Shown piece after piece: positions 1 to 49,166 of a DNA stretch of 49,166 nt; the stretch's first letter is position 1; each line of letters begins with the position of its first letter. Location: positions 1 through 49,166 of the IMG/VR virus record IMGVR_UViG_3300046490_000035; one strand, given 5' to 3'. The DNA comes from a virus. Taxonomy: Duplodnaviria > Caudoviricetes. The translations under genes and the position numbers were made by a program. The notes under the pieces are model-generated. The model was not told where the DNA came from, searched no databases, and saw nothing but the letters and a program-made list of their open reading frames with translations.

Positions 1-127
1 CCAAGGACAGGACGTTGCTCACTCGTCCGGGCACCACGTTCTGCGGCGCAGTCAAGGACGAGACCCTGCGACCCGAACTGCTGCCCTTCGTGTTCTCGGA
101 AGACCAGTCGTACGTGATCGAGTCGGG
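1..127 (+). repeat. Terminal direct repeat 1, identical to 47927..48053 (127 bp)
   Basis: Base-by-base identity up to the first mismatch at 128 (G) vs 48054 (T). Confidence 0.93.
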
Positions 128-2885
128 GGACAAGAACTTCCGCGTTCGAGCGTCGGACGGGGCGCTGCTCAAGGCGGAGTCGGTCGTGGCTCTTGGGGGG
201 TTCTCTGGGGCTGGAACGATCATGTGGAGATCGAATGACGTTGGAGTGACGTGGGACACGCCCACGCCCCCCATCACTTCAACTTACAAGGCAGTGTGCC
301 AGGCTGCCAATGGCAGACTTGTGGCAGTCGGGCCCATTGGCCTGGCGGCTCTGAGTGACGACGGGGGGACCACTTGGAGATATGTGCCGGCCGGAGGCGT
401 TACAGGACTGGGGGTGGCGTTCAATGGCCGCACCCTGTTGTCGGTCGGAGGTGCGATGGGCGCAATTTCTCACGACAACGGGGAGACTTGGCAAGGGTAC
501 GGATTCGACCCCAGCACGACGAGCTGGACTGCGTCCATGTCGGGCGTGGGCGTGTCCTGGGGAAACGGTCGATGGATCATGGTCGGGACTACCATCTCCG
601 GGGCAGTGCGTGCCAGATACGCCTACTCTTACGACGGCGAGAACTGGGGAGGCGCGTACGAGCTGGACGGCCTGGATGCGGCCTACGCCACGTCACAGCT
701 CAAATCTGTGTGCTTCGTGTCAGGGGCCTTCCTGTGTGTCGGTTACGCTGGGACGACGGGCATATACGCCACGATCGGCGTACTGGACGCCAACGCGAAG
801 TGGGGCACTTTAGGATCTAACTTGGTGATGGGCGTGGCGACAGACGGCGCTGGGCACGCCAAGTTGGTTGGCGGGTCCGTGGAGACAAACCCTCGCAGTC
901 GCGTGTGGTCTTACGACTCGGGGTCTGGGTTGGTATCCGCGCCAGAAGCGCTGGCCACGTCGTCACTCACAGACGACACACTCGAAGCCGTGTGTTTTCA
1001 TCGCGGGAGCTGGGTGGCTGTCGGAAAGAACAGCGTCGTGAGAGTTTTGACGGGGTCCGCGTGGTCTACCAGCGTTCAGGCGGGAGACCCCAGAACTTTC
1101 TGGACAGTGTGCTCCGGAGCGGGCGCCGAGGTTTTGGAGGTGTCCACTCCGTACACTGTGGGCGCGCAGCTCAACCACGCGCAGTCGGGCGACGTGCTCA
1201 CCCTGTTCAACAAGTACCTCCCGCCGAAGGAGCTGCGTCGGTACGGTCTCTTCGACTGGCGCTTGGAGGACTGGTACAAGGTGCCTCCCACGCGCAAGGT
1301 TACGGGCCTCGCCTTCACGGGCACTCCCGACCAGACGGGGGACTCGCTCCATCCGCCTAAGGCGTGGAAGTACGTGGTGACCTGGGAGGACGAGGAGACG
1401 GGCAGGGAGTCCCTGGCCTGCGCCGCGCTTGTTCCTGGCAGCTCTGGCAAGATCGTGCTGTATCCGGATAAGCCGATCGGCATTCAGTGGGACGCCATCT
1501 CCAAGGCCAGTAGGTACTACGTCTACCGTGGGCGCAACGACGAGTGGGGCTACGTCGGCTCTGTCAAGCAGCCCACGTCGATCTTGGGTACCGCGTTCGC
1601 CACCGTGTACTTCAACGACGACGGCCAGATTCCTGTCACGAGCGAGGACCCTCCAAGCTGGAGCAACCCGTTCCAGTCCGACCTGTCGTACCCGGTGTGT
1701 GGGTGCTACTTCGGCGACCGGTTGGTCGTGGGAGGCAGCCTCGTGCAGCCGCACACCGTCAAGGGCTCCGCTGTGGCGGACTACTACGACTTCGACGAGC
1801 ACTTCATCACGGACGCGGAGGATGCGTACGAGTTCACCCTGACTGCTCGACGGTACGAGGAGATCAAGTGGATCGTACCTCTGGAGGCCCTCATCGTAGG
1901 CACGTCCGAGGGCGAGTGGCTGCTGAGCGGGTCCGGGGAGGAGGCGCTTTCACCGGTCAGCGTTCACGCGCGAGAGCGGTCCACTCAAGGCAGCGGGGAA
2001 GTGCCGCCTGTTGTGGTGGGCGACGGGGTGCTCTATCTGCAACCGGGGCACCAGGGCGTGCGCGACTTCGCGTTCCAGGAGGCGTCGTCGCAGTGGGGAG
2101 GCCAGGACCGCACGGTTTACTCCGGTCACCTGTTCAAGGGGCACTCGATTGTCTCGTGGGCTTTCCAGCAGAAGCCCAACCCCACGGTCTGGGCGGTGCG
2201 GGACGACGGGGTCCTGCTCTCCCTCGCGTGCGTTCGAGAGCTGAACATGTGGGCGTGGGCTCGACACGACACGGACGGTGGACTCTTCGAGCGCGTGTGC
2301 GTCGTCCCCAACGGAGAGGCCGACAAGGTCTTCTTCGTCGTGAAGCGTGGGGCCCAGCGAAACATCGAGACGCTGGACGCCACTCCGAGCACGACCACCA
2401 GTCAACTTAGGTTGGACTGCAAGGTCACGCTGACCTACGGCTACCCACAGCCCACGATCACCGGACTACCTTTTCAGACGGGCACGGCGTACGTGATAGC
2501 AGACGGAGTCGCGCTCGGAGCGTTCACGGTCGTCGCGGGCGGCTCCATCTTCATCAACAACGGCAACTCCTACACCACGTTCACGGTCGGTCTGCTGTCT
2601 CCGGCGCAGTTCGGCACGCTCGACTTCCCCTCGGAGCACGGAAAGCGCAAGACGATCAGCGGTGTGGGCGTCGAGTTCACGTCGCTCGCGCCCTCCGACG
2701 TGGGGGTCCAGATATCGATAGGGGAGGCCCCAGGCACGGAGAGCTTGCGGTATCTCACCGACGCGGAGAACACCGTCCTGTCGGTGCCCGTGGACACCAG
2801 CACGAATCCTGGAGGCAGGTGCTCCGTGACTTTTTCAGGTCCGACGTTCCTTGAAATTCGCGGAGTGACTCGGGAGGTGTCGTGA
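3..2885 (+). CDS. Tail nozzle / tail tubular protein B, allele A (5'-truncated by the window; true start corresponds to ATG 47809), with Asp-box beta-propeller insert
   Basis: Nozzle-type motifs (LLPFVFSEDQSY, TPY..AQSGDV, YPVCGCYFGDRL, WAVRDDG, WAWARHDT); position between adaptor/tailspike and ejection genes; SxDxGxTW repeats in the insert. Confidence 0.85.
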   Translation, partial: KDRTLLTRPGTTFCGAVKDETLRPELLPFVFSEDQSYVIESGDKNFRVRASDGALLKAESVVALGGFSGAGTIMWRSNDVGVTWDTPTPPITSTYKAVCQAANGRLVAVGPIGLAALSDDGGTTWRYVPAGGVTGLGVAFNGRTLLSVGGAMGAISHDNGETWQGYGFDPSTTSWTASMSGVGVSWGNGRWIMVGTTISGAVRARYAYSYDGENWGGAYELDGLDAAYATSQLKSVCFVSGAFLCVGYAGTTGIYATIGVLDANAKWGTLGSNLVMGVATDGAGHAKLVGGSVETNPRSRVWSYDSGSGLVSAPEALATSSLTDDTLEAVCFHRGSWVAVGKNSVVRVLTGSAWSTSVQAGDPRTFWTVCSGAGAEVLEVSTPYTVGAQLNHAQSGDVLTLFNKYLPPKELRRYGLFDWRLEDWYKVPPTRKVTGLAFTGTPDQTGDSLHPPKAWKYVVTWEDEETGRESLACAALVPGSSGKIVLYPDKPIGIQWDAISKASRYYVYRGRNDEWGYVGSVKQPTSILGTAFATVYFNDDGQIPVTSEDPPSWSNPFQSDLSYPVCGCYFGDRLVVGGSLVQPHTVKGSAVADYYDFDEHFITDAEDAYEFTLTARRYEEIKWIVPLEALIVGTSEGEWLLSGSGEEALSPVSVHARERSTQGSGEVPPVVVGDGVLYLQPGHQGVRDFAFQEASSQWGGQDRTVYSGHLFKGHSIVSWAFQQKPNPTVWAVRDDGVLLSLACVRELNMWAWARHDTDGGLFERVCVVPNGEADKVFFVVKRGAQRNIETLDATPSTTTSQLRLDCKVTLTYGYPQPTITGLPFQTGTAYVIADGVALGAFTVVAGGSIFINNGNSYTTFTVGLLSPAQFGTLDFPSEHGKRKTISGVGVEFTSLAPSDVGVQISIGEAPGTESLRYLTDAENTVLSVPVDTSTNPGGRCSVTFSGPTFLEIRGVTREVS
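1126..1252 (+). repeat. Terminal direct repeat 2, identical to 49040..49166 (127 bp)
   Basis: Identity begins right after the mismatch 1125 (G) vs 49039 (A) and runs to the window end. Confidence 0.93.
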
Positions 2886-3328
2886 TCCAACTTCAAGCAC
2901 CCACCGAAGCGCACGTCTTGGAACTGGCCGCGAACATGCGGGACGGAGATCGACTGGAGTGCCTCGCTGCGTACTCCGATCCAGTCGACGCAATCTGGGA
3001 CTCTCTGGCTTCGGCAGCTCTGGCTTGGACCGGCGTGAACAGCAAAGGCCGGGTCGTTTTCATGGCAGGAGTGAGCCCTGAGGGACGTATTTTTCTTCTG
3101 TCCACGGGCGCCGTGGACTTGGAGCCCTTGGCCTACTGCCGGTCGGTGAGAGGGCTTCTTCGTGAGGGAACCAAGGCCCTGGGCAAGCTACTGTGCTACG
3201 TTGATTCTCGGTACGAGGTCTCGCTGCGATGGCTTCGTGGGATGGGTTTTATGATCGACGACAAGCACCCATTGCCAGTGGGCGTCAACGCGGTGCCGTT
3301 CTACCCGTGCACTTACGGAGGGGCGTGA
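2882..3328 (+). CDS. GNAT-fold internal virion protein A-like (DUF2833 / T7 gp13-like)
   Basis: LAANMRxxDxxEC N-terminus and SLRWLRGMGF C-terminal motif; canonical position after the nozzle; GTGA overlap. Confidence 0.7.
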   Translation: MIQLQAPTEAHVLELAANMRDGDRLECLAAYSDPVDAIWDSLASAALAWTGVNSKGRVVFMAGVSPEGRIFLLSTGAVDLEPLAYCRSVRGLLREGTKALGKLLCYVDSRYEVSLRWLRGMGFMIDDKHPLPVGVNAVPFYPCTYGGA

Positions 3329-3765
3329 TGGGTTTCATCAAAGGAGCGTTGGACGGATTCGCTCAGGAGAAGGCCCTGGCCGCTCAGTCGGGGCAGGCGT
3401 ACGTCAACTCGGCCCTCGCGGACAACGCGGCAGCCGACGCTTTGCAGCGTGGAGAGCAGAAGGTGGCCCAGGTGGCTGCCGAGGGCAACCAACGTGTGTC
3501 TGCGCAGAAGGTCGCCTACGCCAACGCAGGCGTGGACACCTCCAGTGGCACCCCCGCCAAGGTCATCTCGCAGACTGCTATGATCGCTCAACTTGAGGAA
3601 CTGACTCAACGAAATAACGCAGCGAGAGCAGCTTACGGGTACAAGGTTCAGGCGGTGCAGCTCAGGCAGCAAGCCGAGGATCTCAGCCAGGCAAGTCAGT
3701 CGGCTGGAGCTGATGCTGGGGTAGGGTTGGCGATTGGCGGGGCGACATCAGGATTCGGGAGCTGA
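3328..3765 (+). CDS. Small internal virion (ejection) protein
   Basis: Ala/Gln-rich helical sequence with AYANAGVDTSSGTP motif typical of T7 gp14-like proteins; TGATG coupling at 3328. Confidence 0.7.
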   Translation: MGFIKGALDGFAQEKALAAQSGQAYVNSALADNAAADALQRGEQKVAQVAAEGNQRVSAQKVAYANAGVDTSSGTPAKVISQTAMIAQLEELTQRNNAARAAYGYKVQAVQLRQQAEDLSQASQSAGADAGVGLAIGGATSGFGS

Positions 3766-3772
3766 GACACTT

Positions 3773-5662
3773 ATGGCCAACATACCAGCAGCTCCGACTT
3801 TCGCGCAGACGGACACCGAAGCTCTCCCCACGCCGTTCGACAGAGGGGACAAGACTCTCCCGGCGCAAGCTATCGCGCGTGCTGGTAAGATCGCGTCGGA
3901 GGTGGGGCAGTTCGCCATGAGCGCGCTACAAAAGTCCGTGGACCAGGCCGACGCCACGGCAGTTCAGGAGGCAGAGACCCAGTACAACCAGGAGATCCAG
4001 AGTCGCCTGTACGGCACCCCGCCCACCCAGGACTCCGAGTATTCGACTCGGCTGAACGCGGGTCTTCCCGTCTCGTCCTCCGAAGGGACTGAGGGGTTTC
4101 GAGCGCTCAAGGGCCACGCCGCGCTGTCGCAGTCGGCGGACGTGACGAAGTCGTTGGAGGATGCCCGCAAGAACATCGCGGGCGGTCTGACCAACGACCG
4201 TCAGCAGCAGCTCTTTCTGAGCCGCACGCAGTCCGAGATGCTCGGTGCGCAGCGGCAAGTGGAGCAGCACACCTTCGAGCAGGACCAGTACGTCAAGGAC
4301 GAGGCGTTCAAGACCAGCATACGCACCACCGCGCTCTCCGCCGTCAACGCCTACTCCGACCCTCTGGAGCGTCAGCGGCAGATCGAGACATCGCGTCCGT
4401 GGCTGGAGCTGGAGGCCGAGCGCCAGGGGCTTCGAGGTCGGGACGCCGAGGTCTTCGTCGAGAAGTATCAGGGCGCCGTGGCGGAGCAGGTGCTCCAACG
4501 CATCATGGCGGACGACGGGCGCTCGTCGGACGCGCTGGCATTCTTCGAGCAGAACCGTCAGAAGATCGGGCCTGACGCGCACAAGTACGAGGCGCAGCTC
4601 AAGAGGCTCTCGACCGTAGAGAACGCCACCGACGAGGTCAAACGCATCGAGCAGCAGTATTTCGACGACCCCGCCGCGCAAGAGAAGGCCGTGGCAGGAC
4701 TCTCCGGCGAGATGGGGGCGAAGGCCCTCGACATCTTCCGCGAGCGCCTCGGGGCCCGGGAGTCCGCGCAGCGTGCTGCGGACAACGCGACGCTGGGCAC
4801 GGTGGTGGACAACATCGAGGCGAAGAGAGTCCAGAACTCGGGGCAGCTTGAGCACGACCCCGCGTTCAACAAGCTGTCCGACGAGGGCAAGGGCAAGGCG
4901 CGTGAGCATCTGCGCCTGATGCAGAACTCGGTCCGCATCAACGACGCAGAGTGGCGCCGGCAGCAGCGCGAAGCGGACCTCGCCATGCTCCACGACTTCC
5001 AGGCTGTGCCCCTGGAGGACCGGGTCAAGCTGGACCTGAACCAGCGCTACGCGGGCGTGGCAAGCCCCAACGGAATGAACCTGATCAAGGCCGAGATGCT
5101 CAAGGCCAAGAAGGAGTTCGCCAAGGACGGCGGGGTCAAGGAGATGGAGTTCGATCGCCTGGTCCAGACCGAGGCCCAGGGGATCTTGCCCGACAAGCAG
5201 GATATGGACGAGTTCAAGGGAGTGCTGCGACGCCTGCGGTCGGACTGGATGGTCGCTCCGGGAAACACCGACAAGCCCCTCCCGCGCGAAGAGGCGATGA
5301 AGTGGATCACTCAGCAGCTCACTCGCAAGGACGTTCCGTGGGGCTTCGACAAGTTCGCCTACAGGCTCTCTCCCGAGGACAACAAGAAGTACGGCAACAC
5401 GTCGGAGCAGCCCTACTGGCAACAGCGGTTGGCTCAGCCCAATGAAGCGCCAGGGTCAGCTCCGCAGGATCCCGCGACCTCGGCTCCGAGCGTGCCGACG
5501 CGCAAGCAGGCAACAGCCACCTCGGAGATACCTACCGAAGTGCTGACTAGGATCAAGAGTGACTACGACGGCTGGAGGGCGCAGCACCCCAACAAGCCCC
5601 CGGTGTCAGACGCCATGCTTCTTCGGGCGTACAACGACGGACTTGCCAGCGGAGCGTGGTAG
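3773..5662 (+). CDS. Internal virion (ejection) protein, middle-sized
   Basis: ~629 aa helical protein between the small ejection protein and the giant protein; synteny with podophage ejectosome genes. Confidence 0.65.
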   Translation: MANIPAAPTFAQTDTEALPTPFDRGDKTLPAQAIARAGKIASEVGQFAMSALQKSVDQADATAVQEAETQYNQEIQSRLYGTPPTQDSEYSTRLNAGLPVSSSEGTEGFRALKGHAALSQSADVTKSLEDARKNIAGGLTNDRQQQLFLSRTQSEMLGAQRQVEQHTFEQDQYVKDEAFKTSIRTTALSAVNAYSDPLERQRQIETSRPWLELEAERQGLRGRDAEVFVEKYQGAVAEQVLQRIMADDGRSSDALAFFEQNRQKIGPDAHKYEAQLKRLSTVENATDEVKRIEQQYFDDPAAQEKAVAGLSGEMGAKALDIFRERLGARESAQRAADNATLGTVVDNIEAKRVQNSGQLEHDPAFNKLSDEGKGKAREHLRLMQNSVRINDAEWRRQQREADLAMLHDFQAVPLEDRVKLDLNQRYAGVASPNGMNLIKAEMLKAKKEFAKDGGVKEMEFDRLVQTEAQGILPDKQDMDEFKGVLRRLRSDWMVAPGNTDKPLPREEAMKWITQQLTRKDVPWGFDKFAYRLSPEDNKKYGNTSEQPYWQQRLAQPNEAPGSAPQDPATSAPSVPTRKQATATSEIPTEVLTRIKSDYDGWRAQHPNKPPVSDAMLLRAYNDGLASGAW

Positions 5663-8600
5663 ATGCCGACTGACTGGGACAAAATCGAAGGTGAGATCTC
5701 CGCCAGCGCGAACGGCACTCCGTCGCCGGAGCTGGACGTGGGGACCACGGCGCGCATTCCCGACGAGCCGGTCGTGCAGCCGTTGGAGTTCAAGCGCGAG
5801 CCGGCCGGGGCTGCTCAGCCTCCGTCTCCTCCCGTTGTGAACTGGGACGCGCTGGACCAGCAGCAGGAGCAGGACAACCAGACCAAGGACAACCGGCTCC
5901 GGTTCTTGTTCGAGCAGGGTCTCCAGAAGACCCCGGACAAGCACGCGAATATCAAGACCCTGGTGAACGAGACGGGGCTCAGTCCGGATCTGGTGGAGAG
6001 CCAGTACGAGGCCGTCAAGAACGCCGTGGCCGCCGCCAAGTTCAACCCGACGAAGTTCAGGGAGGAGAACCCCAAGCTCGCGCAGCTTCTCCTGGAGAAC
6101 CCGGACGCGGCCAAGCCAGTCCTTCATGATGAGGAAATCTCGTCGCTCACGAAGGTTCTGCGCGCATGGGATCGGTGGAGCACTGCCAACCCATGGGCTG
6201 CGAGACTCAGCGAGTTCTCCGTCAACCCCGCCACCATGCTGGGCTACCCGTTGGTGGGCGTGACGGCGGAGCTGCTGGACGCGCCTCCACCCAAGCAGAC
6301 AGCGCAGGTGGAGTCACCGTCCGGGAAGCTGACCGGCCTCGAAAGGATGTTCGGCAAGACCGAGCAGGTCCCCTCCGACCTTCCGGACACGGGGCCGAGC
6401 GCGGACGCGATGGCGGAGATGGCGCTTGCCACGGGCAAGGCCCCCCAGGCGACGACCAAGATCGTCACTCCTGGCATCTACCAGGACGCCTTCCAGAACA
6501 ACCAGAAGCAACTCGAATACTCGAAGCTGGGTTTCGAGCTGATGCTCAAGCGCGGACGGGCCGAGGCCAGCGGCTCCCCCGCCGACACGTGGGATCTGGA
6601 AAAGAAGATCCTCGCGGCCAAGCAGGACTTGGGGCAGCGGTACTACAACGCCAACTTCGTCGAGAAGATGCTGCTCGACACCGCCGAGCTGGCACCCTCG
6701 CAGTTGGAGGCGTTGAAGGGCGGCGGAGTTGGAGGAGCTGTCGGCGCTGGTGTGGCCGGAATCGGAGCGCTGGTAGCGACTCGCAGCCCTGGCGTGGCCA
6801 AGAAGGCCGCTCAGCTCGGCTACAAGTACGGATCGCGCATCGGCGCCTTCTCCACGACCTACCGGCTGGAGTCGGGTTCGGCTTACCTGGAGTACCTCGA
6901 CACCAAGACGGACTCCGGCAAGCTCATCGATGAGCCGGCAGCGCGAGGCGCGGCAGCGCTCTACGGAGTGGTGGCTGCGGCTGTCGAGGTGGACGCGCTC
7001 GGGCCGTTCTTCAGCATGTTCGGACCTCTCGGGGATGCTGTCGCCAAGGGCGAGGGCTCCGCGTTCATGAAGAACATGCTCCGGGACAGCTCGTTCCGGT
7101 CGGTCGCCACGGACATCGGCAAGCGCCTTCTGCACGGGGCCAACGCGGAGGCGTCGCAGGAGGCCATCCAGCAGGTGGCCCAGGACTTCTTCGGCTACGC
7201 GGCCAAGACGGTCACTGCCGGTGCTCCGCAGAAGGCCGACCTCATGAGCACGGCCGAGGCGTCGGCGGAGGCCTACTCCAAGGCGTTCACGGGCACCGGA
7301 GTCATGGGCGTCGGCGGCATCCCCTCCACGCTGCTCGGGCACGCCTACCAGCAGAGCGTATCGCGGGAGAGCGGGACGCTCGTGGCTGCCATGGCGAACC
7401 TGGCGGCAAACAGCCCCGGGGCGAAGTCGGCACCGAAGGTGGTGGCGGGACTGGTCGCTGACCAGACGGCGTCCGTGGGCGCCCCCGTCACGCACATGTA
7501 CGTGAAGGCCGACGCTTTCACGACGCTGTTCCAGTCGCAGAACGCGGACCCCTCCGAGGCCGCTCGCAAGCTCATGGGGGAGGACGGGCCCAAGCGCCTG
7601 CAAGAAGCGCAGGCTGGAACGAACGGTGGAGCGATCGCTGTGCCCGTGGAGGAGTACCTCGCGAAGTGGGGAGACAAGGGCGTCGCGGAGGCCCTGGCCG
7701 GTGACACCACCTCGCAGCCGCACCTCCCCACCATCAACATGCAGGTGGCGTTGGCCAAGGAGATCCAGGACTGGCGCAAGGCGCTGGTGAAGGAGTACGA
7801 CGACGAGAATGCTCCCGAGCCGAAGTCGGACGCGGAGAAGCGCCTCGTGGACGCTGTTCGCAAGCAGCTCGTGGCCACGGGCGTGGAGAACCCCGCTGAC
7901 GCTCGTCGGTCCGTGTCGATCATCCGAGCGTTCATCCGCACCCAGGCCTTCGAAGCCAGGGTCTCGGAGGACGCGCTGTTCAGCGCGTACGCGGCCTCAG
8001 TGGAGAAGACCCAGTCAATTGACGTTGAAGCGATGGCGCAGGACTCCGTGAAGACCGCCACGCAGTCGGACCAGGCACGGTGGGCGGGGCTGTCTCCCGA
8101 GGCCAAGGCCAAGGAGATGTTCATCGACCCGGGCACTGGCCTCCAGAACGCGCGTGCGTTCGAGATGCGAGCCCAAGATCCGTCCAAGCCCTTCGTGGCG
8201 GACATCTCGGTGGAGGGGACGAAGTACAAGAACAAGGAGGGGCACGACCAGGGCGACGCGCTCTACCAGGCCACGGCCCAGGCTCTCCACAGCGTGGCCC
8301 CCGACGTGGCCAAGGTGGGAGGCGACTTCAAGCTGGCGGTGAAGGACCAGTCCGAGCTGGACTCCATTCTGGCCCAGGGCAACGCCAACATGCTGGCGAA
8401 GGGTTACACGATCACCGGCAAGCTCGGCAAGACCTCGCAGGAGGCCCAGGCCGCGCACATCGCCTGGAGGGAGTCGGAGGAGGCTGCAAAGCGCCGCGCC
8501 CCTAGGGGCGAGAAGCCTTTGGGGGCCTCCGAGGGCCCGATTCAGGCCTCGCCCGTGCAGAACGTCACGGTCCCCGAGAGCCTGCGCGCCGCGTTCGACA

Positions 8601-11600
8601 AGATGCCCGACGAGCAGGCCCGGATGGCGGTCCACATGGACCCCTCCACGGGACTCCTGTCCCGGCAGGGCTTCTTCTTCCGGACGGAGCGCAAGTTCAA
8701 GGCGTCCCTGGACCTGAACAAGCTCAAGTCGATCAACAACCAGTTCGGAATGGCTGTCGGCGACCTCGTCATCTCGACGTTCGCCGAGGAGGCCAAGGCT
8801 CTCGGGGCCCCTGACCTCGACTTCGCTCACTTTTCGGGCGACGAGTTCGCGCTCCAGGCAGACGACAAGGGGCAGCTCCAGGCGTTCGTTGACACCCTCG
8901 GTACGGTGTGCGACAATGTGCGTGTAAAACTCCCGAGCGGGGAGTTCATCGACGGAATCACGTTTGGCTACGGGATCGGAGAGTCGTATGGCGAAGCCGA
9001 CAAGCTCATCGAAGCCAACAAGCAAGCAGGAGTCGAAGCCGAGCGCGCCGCCCGCGAAGCACGAGCTGTGGATCGGCAAAACCAAGGTGATGGAAGCGGG
9101 GGAGCAGGTGCCGAAGGAGGAGTTGCAGGCTCGAATTCGTGGGGCGGTGCGCAAGGTTCTCGGGTCGCAGCAGAAAAGCTCTACCAAGGCGAACGGGGCT
9201 TCGTAAAGAAGCTCTGGCAGGACGGCAAGAAGCTGTTCAAGATCGGACTGACGGAGGAGGCGGACCTGTCCACTTTCCTCCACGAGTCCGCGCACATCTT
9301 CCTCGACATGATGGGAGACTTCGCCGAGGCGCAGGGCGCTCCGGACCGCCTCGTCAGCGATTGGCAGACCACGCTCAAGTGGCTGGGCGTCACGGGTAAG
9401 GACGAGATCCGTCGCGAGCACCACGAGAAGTGGGCCCGCAGCTTCGAGACGTACCTCATGGAGGGCAAGGCCCCCAGCCTCTCCCTGGCCGGCGCGTTCC
9501 AGCGCTTCAAGCTCTGGCTCGGGGAAATCTACAAGGCCATCGCTCCGGAGCAGATCGACGACACCATCCGTGGCGTCTTCGACCGCATGCTCGCCACCGA
9601 TGCTGAGATCGAGCGCGCCCGTCTCGCCATGGGCTGGGACCAGAAGGTCTTCGCCACTGCGGAGGAGGCCGGGATGACCCCGCAGGCGTTCGCAGAGTAC
9701 CTGGAGGAGCGGGAGAAGGCCCTGTCCACGGCCACGCTCGCCGCCCAGCGACGCGCTGCCAAGGACAAGCTCCGGGTCACCGACACCTTCCTCAAGGAGG
9801 CACGCCGCAAGGCCAAGACGGACGCGGGGTCAGAGTACGACGCTCTCCCCGAGTCGCAGGCGTCGCGTTTTCTCGACCAGGGCGACCCCGGCACCAACGA
9901 GGCGCTCAAGTCGATCAAGGACGAGGCTGGCCGGCGAGTGGGGCTCATGCCCGAGTCGCTGGAGAACATGCCCAAGGTCCCGGAGGCGTGGAAGGACGAG
10001 GAGGGTCTCTACCCCGACGAGCTGGCCCGCATGCTGGGCGAGCCTGACGGGGAAACCCTCCTCTGGAAGATCACCAGCCTCAAGGACAAGGACACCTGGG
10101 TCAAGGATCGCACCGAGGAGCTGCTCAAGGAGCGCCACGGCGACACCATCGCCGACCGCGTGAAGTTGTCGGAGATCGCCAACCAAACGCTCCACAACCA
10201 GGGCACCAGCGCGTGGCTCGTGAAGGAGTGGAGGGCTCTGCGTCGCAAGGTGAAGGGAGACGACGGAGGCTCTGTCACCGAGGCCATCGGGCTTGCGGCG
10301 AAGGACATCGTGGAGGGCTCCACGGTCCGCAGCCTGAACGTGGACCGCATCCTCAACGCCGAGCGGGAGGCTGCTGGCGCCGCCGCCTTCGCCGCAGCCC
10401 AGGGCAACTACCGGTTGGCCCTGGTCGAGAAGCAAAGGCAGATCCTCAACCACTTCATGTTCAATTTCCTCAGCGAGGTGAGGGAGGAGCGCGAGCAGTT
10501 CAAGACTCTCACCACCAAGCTCAAGAGCCCTCGGATCCGCAGTGAGCTGGGCCGGGGGGACAAGGTCTTCCTGGACACGGCCGACACCATCCTGGAGGCG
10601 CTCCACATCAAGCCTCCGGAGACCGACCCCGTCGTGCTGGCTCGCCGGCCCTCGCTCGGCGAGGCCATGAAGGCGCTCACCGACGTGGGGGTCATCCCCT
10701 CGTTCGCTGGTGAGTGGATCGCCGAGGCGCTAACCAAACCGCCCGACGACTGGCGCGACCTCAAGGTCCGGGACATGCGGTTCATCCACAGCGCCCTCAC
10801 CCAGCTCTGGGCTGCCGCCAAGGCCGAGAACGAGGTCACTGCTGGGGAGGAGAAGGTCCGCATCGACGGGCTCCTCAAGACCATAGGCGAGGAGGCCGCA
10901 GTTCGCGCCACGCAACCCGATGTGGACGCTCCCGGCATAACGGCCAAGCTGCGCAGGGGCCTCCAGCAGGCGGACGCGCTGCTCGTGGACCCCGAGCAGC
11001 TCGTCAAGAGCCTGGGCGACACGGCGGGCCGCTTCTTCTGGGACGGCTACTTGAAGGGGCGCACCAACGAGGACCGGCTCGCTGCGAAGATCGAGGACTA
11101 CCTGACGGGCGTGTGGAAGGACATGCCCGACGAACTCAAGAAACGCCGGCTGGACCTCATCTCCGCCGCCGAGCTGGCCAAGCTGCCGTACCCCTCCGAC
11201 ATTCGCAGGGACTCCTCCAACCGCAACCGGACGTGGATGTGGATGGTGGCCCTGAACATGGGCAACGCCTCGAACATGGAGCGCCTGCTGGGCGGGTACA
11301 ACTGGGACAAGAAGACGGTGCGCGAATTCCTCGCGAAGAACATGACCTCCGCCGAGTGGGACTTCGTCGAGTCGATCTGGAAGCTGCTCGACAAGGAGCT
11401 GTACCCCGAGGTCGCGGCGCACTACGAGGACGTGAACGGAATCCGGCCGAAGAAGATCCCGGCGCAGCCGTTCACGCTGCCTGACGGTCGTGTCATCTCG
11501 GGCGGCTACTTCCCCGCGAAGTACGACCCCGTCGCCTCCCGCAAGACGGAGGGGATGCGGCAGGAAGACCTCTCGCGGATGTACCAGCAGAACGCGGGCG

Positions 11601-13051
11601 GCAACACGGTGGCTCGCAGCTTCACCGAGGCGCGCGCCAAGCACTACGACGACGTGATCAACCTCAACTGGAACGTCGTCTCGCAGCACCTGGCGCAGGT
11701 GAACCACTACGTCTCGTTCGACACCTTCGTCCGCGACGCCGGCCGCGTGCTGGGGTCGAACGAGATGGTCACCATCGTGAACGAGAAGCTGGGCGCTGCC
11801 TACTACCCCCAGCTCCAGAGCTGGCTGCGCACGGTGGCAAACCCGGGCTTCGACGGTCCTCCCGAGAACCTGACCTGGCTGTACCAAGGGCTCGGGGAGC
11901 TGCGCTCCCGGTTCGTCATGTCCTCGATCGGCTACTCGCTGTCGGTGGCTGCCGGCGACATGTTGAACCCGCTCGTCGCCATCGCCTCCGGCACCACCAA
12001 GAGCCGGTACGCGCTGCCCGGCCTGGGCCAGTCCCTCGCGCACTTCCCCACCGTGCGCAAGGACGCCTTGGCACTGTCCCCCGAGCTGGCGCACCGGGCC
12101 AGCCGTGGGCGGATGCGCATGCTCCAGATGACCAACAGCATCGGCGCTGGCGAGAGCGTGATGCACAGGGTGCAGCAGAGCGCGTGGATCTTCATGGAGA
12201 CCACGGACCTGCTCACGGCCACCGTCATCTGGAAGGGCGCGTTCAACCAGGGTCTTGGGGAGGGGAAGTCGAAGGAGGAGGCGGCGCGCTCCGCTGACGA
12301 GGTGGTGCGCTCGCAGCTCCCCTCTCACTCCACCGCCGAGCAGCCCGCTCTGCTCCGGGACAAGCGTGGGGTGGGAGCGCTCACCGCGTTCTACGGCTAC
12401 TTCTCCAAGCTGTACAACGTGAACCGTGGGATCCTCGAGCCCGTGCTCCAGCAGTTCCAGGACGAAGACGTGTCGGCCGGGCAGAAGGCGCTCTCAGCCG
12501 CGCACGCTGCCGGTCGTGCTCTGGCAGTCATGTTCGTCGCCAACGTGATGGGCGAGCTGGTGTCGGGGCGTGGTCCGGAGAAGGACGAGACGGTGGCGGA
12601 GTGGCTGATGCGCAAGACGCTGGCCGCTCCGTCCAGCTACCTCCCACTCGTCGGATCTGGAGGCGAGCTGGTGTCGAACATCATCGCCTCTGAGATCTTC
12701 CACGGCAAGGCTATCCCGCGTCAGTTCTCGTCCCGCTCCTCCCCTGCCATCGCAGCTCTGGATCGGGTCACGAGGGCCATCGTGAAGATGGCCAGCTCCA
12801 AGAAGGAGACCGACGACAAGCTCTGGGCGGCGCTGGAGGTCCTCGGCGTCATCACCAAGACGCCGCTGGGCTCCTCGCAGGTGGTGCGCACCGGGCGCGC
12901 TGTGACGAGCGGCAAGGCCGTCCAGGACATGACGCACGACCGGCCGTTCTCTGGGGCGGGGGCCCTGCTCTACGGGGCCAGGGACAAGCAATCCGGCAAC
13001 CTTGGCACGTTCACGCAAGACCTCGTTGACGGGAGAGTCCGATGGTGGTGA
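5663..13051 (+). CDS. Giant internal virion / DNA-transfer polyvalent protein (2462 aa): LPD22-like N-terminus, hydrophobic Gly/Ala segments, tandem GGDEF domains, HExxH metallopeptidase, helical C-terminal region
   Basis: Last and largest gene of the ejection cluster; DPxTGL...N..GH..GD...GGDF and DPxTGL...DLNKLKSINNQFG..GD...SGDEF...ADKLIEANK; TFLHESAH...HEKWARSFETYL.EG.AP; GGYFP.KYD in the C-terminal part. Confidence 0.85.
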   Translation: MPTDWDKIEGEISASANGTPSPELDVGTTARIPDEPVVQPLEFKREPAGAAQPPSPPVVNWDALDQQQEQDNQTKDNRLRFLFEQGLQKTPDKHANIKTLVNETGLSPDLVESQYEAVKNAVAAAKFNPTKFREENPKLAQLLLENPDAAKPVLHDEEISSLTKVLRAWDRWSTANPWAARLSEFSVNPATMLGYPLVGVTAELLDAPPPKQTAQVESPSGKLTGLERMFGKTEQVPSDLPDTGPSADAMAEMALATGKAPQATTKIVTPGIYQDAFQNNQKQLEYSKLGFELMLKRGRAEASGSPADTWDLEKKILAAKQDLGQRYYNANFVEKMLLDTAELAPSQLEALKGGGVGGAVGAGVAGIGALVATRSPGVAKKAAQLGYKYGSRIGAFSTTYRLESGSAYLEYLDTKTDSGKLIDEPAARGAAALYGVVAAAVEVDALGPFFSMFGPLGDAVAKGEGSAFMKNMLRDSSFRSVATDIGKRLLHGANAEASQEAIQQVAQDFFGYAAKTVTAGAPQKADLMSTAEASAEAYSKAFTGTGVMGVGGIPSTLLGHAYQQSVSRESGTLVAAMANLAANSPGAKSAPKVVAGLVADQTASVGAPVTHMYVKADAFTTLFQSQNADPSEAARKLMGEDGPKRLQEAQAGTNGGAIAVPVEEYLAKWGDKGVAEALAGDTTSQPHLPTINMQVALAKEIQDWRKALVKEYDDENAPEPKSDAEKRLVDAVRKQLVATGVENPADARRSVSIIRAFIRTQAFEARVSEDALFSAYAASVEKTQSIDVEAMAQDSVKTATQSDQARWAGLSPEAKAKEMFIDPGTGLQNARAFEMRAQDPSKPFVADISVEGTKYKNKEGHDQGDALYQATAQALHSVAPDVAKVGGDFKLAVKDQSELDSILAQGNANMLAKGYTITGKLGKTSQEAQAAHIAWRESEEAAKRRAPRGEKPLGASEGPIQASPVQNVTVPESLRAAFDKMPDEQARMAVHMDPSTGLLSRQGFFFRTERKFKASLDLNKLKSINNQFGMAVGDLVISTFAEEAKALGAPDLDFAHFSGDEFALQADDKGQLQAFVDTLGTVCDNVRVKLPSGEFIDGITFGYGIGESYGEADKLIEANKQAGVEAERAAREARAVDRQNQGDGSGGAGAEGGVAGSNSWGGAQGSRVAAEKLYQGERGFVKKLWQDGKKLFKIGLTEEADLSTFLHESAHIFLDMMGDFAEAQGAPDRLVSDWQTTLKWLGVTGKDEIRREHHEKWARSFETYLMEGKAPSLSLAGAFQRFKLWLGEIYKAIAPEQIDDTIRGVFDRMLATDAEIERARLAMGWDQKVFATAEEAGMTPQAFAEYLEEREKALSTATLAAQRRAAKDKLRVTDTFLKEARRKAKTDAGSEYDALPESQASRFLDQGDPGTNEALKSIKDEAGRRVGLMPESLENMPKVPEAWKDEEGLYPDELARMLGEPDGETLLWKITSLKDKDTWVKDRTEELLKERHGDTIADRVKLSEIANQTLHNQGTSAWLVKEWRALRRKVKGDDGGSVTEAIGLAAKDIVEGSTVRSLNVDRILNAEREAAGAAAFAAAQGNYRLALVEKQRQILNHFMFNFLSEVREEREQFKTLTTKLKSPRIRSELGRGDKVFLDTADTILEALHIKPPETDPVVLARRPSLGEAMKALTDVGVIPSFAGEWIAEALTKPPDDWRDLKVRDMRFIHSALTQLWAAAKAENEVTAGEEKVRIDGLLKTIGEEAAVRATQPDVDAPGITAKLRRGLQQADALLVDPEQLVKSLGDTAGRFFWDGYLKGRTNEDRLAAKIEDYLTGVWKDMPDELKKRRLDLISAAELAKLPYPSDIRRDSSNRNRTWMWMVALNMGNASNMERLLGGYNWDKKTVREFLAKNMTSAEWDFVESIWKLLDKELYPEVAAHYEDVNGIRPKKIPAQPFTLPDGRVISGGYFPAKYDPVASRKTEGMRQEDLSRMYQQNAGGNTVARSFTEARAKHYDDVINLNWNVVSQHLAQVNHYVSFDTFVRDAGRVLGSNEMVTIVNEKLGAAYYPQLQSWLRTVANPGFDGPPENLTWLYQGLGELRSRFVMSSIGYSLSVAAGDMLNPLVAIASGTTKSRYALPGLGQSLAHFPTVRKDALALSPELAHRASRGRMRMLQMTNSIGAGESVMHRVQQSAWIFMETTDLLTATVIWKGAFNQGLGEGKSKEEAARSADEVVRSQLPSHSTAEQPALLRDKRGVGALTAFYGYFSKLYNVNRGILEPVLQQFQDEDVSAGQKALSAAHAAGRALAVMFVANVMGELVSGRGPEKDETVAEWLMRKTLAAPSSYLPLVGSGGELVSNIIASEIFHGKAIPRQFSSRSSPAIAALDRVTRAIVKMASSKKETDDKLWAALEVLGVITKTPLGSSQVVRTGRAVTSGKAVQDMTHDRPFSGAGALLYGARDKQSGNLGTFTQDLVDGRVRWW

Positions 13052-13296
13052 GGCGCTCGCGTAAAGACTACTATGGCGTTGCAGCGGGAGCCGCGCGGTC
13101 ATTTGCGGACTCCGCAGCGATGGGGCAGCAGCAGGCGGAATTGGCCCAGCTTGGCAGCAGGATGCCCTTCTTCTACGGCGCTGGCGCCCCCGCAGCGGGT
13201 CTGGGGGCCAACGGAGAGTTCTACTTCCGGCTGGACGGCGGGGCCGGAACGGCCATTTACCAGAAGCGCGCAGGGTCCTGGGTCGGCGTCGCCTGA
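13042..13296 (+). CDS. Small protein with tail-fibre-type GxGAP..LG.NG.FY...IY.K..G.W motif
   Basis: 84-aa ORF overlapping the giant gene stop; motif common in phage fibre proteins. Confidence 0.55.
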   Translation: MVVRRSRKDYYGVAAGAARSFADSAAMGQQQAELAQLGSRMPFFYGAGAPAAGLGANGEFYFRLDGGAGTAIYQKRAGSWVGVA

Positions 13297-13329
13297 TAGT
13301 GGTTCACAACTTGTGCGAGAGGTGCAAAA

Positions 13330-13617
13330 ATGATGCAAGCGCTGGGGGTCGCAGGGGTGGTGGAGCACATCCCGATTGCATTGGGCCTGATAGTTGTGGG
13401 GTGGCTCGTGATCCGATGGCTTGCGCAGATGTGGGACTCCTGGAAGAAGGCGACGGTGGCGCTCATCACGTCCGCCATCGACCTGCACGTCAAGGAGCAC
13501 CACACCTCCGACGAGGCTTGGCGGACCGAGATGCGCGAGGAGTGGCGGCACTTCCGGCAGGACATCAAAGACGTTCACAAGCGCATTGACGATCTGTACA
13601 AGGGGCCCAGGGAATGA
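13330..13617 (+). CDS. Putative holin / single-pass membrane lysis protein
   Basis: N-terminal hydrophobic segment followed by a charged coiled coil; Met-Met start; ATGA-coupled to the endolysin. Confidence 0.55.
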   Translation: MMQALGVAGVVEHIPIALGLIVVGWLVIRWLAQMWDSWKKATVALITSAIDLHVKEHHTSDEAWRTEMREEWRHFRQDIKDVHKRIDDLYKGPRE

Positions 13618-14042
13618 ACCGCGAACTTCTGATGAAGGAGCTGGTTCACGACGAGGGCTGCCGGCTCCACATGTACAAGGACTCCCTCGGGGTCGAGACG
13701 ATCGGCATCGGGCACAACTTGCGGGATGTGCCCATTTCGGAGCGGGCGGCTGGCGTCATCTTCGAGGACGACCTCAGGAACGTGGAGGACGCCCTCGACC
13801 GCGAGCTGCCCTGGTGGAGGAGCCTGTCCGAGGAGCGGCAGCGGGTCGTCGCCAACATGGCCTTCAACCTGGGCGTGCTGGGGCTCCTGGAGTTCAAGCG
13901 TACGCTGCGCGCCATGGAGATCGGAGACTACAAGGCTGCCGCTGTCGGCATGCTGTCGTCGAGGTGGGCAAGCCAGGTGGGCGACCGAGCTGTGCGCCTG
14001 GCCAAACTGATGGATCCTGACATGGAGGTGTGGCATGGCTAA
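13614..14042 (+). CDS. Endolysin, T4-lysozyme-like muramidase (GH24)
   Basis: HDEG.RLHMYKDSLG.ETIGIGHNL catalytic E-D-T arrangement; NMAFNLG; S.WA.QVG.RA.RL. Confidence 0.9.
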   Translation: MNRELLMKELVHDEGCRLHMYKDSLGVETIGIGHNLRDVPISERAAGVIFEDDLRNVEDALDRELPWWRSLSEERQRVVANMAFNLGVLGLLEFKRTLRAMEIGDYKAAAVGMLSSRWASQVGDRAVRLAKLMDPDMEVWHG

Positions 14043-14433
14043 CATCGTGTGGACGAACATTGGGTCTCGAAGCGTGGAGGGTGTGGGAACGACCACCGAC
14101 GTTTTCGGAGGAGCTGCTGGCGACGGCATGTCGCTCAACCGAGTGGGGTCGGTGTCGGTGGAGGCCGAGGCCGACTCCGGACAGACGATAACTGGAGTCG
14201 TGGCTCTTGGGGCCACGGTGCAGAACCCTTACACCCTCCGCTGGAACCGGGCTCCTGACTACGACCTGGACAACCTGTCCGGCGTCACGGGCGTGCGCGG
14301 TCAGTTCGTGGGGGCGTTTCCCGTGGGTGGGCCGTCGGGCCGGCTCGGCTACTACGTCAAGAGCGGGAGCGTCTCCTCCGGTAGCCTCACCATTCGTCTC
14401 ACGGCCACCTCGCTGGCCGGGGAGCTGATCTAA
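14035..14433 (+). CDS. Hypothetical beta-rich protein (possibly virion-associated)
   Basis: 132-aa ORF with RBS GGAGG overlapping the endolysin end; Gly/Ser/Val/Thr-rich. Confidence 0.6.
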   Translation: MANIVWTNIGSRSVEGVGTTTDVFGGAAGDGMSLNRVGSVSVEAEADSGQTITGVVALGATVQNPYTLRWNRAPDYDLDNLSGVTGVRGQFVGAFPVGGPSGRLGYYVKSGSVSSGSLTIRLTATSLAGELI

Positions 14434-14434
14434 C

Positions 14435-15676
14435 ATGAAGAATCTGTCGCTGCTGATCTCCTTGCTGGCCTTCTCCGCGCAGGCCCAACAGGTGTCCGTG
14501 CCGTCCAAGACCTGGGCGGGGAGCAAGCTGTCCGCGTCACCCTCCGCCTGGAACGGCGCCACGAAGACCGCCATCTCCGCCACCACCAGCTCCGTACTGG
14601 TGGGGGGTGTTGGCCTGGGAGGCACTGACACCACGGTGTCCACGGCCTGGGCGGCAGCAGCTTTCGCTCTGACCCAAGCCACCGAGATCGGTGAGGTGGT
14701 GGTGAACATGAAGCTGGCGGGCGGTCTCACCGCCACCAGCACCATCGCCGCTTACCTCTACACGGACAGCGCGGGCGTGCCAGGCACCAGCATCAGTGAC
14801 ACGTCCACAGGGCAACCGATCATCTTGCACGGTGGCGACTTCACCACAAGCTACAAGGCCGCTCACTTCCGTCTGCCCAAGACAGGGCTGTCGATCAGCA
14901 CCGTCTACTGGGTGGTGTTCAAGGTGGGGGCGTCCGGAGGCAACTTCGTCTTCGACACGGCCGCAAGCGGTGGCAACTTCTACGCCACGGCAGCCGACAG
15001 CGGCGGCGCACCCGGCGCCTGGACTGGCTCGGCCAAGAGCGTCAATGCGCTGATCTTCGGAGCCAGTGGAGTGGCCGTGTACGGCTACTCGCCCGACGGG
15101 TATGGGATAGAGGGCGACGGAGGAGACACTGGGTTCGGCGCTCGGTTCTTTGGCAAGGGCGGACCGGGCAGCAAGAGCGACTCCGTGGACAACTACGGCG
15201 CTGGCGGCACCACCACCTACGGCAGCGCCGGCGTGCGAGGCTCTGGCGTCTACGGCTTCGGAGGCCAGTTCATCTCGGACTACAACGCAGGTGCTCAGAT
15301 CCAGACGCTCGCCAACGGGCAAGTCGGGCTCCAGTGCGTGGCGAACGACGCGGCGGCGTTGCAGCTCGTCAGCTTGACAGCAGGAGGCATTAGCGCGCAG
15401 GGGCTCGACTCCACGTTCTCGGTCAAGTGGCAAATTGCGTCATCCGGGGGCGGTACGTTCACGTCGCTTGGTCTGACGCCGGCAGCGCTGGGCACCTGCG
15501 GCGCTTCGGCCGGCAACCAGCCCGAGGGCACCACCGTTACAGTCCCGGGAGCCACAACCACGCCGACCAAGAAGTGCACCTGCACCTTCACGCCTACAGG
15601 ATCGGTCTACGCCTGGGTGAATGACCTCAAGAACAACGGCGGCACGGGCATCGGCACCGCCACCACCTGCCCCTAG
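14435..15676 (+). CDS. Gly/Thr/Ser-rich fibre-like protein with predicted Sec signal peptide
   Basis: MKNLSLLISLLAFSAQA|QQ signal-like N-terminus; beta-sandwich-like middle (..YWVVF..); GVxG-type repeats; Cys-containing C-terminus. Confidence 0.7.
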   Translation: MKNLSLLISLLAFSAQAQQVSVPSKTWAGSKLSASPSAWNGATKTAISATTSSVLVGGVGLGGTDTTVSTAWAAAAFALTQATEIGEVVVNMKLAGGLTATSTIAAYLYTDSAGVPGTSISDTSTGQPIILHGGDFTTSYKAAHFRLPKTGLSISTVYWVVFKVGASGGNFVFDTAASGGNFYATAADSGGAPGAWTGSAKSVNALIFGASGVAVYGYSPDGYGIEGDGGDTGFGARFFGKGGPGSKSDSVDNYGAGGTTTYGSAGVRGSGVYGFGGQFISDYNAGAQIQTLANGQVGLQCVANDAAALQLVSLTAGGISAQGLDSTFSVKWQIASSGGGTFTSLGLTPAALGTCGASAGNQPEGTTVTVPGATTTPTKKCTCTFTPTGSVYAWVNDLKNNGGTGIGTATTCP

Positions 15677-15683
15677 GAGAACC

Positions 15684-16037
15684 ATGGCCGACACCATTCC
15701 AACTGCAACCTTGGTGTTCAACGGGGAGTCGATCGCTCTAGACAACGTCATCGGGGAGATCGTTCGCACCTCCGTGGCGAATCTTGACCCCAAGGTCGAG
15801 GCCCTGGCCAAGGTGTCGATGGTCGAGCAAGTGATGCCTGTGGTGAAGCCTGCCATCCTCGCGGTGTTCCAGCCCATCATCGACGACTGGAACGCCAACG
15901 GGTGGCCGGAGATCGATCGACTCGGCCGGCTCACCGGCAACAAGGTCCCGGCCGAGACGATCCTGACCAACCTGCTCCTGCATCAGTTTGGGGAGCCGAG
16001 CATCGAGACCTACCCGGACCCCACCAGCAAGTCGTAA
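15684..16037 (+). CDS. Hypothetical protein
   Basis: RBS AGGAG, ATG at 15684, phage-like codon usage. Confidence 0.65.
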   Translation: MADTIPTATLVFNGESIALDNVIGEIVRTSVANLDPKVEALAKVSMVEQVMPVVKPAILAVFQPIIDDWNANGWPEIDRLGRLTGNKVPAETILTNLLLHQFGEPSIETYPDPTSKS

Positions 16038-16078
16038 ACTGCCCCGCCGGCGGGTCGCCGGCACTGCAAGGAGGAACG

Positions 16079-16702
16079 ATGAACTACGGATTCAAGGGGT
16101 TGCTTCTCACCATCTGGCAGCGTCTCGTGCTGTCCTACAAGTCCACCGCCATTGGCCTCGCCATCGGCGCGGCCACCATCGTGTCCCAGACCATGATCGA
16201 GAGCCCCAACGCCTACGTCAAGTGGGCAGGGTCGCTGCTCTCGATCTACTTCCTGAGCCTCAAGGACAAGAACAAGTTCACCGCGCCCGTCGCCCCCACC
16301 CTGCTCCTGGCCTTGGTCCTGTCCTCGCTCACCTTCGCCACTCCGGCCCGCGCGGACGGCCCTCTCACCCTGCGCCTCTCTCCTGACTTGAGCCTGCGCC
16401 TCAACGTGGCGGTGCCCGCCCTGGGCTACTCCCTGACCAAGCACAAGCTCCTGGGCCAGGTGACCTTCGGAGTCAACTACGTCCTCGACTACAAGGAGAA
16501 GATCGCGGTGGGCTTTGGCGGAGGGTTCGCTCAGACCAACGACACCCCTGGCGGCATCGCGACCGTGATGGTGGCGGGCCCCGTGCTCAACGCCACGACG
16601 GAGGGCGGGCTGGGCCTGCGGCCGGCGCTGCTCTACGAGTACCGGTGGCTGGGGGCCGAGCACGAGAACATCGTGGCGGGTACGTTGGCGTTGCAGTTCT
16701 AA
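16079..16702 (+). CDS. Membrane protein: holin-like N-terminus + internal signal peptide + predicted outer-membrane beta-barrel
   Basis: RBS AGGAGG; two hydrophobic segments ending in KD; LLLALVLSSLTFATPARA|D; amphipathic strands; C-terminal LALQF. Confidence 0.65.
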   Translation: MNYGFKGLLLTIWQRLVLSYKSTAIGLAIGAATIVSQTMIESPNAYVKWAGSLLSIYFLSLKDKNKFTAPVAPTLLLALVLSSLTFATPARADGPLTLRLSPDLSLRLNVAVPALGYSLTKHKLLGQVTFGVNYVLDYKEKIAVGFGGGFAQTNDTPGGIATVMVAGPVLNATTEGGLGLRPALLYEYRWLGAEHENIVAGTLALQF

Positions 16703-16771
16703 TTGCGGCGGCGCCCGGAGCGAGCCCTCGCGGGCTTAGCAGACCTCTCAACGGGCGCCGCCACACCGTAC

Positions 16772-16808
16772 AAAGCCCCTGGACCCTAGGGTCCAGGGGC
16801 TTTTCTTT
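16772..16808. terminator. Bidirectional intrinsic terminator (perfect 32-bp palindrome)
   Basis: AAAGCCCCTGGACCCT/AGGGTCCAGGGGCTTT followed by TCTTT, located where the + and - gene blocks converge. Confidence 0.8.
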
Positions 16809-17019
16809 GGGCCGTTCTCCCTGTGAACTTGCACTTCTCGCACTTGTGGCCCCAGCACTCGGGGCAGACGGTCTCCAGCGCGATGAGGATGATGCGCTTC
16901 AAGGTCTCCTCGTCGCTCTCAGAGACGGTGCGCACTCGCCCCATCATGTCGCTGAGCTTCCGTCCCAGCCGGGCCCACGTCAGCACCTCGGCCAAAGCCT
17001 CTACGGGGTCAGTGATCAC
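16786..17019 (-). CDS. Small protein with C-terminal CxxC..CxxC zinc ribbon
   Basis: GTG start overlapping the helicase stop (GTGA); CPECWGHKCEKCKFTG. Confidence 0.6.
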   Translation of the reverse strand: MITDPVEALAEVLTWARLGRKLSDMMGRVRTVSESDEETLKRIILIALETVCPECWGHKCEKCKFTGRTAQRKAPGP

Positions 17020-18482
17020 GTAGCCTTCCTTCTCCCACGCAGGTGGGTCTTGAGCGCCGAGAGCAGCTCGCCCTGGTTCTTGTCCTTCTGTGCAACCACC
17101 TTGAGGATCACCTCGTCGATCGTCTTGCGGGCGGCGATGTGGTGGACCACGATGCGCTCCTTCTGACCCTGCCTCCACACCCGACGAATGAGCTGGATAT
17201 AGTCCTCCAGGTTCCACGTGAGGCTGTGCCAGATGACCGCTGACCCCACCTCCTGGAGGTTGAGGCCGTGCGCCACCGACTGCGGCTGGGCCAGGAGGAC
17301 GGGAATCAGGCCGTCGTTCCACGCCACCTCAATGGCCCTGAACTCCTTGGGCGACACCCCTCCACCTATGTAGGGCGCGCCGGGGAAGCGCTTCTGGAGC
17401 CGCTCCAGGTCGTGCTTGTACTCGTACGCGATGAGCACGGGCTTGCCACTCAGTTCCTCCACGAGGTCCTCGACGGCGTCGGCCTTGGCCTCGTGGACGG
17501 CAGCCCACTTCTCCCCGTCCCCCGTGTACAGCCCGCCGTTGGCGATCTGCCTGCACTTCCCTCCCGCGACTGCGGCGTTGGCTGCCGTGATCACGTCGTT
17601 CTCGATAGAGGTGATGAGCAAGTCCTCCATCTGCTCGTAGATCTTACGGGCCTTCTCGGGGAGGTCCACGTAGATGGTGTTGGAGACGTAGGGCTCCAGG
17701 TCCAGGTAGTCCTCAGCGCTCATGCGCAGGACGAGGGGCTTGAGCTTCTTGTAAATCCTCTCCTGTGCCGACTCGGTGTGAACGACCACGCCCCCGCACC
17801 CGTCATGCTTGCCCTTGACGGCGAGACCCTCCAGCACCTCTGCGCTGCACTTGGCGCAGGTGTCGTGCCCCTTTCGAGGGATCCAGGAGTAGCCTCCGTA
17901 CCCGCTCGCGTCGAAGTAGTCCTTGCGATACCACGTGATGTACTGCCCCAGCGACGCGCCGTGATCCAGGATGTAGACCTGACCGAACAGGTCCAGGAGG
18001 CCGTTGGGGGCGGGGGTGCCGGTGAGGATGTAGCGGTAGCGGAAGAACTTCAACATCGACTTCAAGATCTTGAAGCGCTTGGTGTTGGGGTGCTTGAACT
18101 TGGTGGACTCGTCCACCACCAACATGTCAATCCCGAGGGCCTTGAGGTGCGGAGCGAGCCACTCCAAGCCCTCGGGGTTGATCACGTACACGTCTGCGTC
18201 CGACTTGAGCAGCTCGTCCTTGTGGGGGCCGTGCAGCACCACCACGTTGAGGTAGCGGAACTCGTCCCACTTCGCTGCCTCGGCCGGCCACACACCGTAC
18301 GCAGGGCGCAGGGGCGCCACCACCAGCATCTTCCTCACGAGCCCCTTCTTCTTGCGGATGTGGAAAGCGGCGAGGGTGGTGGAAGTTTTGCCAAGCCCCG
18401 GATCGAGAAACAGGCCAGCGGCACCGTTCTCGATCATGAACCTGATGGCTTCTCTCTGGTACGGGTGTGGGTTGTACTTCAC
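17016..18482 (-). CDS. SNF2-family (SF2) helicase/ATPase
   Basis: PHPYQ Q-motif, LDPGLGKT Walker A, VVDES Walker B, LTGTP motif III, HGLNLQ, Q..RR.WRQGQ motif VI. Confidence 0.92.
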   Translation of the reverse strand: MKYNPHPYQREAIRFMIENGAAGLFLDPGLGKTSTTLAAFHIRKKKGLVRKMLVVAPLRPAYGVWPAEAAKWDEFRYLNVVVLHGPHKDELLKSDADVYVINPEGLEWLAPHLKALGIDMLVVDESTKFKHPNTKRFKILKSMLKFFRYRYILTGTPAPNGLLDLFGQVYILDHGASLGQYITWYRKDYFDASGYGGYSWIPRKGHDTCAKCSAEVLEGLAVKGKHDGCGGVVVHTESAQERIYKKLKPLVLRMSAEDYLDLEPYVSNTIYVDLPEKARKIYEQMEDLLITSIENDVITAANAAVAGGKCRQIANGGLYTGDGEKWAAVHEAKADAVEDLVEELSGKPVLIAYEYKHDLERLQKRFPGAPYIGGGVSPKEFRAIEVAWNDGLIPVLLAQPQSVAHGLNLQEVGSAVIWHSLTWNLEDYIQLIRRVWRQGQKERIVVHHIAARKTIDEVILKVVAQKDKNQGELLSALKTHLRGRRKAT

Positions 18483-18628
18483 TTGGCTGGCTCCTTGTCC
18501 TTCGGCTTGCTCGGCGACTTCGCCAAGCACTTGCTGCACCCCTCCACCTGTCGCGTGGTCTTCTTGCAGTGGGGGCAGACGTACTTCCCAGGGGGCCTGC
18601 CCCCCTGGTTGCCTGCGTGCTTGCTCAC
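18479..18628 (-). CDS. Small basic zinc-finger protein (49 aa)
   Basis: Translated by hand: VSKHAGNQGGRPPGKYVCPHCKKTTRQVEGCSKCLAK...; GTGA overlaps at both ends. Confidence 0.55.
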   Translation of the reverse strand: MSKHAGNQGGRPPGKYVCPHCKKTTRQVEGCSKCLAKSPSKPKDKEPAK

Positions 18629-18966
18629 GACTCCCTCCAGAGCTTCTCCAGATCGTCCACGAAGTGCTTGCCCGCGTCCACGTCGTCGCAGTCCGACATC
18701 ACGGGGAAGTTCATGTCGCTCAGCTCCTTCTGCATGCGGGCTTGCAGCTCGGTGCTGTCCTTCCCCGGGGCCTTGAACTCGATGAAGAAGGTGAACCCCC
18801 CGATCCCGCTCTTGCGCTTCTTGTTGAACTCGTAGTCAGGGTCGCCCGACCGCCCGTAGCCGGCGAACGTGGAGCGCTTGAACGGGCGCCAGCCCAGGCT
18901 CTTGGCGTAGGCCACCACCTCGGTCTGGATCGACTTCTCCAGCGTCTTCTTTTTCAGAACTTGCAC
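18625..18966 (-). CDS. VRR-NUC domain nuclease (putative Holliday-junction resolvase)
   Basis: LEK.IQ, G.PD, FIEFKAPG...T.LQ motifs; start approximate. Confidence 0.8.
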   Translation of the reverse strand: MQVLKKKTLEKSIQTEVVAYAKSLGWRPFKRSTFAGYGRSGDPDYEFNKKRKSGIGGFTFFIEFKAPGKDSTELQARMQKELSDMNFPVMSDCDDVDAGKHFVDDLEKLWRES

Positions 18967-19751
18967 GGGCCACCCTTGGACTTCGAGAACTCGCAGTAGC
19001 CGCACAGCCCGTTGGCGGTGGGGGGAAAGGTACGGTCGGCGAACATCGGGAAGGACTCCTTCTCCCACCACTTCTTCTCGGCCTCCAGTTCGTTGCGGGT
19101 GAGCGTCGGCCCCGTCACGGAGTACGGGTTGCCGTCCTTCACGTCAACGAAGGCCAGCTCGGACGACACCTCGTGCACCTCGGGCATGCCGGCCAGCACC
19201 GAGGCGTTGTAGAGCCGGAGTTGCTTCTTGTACTCCTCGTCCTTGCCCGGCTTGATCTTACCGTCCTTCCCCACGCCTCCCGTCTTCCAGTCGATGACGT
19301 GCGCGGAGGTCCCACCGAGGCTGGACCAAAACACGTCGAGCTTGGTGACGAGCCACAGCTCAGGGCACCAATTCGGACCGAGGCGCCGCCAGTTCCGGTC
19401 GAAGTTGATGGTCAACTCCGTCTGAACGTCTGCGCCCTTCTTCTTGTCGTCGCGCAGCTTCTTGGCCAAGGCCTTGACGCCCTTGTGCTCGATCTCCTTG
19501 TGGATGCGGGGGACCTCGCCGTTAACGTACTTCTCCAGGTTGCCGCCGATCTCGATGCCACGCACCAGCGCCGGACCCTTCACAACCGCATGCTTGCATG
19601 TGCCGCACACGGCGGGGGTGTCGTAGCCTCCCTTCACCTTGCCCTCGAAACATTTGGGGCAGAGCTTGGCGAGGTGCTTGAGGGATGCGTACTTCGGGCA
19701 TCGGTTGTAGTCGCTGAGGCGGGTGGAACTCCACGACGTGAACTTGAGCAT
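18954..19751 (-). CDS. Cas4/RecB-like PD-(D/E)XK exonuclease
   Basis: WS.TRL..Y..CP, KLD, IDWKTG, QL.LY, C-terminal C.YC.F....C cluster. Confidence 0.85.
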   Translation of the reverse strand: MLKFTSWSSTRLSDYNRCPKYASLKHLAKLCPKCFEGKVKGGYDTPAVCGTCKHAVVKGPALVRGIEIGGNLEKYVNGEVPRIHKEIEHKGVKALAKKLRDDKKKGADVQTELTINFDRNWRRLGPNWCPELWLVTKLDVFWSSLGGTSAHVIDWKTGGVGKDGKIKPGKDEEYKKQLRLYNASVLAGMPEVHEVSSELAFVDVKDGNPYSVTGPTLTRNELEAEKKWWEKESFPMFADRTFPPTANGLCGYCEFSKSKGGPCKF

Positions 19752-19954
19752 CAGGTCTCCTTACCGGGGGGGGTGCTGAGGTGCGTCTCTTTCGCGTTCG
19801 CCACCAAGGGACGAACACAGTCCGGACACAGCTCCAGGCCGAAGTTCTGCGACTGCCTGCCCGGCACAGAGCCAGGCACCTTGACAAAAACTCGCGCCAG
19901 TTCTGCCTGTCCAGTCTGCTTGTTGCACAGATCGCAAAAGAATTTGCAGCTCAC
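19751..19954 (-). CDS. Small zinc-finger protein
   Basis: CDLC...ELCPDC; GTGA-coupled to the polymerase stop. Confidence 0.6.
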   Translation of the reverse strand: MSCKFFCDLCNKQTGQAELARVFVKVPGSVPGRQSQNFGLELCPDCVRPLVANAKETHLSTPPGKET

Positions 19955-21879
19955 GGCTTCCAATCCTTCTCGGGCACCAGGGAACCCCAAGACGATCCGA
20001 TGTCGGTGTCCGTCAGCATCGGCACGTCGCACTCCATCGACTCCATCGCCTGCCGGAGCAGGGCACACTCGGCCTTCATCGCCTTCGGAGGGGCAGAGAT
20101 GTTCGCCTCGTCGTACACCGACGCCAGCAGCCGTCCGTCCTTCTTGATCTGGTCGTATCGGATGAGGGCCTCCTTCATCATGTCAGCGCCCGAGCCCTGA
20201 ATCAGCTTCGAGAACTGCTTGTAGCCGAAGTCCATCACGCGGTTGAACTGCTCCACGTACTTCGGAGGCTCGACGTAGTAGAGCCTACCGCCCCAGGTGC
20301 GGACGGGCTGGCCGTCCTTGGCGCGCTGCTTGAGCTGGGCGTCCAGCGCGGCGATGGAGGGGGTGGCGGCCTTCACGCCTTTGATGACGGTGGCCGCGCC
20401 CGTTGTCACGGTCTTCTTCAACGTGACAGGGTCTACCTCGATCACGTCCTTCACCGGGAGGCCAAGCAGGTCCGCCAGCCGTGGGGCTCCGGCTCCGTAT
20501 TTGATCGAGAAGTTGGTGATCTTCACCATGCGGCGTTTCAGGTCCAGCCCCACCTCCGACACTAGGCGGTCGTGCATGAGCACGTGGAAGTCGGTGCGGG
20601 GGTCCTTCTGGTATGCCTCCAGCACCTCGCCCTCGGCGTAGTGGCCCATGAGCCTGAACTCCTGCTGGCTCCAGTCCAGGTGTCCCCAGGCGTCGCCCTT
20701 GTCGGGGAGGATGTACTGGCGGACGAGCGGGAGTGGCGGTAAGGACAGCTTCTTGGGATGCGACCACCCGTCGTTCTTGTCCTCGAAGTCCTTCGACACG
20801 TTCGCGAACTTCGAGCACGTGAGCCGTCCGGTGTTGGCGCCCGTCTCTTTGTCCCCTGATCCACGAACTTGGTTCCAGTGGGTGAAAATGTAGCCCCCGG
20901 CCGCGCTCGCCATCTTGGCCCAGGGCTCCAGGTTGAGGCTCATCACCGTGCCCAGCCGGTTCCGGTAACCGAGAACCTTGAACACCTCCTGATCTTTGAA
21001 CTTGTCGTGGGTGAGGTTCTTCTTGCCGACCGACTTCTTCTTGGACTTGGGGGTGTACGTCCACTCCGTCACGATGCCCGCGCTGTCCAACGCCTCCGCC
21101 AGCTCGGCGTCGGAGTCGATGTTGAGCCCGGGGGCCTTGAGCCTCTTGCGCAGCCAGGCGTCGGCCTTCTCGCTCGCGGCCTTGTACGCCACGAGGTCCT
21201 TCTCCGCTCGCTCCACGTCGAAGCGCATGCCGCACCGCTCGTTCTCCAGCAGGATGGGCATGAGCTGTCGCTCCCGATCATACGGACGCTGCATCCCGGC
21301 TTCCACGTTGTCGGGGTACAGCTTCTCGTGCAGCTTCCATGTTCGGATCACGTCGCCTATGGCGTAGCGCCCGACGATGTCGCCGGGGGCCTTGGAGATG
21401 TTCTTCCCCACCTCCCGGTCGCTGGCGTTCTTGGCGACGATGCCGTGCGCGATGAGCCACTCCCTGATGGCGTCCCGCTCCTCGGGCTTCATCCCCAGGT
21501 ACCGCTCTGCTGAGGGCTTGAGGGAGAACGTGCTGGCGTTGGGGTCCTTGAGAAACAGCGTGTAGAGCGTGTCGTGAACCTTGTGCCAGGGCGGGAGGGG
21601 CAGGCCGAGGTGGACGTTCGCCACGTCTAGATCGAAGATGGCGTTCTGAAAGAGAAGGTCTTCCCCACTCTTCCAGATGTCGGAGAGGACGCGCTTCGCC
21701 TTCCCCACCTCGCAGTTGTTCTTGGTGGGGTGCCCCCAGGACAGGTAGTAGGGCTTCTTCCCCGGCTCCCAGATGGCCACACCTACCGGCTTCGGCGGGT
21801 AGTCGGGGCGGGGCTCGATGCCATCCGTCTCGAAGTCCACCACGACGGGCCGCTTGCCGGTGAATTTGGCCTTGCTCAC
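19951..21879 (-). CDS. DNA polymerase family A with 3'-5' exonuclease domain
   Basis: VDFET exo I, TGRL, DWSQQEFR motif A, R..K..NF...YG motif B, IQGSGAD, VYDE motif C. Confidence 0.95.
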   Translation of the reverse strand: MSKAKFTGKRPVVVDFETDGIEPRPDYPPKPVGVAIWEPGKKPYYLSWGHPTKNNCEVGKAKRVLSDIWKSGEDLLFQNAIFDLDVANVHLGLPLPPWHKVHDTLYTLFLKDPNASTFSLKPSAERYLGMKPEERDAIREWLIAHGIVAKNASDREVGKNISKAPGDIVGRYAIGDVIRTWKLHEKLYPDNVEAGMQRPYDRERQLMPILLENERCGMRFDVERAEKDLVAYKAASEKADAWLRKRLKAPGLNIDSDAELAEALDSAGIVTEWTYTPKSKKKSVGKKNLTHDKFKDQEVFKVLGYRNRLGTVMSLNLEPWAKMASAAGGYIFTHWNQVRGSGDKETGANTGRLTCSKFANVSKDFEDKNDGWSHPKKLSLPPLPLVRQYILPDKGDAWGHLDWSQQEFRLMGHYAEGEVLEAYQKDPRTDFHVLMHDRLVSEVGLDLKRRMVKITNFSIKYGAGAPRLADLLGLPVKDVIEVDPVTLKKTVTTGAATVIKGVKAATPSIAALDAQLKQRAKDGQPVRTWGGRLYYVEPPKYVEQFNRVMDFGYKQFSKLIQGSGADMMKEALIRYDQIKKDGRLLASVYDEANISAPPKAMKAECALLRQAMESMECDVPMLTDTDIGSSWGSLVPEKDWKP

Positions 21880-22100
21880 AGCTTCACCCCCAGCCGCTTC
21901 TCGTAGTCCACGATCTGCTCCTCGGTGATGGTGAACTCTCTCCAACGCATCGTCGCCTTGGATCTGCACAGTACGTACTTCGTTCCGTCAGGCCGGGTGA
22001 AGACCTTTCGCATCACGTCGAACGGGCCCTGCATCTTGTCCATCGGCGAGGGTCGCAGGACCTCGACGGGCTGCGTGTTCAGCTCGGGCTGCTTTTCCAC
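21876..22100 (-). CDS. Hypothetical protein
   Basis: RBS AAGGAG before GTG; stop overlaps the polA start. Confidence 0.6.
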   Translation of the reverse strand: MEKQPELNTQPVEVLRPSPMDKMQGPFDVMRKVFTRPDGTKYVLCRSKATMRWREFTITEEQIVDYEKRLGVKL

Positions 22101-22425
22101 GGAGTCTCCTTTCGGTTCTCAGTTGTTCGTAGATCCTAGAAATCGGCACACCACGGCGCAGGGCCAGCTCCTTGACGGTGAGACCCTCGACGAATAGCAC
22201 CGGGGGCCGCCCGGGGATGAGTCTGTGGGTCTTAAGCGGCCAGGCCCAGGGGCCGGGGGGCCACGACAAGGGCCGGTTCTCGGCGGCCTCCCACCGAAGG
22301 GCTGGGGCCTCGTTGGCCTCTGATCTCCGGTCCTCCGCGTCGAAGCAAGGCTGGTGCATCCACAGCCCGCTCCCGATGTGGATGAGCGGGCCGGTGCGGC
22401 TGCATGCGGCAGCGCAGGTTTTCAT
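21988..22425 (-). CDS. Hypothetical protein, possible HTH (LTVKELALRRGVPISRIYEQL)
   Basis: ATG at 22425 just after a terminator; overlaps the next gene by ~110 nt, so boundaries are doubtful. Confidence 0.35.
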   Translation of the reverse strand: MKTCAAACSRTGPLIHIGSGLWMHQPCFDAEDRRSEANEAPALRWEAAENRPLSWPPGPWAWPLKTHRLIPGRPPVLFVEGLTVKELALRRGVPISRIYEQLRTERRLRGKAARAEHAARRGPATLADGQDAGPVRRDAKGLHPA

Positions 22426-22431
22426 GGAGAA

Positions 22432-22465
22432 GGAAAAAGGCGGGCCCCGTGCGAGCGGCCCGCCC
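22432..22465 (-). terminator. Intrinsic terminator after the putative SSB gene
   Basis: Minus strand GGCGGGCC-loop-GGCCCGCC followed by TTTTT. Confidence 0.75.
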
Positions 22466-22471
22466 CTCCGA

Positions 22472-23257
22472 TCAGTCGAGCTTACGGCTGGCCTTCGCCG
22501 ACCGCTTCGCCTGCTTGGGCTTCTCCTCGTCGGAGAGCACCGGGTACGGAGCGAATAGCATGGGCTCCATCTCGGCGGCGCGCTTCTGGAGCTGCGCCAC
22601 TTGTTCACGGCTGATTCGCTCCAGAGCGCGGAACGTGAGCGAGTAACCGGCCTCCTCGTCCTGCGGAGCCATCTCCGTCAGCACGGCCCGAACGTTCTTG
22701 TAGCGCGGCTCGATGTCCGGGATCTTGGAGAGGTACTGCCCCCACGCCTTGAGAGAGCCCGGAGGGATGGTGTAGGTGCGGAACTCCCCCGTCCCCAGGT
22801 CGGAGTCGGGAGCTGCGACGGCCGCGAGCACTCGCCGAACGTCCTTGCAGCGCTTGCCCTTACCCTTCTCCGCCGTCCCGAAGGCGTTGTGCGGGCAACC
22901 CGTGCAGCGCTCCGCCTGCTTGTCGGGAGCCGCCTCGTGGGGGACCATGTTCTTGTCGTCCCGTCCCATGGCATAGCAGACCGGAGTGGCCTTCACGTCA
23001 GGGTCGTACGCTTCGGTGTAGAACTCCTTCAAGAAGACGAAGTCGGCGATCACGTGAGGCAACTTGTTGTCCTTCACCGCCTTTCCGTCGATCGTGAGCT
23101 TGCCGTTCTTGTGGTTGATGCGCGGGATCCCGCTCGTCTCGTTGGCCCGGTCCTCCTTGGCCTGGTCCAGCATGCGTTCTTCCCACGGCTCCATCGGACC
23201 CGCGAGTGCCGTGTTCTTCTCCACCTTCTCGATCGACGTGTTCTTGGGCTTGGCCAC
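22472..23257 (-). CDS. Putative ssDNA-binding/annealing protein
   Basis: P.CYA...C.GCPHNAFG.A..GKGKRCK motif seen in phage replication modules; lies upstream of polA with its own terminator. Confidence 0.55.
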   Translation of the reverse strand: MAKPKNTSIEKVEKNTALAGPMEPWEERMLDQAKEDRANETSGIPRINHKNGKLTIDGKAVKDNKLPHVIADFVFLKEFYTEAYDPDVKATPVCYAMGRDDKNMVPHEAAPDKQAERCTGCPHNAFGTAEKGKGKRCKDVRRVLAAVAAPDSDLGTGEFRTYTIPPGSLKAWGQYLSKIPDIEPRYKNVRAVLTEMAPQDEEAGYSLTFRALERISREQVAQLQKRAAEMEPMLFAPYPVLSDEEKPKQAKRSAKASRKLD

Positions 23258-23260
23258 TTT

Positions 23261-23662
23261 TCACCTTTTGGTAAGAGACAACTCGTTCTGCAGAAACGCT
23301 TCCACTCCGGGCACTTCCTTCCCAGCCTCGTGACGGGCCCGGAAAGCCGTCTTCGAGATCCGACGCTCCAGCAAGTCGAACGCCTTCGTCTTCACGAGGT
23401 AGGCGTAGAACTTATCCCAATCGACCGGCTTTGGGTAGATGTGCGGCACCATGTTCGCCACGGCCACCTTGCCACGGCCTCCCTCCAACTCGGCCTTGGT
23501 GAAGGTGTTGATGATGTGATCGCCGAGTGCCTTCTCCTCTGCCTTGAGCGCATCCTCGCGATCGTTCAGCTTCTTCATCTCGACCTGCCGCTTCGCCCTC
23601 ATCTTGTAGAGGGCGTCGATGCAGTCTCCCAGCTTCTCTGGGAACTTCTTGGTCTCTGCCAC
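23261..23662 (-). CDS. Conserved phage replication-region protein (coiled coil + DWD.FY.Y....DLLERR...PGV)
   Basis: RBS GGAGAG; motif recurrent in phage replication modules. Confidence 0.7.
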   Translation of the reverse strand: MAETKKFPEKLGDCIDALYKMRAKRQVEMKKLNDREDALKAEEKALGDHIINTFTKAELEGGRGKVAVANMVPHIYPKPVDWDKFYAYLVKTKAFDLLERRISKTAFRARHEAGKEVPGVEAFLQNELSLTKR

Positions 23663-23675
23663 GGTCTCTCTCCAC

Positions 23676-23831
23676 TCAGCAGTGCGAGGTGGACATCAGT
23701 CGAATGGTGCAGCCCGCGTGCGCCTGGCTCTTGGCGTACAGCGCGCACCGCACCGTGCAGTCCTGCGGGACGGCGGGGAGTTGGTAGGCCTGCCCCACGT
23801 ACTCGCACGAATAGCACTGACAGATCCTCAT
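23676..23831 (-). CDS. Cys-rich small ORF, possibly the frameshifted C-terminus of the upstream lipoprotein
   Basis: MRICQCYSCEYVGQ...SHC; ATGA overlap with the lipoprotein stop; the frame is open further upstream. Confidence 0.45.
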   Translation of the reverse strand: MRICQCYSCEYVGQAYQLPAVPQDCTVRCALYAKSQAHAGCTIRLMSTSHC

Positions 23832-23971
23832 GTAGCAGTTGAGAACCGGGGGCCGCCTCCACCAGGCAGCAGCGCCTCCTGGTCCGTGGAGGTGTCGCGC
23901 ACCCCCCCGTCCGCCTCGTACCCACCGCACGCCGACACCGCTAGAGCTGCGAGAATCAAGATCTTCTTCAT
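23828..23971 (-). CDS. Small lipoprotein (lipobox VSAC)
   Basis: Translated by hand: MKKILILAALAVSAC-GGYEADGGVRDTSTDQEALLPGGGG...; RBS AGGAG. Confidence 0.65.
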   Translation of the reverse strand: MKKILILAALAVSACGGYEADGGVRDTSTDQEALLPGGGGPRFSTAT

Positions 23972-23993
23972 TGGTGTTTCTCCTATGTGTGAA

Positions 23994-24494
23994 CTACCCC
24001 GGAATGAGGTCGTTCGGATACGGCTTCTCCGACTCGGGCTTCGAGTTCGGCTTCTTGGTCTCCAGCTCGATGAGGAGCTGGAGAAAGTGAATCGCCTTGC
24101 GCAGATCCTCCAGCCCGTTCTTGCGGCGCCACCGGCTCACGTACTTCACCACCACGCCCTCGAAAAAGCCGAGGCCATTCGCGTGGATGTACTCCACGGG
24201 TTGGATGCCCATCACCCTGTAATGATCACCTCCGACCTGTTCCCCGAGGGCGCCCTTTGCAGCTCGGTCCGCGCAGGTGTCGTGGTCCTCCTTGATTCGA
24301 TTCATCTCGTCGCAGGTTCGGATCACATCATGGAACACGCTGGGGTCGCCCTTGACCAGTTCCGTCAGCGTGGGCAGGTTCTCTCCCGACACGAACTGAT
24401 GCCCGTCGGGGATCGTGTGCACGAAGTAGTTCTTTGATTGACCACACCCCGCGCACTTCGGGGCCTGCGGCACGTGCGCCGGGGTGTTCGTCAT
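23994..24494 (-). CDS. DUF3310 (SaV / T7 gp1.7-like) domain protein
   Basis: QVGGDHY...IQP.EYI.AN.LGF.EG.VVKYVSR...KNG.EDL.KA.HFL motif. Confidence 0.85.
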   Translation of the reverse strand: MTNTPAHVPQAPKCAGCGQSKNYFVHTIPDGHQFVSGENLPTLTELVKGDPSVFHDVIRTCDEMNRIKEDHDTCADRAAKGALGEQVGGDHYRVMGIQPVEYIHANGLGFFEGVVVKYVSRWRRKNGLEDLRKAIHFLQLLIELETKKPNSKPESEKPYPNDLIPG

Positions 24495-25579
24495 TTCTCC
24501 TCCAGATCGAAGACACAGTCCTTCGGGCTCTTGTCGTCGCGCAGGCCGTCCCAGCGCGGGTGGCGGAAGAAGCCCGTGGGCTCCCGTCCGTTGTGCTTGA
24601 TCCTGAGAACCTTCCCCAGGTACTTCTTCGGGTGGGCGGTGATGTCCGCGCGGGTGGCGTCGTCCATCCCCGATACCCCTCGCCCAGGTTTGCTCACCTG
24701 CAAGGTGTACCCACCGTGCTCGTTGTACTTCCACTGGCTGATGGACACCGCCCCCACCATGCCGGCGAACTTGGTCTTGGACACCACGCCCGACTTCTTC
24801 TTGCTCTCCTCCTTGGCCATCTCGAAGCCGGTGATCACCACGTCCGCCGTCCACTCGCGCTTCACCTTGACCCACGCCTGACGATCTCCGTACACGGCGT
24901 TGACGTTCTTGAGGATGATTCCCTCCCCTCCGTGAGCCGTCACGTTGTGGTAGAAGGCGCGCTTCAAGTGCGCAACGCTCTCGGATAGGGCCACGAAGGG
25001 GTTGCCCCACGCCTTCACAGCGTCGCGCGCCCACAACCTGCGAGCCTCTTGCGGCATCTGGCGGAGGTCCCGCCCCTCGAAGAAGAGGCAGTCGAACACG
25101 ACGTAGCGCAGCCAACCGCGCTCGATCTGCTTGCGGATCGCCTCCTCGGGGTCGGAGCCCATGATGGAGGTGACGTACTTGGAACGCCCCTCGTTGAACT
25201 GGAGGGGCTTCTTGCTCACGTCCACGCAGTCAACGATCATCTCCCCGTCGAGCACGGTGCCTTCGAGGGACGACGGCACCGACACGGGCAGCTCCCCCGC
25301 AGCTCCTTGGTGGATGGCCCTCACTGGGATGAAGCGGCCCTCGTCATTGCAGCACATGGTGCCGGAGAGGTGGGGCACATTCGTCGTCTTCTCGACGAAG
25401 AAGCCATCCTTCACGGACTTGCGCCGGCCGGTGAAGCGCACGGTCCCTCCGCAGAACTGCGCGATCCTTCTGTCTCCGTCGTACTTCTCCTCCGCCACCC
25501 ACACCGGGTCGTCCCACAGCTCCTCGCGCAAGGTGCCGCGAGCAACGGCCGGCTCGATCTGCTGAAATTTCCAGGCCAT
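24491..25579 (-). CDS. ATP-dependent DNA ligase
   Basis: EEKYDG.R motif I, VLDGE, VFDCL, EGIILK, W.KVK, C-terminal OB fold R.PR...R.DK. Confidence 0.92.
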   Translation of the reverse strand: MAWKFQQIEPAVARGTLREELWDDPVWVAEEKYDGDRRIAQFCGGTVRFTGRRKSVKDGFFVEKTTNVPHLSGTMCCNDEGRFIPVRAIHQGAAGELPVSVPSSLEGTVLDGEMIVDCVDVSKKPLQFNEGRSKYVTSIMGSDPEEAIRKQIERGWLRYVVFDCLFFEGRDLRQMPQEARRLWARDAVKAWGNPFVALSESVAHLKRAFYHNVTAHGGEGIILKNVNAVYGDRQAWVKVKREWTADVVITGFEMAKEESKKKSGVVSKTKFAGMVGAVSISQWKYNEHGGYTLQVSKPGRGVSGMDDATRADITAHPKKYLGKVLRIKHNGREPTGFFRHPRWDGLRDDKSPKDCVFDLEEK

Positions 25580-25827
25580 CAGCGCTCCTCCCTCACACAA
25601 TGCACAACGGAGTCCCCGCCCTGCCGTGTCTTCCGCAGCTCGGCGATGCGGGCCTTGGCCTCCTCGGGCGGGAGGCCCTGCTCCACCACCTTCGACTCCC
25701 GTCGCTCGAAGTCGTACTGCACCAGCTCGAACGTGCGGGAGTCCAGGACGGCCGGAGGCTGCGCGAACACCTCCTTCTGATGGGGGAACAGCAGCTTCTT
25801 CCACTTCGACTCGGGATCGTTCTTCAT
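25579..25827 (-). CDS. Hypothetical protein
   Basis: 82-aa ORF abutting primase stop and ligase start (TGATG). Confidence 0.65.
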   Translation of the reverse strand: MKNDPESKWKKLLFPHQKEVFAQPPAVLDSRTFELVQYDFERRESKVVEQGLPPEEAKARIAELRKTRQGGDSVVHCVREER

Positions 25828-27882
25828 TTAGAATTTCCCTTCCACGCAATATGACTCGTAGTGTTGAACAGCGTCCTTCATGGTCAGTGTGGAGATCGCT
25901 TTCGGAATCCACTGCTTGTCGTGACGAACGATGTAGAGCTTGGTGATGCCGGCCTTGGTCCTGACGCTCGGGAGCGCCGTGAACCCGGCCTTTTTCAGCT
26001 CCCTCCCCATCCCCACCAGCGACGCGCGGGAGGAGCCGGTCGGGTCGTACGCCCTAAGCAGCGAGGTCATCGGGAGGAGGTCGCACTCCTCCGCCACCCG
26101 AGGACCAAGCGGCATGAGCATCTGGGCGGGGTCGTGGCGGAGCTGGCTGCACCAGATGCCCAGGTCCGACCGAGCAAGGCTGATCATCTCGTCCTTCGCC
26201 GAAGTCATCGGGGCCTTCTCCCTGGGGTTGAACCCCTTGACGGACAGGCGGAGGAGGTGGTCGAAGAGGAACTGGGGACCCACGCCCTTGAGCCACTTGT
26301 CGTAGATCTCGTACTTGGTTCTCTCCGCCGCACCTCCCACCACCTCGTGGACGAACGTTCGCCTGTCCTGGTCCTCCAGCGCGTAAGAGTCGGGGTGGTT
26401 GGACGCCGCGTAGTAATTCGCGTGGTCCCGCACCACGTACTCGGGCATGTACTTCTCGTTGATCCGGGCGTCCTTTTGGGTGGTGAGACCCTTGAACCAG
26501 TCCATGTCGATCTGCTTGGCCTTCTTGTCACCTCCCGTGATCTCGTCGCAGTAGATGAATTGCTTCTTCGAGAGCCAGCCGTTGAAGCCGCCTTGCAGGT
26601 CCTTGTTCTTGATCTCGATGGCGTTCCTGCCGTAGATGGGCATGAGCGAGTACGCCACCAGCGTCTTGCCCGTACCTCCCGAGAGGCCCCACAGGAGCAC
26701 GTTGGTGTAGAGCTTTTCCCCAGGGAACTGAAGCGGATAGGCGCACCACTTCTCGAACCATTCACGCTCAGTGGGGTGGCTGCGGAAGAGGAAGTCGAGG
26801 AGCCACGTCCAGGGTCCCACGTCCCCTTTCTTTGGCTCGCAGCCCCAGCCCGGCCAGGTGTTCAGCTCCCCGTCCTCATACTCCCCTTTGCCCGGCTCGT
26901 AGGCCATGCGCCTGAGAGAGAACCGGTGCTCCCACCCCATCCACTTCGGGGCGAGGGGCTTCTTCTTCATGACCGTGGCCGTGGACTCTCCCTTCTTCAC
27001 CTGCTCGTGGGCCTGGTAGTAGCGGTTGCAGTGGGTGTGCCCTGTGAAGTCCTTGGGTCGGATCAACTGCCCCGTGTCACGGCGGACCAGGATGCCCGGC
27101 TCCTCGACGTACACCACCTCCTCGTTCATCCCCCAAAGAGCCACAGCCTCTGGGAAGGATGGAGCATCTCGTACGATCTCATCAAGAGCTTGCCTTCCGT
27201 TCTTGACCAGAAAATCGTCCAGCCCTTGCTTCGCGCCATCGACGCCAGCAGGTAGGGAAGCAATCGCCGGGACTGCTCCACGGGCTGTGAGTTCCTCCGC
27301 GAGCCGGCACTGCGCCCGGACGATGTTGGGGTTGGTCGCTGCGTCTGAATCGAAAACAATGACCACAGATCTACCCTCCCACTTGAACTCCGCCAGAGCT
27401 GGGAGAATGTCGATGAGGCGCTTGGTGGCGCGCCACACATCCACACCGCCCAGACCGATGGTTGGAAGCCCAGCGCAAGTAGCCGCTGCGGACTTGAGTT
27501 CCCCCTCGGTAAAGAACACGGCAACATTGGGATCCTCCGCGACGTCCCGCCACGATATCTTGTGGAGGGGGGGAAGGTAGACTTCGTTGATTGTGTTCGC
27601 CTTCTGTACGTAGCGCTGGGGCTTCTCGACGAGGGCGGCGAACCCGGGGAGAGGGGCGAGGTACCGCACCCGAAAGAACTGGGTCTTGCACCCGTCCAGA
27701 TCGAAGTAGGGGATGTGGAGAGAGGTGACGGCATGGAAGTTTGGGCCCAACCTTCCAGTCTCGTTCCCTGTCAGCTCCTTGAGCTGCAACCTCTCCGCTG
27801 CCTTGACCGACAGCCCCGACGCCTCCCACTTCGCTCGCGCCAGCGATCCAGGCAGTACCCGGGCCTCTGCGCTATTTTGCAC
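25828..27882 (-). CDS. Primase-helicase (DUF3854-type Toprim + DUF5906-type NTPase)
   Basis: FTEGELK...GLGGV..W, IVFDSD Toprim; GGTGKT Walker A; YCDE Walker B; INEKY; DRR. Confidence 0.88.
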   Translation of the reverse strand: MQNSAEARVLPGSLARAKWEASGLSVKAAERLQLKELTGNETGRLGPNFHAVTSLHIPYFDLDGCKTQFFRVRYLAPLPGFAALVEKPQRYVQKANTINEVYLPPLHKISWRDVAEDPNVAVFFTEGELKSAAATCAGLPTIGLGGVDVWRATKRLIDILPALAEFKWEGRSVVIVFDSDAATNPNIVRAQCRLAEELTARGAVPAIASLPAGVDGAKQGLDDFLVKNGRQALDEIVRDAPSFPEAVALWGMNEEVVYVEEPGILVRRDTGQLIRPKDFTGHTHCNRYYQAHEQVKKGESTATVMKKKPLAPKWMGWEHRFSLRRMAYEPGKGEYEDGELNTWPGWGCEPKKGDVGPWTWLLDFLFRSHPTEREWFEKWCAYPLQFPGEKLYTNVLLWGLSGGTGKTLVAYSLMPIYGRNAIEIKNKDLQGGFNGWLSKKQFIYCDEITGGDKKAKQIDMDWFKGLTTQKDARINEKYMPEYVVRDHANYYAASNHPDSYALEDQDRRTFVHEVVGGAAERTKYEIYDKWLKGVGPQFLFDHLLRLSVKGFNPREKAPMTSAKDEMISLARSDLGIWCSQLRHDPAQMLMPLGPRVAEECDLLPMTSLLRAYDPTGSSRASLVGMGRELKKAGFTALPSVRTKAGITKLYIVRHDKQWIPKAISTLTMKDAVQHYESYCVEGKF

Positions 27883-28153
27883 GGGGGCGCCCCCTGACGA
27901 CCGAGTTGCTCGCCAGCACCGCGAATACCTGGCTCTTGGGCATGCTCTCCATCTCTGCCAGGCCCACCGCCACAGCCACTCGCAGCACGTTCTGTGGGGT
28001 GAGGGCTTTGGACCGCTCATTGAGTTGGTCCGCTCGCAATGCGGAGATGCAGTCTCGCACGTCCGCTGCGTGGGCCTCAACCAACATCTCCAGCGCAGCC
28101 TTCAATTCCACTGCCAGTTCAACTGGCAGCCGCACCTGCATCAGGACTTGCAT
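27872..28153 (-). CDS. Putative ribbon-helix-helix DNA-binding protein
   Basis: QVRLPVELAVEL...LTPQNVLRVAVAVGL pattern; C-terminal RGRPR AT-hook-like motif; upstream of primase. Confidence 0.5.
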   Translation of the reverse strand: MQVLMQVRLPVELAVELKAALEMLVEAHAADVRDCISALRADQLNERSKALTPQNVLRVAVAVGLAEMESMPKSQVFAVLASNSVVRGRPRAK

Positions 28154-28216
28154 TTTGGGAGTTCCTTTCGAGCGCCATCCTACTGGGTCGGCGCCCAAAA
28201 AGTAAATGCTTTTGAA

Positions 28217-28606
28217 TTACTCAGTCATCCCGCGCACGTCGTCGCCCTTCTGCTCGGCGCAGCGCTCCCGCCGAGTCAGGTCAGCCTCCCCGAGAACCTC
28301 CAGGACGGAGTAGTTGGAGCAACCCATCTCGGTCCGCTCGTAGCAGACCAACTCGCGACGCGCCGTCACCAGGGCTCCACACAGCGTCGCCTCCCGGGCC
28401 CGTGCCGCGGTCAGCGCGGACTCGGCCTTATTTGCTCGGTCAGCGTTCTCGCTGTTGAGTTCCTCCCACTCGTCCCTCTCCAGGGTGAGCCGATCCACCC
28501 ACGCCTCCAGCTCCAAGACCCTCACGCCACGAATTCTGATTGCCTCCTGGAGTAGGCAGATGTCCGCTTTCAACTCCCCTACGCTCTCACTTGGCTTCGA
28601 GTTCAC
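28217..28606 (-). CDS. Hypothetical coiled-coil protein
   Basis: Heptad-like Glu/Leu/Arg pattern; GTGA coupling. Confidence 0.6.
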   Translation of the reverse strand: MNSKPSESVGELKADICLLQEAIRIRGVRVLELEAWVDRLTLERDEWEELNSENADRANKAESALTAARAREATLCGALVTARRELVCYERTEMGCSNYSVLEVLGEADLTRRERCAEQKGDDVRGMTE

Positions 28607-28842
28607 GTCACTTCTCCTTCCAGCTCCTCGTCACAGGAACAGCAGGTCGGGCAAACACCGCAAGCCTCCAAGCAGTCCACCGCCACACCGCACTCCCCGC
28701 AGTGCTCGCACGAGCAGCACACCTCGCACATGTTGCAGTTGGGGCACAAGCTGTCTTCCAGTGGGTGCTTCTCTTCGCACCCACTGCACTTCCAGCACTC
28801 GCAGTCGTCGGGGATGCAGCCGCACACCTCGCAGATTTTCAT
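28603..28842 (-). CDS. Cys-rich metallothionein-like protein (79 aa, 21 Cys)
   Basis: RBS GAGGTG; MKICEVCGC...CCSC...CCSCDEELEGEVT; coupled to the next gene. Confidence 0.7.
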   Translation of the reverse strand: MKICEVCGCIPDDCECWKCSGCEEKHPLEDSLCPNCNMCEVCCSCEHCGECGVAVDCLEACGVCPTCCSCDEELEGEVT

Positions 28843-28856
28843 CACTTCACCTCTCC

Positions 28857-29450
28857 TCATGTGAGCCCCCGGGCCTTCGTCCAGATCAGATCCCGCACAG
28901 TCTCCCACGGAATCTGTGACCGCACCAGATCCGCGCACTGTCGCAGCGTGGTTTTCCTAGCGGCGTCGGCGGCGGCGTCGGCGGCGTAGGCGGCGGCGGC
29001 GTCGGCGGCGGCGTCGGCGGCGTCGGCGGCGTAGGCGGCGTAGGCGGCGGCGGCGTCGGCGGCGGCGTCGGCGGCGTCGGCGGCGTAGGCGGCGTAGGCG
29101 GCGTAGGCGGCGTAGGCGTTGGCGTAGGCGGCGTCGGCGGTGAGACGCACCCGCGCCAAGGTCATGCCGGGCTCTCCGCGCGCCCAAGCCTCAGCGGTCT
29201 CGATGGCATCCAACGGCCGGCCCTCACTGGCCGGCACGTGCCGCAGCGCCAGGCGCGCACACGCACACGCGGCCAGCACCAGATCCTGGCGCCGAATCCC
29301 GGCCTTGGCCGACAGCCACAGGAGCCAGTCGCCGCGGTCGCTGTCGCGCCAGAACTTTTCCGGCGTCGTACACGCCTCGACCGCGCGCGTACCCTCGCCA
29401 CACGCGCCGTGCTCGCGGAGCCACACCAAAAAACTCGCCTGATCGTGCAT
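28857..29450 (-). CDS. Imm5-like helical protein with Ala-Asp/Tyr-Ala repeat tract
   Basis: GAC.EG, R.DWLLWL, ACACARLAL, RP..AIE.AEAWARGE, then (AAD/AAY)n; RBS AAGGGG before ATG 29450. Confidence 0.65.
   Translation of the reverse strand: MHDQASFLVWLREHGACGEGTRAVEACTTPEKFWRDSDRGDWLLWLSAKAGIRRQDLVLAACACARLALRHVPASEGRPLDAIETAEAWARGEPGMTLARVRLTADAAYANAYAAYAAYAAYAADAADAAADAAAAYAAYAADAADAAADAAAAYAADAAADAARKTTLRQCADLVRSQIPWETVRDLIWTKARGLT
28960..29139. repeat. Coding tandem repeat of 9/12-bp units (GGCGGCGTC / GGCGGCGTA)
   Basis: Directly visible; encodes AAD/AAY repeats on the minus strand. Confidence 0.9.
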
Positions 29451-29679
29451 GGTGATCCCCTTGCTGAGAGTGGACGCTTGGGTGGGCTTGGTCCCGTTCA
29501 TTGTGTTCTCCTTAGGTTGTACTCGCGAAGCCCTCGGATCTGTTCCGAAGGTTTAGCGGGTGGGGGACGCGGCTGGTCCCCTCCCTGGTTGTTGGCTAGT
29601 TGTGCATATCGTCCTCCCACAGATTGGACGCAGCACACGCCTTTCGGCGCCCTGCCCAGAGCCCCCGGGGCCGGGGGAA

Positions 29680-29721
29680 TGCGGGAGCCGGACTCGAACC
29701 GGCTCAAGCCACCTGGCCCGC
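29680..29721 (-). ncRNA. tRNA-like minihelix (T-arm + short acceptor-like stem), not a full tRNA
   Basis: Minus strand GCGGG...GCCGG-TTCGAGT-CCGGC-TCCCGCA; no D or anticodon arm. Confidence 0.4.
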
Positions 29722-29729
29722 TGGTGCTG

Positions 29730-30371
29730 CTACGCAGCCTTCTGCTCGTCGAGGAAGCCCTTCGCCCGGTTGAAGGCCCAGCCGAACTGACGGACGAGGT
29801 CGGTGGGCTTCACGATCAAGCCCTTCGACTTCTGCTCGGCGTACCACGCCTTCGCCTCGGCCGCGTGGTTGTCGTCGCCTCCCTTGACGGGCTCGCTCTT
29901 GGGGGCGGGCTCCGGCTCGATGGCCTCGACCTTCGACTCCTCCCCCTTCACCACCTTGACGGCCTTCGCCTTCTTGTCAGGAGGGGCCTTGGGCTTCGCA
30001 GCCTCCTTCTTGTTGGAGAGGGTGGACTTCGGGGCCTTCTCGACCTTGGCCGGCTTCGACTCCTTGGCGGGCTTCGCCGCCTTGGCTGGCTTCTCCTTCT
30101 TGGGCTTGGGCTCCTTCTTCTCGGGGGCCTTCACCAGCTCGGGAAAGCGGTTGGTGCGCGTCTCGAACGACGGGGGCGTCTTGATTTCCCCAGCCTTGAA
30201 CCGACGCGCCTGCTCGGCCTTCTCCGTGCCCTTGTCGAGGGCCTGCGTCCGCTTCGCCCCCACCAGCGTCAGCGCGCCGAACGCCTCGTCGAACGTCTCC
30301 AGCTCCTTGCGCTCCTGGTACTCCTCCACGTACTTCTTGAACTCCGGCCCCACCTCAACGTTGATCTTCAT
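29730..30371 (-). CDS. Basic DNA-binding protein: RHH-like N-terminus, Lys/Ala/Pro-rich H1-like linker, FtsK-gamma-like winged helix
   Basis: MKINVEVGPEFKKYV; KPAKAAKPAK repeats; C-terminal LVRQFGWAFNRAKGFLDE. Confidence 0.6.
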   Translation of the reverse strand: MKINVEVGPEFKKYVEEYQERKELETFDEAFGALTLVGAKRTQALDKGTEKAEQARRFKAGEIKTPPSFETRTNRFPELVKAPEKKEPKPKKEKPAKAAKPAKESKPAKVEKAPKSTLSNKKEAAKPKAPPDKKAKAVKVVKGEESKVEAIEPEPAPKSEPVKGGDDNHAAEAKAWYAEQKSKGLIVKPTDLVRQFGWAFNRAKGFLDEQKAA

Positions 30372-30372
30372 G

Positions 30373-30582
30373 TTAGATTCCTTCCGTGAGTTTTGACACC
30401 GTTGTGTCGAGCGCCTTGGCAAGGTCCAGCATGACCTGATACGACGGCGCCCGAGTACCTCGCTCCAGCAGGCTCACGTACATCGCGGTGAGCCCAACCA
30501 TCCCAGCCAGCGCGTTCTGTGACAGCTGCTTCTCGGTCCGCGCCTCGCGCAACCGCGACCCGAACTGGCACGGCTCCTTCAT
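30373..30582 (-). CDS. XRE/Cro-family HTH transcriptional regulator
   Basis: FGSRLREAR..KQLSQ..LA..VGLT..YVS.LERG.R.PS......LAKAL; RBS GGAG. Confidence 0.9.
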   Translation of the reverse strand: MKEPCQFGSRLREARTEKQLSQNALAGMVGLTAMYVSLLERGTRAPSYQVMLDLAKALDTTVSKLTEGI

Positions 30583-30593
30583 GTGGTCTCCCT

Positions 30594-30845
30594 TCACCTG
30601 CTGTAAAGACTCCGCATTTCCTCCCGCCACTCTGGCGATTGGTTGGTGAACGATTTCACCTCTCCGGGTGGGTGCTCCGCGTTCTCCACCGCCTGGTTGA
30701 TCGCCTTGCGCAGTCCCTCGTACACGTCGAAGTTGGGAAGGAGAAAGGCCCAGTAGCGATCGGCCGGCTGGTCTTCCTCCTTCGGAGCCATCCACTTGCC
30801 TTTCGCGGAGAACTTGGGTGTGCAAAGCCCCTTCATTTTTGCCAT
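30594..30845 (-). CDS. Hypothetical protein
   Basis: Part of the tightly packed early gene array. Confidence 0.55.
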   Translation of the reverse strand: MAKMKGLCTPKFSAKGKWMAPKEEDQPADRYWAFLLPNFDVYEGLRKAINQAVENAEHPPGEVKSFTNQSPEWREEMRSLYSR

Positions 30846-30891
30846 GGCGCTCTCTGTTCTACTACACCTGGGCCTAGCACCGCAAGCCGGG

Positions 30892-31107
30892 CTAGTAGTC
30901 CTCCGGGCGGAAGCCCAGAAGTTCTCGGATGTCGGCTTCGATCTCACAGATGCGCTTGTTCACCGCGTCGAAATTCACCGTCGCTTTGGACAGGTCACGT
31001 TCTGCGTCCGCGCGCTCGGGCATCAACGCGGCTCGCTCCTTCGTCAGCTCCACCATGCGGTCCGCCTCCAGCACCTCATCCTCGTGGGTTTTCTTTTTCC
31101 TGGTCAT
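30892..31107 (-). CDS. Hypothetical coiled-coil protein
   Basis: ATGA coupling with the upstream gene; RBS. Confidence 0.55.
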   Translation of the reverse strand: MTRKKKTHEDEVLEADRMVELTKERAALMPERADAERDLSKATVNFDAVNKRICEIEADIRELLGFRPEDY

Positions 31108-31331
31108 CTCCAGCTCCTTGGGCGCTCTTGCGAGAACAAGAGCAGCGTGCCGGGGGAATACGGGGCCTCGCTCCATTCCCCCATCCACTCCACGAGCTGG
31201 AGGAGGTTGTCGTTGGGGACCTCACCCGAGGTGTAGCGGTCGAATTCCTGGAGGTTCTCGACCAGGACGGCGCGGTCGAGACAGGCCGTCAACGCCTCGG
31301 GCGCAGTACCTCTCACCAGAATCTTGATCAC
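31104..31331 (-). CDS. Hypothetical protein
   Basis: RBS AAGGAG; acidic. Confidence 0.55.
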   Translation of the reverse strand: MIKILVRGTAPEALTACLDRAVLVENLQEFDRYTSGEVPNDNLLQLVEWMGEWSEAPYSPGTLLLFSQERPRSWR

Positions 31332-31426
31332 GTCTCACTCCTTGGCAGGAAGTAATGGTGCTAGATCCGCAGTGGCGTCCATGAAAGCACCCGCCACCTT
31401 GGCGGTGAATTCTCGGTCGTTCATGG

Positions 31427-31618
31427 TCACCGTCCGCAAAGTCGCTTGAACTCCGTGCCGTTTAGTGCTGGGTCCTCCTCCTTCAATTGCAGCATCACGT
31501 ACTCGACGCACGCCTCCCACTGCCTTTGCCTCGCCGGCAGGTTACGGATTCTCCCGTAGGGCTTGGCCAGATACAGCCCGTGCGCCACTGTTCGAATGGT
31601 CTTGGGGTCCACGCTCAC
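31427..31618 (-). CDS. Hypothetical protein
   Basis: GTGA coupling, RBS GAGGAG; ends ..FKRLCG as in many small phage proteins. Confidence 0.55.
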   Translation of the reverse strand: MSVDPKTIRTVAHGLYLAKPYGRIRNLPARQRQWEACVEYVMLQLKEEDPALNGTEFKRLCGR

Positions 31619-32166
31619 GTCTCCTCCTCTCCGATGAACTCCCGCGCCCACGCCAGCGCTTCCTCTGACAACTCCTCTTTCACCCACTTGGTGCCGTAGC
31701 GGTAGCCGCATGTGGGGCACGGCTCGCACATGAGTCCCTCAGGGTGCTCGTCGCGGCGGGCCCACGTCCGCATGTTCCACGAGTGTGTCTTACGGCCCTG
31801 GATCGTGGTCCACTCCACGTAGGAGCTGGTGGGCTTGTCGGGGAGCAACGGCAGCTCCTCCCACTTCTCAGCACGCTGGTGCTCGCACCCCGCGTGCATA
31901 TCGTTCCGGTGCCAGCGCCCCCAGATTTCCAGCAGCTTCCCCACGTCCAGGGTGGGAGAGCCGACCCACTTCGCGTTCTTGAGGGTGCTATTGATCTGCC
32001 CGCCCGAGTCACAGTCCCATGCGCCCTTCCGCCAGATCATCCCAGAAATCGACAAGCGCCGCTGAGTGTCGCGCTCTCCCCACTTCTCCCCCAGGTGCAC
32101 CTTGATTTTCACCTCGGCCGGACGGGGGCGCCACTCGATTGTGCCGATCGTCTTTTCACGGTTCAT
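31615..32166 (-). CDS. Conserved phage protein (W.RWH.NDM.AGC..Q ... CGYRYG..W)
   Basis: Recognisable motif family of unknown function; RBS AAGGAG. Confidence 0.65.
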   Translation of the reverse strand: MNREKTIGTIEWRPRPAEVKIKVHLGEKWGERDTQRRLSISGMIWRKGAWDCDSGGQINSTLKNAKWVGSPTLDVGKLLEIWGRWHRNDMHAGCEHQRAEKWEELPLLPDKPTSSYVEWTTIQGRKTHSWNMRTWARRDEHPEGLMCEPCPTCGYRYGTKWVKEELSEEALAWAREFIGEEET

Positions 32167-32167
32167 G

Positions 32168-32584
32168 TTACGGCTCCTTCTCACAGTCGCAGCAGTCCCG
32201 CCACAGCACCGGCTGAGCCTGGCTCCCCACATTGCGCCGTCCGGTCTCCTCATGGGACACCTCGAAGCTCTCGGCTCCCTTGTAGGTGGCTTGGCACGTC
32301 CGCACCTCGGCCTTGGGGTCCCTCCAGAAGAGGCGAGACAGGAACATCTTGTGTCCGTGCCAGCACACCGCGCCGTTGCTCCAGTGCGCGGGGTTGCCTG
32401 GGCGCCGGGCCCGGTACTTATTGGTGAGGTGCCCCCTGTACTTCTGCGCGGGGAATGCCATGCGCAGCGTGAAGTTGACCCAGGCCCGCTTGGCTCCTCC
32501 CTGACTCAGATCGTTGAGCCGGAACCACAGATCCCCCGCCAGACTTTCGAGGTCGTTCACTGTCAGCGTGGTGAAGATTTTCAC
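32168..32584 (-). CDS. Hypothetical phage protein (A.CWHGH..F; C-terminal CCDC)
   Basis: RBS AGGT; packed ORF. Confidence 0.6.
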   Translation of the reverse strand: MKIFTTLTVNDLESLAGDLWFRLNDLSQGGAKRAWVNFTLRMAFPAQKYRGHLTNKYRARRPGNPAHWSNGAVCWHGHKMFLSRLFWRDPKAEVRTCQATYKGAESFEVSHEETGRRNVGSQAQPVLWRDCCDCEKEP

Positions 32585-32587
32585 GTC

Positions 32588-32779
32588 TTACCTACCTTTC
32601 GGTAAAGCGATCGCGTGGGTGAGAGCCTGTGAGAGCCGCTTGGCGTCCTCTCGGGTCAAGGCCCACACCTCGTTCCCGAGCTGCATCACGACGTATCCGG
32701 TCAGTTCAGAATCGCTCACCACCGCCCTAGCGCCGCACTGCAAGATGCAGTCCAGCGAGGCCCCTTCGTGTTTGGGCAT
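32588..32779 (-). CDS. Hypothetical protein (starts MPKHEG)
   Basis: RBS GGAGG; begins within a 22-bp repeat. Confidence 0.55.
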   Translation of the reverse strand: MPKHEGASLDCILQCGARAVVSDSELTGYVVMQLGNEVWALTREDAKRLSQALTHAIALPKGR

Positions 32780-32783
32780 GGCT
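32762..32783. repeat. 22-bp direct repeat, copy 1 (copy 2 at 34178..34199)
   Basis: CCCTTCGTGTTTGGGCATGGCT is identical at both sites. Confidence 0.85.
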
Positions 32784-33082
32784 CAGTCCTCCCTCACGTC
32801 GCAACCCCATCCGATCTGCCCAAACCCAAGGTCGATCAGTGTTTTGTGCGTGATACCGTCAGTAATTCCGTTGTAGCGCTCCACGGCCTCCCCGAAGTCC
32901 CAGAAATCGCGCTCCAAGTTCCCGTCGCCCCGCCCCGAGACTAAGACCCGCCACTTTGGGCGCACGTTCTTACCCGTAGGTAGTAGGCCCACCAGGGCAA
33001 TCAAACTGACCCGCACGCGGCCTCCCGGGTAGCTCGGGTGCCAGTCCTCCGTACTCGTGACCAATTTCGCCGCGCTTACCAT
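32783..33082 (-). CDS. Hypothetical phage protein
   Basis: T.EDWHPSYP..V...WRV.VSG.GD..LERDF motif; packed ORF. Confidence 0.6.
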   Translation of the reverse strand: MVSAAKLVTSTEDWHPSYPGGRVRVSLIALVGLLPTGKNVRPKWRVLVSGRGDGNLERDFWDFGEAVERYNGITDGITHKTLIDLGFGQIGWGCDVRED

Positions 33083-33447
33083 GGCACACTCAACAGTTTC
33101 GCCGCCGCGTTCCCGGACTTAACCGCAAGCTCCAAGCTCCTGCGGAGATCGTCCGCCGCTTCCATTTTGAGGGAGTCGTAGTAGTCTCCTTCACCGTCGG
33201 CGAAGTTCTTCTCATTCTCAACGCTCACCCCTCCGAGGTTGGCGAAGCCCGTGAATTCCTCCCCGTTCTCCCCCGTCACCCTGGCCGTGACAGTGACAAG
33301 CGCCCAAGCCCACACGTCTCCTCGGTTCCGGCGTTCGATGATCTCGTCCTCGCACGCCTTGTCCGCCTCGTCGTCCCCCGAGGCCATCACATTGCCGCGC
33401 ACGGCGATATCGTCCTGCTCCACTGACAGTGTATATTCGATTTTCAT
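33076..33447 (-). CDS. Acidic hypothetical phage protein
   Basis: ATG at 33447 overlaps the upstream TGA; MKIEYTLSVEQDD... Confidence 0.6.
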   Translation of the reverse strand: MKIEYTLSVEQDDIAVRGNVMASGDDEADKACEDEIIERRNRGDVWAWALVTVTARVTGENGEEFTGFANLGGVSVENEKNFADGEGDYYDSLKMEAADDLRRSLELAVKSGNAAAKLLSVPW

Positions 33448-33536
33448 CGCATTGCCCTCACATGTAGTGAAACCACGATTAGGAAAACCAAGGCCAGCGA
33501 CAAGCCCTCGGGTGTGAGCCATTGACTGGAGTGCAT
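33444..33536 (-). CDS. 30-aa single-pass membrane peptide
   Basis: MHSSQWLTPEGLSLALVFLIVVSLHVRAMR; TAATG and ATGA coupling on both sides. Confidence 0.5.
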   Translation of the reverse strand: MHSSQWLTPEGLSLALVFLIVVSLHVRAMR

Positions 33537-34120
33537 TACTCCTCGTCCTTGGGATCCGGCTTGTAGTAAACGACCTCCATCCACCCTTCCCCCAAGTACA
33601 AATAGCCGTGCTCCCCCCCTAGGCGTTCGCCGCACAGTAGGCAGTGCGCGTGCCTGGCCTTCGGCCGGTATGAGCGCGAGCTGGCGCAGGGATTAGCCTG
33701 CCCGAGCTTGGCGTCTGCCCGGGTGACCTTGCCTGGGTGGTACTTGGGCACGGGACAGGCGGCCTCCCCACTCGACGCGAAGGACGCGACCTTGCGCCAG
33801 CGCTCACCCTTCACAACGATGGTCCTGGGTGGGAGGTGATCCCCGTAGGACCCGGAGTCCCACACCAGCGTCGTGTAGCTGCCCCTGTACCGCTGGCGGC
33901 CAAGCTCCATGTACTCGGACGCGCCCTCGTACCAGTAGCGGGCCCATTTACGCCGGAGCTTGGTCACGATGGGGAAATGGTCGCGCTCATTCGGCCTGTA
34001 CTCCATTTCCGTCCATTTGTAGGCGTACCGGAGGGGCTTCGATTCCAGCTCTCCTCCCGTGAGTCCGAAAACCCACTCCACCTGCTCGCGCTCTTTGGGA
34101 TCGATTTCGGGGTAGCTCAT
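33536..34120 (-). CDS. Hypothetical protein (Trp/Tyr-rich, C-terminal Cys/His cluster)
   Basis: 194-aa ORF with RBS GGAGG. Confidence 0.6.
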   Translation of the reverse strand: MSYPEIDPKEREQVEWVFGLTGGELESKPLRYAYKWTEMEYRPNERDHFPIVTKLRRKWARYWYEGASEYMELGRQRYRGSYTTLVWDSGSYGDHLPPRTIVVKGERWRKVASFASSGEAACPVPKYHPGKVTRADAKLGQANPCASSRSYRPKARHAHCLLCGERLGGEHGYLYLGEGWMEVVYYKPDPKDEE

Positions 34121-34177
34121 GATTCAGACCTCCCACCCTACGAGTGCGGCTCGTACAGCGGTCTTTGTGTAGCGGGT

Positions 34178-34199
34178 CCCTTCGTGTTTGGGCATGGCT
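34178..34199. repeat. 22-bp direct repeat, copy 2
   Basis: Identical to 32762..32783; covers the start of a 23-aa ORF MPKHEGTRYTK... Confidence 0.85.
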
Positions 34200-34400
34200 T
34201 CACCAGATTTCTGTGTACTCGGCTTTGCGGGACAGCCGGCCGGGGGTGTGGGTGTCGTTGTACTCCTTGCAGCGAGCGCGGGCTTCCTCCTCCGTCGCCA
34301 CCTTGTCGATTGTGGTCTTGCGCGCGCCCGGGTCCGGCACCTTGTGTCCCGTGGTCTCCTCGACACGCCACCAGTTGCAAACGTAGACCCTGAAGCTCAT
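34200..34400 (-). CDS. Hypothetical phage protein (TEEEAR..C..YN.TH.PGRLSRKAE)
   Basis: ATGA coupling; RBS GGAGAG. Confidence 0.6.
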   Translation of the reverse strand: MSFRVYVCNWWRVEETTGHKVPDPGARKTTIDKVATEEEARARCKEYNDTHTPGRLSRKAEYTEIW

Positions 34401-34711
34401 TTTAGCTCTCCCTTCTCCACTGTTAGTGTGACAGTTCCCGACGCGCGATAGACCTCGGCTACGTCTCGAATCTGGTGGTTCGCGTCCCAGACCATGAACG
34501 TGCCAGGCCCCTTGGTCTGGCGTGTTCTCACATAGTAAACCCCCTCGCTCACCATGTGTCCGTCCTTGGTCATGAGCTTTTTGATGACGTCATGCCCGAG
34601 CCCCCTGAGAGCTTTTCGGAGTGCGTACCAGAAAGCCGACTCGTTGCGGGGGAGCGCGTCCCCAGGTTCACGGGTCACGACCAAGCGAGAGCCGCTCATT
34701 TCGAGTTTCAC
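34397..34711 (-). CDS. Hypothetical phage protein (KK.M.KDGHMV)
   Basis: RBS AAAGGA before GTG. Confidence 0.6.
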   Translation of the reverse strand: MKLEMSGSRLVVTREPGDALPRNESAFWYALRKALRGLGHDVIKKLMTKDGHMVSEGVYYVRTRQTKGPGTFMVWDANHQIRDVAEVYRASGTVTLTVEKGELK

Positions 34712-34783
34712 GGGGTCTGTCCTTTGTTGACTGAGTGTGTACCATCACAGAGCCGAAGTGTTTCGGCCCTGCATGCTGCACAC

Positions 34784-35158
34784 TTAGGGTGTTTGGTAAA
34801 TCAGGCCATCGTCTCCCACGTAGAGGTCAACCTCTCCGAAGGCATGCGCGGCTTTCGTGAGTCGGTCTCCCACCTCCCCAAGTCCTCGGTCCCAGAATCC
34901 CGCGCCGTGCCGATTCCTGGTTAACCAAAAGTCACGCCCGTTGCAGTCGGGCTCGCGAGCGTTCCCCAGGTCCTCCCAATGCTTCGCCTGAAACTGCTTG
35001 CAGTTTGAGGCCATTTTTCCCAGGGTCTCTTGGGCCAGGTCTTCCGGGTCATAATTCTTGCCGAGCGGCTCTCCTCCCGAATCGTCCGAGAATTCGGAGG
35101 ACCAGAGCGCGCATTCGATGTAACCTAGCGTAAACTTGTCCAGTTTGAAGCCCTTCAC
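34784..35158 (-). CDS. Conserved acidic phage protein (DFWLTRN.HGAGFWDRG family)
   Basis: YIECALWSS...DFWLTRNRHGAGFWDRG...YVGDDGLIY, a recurrent phage family of unknown function; start approximate. Confidence 0.7.
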   Translation of the reverse strand: MKGFKLDKFTLGYIECALWSSEFSDDSGGEPLGKNYDPEDLAQETLGKMASNCKQFQAKHWEDLGNAREPDCNGRDFWLTRNRHGAGFWDRGLGEVGDRLTKAAHAFGEVDLYVGDDGLIYQTP

Positions 35159-35166
35159 CTCGCAGG

Positions 35167-35541
35167 TCACAAGTCGCCCCTGTCTTCCTTGCACCCGTCC
35201 AGAGTCCACACAGAGCCGTCCGTTTCGCACTCCAGGCGTTCCAACCACTGGCACTGCGAGCCATCCACATTCAGCTCGTCCACCGTACAGACGGAGTCCC
35301 CAAACTCCACGATTTCGCTCTCGTCCAAGGGTAGCTGGGGCTCATTCACAAGCAGTGCGGCCCCTGCTAAAATCGCTCCGAGCATGTTCACTCCTAGGCA
35401 GGCATTGCAGGTTTGCCGTTCATTTCCACGGGGAGGCCGGTGAATCCACCGACGGAGAACTGATTTCCAGTGTCGGAGGAGCCAGCCGAGGTTTTTCACG
35501 AGTCTCGTGTTCCCGCCGTTCGCATCACGTACGCAAGCCAT
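35167..35541 (-). CDS. Hypothetical protein(s); may be two genes (VKNLGWLLRH motif part and an acidic Cys-containing part starting at ATG 35385)
   Basis: Single ORF with an internal RBS AGGAG + ATG at 35385. Confidence 0.45.
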   Translation of the reverse strand: MACVRDANGGNTRLVKNLGWLLRHWKSVLRRWIHRPPRGNERQTCNACLGVNMLGAILAGAALLVNEPQLPLDESEIVEFGDSVCTVDELNVDGSQCQWLERLECETDGSVWTLDGCKEDRGDL

Positions 35542-35544
35542 GGC

Positions 35545-35763
35545 TCAACCCACCTTGTTCCACTCGTGCGCGTTCTCGGGAGTGAGATACCCCGATTCGT
35601 AGAGTCCATACTTCACGGGGAGCTTAAAGTCGTCCGGGCGGGTCTTCCACGTCTTGCACTTGCCAGAGACACGAATGCGCATCGGAGTCCCGTCCGCGTT
35701 CTTCTTGGTCACATGCTCGAAACGGGTTCCTGTCAGCGCGTCGTCTTTGGTCATCATGTTCAC
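35545..35763 (-). CDS. Conserved small phage protein (KTWKTRP..F.LPVKYGLY)
   Basis: Recognisable motif; RBS GGAG. Confidence 0.65.
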   Translation of the reverse strand: MNMMTKDDALTGTRFEHVTKKNADGTPMRIRVSGKCKTWKTRPDDFKLPVKYGLYESGYLTPENAHEWNKVG

Positions 35764-35769
35764 TCCAGG

Positions 35770-36069
35770 TTAACCGAGCTCGTTTGCAGAATCGATGAGA
35801 AGCCGAACCGCCGAACCGTCCCGACTCTTTTCCGCTGGGATCAGGACAGAGACGTACACCTTGAAGGTCTCAACCCCTACCATTGGAGTCGCTTGGCTCG
35901 TACCGCAGTGGTGGGCGTAGGCGTAGGGTCTCGCCAGCACTGCGGACCATGGCCACTCGGGGCTCTCGCGTTCGAACCCCAAAACCACGGCATTCGAGAA
36001 AGACCCCTCGAACGTCCGAACCACGGACCCCACCTTGATTTCTCCCATGCTTTCGACTGTGCGTTCCAT
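35770..36069 (-). CDS. Hypothetical phage protein (LARPYAY)
   Basis: RBS GGAG; packed ORF. Confidence 0.6.
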   Translation of the reverse strand: MERTVESMGEIKVGSVVRTFEGSFSNAVVLGFERESPEWPWSAVLARPYAYAHHCGTSQATPMVGVETFKVYVSVLIPAEKSRDGSAVRLLIDSANELG

Positions 36070-36071
36070 GT

Positions 36072-36152
36072 TTACTCCAGGTAATCGCGGGTTGCCCGAC
36101 CTACCACGTGAGAAATCACAAGCAGGACAAGGATTCCAAGTGTTATGAGCAT
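36072..36152 (-). CDS. 26-aa single-pass membrane peptide
   Basis: MLITLGILVLLVISHVVGRATRDYLE; RBS AGGAG. Confidence 0.45.
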   Translation of the reverse strand: MLITLGILVLLVISHVVGRATRDYLE

Positions 36153-36169
36153 ACGTTCATTACTCCTAC

Positions 36170-36718
36170 AGTTAAGAGCACCATGACCTGCCCCAGGTCT
36201 GCTAACGTGGGGCAGGCTTGCTACTCTGGCCTCTCTCACAGGCCTTGAACGAATGATGAGTCGCGTTCGGTGGTGGGGTTGTTGGCGTAGCATCTCCGGA
36301 AAGTGTCGTCGGTCGCTTACGCTCCATGCCCCTGTCGCGCAGTCGCACCATCCCCCTCCGTTAGGAGTCTCGCTCGCTTGGAGCAGTCGGGCTTGTACGT
36401 GTGCAGTCGGCTGGCACCGCCTCAGAGGAACCGTCCTAGACCGGACTCGGCCCGCACTCTCGCGGACCTACCCCAGCCACCTTGCGATGGCGCAGCGATT
36501 CTCGGGCGCACTCGATGTCGGAGTGCTGATGCGCCCTACTTTCCGGGGTCCTGGTCGTGCCTCGCTAACCCCTTGCATGGCGCCGCTCCGGCCGATGCAC
36601 CGTTAGTGAGTAGCCTTGTCGTCTGCCCAGAGGGCAAGTCGCTTCGGGCTTGGTTCCTACGTTCGTTCATGGTCCGGGAGGGGAATGCTCCCTCGTTCCC
36701 GCGTTGACGGGCGGACCG
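36170..36718 (-). ncRNA. Candidate large structured non-coding RNA
   Basis: ~570 nt without a convincing ORF in an otherwise gene-dense operon; multiple GC-rich hairpins, including a GCAA-capped one. Confidence 0.4.
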
Positions 36719-36724
36719 GTGAAG

Positions 36725-37078
36725 CTACTCTCGAGAGTCACGGAAGGTCTGACGGCTCCCCGGACAAGTTGTGGGGCTCGGTCCTACGCTGTGAGTCGAG
36801 ATTTGCCAGGTGATGCAACGGTCCTGGTATCGAACCGGAACCGTCTGGCCGCAGACGGGGCAGTCGATTGTTGGGGTTGTTGACGGCGCGAGCACCTTAT
36901 CGAGGTCGTTCATGTTCCGCATCGGGAGGCCCTTGGCCCTCTCGTCCTGGAGTAGCGCCAGCTGTGCTTTGAGCTTGGCCACTGCGGAGTGAAAGTTACG
37001 GTTCCCTTCGGTTTGGCAGAGGATGGCGAGGCACTCGGCCTCTGTGAGCTGCAACGGGTCGTTCGCAGTGTGTTTCAT
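36725..37078 (-). CDS. Hypothetical protein, likely first early gene (CPVC..H..C zinc-binding motif)
   Basis: RBS AGGA; follows a ~210 nt intergenic region. Confidence 0.6.
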   Translation of the reverse strand: MKHTANDPLQLTEAECLAILCQTEGNRNFHSAVAKLKAQLALLQDERAKGLPMRNMNDLDKVLAPSTTPTIDCPVCGQTVPVRYQDRCITWQISTHSVGPSPTTCPGSRQTFRDSRE

Positions 37079-37290
37079 GTTTGGTTTCCTACTACACGTG
37101 CCGTGCCAGATGGCGATCGTAGTGAATACAAGGGGTTATATAACTACCTGTTTGGGTTGTGCGTCGAGTGCTTCGCGGTTGGAGGGTGCTGGCGATCGGC
37201 GTAAGCGCTTGATTCACAGGCTGTTTATGGTACAGCGGGTATGTGCGTCGTTTAGGTGGCACACTGTGTAATGTACTACGCGCTGGCATA

Positions 37291-37641
37291 CTACCCGTTT
37301 GGGTCTTCGGTGGGGGAGCCGAGGAGAGCCGCGAGGCGGGAGTCCTGGTCTGGACCCAAGGAGTCGAGCGCCGAACGGAGTAGATGCTGTATGAGGTCAG
37401 GCATGCGCGAGAGTGGGTGCGCGTCGAGCATCTTGCCTTTGAGTGGATATTGCAGGTTGTGAAGGTACTCGTTCGCAGCCGTCATATTTCGCTGTCTACC
37501 AATGAGATTAGCGCGGGCGAGCTGCGCGGGTGTCAGTTCACGAGGGCTGTGGAGTTGCTTACAGTGAGAACGAATGGCGTCGTTCAAGTCTCGGAGGTCA
37601 GAGTACAGATCGACGTCAGCTACGAAATTCACCTGTGGCAT
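37291..37641 (-). CDS. Putative DNA-binding protein (RHH-like with insertion)
   Basis: RBS AGGAG; VNFVAD.DLY..L ... MPDLIQHLLRSAL; adjacent to the AT-rich region. Confidence 0.5.
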   Translation of the reverse strand: MPQVNFVADVDLYSDLRDLNDAIRSHCKQLHSPRELTPAQLARANLIGRQRNMTAANEYLHNLQYPLKGKMLDAHPLSRMPDLIQHLLRSALDSLGPDQDSRLAALLGSPTEDPNG

Positions 37642-37649
37642 ATATTGAG

Positions 37650-37960
37650 TTCTCCTGTGATTCCGTGGGGTTGCAAATGTTACAGATGACTCTCAGTGAT
37701 TCACCAGTAAATACAACGATGTAGACGATTCAGTTTCTCCGAAAACTCCTTTAGGGAGATATACCTATACTACTCTATAACTTCTTTTCTCTTCTCTCTT
37801 ATCTTCTGAAAAGGATAAATCATCTACAGAGATGTAATTACTCAGGTTTTTGGTTTTAGGTGTTAGAGATATACACACAGTTATAAATTCACATAACGTC
37901 AACGCCTTTCGGCTTGCGCCGACTCTGCACACCCCGAGCGGAAGCCGTGTAGAATCGGGT
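37650..37960. promoter_or_regulatory. AT-rich divergent control region; candidate replication origin and divergent promoters
   Basis: Sharp drop in GC, pyrimidine tract, 26-bp imperfect inverted repeat (37707..37732 / 37816..37841), at the divergence point of both gene blocks. Confidence 0.6.
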
Positions 37961-37961
37961 T

Positions 37962-38666
37962 ATGAGCAAGAGTCCAAAACCAGAACCGATCGCGAAGCCG
38001 AGTAATCGGCGCGTGGTGTTTGCGCGGGTGTGGCTCGCCAACGGGCGCAACGGGGCAGAAGCCGCAAGGTCCGTGGGCGTCCCCACCAAATCAGCGACGC
38101 AAACCGCCGCGCGCTGGCTCCACGATCCGCAAGTCCTAGCCATCATCGCCGAAGAAGACGCACGTCTTGTCTCACAGTCACGTGCACTCACAGACAAGAT
38201 GGCGCTGACTGCGGAGAACCTGGATCGAGAAACAGCGCGCATCGCGCTTCGCGACCCCAAGGGCCTGGTTGGTCCTGGGGGCTCGCTGCTCTCGCCCGAT
38301 GAACTGCCAGAGGACCTGCGGCGCTCTATCCGGTCAGTGAAGGTCTCGACGGACAAGGACGGGACAGTGAACTACAGCTACAGCTTCGAACCCAAGACAG
38401 AGTCAATCACTACTGGTTACAGGCGACTTGGTTTACTCAAAGACAAGGTCGAGGTTGAGGTCAAGAGTCATGCAGAGCTTGTCATGGCTGCATTCACCAT
38501 GAGTGCCGAATCCCAGAGGGCAGGGTCGCAAGTCGTTGACGTGACTGATAGTGACGAGACAAATGACGTCATTGATCGTGGGGGTGGGGGGGTGGGGGGC
38601 GTGCCCAAACTGGCGGGGGCGAGCCGAAAAACCGAGGCCCCACCCCGGGAGCCATGGGAAAAGTAG
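37962..38666 (+). CDS. terS: Terminase small subunit
   Basis: F.R.WL.NG.N..EAAR..G....A...A.RWL..P.V HTH; L.LLKDKVEV; upstream of terL. Confidence 0.85.
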   Translation: MSKSPKPEPIAKPSNRRVVFARVWLANGRNGAEAARSVGVPTKSATQTAARWLHDPQVLAIIAEEDARLVSQSRALTDKMALTAENLDRETARIALRDPKGLVGPGGSLLSPDELPEDLRRSIRSVKVSTDKDGTVNYSYSFEPKTESITTGYRRLGLLKDKVEVEVKSHAELVMAAFTMSAESQRAGSQVVDVTDSDETNDVIDRGGGGVGGVPKLAGASRKTEAPPREPWEK

Positions 38667-38695
38667 GGAATTCAGACCACTTCACTGAGAGTCAC

Positions 38696-38866
38696 ATGCG
38701 CGGAACGGTCAGAGTGTGGCGTGGCAGGATCAGAGCACCAAGACCTTGGCGCACTCCACGCCCCAGGAACAAGTTCAAGCGTTGGTGGCGCACCATCAAG
38801 AAGAAGCCCTTCCTGGTGGACCCCACCACGATGGAACTGGTACCTTTCAGCAGAGGACAGACATGA
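38696..38866 (+). CDS. Small Arg/Trp-rich hypothetical protein
   Basis: ATGA overlap with the terL start; start uncertain. Confidence 0.35.
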   Translation: MRGTVRVWRGRIRAPRPWRTPRPRNKFKRWWRTIKKKPFLVDPTTMELVPFSRGQT

Positions 38867-40365
38867 CCAAAGCCCCAGCCTGGACGAAGGACGAACAGAA
38901 GGTCCTGAACCAGATCCAAAGCTGGTACAACGATCCAGTCACATTCGTGAAGCAAATGTTCGGCATCGTGCCGGACGACTGGCAGATCGACTACCTGAAC
39001 CACATCGCGCTGGGCCCGGAGCCTCGCACAGGGGCCTCCGCCTGCAAGGGCCCCGGCAAGACGTGCGCCGAGGCATGGGCCATCTGGTGGTTCGTGTACA
39101 CGCGGCCCGACGCCCAGGTGATTTGCACGTCCATCACCGCCGACAACCTCCGCGACAACCTGTGGAAGGAGCTGTCGCTCTGGTACTCCAAGGCCCCCGC
39201 CCTGCAACACGCCTTCGAGATCAGAGGGGAACGCATCGTCAGCCGCACCCGACCGAAGACGTGGTTCTGCGCGGCCCGGTCTTGGCCCCAGGACGCAGAC
39301 CAAACCCGTCAGGCCGACGCCCTCGCCGGATTCCACGGCAAGCACGTCATGTTCGTGCTCGACGAGATGGGCTCCTACCCGCTCGGCGTGCTGATGGCGG
39401 CTGAGGCGATCTTCTCAAACAAGGACGTGGATGAGGCAAAGCTCATCGCGGCTTGGAACCCCACCTCCACCCAGCACGCGGCCTACCACGTCTGCACCCG
39501 CGACCGGGGCCGGTGGAACATCATCAACATCTCTGGCGATCCTGAGGACCCCAAGCGCTCCCCGCGCATCTCGAAGGACTGGGCCCAGGGGCTCATCGAC
39601 CTGTTCGGCCGGGACAACGACTACGTCCGCGTCAACGTGCTCGGCCTCTTCCCTCTTGTGGGGGAGGACAAGCTCCTCGGACCGGACCAAGTGGCGGCGG
39701 CGCAGAAAAGGGACGTGCCTCTCAGAGCGCTCGACGGGGAGGCCAGCGTGTGGGGACTCGACGTGGCGCGCTTCGGGGGCGACAGAAGCGTCCTCCGCGA
39801 GCGCTGTGGGCCCGTGGCGATGCGTCCGCACGTCTGGCGGCAGTTGGACGGCCCCTCCCTCGCGCAGCGCGTGGTGAACGTCCTGGAGCACGCCAAGAGG
39901 TCTCCCGACTACCTCTTCATCGACGTGACTGGCGGAGCTGGAGCGTCGCCCTACGACCACCTCGTACTGATGGGCTGGGGTCACATCGCAATTCCTGTGG
40001 AATTTGGCGGGTCTGCGGACGACCCGAAGTTCTGCGACAAGCGGACGGAGATGTACTGGAGGATGGCTCACTGGCTGAAAAAGTACGGGTGCCTGCCAAA
40101 AGACAGCTCGGAGCTTGCCCAGGAGTTGACAGAACCTTCCTTCGGGTATCGGACCCGTGCTAAACTGACCAGGCTTGCGCTTGAAACCAAAGAGGAATTG
40201 CGCAGGCGAGGGGTGGCATCACCTGACGAAGCGGACGCACTGGCTCTGACGTTTTACCAAGAACGCACGCCGAAGCGGGAGTTCTTGAAGTCCATGAACG
40301 AGATCGCTCACAGGGAAGGTGGACTGATCCACACTCCTACCTGGGCGGAGAAGATGAGGAGCTGA
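38863..40365 (+). CDS. terL: Terminase large subunit
   Basis: PD.WQ, KGPGKT Walker A, FVLDE Walker B, NP, GLDVARFGGD nuclease, SPDEADALALTF. Confidence 0.95.
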   Translation: MTKAPAWTKDEQKVLNQIQSWYNDPVTFVKQMFGIVPDDWQIDYLNHIALGPEPRTGASACKGPGKTCAEAWAIWWFVYTRPDAQVICTSITADNLRDNLWKELSLWYSKAPALQHAFEIRGERIVSRTRPKTWFCAARSWPQDADQTRQADALAGFHGKHVMFVLDEMGSYPLGVLMAAEAIFSNKDVDEAKLIAAWNPTSTQHAAYHVCTRDRGRWNIINISGDPEDPKRSPRISKDWAQGLIDLFGRDNDYVRVNVLGLFPLVGEDKLLGPDQVAAAQKRDVPLRALDGEASVWGLDVARFGGDRSVLRERCGPVAMRPHVWRQLDGPSLAQRVVNVLEHAKRSPDYLFIDVTGGAGASPYDHLVLMGWGHIAIPVEFGGSADDPKFCDKRTEMYWRMAHWLKKYGCLPKDSSELAQELTEPSFGYRTRAKLTRLALETKEELRRRGVASPDEADALALTFYQERTPKREFLKSMNEIAHREGGLIHTPTWAEKMRS

Positions 40366-40369
40366 CCCA

Positions 40370-40756
40370 ATGGGCTTTGGCGGAGAAGGAGACCATAGTA
40401 AGATCTGGGCGAACGTGATAGCGAATTCGTCCACTCAGCAGGAGCTGGCGAGTATCGCAGCTCTCACGCCCCCTAGCGCTCCTGACATGATGGACGCGCA
40501 GGTCATCCAGGCACAGATCCAGAAGAAGCGTGAGCTGGCCGGCAACTCTGGAAGCGCGAGCACGTTCATCACCGGGCCTGCGGGTCTCAACGGGCCGTCA
40601 TCGTCCATCGCCAAGGACTTCATCCTGGCGAAGTTCCGCAACACCCAACCCGCGCCAGGGCAGACGGCGGACACCCAGAAGGCAGGCTCCGCTCTCGGAG
40701 GGCTGTTCTCCACCATCGACCAAATGCAGGTGGGCTTCTTCGGGAAGGCCAAGTGA
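40370..40756 (+). CDS. Small virion-associated protein upstream of the portal
   Basis: ST.ITGP.G motif and position typical of the podophage pre-portal gene. Confidence 0.6.
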   Translation: MGFGGEGDHSKIWANVIANSSTQQELASIAALTPPSAPDMMDAQVIQAQIQKKRELAGNSGSASTFITGPAGLNGPSSSIAKDFILAKFRNTQPAPGQTADTQKAGSALGGLFSTIDQMQVGFFGKAK

Positions 40757-42498
40757 TGGCTGAGACGACCAGGCAGAAGGTGCTGCGGCTCTGGACGGAC
40801 ATGAAGCGGGCGCGGGACGAGCGTGTCCCTGAGTGGAAGGACATCGTCGAGCACATCGCGCCCAAGCGTGGCGAGTACCTGTTCACGGATCGAGCACGTG
40901 GCACGCGCAGGGATGGAAAGATCCTGGACGGGACGGCCACCCTGTCCCTGGAGACCTACCAGTCCGGGCTCCACTCCAGCGCCACCAACCCCGCCCGCGA
41001 GTGGTACAGGCTCACCACCTCCATCCCCAGCACGGCGGAGCGCACCTCCATCCGCGCCTACCTGTTCCAGGTGCAGCGGCTCGTGCAGTGGCTGTTCGCA
41101 CGGTCGAACATCTACAGCGCGCTCCACACACTGTACGGAGACCACGGCGCGTTCGGCGTGGCGCCTCTCCTCGTGGACGAGGACCCCCAGGACATCATGC
41201 GGGCGTACGTGTTGCCCGTGGGCCAGTACGCACTGGCCACCTCGGAGAGACAGCAGATCGACACTTGCGGTCGGGACCTGACGTTCACCGTTCGGCAACT
41301 GGTGAAGAAGTTCGGGGAGAAGGCGTGCTCCAAGCGCGTGCAGGAGTGGTGGCGTCGAGGGGAGTACAACCAGTCCGTCAAGACCGTTCACCTCATCCTC
41401 CCCAACGAGGACTTCGAGTTCGGGCGCCTCGACGCTCGGGGCAAGCTGTGGCGGTCCATCTGGATCGAGTTGTCGGCTGACGAGAAGGACGGTGTTCTCC
41501 GCGACTCCGGCTACAAGCAGTTCCCCGTGATGGCGGTCCGCTACGAGGTGGCGGGCATGGACGACATCTACGGGTACGGACCTGGTAGTCAGGCTCTCCC
41601 CGACGTGAAGCAACTCCAGCACATGCGAGAGGCCGAGCTGGGGCTCATCGACCTCCTCAAGCAGCCGCCTATGAACGGGCCGGCGTCGCTGCGGTCGCAC
41701 ACGCGGCCGTCCATTCTGCCGGGGGCGATGAACTGGACGCCCGACAACACCAGCGCGAAGTTCGAGCCGTCCTACAAGCCGGACGCTGGCACGGTGATGG
41801 AGGTGCGAAACTCCAAGCTGGAGTCGCAGCTCCACGTGCGTAAGGTCTTCCACGAGGACCTGTGGCGCATGCTCGCGGACCGGCAGGCGAGCGACCCTCG
41901 CATGACGGCGTACGAGGTGTCCATGCGCCGGGACGAGCAGCTCATCCTGCTCGGGCCCGCTGTCGAGCGCCTCCACAACGAGCTGCTCTCTCCGCTCATC
42001 CGACGCGCCATCAACATCCTGGGGGAGGCCCGGCTCCTGCCGCCTCCTCCTCGGGAGCTGATAGACGCCATGAAGGCCGGGGAGGACATCAAGATCGAGT
42101 ACCTCTCGGTCATGGCCCAGGCGCAGAAGACGGTGGGTCTCGGCTCGCTGGAGAGGTTCGCCCAGATCACTCAGGCCATCGCGGCCACGGACCCGACCGG
42201 CGCCACGTTCGACAAGGTGGACCGAGACGAGCTGATCGACCAGGCTGCCGACATGACCGGCATCCCGCCGTCAGTCGTGCGCTCGGACGAGGACGTGGCC
42301 CAGATTCGCATGGTGCGAGCCAAGCAGGCCCAGCAGCAGGCCCAGATGGCTGCTCAGTCGCAGCAGGCCCAGACCGCCAAGACGCTGTCGCAGGCTCCGC
42401 TGAGCGACGACTCCGCCCTCACCAGGCTGCTCCAGCAGTACGGGCCGCAGGCTGAGGGCAGCCAGGCAGGTACGCTCGGCACGGGGGTGCAGCCGTGA
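40753..42498 (+). CDS. Portal (head-to-tail connector), T7 gp8/BPP-1 Bbp21 family
   Basis: YG.GPG..ALPD.KQLQ, MTA.EV..R..E....LGP..ERL..E.L.PLI.R, I.IEY.S..AQAQK. Confidence 0.95.
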   Translation: MMAETTRQKVLRLWTDMKRARDERVPEWKDIVEHIAPKRGEYLFTDRARGTRRDGKILDGTATLSLETYQSGLHSSATNPAREWYRLTTSIPSTAERTSIRAYLFQVQRLVQWLFARSNIYSALHTLYGDHGAFGVAPLLVDEDPQDIMRAYVLPVGQYALATSERQQIDTCGRDLTFTVRQLVKKFGEKACSKRVQEWWRRGEYNQSVKTVHLILPNEDFEFGRLDARGKLWRSIWIELSADEKDGVLRDSGYKQFPVMAVRYEVAGMDDIYGYGPGSQALPDVKQLQHMREAELGLIDLLKQPPMNGPASLRSHTRPSILPGAMNWTPDNTSAKFEPSYKPDAGTVMEVRNSKLESQLHVRKVFHEDLWRMLADRQASDPRMTAYEVSMRRDEQLILLGPAVERLHNELLSPLIRRAINILGEARLLPPPPRELIDAMKAGEDIKIEYLSVMAQAQKTVGLGSLERFAQITQAIAATDPTGATFDKVDRDELIDQAADMTGIPPSVVRSDEDVAQIRMVRAKQAQQQAQMAAQSQQAQTAKTLSQAPLSDDSALTRLLQQYGPQAEGSQAGTLGTGVQP

Positions 42499-42836
42499 CC
42501 GAGGAGGAGATCGTCAGGGAGGTGAGCGACTTCGAGGACCGTCAGCAGACCCAGCTCCACGACGACCTCATAGCCGTTCTGTCCACGGACCCTGGTCGTC
42601 GTCTGTGGTTGTGGATCACGACCGACGTGTGCTGTCTCAACAAGCGCATGCCGGTCGGGGAGCTGCTGGAGAGAATGGAGGGCCGGAGGGACGTGGCAGT
42701 TGACCTGTCGGAGATGCTGCATCCCTACCCGGACCTCGCTGTTGGCATTGAAACCATTCGCGTGCAGGAGGCCGCGCGAGGCGCGGAGTTCCAGGCGCGC
42801 GTTCGAAAGCTCGACGAGCTGAGGAGAAACCGATGA
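42495..42836 (+). CDS. Bbp19-like protein
   Basis: D...VLST..GRR.W....  EGRR.V motif; between portal and scaffold. Confidence 0.75.
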   Translation: MTEEEIVREVSDFEDRQQTQLHDDLIAVLSTDPGRRLWLWITTDVCCLNKRMPVGELLERMEGRRDVAVDLSEMLHPYPDLAVGIETIRVQEAARGAEFQARVRKLDELRRNR

Positions 42837-43543
42837 AGATCAAGTTCCTGATGGCCCCTGAGGGCGCTGCCGCAACGGGCGCCGCGACTCCTGCCCCGCC
42901 CGCCACAGCGACCGGCAGCGCTCCAGCCCCCGTGGCCCCTCCACCCGTGGCGCCCGTCGAGGGTGCTGCCAAGACGCCGCCTGCACCGGGCGCCACGGGA
43001 GATCTAATCGGCGGGGAGCCCGCCAAGGAGGCCCCGGTCGTGGACGCGAAGTCCTACGAGATCGCTCCTCCGGACGACCTCAAGGACTACGTCAAGGGCG
43101 TGGAGACCTACGCCGCGAAGGCGCTGGAACTCAAGATCTCTCCGGAGGCGTACAAGGGCCTCCTGGACCACCACTTCGCCCAGATGCGCGAGCAGCTCAA
43201 GGGCGTGAAGGAGGTGCAGGAAAAGAAGTTCAGCGAGACCGTGAACGGCTGGAAGGCCGAGGTCGCGAATGACCCTGAGATCGGAGGTGTGAAGCTGGCG
43301 GAGTCTTCGCAGCTTGCGACCAAGGGGGCTCTCGCGCTCGGGGGCCAGGCGCTCGTGGACGAGCTGCGGAAGACGGGGTTGTCCAACTGGCCTCCGCTCG
43401 TGCGAGCGATGCGGAACGCCGGCATGAAGATCTCCGACGACGCCATCGGAGGCAGCGGCAACTCCGGCGTGAAGCCCGACCCGACCGAGGACGAAGTCGC
43501 GGCGGAGCGGGATCGCAAGATGTTCCCCTCTCACTATAAGTAA
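42833..43543 (+). CDS. Capsid scaffolding protein
   Basis: Pro/Ala-rich N-terminus, W......DPEIGG, TGL.N.P...R.....G..ISDD. Confidence 0.85.
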   Translation: MKIKFLMAPEGAAATGAATPAPPATATGSAPAPVAPPPVAPVEGAAKTPPAPGATGDLIGGEPAKEAPVVDAKSYEIAPPDDLKDYVKGVETYAAKALELKISPEAYKGLLDHHFAQMREQLKGVKEVQEKKFSETVNGWKAEVANDPEIGGVKLAESSQLATKGALALGGQALVDELRKTGLSNWPPLVRAMRNAGMKISDDAIGGSGNSGVKPDPTEDEVAAERDRKMFPSHYK

Positions 43544-43552
43544 GGAGAAGCA

Positions 43553-44545
43553 ATGGCCAGAATGACGCTGCGGGACTTTGCCAAGAGCAAGGATCCCAAC
43601 GGAGCCCAGGCTCAAGCCATCGAGATGCTGGAGCAGTACAACCCGATGCTCCAGGACGCGCCCGCGTACCCTGCGAACGCACCCTACGGCAACCGGACCA
43701 CGTACCGGCGCAGTCTGCCGTCCGTCGGCACGGTGAAGATCAACAAGGGCGTGTCTCCGACCAAGAGCACGACCGACCAGCGGGTGGACACCATCGGCAT
43801 CTTCTCGGGCCGGTCTGAGGTGGACAGCCGCATCGGCAAGGTGGAGGGCACGGCGGCGATGGCGACGAAGCGTCGCTCCGAGCTGAACGGGCTCCAGGAG
43901 GCGATGGCGCAGCTCGTCGCGCAGAACCTGGCGTACGGTGACACCAAGCTGGACGAGGCGAGCTTCACCGGCCTCGCTCCCCGCATGGCGTCTCTGAACG
44001 CGGGCGCGAGCGTCATCCTCCCGCAGGTGTGGTCGAGCGGCACGGTGACCGGCGGCGACGGCTGCTCCGTCTACATCGTGGACTGGGGCGAGTACGCCAC
44101 GAAGCTCATCTACCCGCCCAACACCATCGCCGGCATGGACGTTGCGGACAAGGGTGAGGAGAAGGTGACGGACGCCGCGGGCGGCACGTTCTACGTGCTC
44201 GCCCAGACGATCGAGTGGTTCATCGGGCTGTCGGTGGAGGACCCCCGGCACATCGGGCGCCTCGCCAACATCGACCTGTCCGACGCGCTCCTCGACTCGC
44301 CGACGCAGGGCGTGCTGTTCGACCGGCTGGAGCAGATGATGGACATCATGCCGGCTGTCGGACCCAACCAGCGGGTGATGTACTGCCCCAACCGGCTGTA
44401 CTCGGCGTTCCGCAAGCAGGCGCGTGCCAAGTCCAACCTGGCGCTCACGATGGAGCAGTACCTGGGGGAGCTGGTGCCTCACCTCTGGAACGTGCCGGTC
44501 CGCAAGATGGACCAGCTCACCATCACCGAGACCACCGTCTCGTAG
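43553..44545 (+). CDS. Major capsid protein (BPP-1 Bbp17 / epsilon15 gp7-like)
   Basis: TL.D.AK..DP, IEML.Q.NP.L.D, R..LP, SEVD, F.GLAPR, R.ANID, VP.R..D.....E..V. Confidence 0.93.
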   Translation: MARMTLRDFAKSKDPNGAQAQAIEMLEQYNPMLQDAPAYPANAPYGNRTTYRRSLPSVGTVKINKGVSPTKSTTDQRVDTIGIFSGRSEVDSRIGKVEGTAAMATKRRSELNGLQEAMAQLVAQNLAYGDTKLDEASFTGLAPRMASLNAGASVILPQVWSSGTVTGGDGCSVYIVDWGEYATKLIYPPNTIAGMDVADKGEEKVTDAAGGTFYVLAQTIEWFIGLSVEDPRHIGRLANIDLSDALLDSPTQGVLFDRLEQMMDIMPAVGPNQRVMYCPNRLYSAFRKQARAKSNLALTMEQYLGELVPHLWNVPVRKMDQLTITETTVS

Positions 44546-44579
44546 TCGCAGGCCAACTCTTTCGAAGGGAGACAAGACA

Positions 44580-45005
44580 ATGATTCTCGATCAGGGTGAC
44601 GAGTTCACGGCTGCTGGAGGCGAGGCGTTCACCGCCGCCGCGGTGGGGTCGATCGTGATGGACGCCGGAAAGGCCGTGGACTGGGGCGCTGGCGAGCCCC
44701 TCTACCCGTACGTCCGGGTGACCCACGGGGCGAACTTCAACCCCACCACGTCCGCGACGTTCGACTTCATCGCGGCGGACAACGCGGCGCTCACGACCAA
44801 CCCGGTCACGCTCTCCACCAAGACGGTCCTGGTGGCGGCGCTCCTGCTGGACACCCTGCACCAAATGACCCCGCTGCTCTCGGGGTCGAGCAAGCAGTAC
44901 CTCGGCTTCAAGTGCACCCCCAACGGCGGAAACGCCACCACGGGTTCGCTGATCGCCGGCTTCGTGGACAAGAACGGGCGTCAGCAGAACGTGAACTTCC
45001 TGTAG
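44580..45005 (+). CDS. Capsid cement/decoration protein (Bbp16-like)
   Basis: MILD...F, D.G.GEPL, QYLG..., T.G...AG.V; immediately after the MCP. Confidence 0.8.
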   Translation: MILDQGDEFTAAGGEAFTAAAVGSIVMDAGKAVDWGAGEPLYPYVRVTHGANFNPTTSATFDFIAADNAALTTNPVTLSTKTVLVAALLLDTLHQMTPLLSGSSKQYLGFKCTPNGGNATTGSLIAGFVDKNGRQQNVNFL

Positions 45006-45017
45006 CCTGCTGACCAC

Positions 45018-45049
45018 GGGGAGGGCGCCAGCAAGGGCCCTCCCCTTTT
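45018..45049 (+). terminator. Intrinsic terminator after the capsid/cement genes
   Basis: GGGAGGGC-loop-GCCCTCCC followed by CTTTT. Confidence 0.7.
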
Positions 45050-45064
45050 ACTAGGAGAAAACAC

Positions 45065-45481
45065 ATGGCAGCCGCTCGTTATCTGGTCGTCTATCCTCCC
45101 GGGGCTCAGGTCGAGCAGCTCGGGTTCGTGAAGGCGGGGCAGTCGTTCGAGGCCCCGAGGAAGGACTACATCCCCTCGCGTCGGTTCCGCGCCATGAACC
45201 AGGAGGCCGTGGACGGCCTTCTTCTCCTCCAGGCCTTGATTCTGGAGGAGGCGGAGAAGTACGGGGACAAGCTCAAGGAGAAGAACGTTGCTCCCGACGA
45301 CTACCGGGCGGCGGCGCAGAAGCGGGGCAGCTTGAAGGATCAGGCGGCCAGCATCGACCTCAACATCTTCGGCCCGCCCGTCGAGACGGAGAACGTCCGC
45401 GACGAGGTGAGCCTGCACGAGCTGGGCGAGGCTGCTCTGGCGTCCGACAAATCCTCGTGGCGTGCGTCTGACGGAGCGTGA
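45065..45481 (+). CDS. Hypothetical protein (head-tail region)
   Basis: RBS AGGAG; 138 aa. Confidence 0.65.
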   Translation: MAAARYLVVYPPGAQVEQLGFVKAGQSFEAPRKDYIPSRRFRAMNQEAVDGLLLLQALILEEAEKYGDKLKEKNVAPDDYRAAAQKRGSLKDQAASIDLNIFGPPVETENVRDEVSLHELGEAALASDKSSWRASDGA

Positions 45482-45484
45482 GCC

Positions 45485-46165
45485 ATGGCCCTGCCCTCCA
45501 CCGACTTGGAAATCGTGAACTTGGCTCTGGACAACCTGAGCCACACGATCCCCGTGGGCAACCTGTCCACTGACACCTCCCCGGAGGCGAAGGCCGCGAA
45601 GCGTTGGCTGGATGCGGACAGAGACCGGGCGCTCGGCGCGTACACGTGGCGCTGGGCCGAGCGCTGGGAGCTGTTGGTGGAAGCGGCGGGGCAGTCTCAC
45701 CCGGAGTGGGCGTACTTCTACGACGTGCCGACCGGCATGGTGCCCGGGACAGGCAGGTTCCAGGAAGCGGACGAGCTGTTCGAGATCGTGCTCAACGCTG
45801 CCGGCACTGGCTACGTGGTGGCGTGCAACGTCGAGCTGTCGTCGGACACCCCGATGTTCGGGTACACCGCGAGGATCACCAACGCGGCACTGTACCCGCA
45901 GGAGTTCGTCGTCTTCTTCTCGTGGCTGCTGGCCAGCGACCTGGCGAAGCCCGTGCTCAAGGACAAGGACGGCAGGATCCGATTGAGCTGCCTGCAAGAG
46001 GCCGCGCTCGCGCTGGCGGAGGCCAAGGCGGCTGACCTGTCGGGCGCTCCGGAAGTACCCGCGCCCTCGACTCCTTCGGTGGCTTCTCGCGGCGGTCAGG
46101 CGAGGGTCACTTCGTCGGGTGGCTCTGGCGGCGGTGGTGGGGGCTCGGGCAACTACCTGTACTAG
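45485..46165 (+). CDS. Tail adaptor / tail tubular protein A
   Basis: [17 protein letters not shown]......LY...F......LA..LA; Gly-rich C-terminal extension. Confidence 0.85.
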
Positions 46166-46173
46166 GAGGGCAC

Positions 46174-47805
46174 GTGGGAACTTTCATCACCGATCTGACC
46201 TCTACGATATTTGTCCGAAAGCAAAAGGGAGCTGACCTCCCGCTGAACAAGGACCCGACGAAGGTAGTGAGGGCGTCGGACCTGAACGGACTGCTGGACG
46301 CCTGCTCGGACATTCGAGAGCATACGAGGGGCTACGTCAACGTCAGGTCCTACGGAGCCAAGGGCGACGGTGTGACCGACGACACCGCCGCGATTCAGGC
46401 CGCCATCGATGCGCTGCCTGCGACAGGCGGCATCGTTGTGGTGCCCGCCGGCACGTACAACACCAGCGCGCCGCTGGTTCTGCCAGCTCCCAGCGTCGCC
46501 TTGATCGGAGAGGGGGTCAAGACGACCGTCATCCGGAAGACCACTCACGGCGCCGGCAGCCTATCACCCATCACTCTGGCCACGGGCAGCGTGGACAACT
46601 ACGTGGTGGACGCGGTGGTCATCATCCGGCCCCCGGACGACGACGAGTTCGCCAGGTACGTCACCATCGAGGACATGACGATCACCAGCTCGACGACGGT
46701 CGGCGTCGCGTACGGCATTTACGCCCCGCGCACGAACCACCTGTCGCTGAGGCGGGTATTGATTCAGGGGTACTACTCCCAGAGCGCCACCACGATCACG
46801 GCTCCCTACGTCCAGCCTGCGGTCGGGTCCACGGTCAGCGTGTCGATGGCGACCACGGCCTGGATGGTCGCTGGCGAACAGATCCTGATCAACGGCGGGG
46901 GCTACTACACCATCAGCAGCGTCACGGACGGCACCACGGTCGTCGTGAAGAACCTGGGCACCCAGAACACGGCGCCGGGCAACACCGTGAACAGCGCAGG
47001 AGTGATCCTCCAAGGCAGCGGCTTCTTCACCTTCAACACCTGGATGAGCATCTTCGAGAGGGTGGACGTTCAGGAGTTCCCGGTCGGATTCAACTTCCAG
47101 GACGACGGGGGCCACTCGACGACGGGGACGAGCTGCACCTTCAAGTCCAGCTACGCGCGCACCGCCACCCAGGCAGGGTTCAGCCTGTACGGCTTGTACT
47201 ACTCAACGTTGAATAGCTGCGGAGTAGACTACGCAGGCGCGTCCGTCAGCAGCATCGCGTCGGGCCACAAGGCGTACGGCTACAACCTCAACTACTGCAA
47301 CGGCCTGGTGCTGAACGGGTGTGGTACGGAGCTGTCTCAGGGCTGCGTTCTGCACGTGGGTGGCGGCAACGTGGCGGTGAACGGCTTCTACTGCTACCAG
47401 CCGTATGGAGCGACGTTCTCGACCACGACCGGCCTGATCGAGATCACGAACAACGCCCAGGTGACGATGCTGGCTTCCAACTTCCAGGCGATCATCACAG
47501 GCACTCGGAACGGTGCGGCGTCCCCCGGCAACATCAACAACGTGATGGTGTGGGCCGGAGGGCAGTTGGTGGGACTCGACTCCGTACGTCCCACAGGAGG
47601 CTCGGCGTACGCGAACTACACGACGGGCGCGAGCGAGGAGTGGATAGCGGGCGTCGTTCAACAGCACTACGGAACGCTGACCACCGGAGTCGGGCAGGCC
47701 CTCACCACTTGGAAGAGTGGTGCGGCTCTCGCAGGCTACAGGCAGGTCTCCGTGAACGGAACCACGTACTGGGAGCCGTACTACACCGCCCCCACAGGAC
47801 CGTGA
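46174..47805 (+). CDS. Tailspike / depolymerase with right-handed beta-helix (pectate lyase 3-like)
   Basis: [25 protein letters not shown]...GG.V.VPAGTY; Asn/Cys-ladder-like repeats. Confidence 0.85.
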
Positions 47806-47808
47806 GAC

Positions 47809-49166
47809 ATGACCAAGATCCGCCAAACAAACTTCGCTGCCGGTGAGTTCTCTCCCAGTCTCTACGGGGCCGACGACTTGGAGGCGTACCGTTCAGGAGC
47901 GCGCACGCTGAGGAACGTCCTGGTCACCAAGGACAGGACGTTGCTCACTCGTCCGGGCACCACGTTCTGCGGCGCAGTCAAGGACGAGACCCTGCGACCC
48001 GAACTGCTGCCCTTCGTGTTCTCGGAAGACCAGTCGTACGTGATCGAGTCGGGTGACAAGAACTTCCGCATTCGGGCTGCGCAGAGCGGGGGGGTACTCA
48101 AGGCCCCGGGGGTGATGGCTCTGGGCACGCTGGACGGTGGGACGCCGCTGCGCTGGAGGTCGACGGACACTGGCACCACGTGGACGACCCCGGCGTCACC
48201 GTCGTCTGGTTCATTTTACGGATCTTGTGAAGCGGCCAACGGACGAATTGTGGCTGTGGGCCCCGCAGGAGCCGCGTACTTGTCGGATGACGGAGGGGAC
48301 ACTTGGAGGTCGGTAGCGATGGGGGCGGACAGCCCCGTGGCTGTGGCATTCAACGGTCGTACTTTGGCGGTGGCGGGTCTGGAGCAGGTGGGAGTTTCCA
48401 CTGACAACGGTGAGACTTGGTCGGTAGTCCCCGTCGCAGGGCTGAACGGGTTTGATGTCGCGTGGGGAAATGGCAAATGGATCTTGGTAGGTAAAAGTCC
48501 AAACGCTAATCCCGCTCTCGGTCAGGCGCGGTATTCGTACTCCTACGACGGACTGACCTGGGGCACCGCCACAGCGCTTGCCGGGCTCGACGTGGCGTAC
48601 GCAGCGTCAGGTCTGGTGTGCGTGTGCTTCGTGGCGGGAACCTTCGTGTGTGGGGGCCTGGCCGGCACGCTCGGGCTGTTCGCGACCGTCGGGGTGCTCG
48701 ACGCAAATGCCAAGTGGGAAACTGCGGGGGCTACGATCATATTCGGGGCCGCGACAGACGGGAGAAGCAAGGTGACCTTGGTGGGAGGCACCTACGGCCC
48801 CAACAACAAGAGTCGAGTGTGGACGTACGACGTGGCCAGCGGAGTCTTGCCCGCGCCAGTGGAGCTGGCGACAGTCACCACGGACGACACGCTTAACGCA
48901 GTGTGCTTTCACAGAGGTGCCTGGATAGCTGTCGGGTCTAAAGGAGTTGTCAGATACAGGCTCGAGGCCTCCCCGACCTGGGCGTACCAAGTCAAAACGT
49001 CATCGTCCTCGTTCAGGACTGTGTGCTCAGGAGCGGGCACCGAGGTTTTGGAGGTGTCCACTCCGTACACTGTGGGCGCGCAGCTCAACCACGCGCAGTC
49101 GGGCGACGTGCTCACCCTGTTCAACAAGTACCTCCCGCCGAAGGAGCTGCGTCGGTACGGTCTCTT
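47809..49166 (+). CDS. Tail nozzle / tail tubular protein B, allele B (3'-truncated by the window end; absent from the ORF track because it has no stop)
   Basis: Translated by hand: MTKIRQTNFAAGEFSPSLYG..DL..Y..G...LRN...RPGT.F; open to the window end; alternative Asp-box insert. Confidence 0.88.
   Translation, partial: MTKIRQTNFAAGEFSPSLYGADDLEAYRSGARTLRNVLVTKDRTLLTRPGTTFCGAVKDETLRPELLPFVFSEDQSYVIESGDKNFRIRAAQSGGVLKAPGVMALGTLDGGTPLRWRSTDTGTTWTTPASPSSGSFYGSCEAANGRIVAVGPAGAAYLSDDGGDTWRSVAMGADSPVAVAFNGRTLAVAGLEQVGVSTDNGETWSVVPVAGLNGFDVAWGNGKWILVGKSPNANPALGQARYSYSYDGLTWGTATALAGLDVAYAASGLVCVCFVAGTFVCGGLAGTLGLFATVGVLDANAKWETAGATIIFGAATDGRSKVTLVGGTYGPNNKSRVWTYDVASGVLPAPVELATVTTDDTLNAVCFHRGAWIAVGSKGVVRYRLEASPTWAYQVKTSSSSFRTVCSGAGTEVLEVSTPYTVGAQLNHAQSGDVLTLFNKYLPPKELRRYGL
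47927..48053 (+). repeat. Copy of 1..127
   Basis: Exact 127-bp match. Confidence 0.93.
49040..49166 (+). repeat. Copy of 1126..1252
   Basis: Exact 127-bp match. Confidence 0.93.

Follow-up and report, generated by a model that had tools for sequence, protein, structure and literature searches.

The window is a 49,166-nucleotide stretch of DNA from a virus of the Caudoviricetes (positions 1 to 49,166 of IMG/VR record IMGVR_UViG_3300046490_000035). It contains a block of virion genes that opens with a nozzle gene, continues with genes for two internal virion proteins and a 642-aa protein, and closes with a gene encoding a 2462-aa protein that carries two GGDEF units in tandem. The features considered here are as follows.

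15..2885, + strand: tail nozzle gene, upstream of the carrier (PHROG 376, 308, 418 and 1044, jointly for 15..5662)
2882..3328, 3229..3765 and 3734..5662, + strand: internal virion protein genes, upstream of the carrier (same joint PHROG matches)
5663..13051, + strand: 2462-aa ejection polyvalent protein (IVP-D/gp16-type), carrier of the GGDEF pair (Bbp10 homology, PHROG 9880, gene order)
5915..6115, + strand: LPD22-like stretch, residues 85-151 (E 7.5e-4; 20.1 bits vs a Pfam cut-off of 28.6)
8096..8530, + strand: GGDEF unit 1, ~residues 812-956, predicted acceptor half (residue conservation, profile match to unit 2)
8489..8518, + strand: unit-1 tail, G-x-R-A-x-R-G-x-x-P (R948 87%, P952 82%)
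8585..9037, + strand: GGDEF unit 2, ~residues 975-1125, predicted donor half (PF00990 match, fold match, residue conservation)
8988..9206, + strand: nested gene, 72 aa, +1 frame (ATG with GGAG upstream, TAA stop)
9281..9450, + strand: HExxH...E zincin-like motif (H1207, E1208, H1211, E1255, E1262), immediately after the GGDEF module

The carrier has the attributes of a podophage IVP-D/gp16 protein of the epsilon15/BPP-1 group, being last in the internal virion protein block after the nozzle and homologous over residues 1181-2253 to Bbp10 of Bordetella phage BPP-1 (E 6e-63, tblastn; Carin1 was also matched). Bbp10 is listed as a T7 IVP-D/gp16 homologue (PMC4819975, Table 2), which bears out the proposal of an earlier note on this DNA that the units reside in an ejection protein. 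The nozzle and internal virion protein genes provide an ejection context, and the carrier is likely injected into the host by the phage. It also fits the definition of a polyvalent protein (Iyer et al. 2017, PMC5512222), a large protein from the late region that combines enzyme domains of unrelated kinds, on the basis of the GGDEF pair and HExxH motif here and of ART-PolyVal, PBECR5 and LPD22 in relatives, where LPD22 exceeds the Pfam cut-off that it does not reach in the present carrier. The region of the zincin-like motif gave no match in a Pfam search; its motif residues are invariant in alignment A1, HExxH is unbroken in 139 of the 140 homologues matching that part of the carrier, and the motif is a candidate releasing peptidase.

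The GGDEF-like motifs on which the earlier note had based two units are present, with DPGTG starting at D822 (8126), DPSTG at D993 and SGDEF at 8834..8848. Unit 2 (residues 991-1130) matched PF00990 (E 5.1e-9; 36.5 bits vs a cut-off of 23.8) and scored 27.3 against TIGR00254, under the cut-off of 37.4. Structure prediction (AF2) gave the tandem pair a pLDDT of 96.9 and a pTM of 0.90 (a single-sequence fold with a pLDDT of 49 was set aside), and modelled unit 2 aligned with solved diguanylate cyclases at Z ~17 and an rmsd of 1.7-2.0 Å over ~140 residues. By its palm fold and above-cut-off profile match, unit 2 is a GGDEF domain. Unit 1 of the present protein, searched alone, matched no Pfam or NCBIfam family. 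Weak PF00990 matches occur on unit 1 in some homologues (P0018, P0019, P0031), PF00990 was found at E<=0.01 in 42 of 48 family rows, and the unit-1 profile matched the unit-2 profile with an E of 5e-22 and a probability of 99.4%; by these profile comparisons, unit 1 is a diverged duplicate of unit 2. The pair is sensor-less, as had been proposed, with no sensor domain and no RxxD inhibition site. The unequal character of the two units and the gene that overlaps the end of unit 2 are observations absent from the earlier note.

Residues were compared over 170 tandem sequences (DgcR numbering from PMC8041772; P0039, which has two complete units, was left out), alongside 30 host control rows whose alignment was faulty beyond D282. 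In this set, which was gathered with a tandem profile so that its conservation figures are inflated, unit 2 keeps the equivalents of D174 (170/170), E217 (168/170), E218 (167/170), D282 (Asp or Glu, 167/170) and K289 (155/170), and has mostly lost those of H187 (kept in 11/170) and D183 (52/170). Unit 1 keeps the equivalents of K179 (164/170), N182 (165/170), H187 (167/170) and D183 (130/170); its metal Asp is kept in 10/170, the two hairpin acids in 0/170 and Asp or Glu at the D282 position in 6/170. A complete residue set for one centre is present in 157 of the 170, and the catalytic positions are near-invariant though the sequences are mostly 25-50% identical. The present protein follows this partition, with K854, N857, H861 and D865 retained in unit 1, the metal Asp replaced by S849 and the hairpin reduced to GGDF, and with D1017, D1060, E1061, N1025, D1034, D1113 and K1120 retained in unit 2; it deviates at K858, where most relatives have Asp, and at R936, which stands in place of Lys. 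The canonical arrangement of a diguanylate cyclase, metal ligands plus cross-dimer residues in each protomer, was not found. Because the metal ligands are absent from unit 1 in essentially all relatives, the residue pattern predicts one catalytic centre, with metal ligands in unit 2 and cross-dimer residues in unit 1, rather than the two cyclase domains first envisaged. Six single-domain phage relatives retain both residue sets (5 or 6 of 6 per site) and also carry the G-x-R-A-x-R-G-x-x-P tail, a candidate phosphate-binding or clamping element. The cross-dimer base-stacking Arg (R147 equivalent) is lost from both units (23/170 and 27/170), which makes guanine specificity less certain.

A quick tree of 102 rows excluded one degenerate row and the three host controls that had been translated out of frame. 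In it, host domains, unit-1 rows and unit-2 rows each lay wholly to one side of a branch with an SH-aLRT of 98, and the single-domain phage relatives fell between. Coupling analysis was shallow (Meff 155 for 298 columns), with most inter-unit pairs noise-like; the pair ranked second, 858-1116 (858-1117 was listed as well), matches the D183-Y286 contact of the competent DgcR dimer, itself modelled (PMC8041772), and we counted it for paired units. The top pair, 865-1058 (D/H 68, N/S 60, D/S 20, N/H 8), was rejected as contact evidence: its covariation is inseparable from kinship, and an independent-pairs test gave p 0.5 on too few pairs.

The nested gene, which overlaps the 3' end of unit 2, is open in 32/32 loci (34 minus the truncated L015 and L102, which contains Ns), and the single-domain locus L012 has no corresponding ORF. 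Its 72-aa product returned no Pfam family, Atlas match or database homologue, and is a candidate antidote to the GGDEF enzyme.

The family is large, accounting for all 150 best matches among 50%-identity clusters and for 248 matches at E<=1e-30. Three N4-like virion RNA polymerases and four InPase/DarA/ParB-type proteins also contain the intact pair, suggesting that it transfers as a unit among unrelated virion proteins. An inorganic pyrophosphatase shares the chain with the pair in P0077, P0090 and P0092; this domain is common in proteins of such kind. A search of 50,697 records turned up no cultured phage with the tandem at a coverage of at least 80%, nor did the tandem appear in the plasmids searched; none of 5487 candidates was a tandem relative of 184-588 aa, free-standing forms being still possible. 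Cultured homologues of the carrier lack the GGDEF module, indicating that it is unnecessary for ejection. The hosts are probably Myxococcota, an indirect assignment in which portal identity was 35-40% in Myxococcota vs 34-36% in a control phylum.

The explanation we favour, and consider reasonably probable, is that this duplicated pair with complementary residue loss is a single-centre nucleotidyl transferase, contained in one chain and likely injected by the phage. Beneath it lie the observed duplication, residue partition, predicted fold, carrier homology and nested ORF; the catalytic geometry we infer. The two units would close on each other face to face. Unit 2, as donor, would bind Mg-GTP via D1017, D1060, E1061 and K1120, and unit 1, as acceptor, would bind a second guanine nucleotide via N857 and D865; K854 of unit 1 would contribute to the donor alpha-phosphate, and its H861 would pair with D1113 of unit 2. 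Each cycle would make one 3'-5' bond, yielding pppGpG. By analogy with single-site cyclases, release and flipped re-binding could then produce c-di-GMP, a possible but doubtful outcome that makes it a candidate product rather than a certainty. Less likely again is a guanine product that is linear, longer or unusual in some other way. Since fusion makes sensor-driven dimerisation unnecessary, few injected copies could act immediately, and the nested protein would hold the enzyme off during virion assembly. Higher c-di-GMP in a myxobacterial host would mean less pilA transcription and fewer type IV pili (PMC4686200).

The enzyme would resemble Cas10 (PMC11734703, PMC13294483), whose Palm1 and Palm2 likewise place two palm domains in one chain, with a pseudosymmetric pocket, donor and acceptor sites and catalytic acids confined to the second palm. 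The tandem differs in its separate origin by GGDEF duplication, in having no CRISPR complex and in a likely preference for guanine rather than adenine; no Cas10 chain was among the fold matches listed, which were filled by GGDEF cyclases, and there was no Cas10 Pfam match; the likeness is an analogy of how the two may work. Pressed further, the analogy suggests a virion-injected, Cas10-like enzyme of independent GGDEF origin that makes a nucleotide no diguanylate cyclase releases, acts against myxobacterial signalling or immunity and is silenced by an antidote from within its own gene. We regard this extension as speculative and rather unlikely; its products might be linear pppGpG or oligo-G, a cyclic tri-guanylate, or GMP attached to an acceptor other than an NTP, in the way that certain Cas10 enzymes use SAM.

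Alternatively, the single centre could run in reverse or only bind. It would then act on a cyclic dinucleotide of the host (c-di-GMP, 3'3'-cGAMP), either by opening one of its bonds or by sequestering it, and once injected would counter nucleotide-based immunity or signalling. Ring opening requires just one centre, and unit 1 is without triphosphate-Mg ligands, yet both base pockets persist; a CBASS-blocking ejection protein is on record (bioRxiv 2025.07.23.666291), and hydrolysis of GTP to GMP is possible for frustrated GGDEF domains (PMC7825114). We nevertheless find this improbable: the gamma-phosphate Lys of unit 2 is present in 155/170, as in a triphosphate donor, the near-invariant metal triad would be superfluous for a pure sponge, and the same-chain pyrophosphatase, although a frequent domain in such proteins, suits a synthesis that releases PPi. 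The complete cis set of unit 2, with K1022 in 105/170, would also serve an ordinary c-di-GMP cyclase in which unit 2 pairs symmetrically across subunits, leaving unit 1 as a pseudo-domain for regulation or scaffolding, and ejection proteins are oligomers. That arrangement is quite improbable, as unit 2 has lost the H187 and D183 equivalents that host cyclases and phage single-domain proteins retain, unit 1 retains precisely these two, and a single chain was modelled confidently as a two-domain unit. A Hypr-type cGAMP synthase was rejected for want of Ser/Thr at the base-reading site (GacA S348), which is D865 and D1034 here and Asp or Asn in the family (Thr in 2/170 unit 2 sequences). A dead or structural passenger, suggested by the lack of a full canonical motif in either unit and the sub-threshold TIGR00254 score, is very improbable given the near-invariant catalytic positions, retention of the module on transfer between scaffolds and its dispensability for ejection.

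The proposed single-centre transferase also stands apart from other GGDEF systems. DgcR, PleD and the Hypr enzyme GacA (PMC8041772, PMC6456294) match it in fold and in the residues that make up a competent dimer, but they form sensor-gated, symmetric homodimers that have two centres and often bear RxxD; here there is one chain with one predicted centre and neither sensor nor RxxD, and a His precedes the SGDEF/HGDEY hairpin. With Hypr enzymes the tandem shares the missing stacking Arg and not the base-reading residue. The mCpol/OptS protein of Panoptes (PMC12657218) is likewise a palm-fold enzyme that makes dinucleotides constitutively in the conflict with phages, but it is host-encoded and homo-oligomeric with adenine products, and its fold match (Z 9.0) is far weaker than those of GGDEF cyclases; a weak alignment of human soluble adenylyl cyclase across both units (Z 9.2, rmsd 5.8) was not taken as support. 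GGDEF genes of Bordetella phage CN1 and Bacillus phages G and SP-15 are phage-encoded too, but specify small single-domain proteins (152-254 aa) outside ejection proteins. That GGDEF domains may be injected is, in general terms, not a new idea: Iyer et al. (2017) predicted them in injected polyvalent proteins, as cargo of large virion proteins beside LPD22, zincin, ART and PBECR neighbours, and proposed a host-interference role as well. The four GGDEF mentions in its main text include no tandem, split centre or nested gene, and no tandem or single-centre phage GGDEF was found in the literature searched.

Current annotation catches at most one weak GGDEF domain in this family and misses the nested gene. 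If our explanation is true, nature provides in these proteins a GGDEF enzyme with one chain and one centre. For the catalytically competent GGDEF dimer, PMC8041772 presents a model, and that study and PMC6456294 disagree over the general base; a locked asymmetric pair would offer a direct route to the structure of the competent dimer and a test of stepwise bond formation. It would also mean that phages deliver a ready-made nucleotide synthase ahead of gene expression.

The window, a podophage record of 49 kb that looks complete, carries genes for a portal, a GP7-type capsid protein, a nozzle, PolA, an SNF2 helicase and a ligase, and no tRNA genes were found in it; because the head genes lie at its end and the tail and ejection genes at its start, the record is circularly permuted. 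The carrier gene follows those for the nozzle, two internal virion proteins and a 642-aa protein. The features are as follows:

15-13051, tail/ejection genes, at the start of the window
5663..13051, + strand, carrier ORF, 2462 aa
8988..9206, +1 frame, nested ORF behind unit 2, 72 aa
30373-30825, - strand, HTH regulator
37962-47805, head genes, at the end of the window

The earlier note had described a tandem of GGDEF units in the carrier. Unit 2 (residues 991-1130) matches PF00990 above the cut-off and is also similar to DgcR by sequence, whereas unit 1 has no direct family match and is recognized through the match of its profile to that of unit 2 (E 5e-22). Structure prediction, proposed there as a check, gave a confident fold for the 329-aa pair (pLDDT 96.9, pTM 0.90, with a 48-row alignment as input), whose best fold matches are diguanylate cyclases, with coverage on unit 2. 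The tandem is real; its enzymatic activity is predicted.

A search with the region returned 44 proteins, and 1.84 billion representatives searched with a profile gave 248 matches at E<=1e-30, the best 150 of which were taken; both units are present in 170 of the 174 proteins collected. One homologue, P0039 (1628 aa), has two separate GGDEF units, both apparently complete (the first visible in part), possibly an independent duplication; it was left out, and the other 169 plus the window's own make the 170 tandems counted. Because a tandem profile was used to collect these sequences, absolute conservation among the 170 is inflated. Residues were mapped by counting positions on the window-DgcR alignment, with numbers from PMC8041772. 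In DgcR, D174, E217 and E218 are metal ligands, N182 and D191 read guanine, K289 is a gamma-phosphate ligand, K179 works on the other substrate, and D183-Y286 and H187-D282 are modelled as cross-dimer pairs (PMC8041772); the fourth motif Glu has been proposed as general base for the opposite substrate (PMC6456294). Unit 2 keeps D174 (170 of 170), E217 (168), E218 (167), D282 (167), K289 (155) and N182 (144), and less often has H187 (11), D183 (52) and K179 (105). Unit 1 keeps K179 (164), N182 (165), H187 (167) and D183 (130), has D (94) or N (69) at the D191 position, and has mostly lost D174 (10) and D282 (6); two acids in its hairpin occur in 0/170. These losses are complementary and leave a complete residue set at just one of the two symmetric centres, and the earlier description of two cyclase domains gives way to a single putative centre. 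Both residue sets are present together in six single-domain phage relatives and in 26-29 of 30 host cyclase rows (3 of the 30 being mistranslated). Immediately ahead of the hairpin, unit 2 and the single-domain proteins have His; unit 1 has Lys/Arg there (161/170), which could replace the lost metal.

A quick tree was built from 35 tandems, 6 singles and 26 host domains. Unit 1, unit 2 and the host domains each fall to one side of a branch in it (SH-aLRT 98), a pattern that fits a single ancient duplication. In a low-depth coupling analysis the pair 865-1058 came fourth of all pairs, and 858-1116 ranked second when inter-unit pairs alone are counted; 865-1058 fails a kinship control. Residues 865 (8255-8257) and 1058 (8834-8836) define two family subtypes, D/H and N/S, possibly with different acceptor bases; the window's own pair, D/S, is rarer.

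The window's C-terminal scaffold is common to 140 long tandem proteins of the 170. Three are N4-like virion RNA polymerases (P0029, P0033 and P0168, 3868-4380 aa), in which the tandem precedes the polymerase domains, and four are InPase, DarA or ParB-type proteins; short tandem proteins look mostly like fragments. An inorganic pyrophosphatase domain is fused to the tandem in homologues P0077, P0090 and P0092, and Toprim_2 matches occur in four rows (34, 36, 40, 42) of alignment A4. Carrier homology yielded 78 viral loci, of which 14 carry the tandem and one has a single unit. Seven pattern matches in genomes comprise five Myxococcota records and two contigs <2 kb. Beyond the centre genome, 6/400 sampled Myxococcota genomes match (one also among the pattern matches), as do 0/400 in a control sample from the phylum of the Sideroxydans record; the window's portal identity differs little between the two phyla. 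One 9.4-Mb contig (G233:C1, about 2297000-2312000, loci L148 and L149) holds a prophage-like region with portal and tandem, a candidate for induction.

Carrier residues 1181-2253 match BPP-1 Bbp10, an IVP-D homologue in the list of PMC4819975, which describes such proteins as harbouring domains bound for the cytoplasm; by this homology the carrier is probably injected into the host. All but Carin1 of the 40 cultured homologues listed align from residue 1160 onward only, and the tandem is absent from all 40. An HExxH motif lies directly behind the GGDEF module, and release of domains by HExxH-type peptidases has been proposed (PMC5512222). Between tandem and HExxH domain, homologues have a slot of 43 to 2065 residues; in relatives it holds cargo that includes ART-PolyVal and PBECR5, and in the window (about 9040-9170) it is minimal.

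The +1 frame is open at the nested ORF in 32/32 usable tandem loci (background mean 0.27 for a stretch of equal length) and at the equivalent place of unit 1 in 9/32. The nested ATG is at the same position in 26/32 loci, with the required codon ending used 18% of the time elsewhere, and the stop is TAG/TAA in 31/32 vs 19% background; the loci are related, so these counts are not independent trials. Main-frame GC3 falls from 0.80-0.98 to 0.60-0.67 within the region, and 44 of 496 pairs exceed z>4 in pairwise similarity in the +1 frame, compared with 10 and 9 in frames 0 and +2. A hydrophobic hairpin-plus-helix pattern is common to about half of the products (16 aligned), and the rest diverge; the 72-aa product has no homologue in called-protein databases. 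From its position, and because a constitutive enzyme would have to be kept off while late genes are expressed, we infer that it may be an antidote.

GGDEF in injected polyvalent proteins was already named in PMC5512222, and GGDEF appears in PMC7824862 in a reference only. Literature searches did not find a split-centre GGDEF tandem; the supplements of PMC5512222 may list the tandem.

One centre would make one bond. Cas10 has the same one-centre layout and yields linear and cyclic oligomers, or SAM-AMP once the acceptor site is changed (PMC11734703, PMC13294483), and ring closure by DncV and cGAS takes place at a single site, through rotation of the linear intermediate (PMC6456294). Because Asp is present at both base-reading sites of the window protein, GTP + GTP would be a first guess for its substrates; no RxxD site was found in it. 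In M. xanthus, higher c-di-GMP leads to less pilA and fewer pili (PMC4686200). The missing stacking Arg and the Asn variants point to products that may vary within the tandem family.
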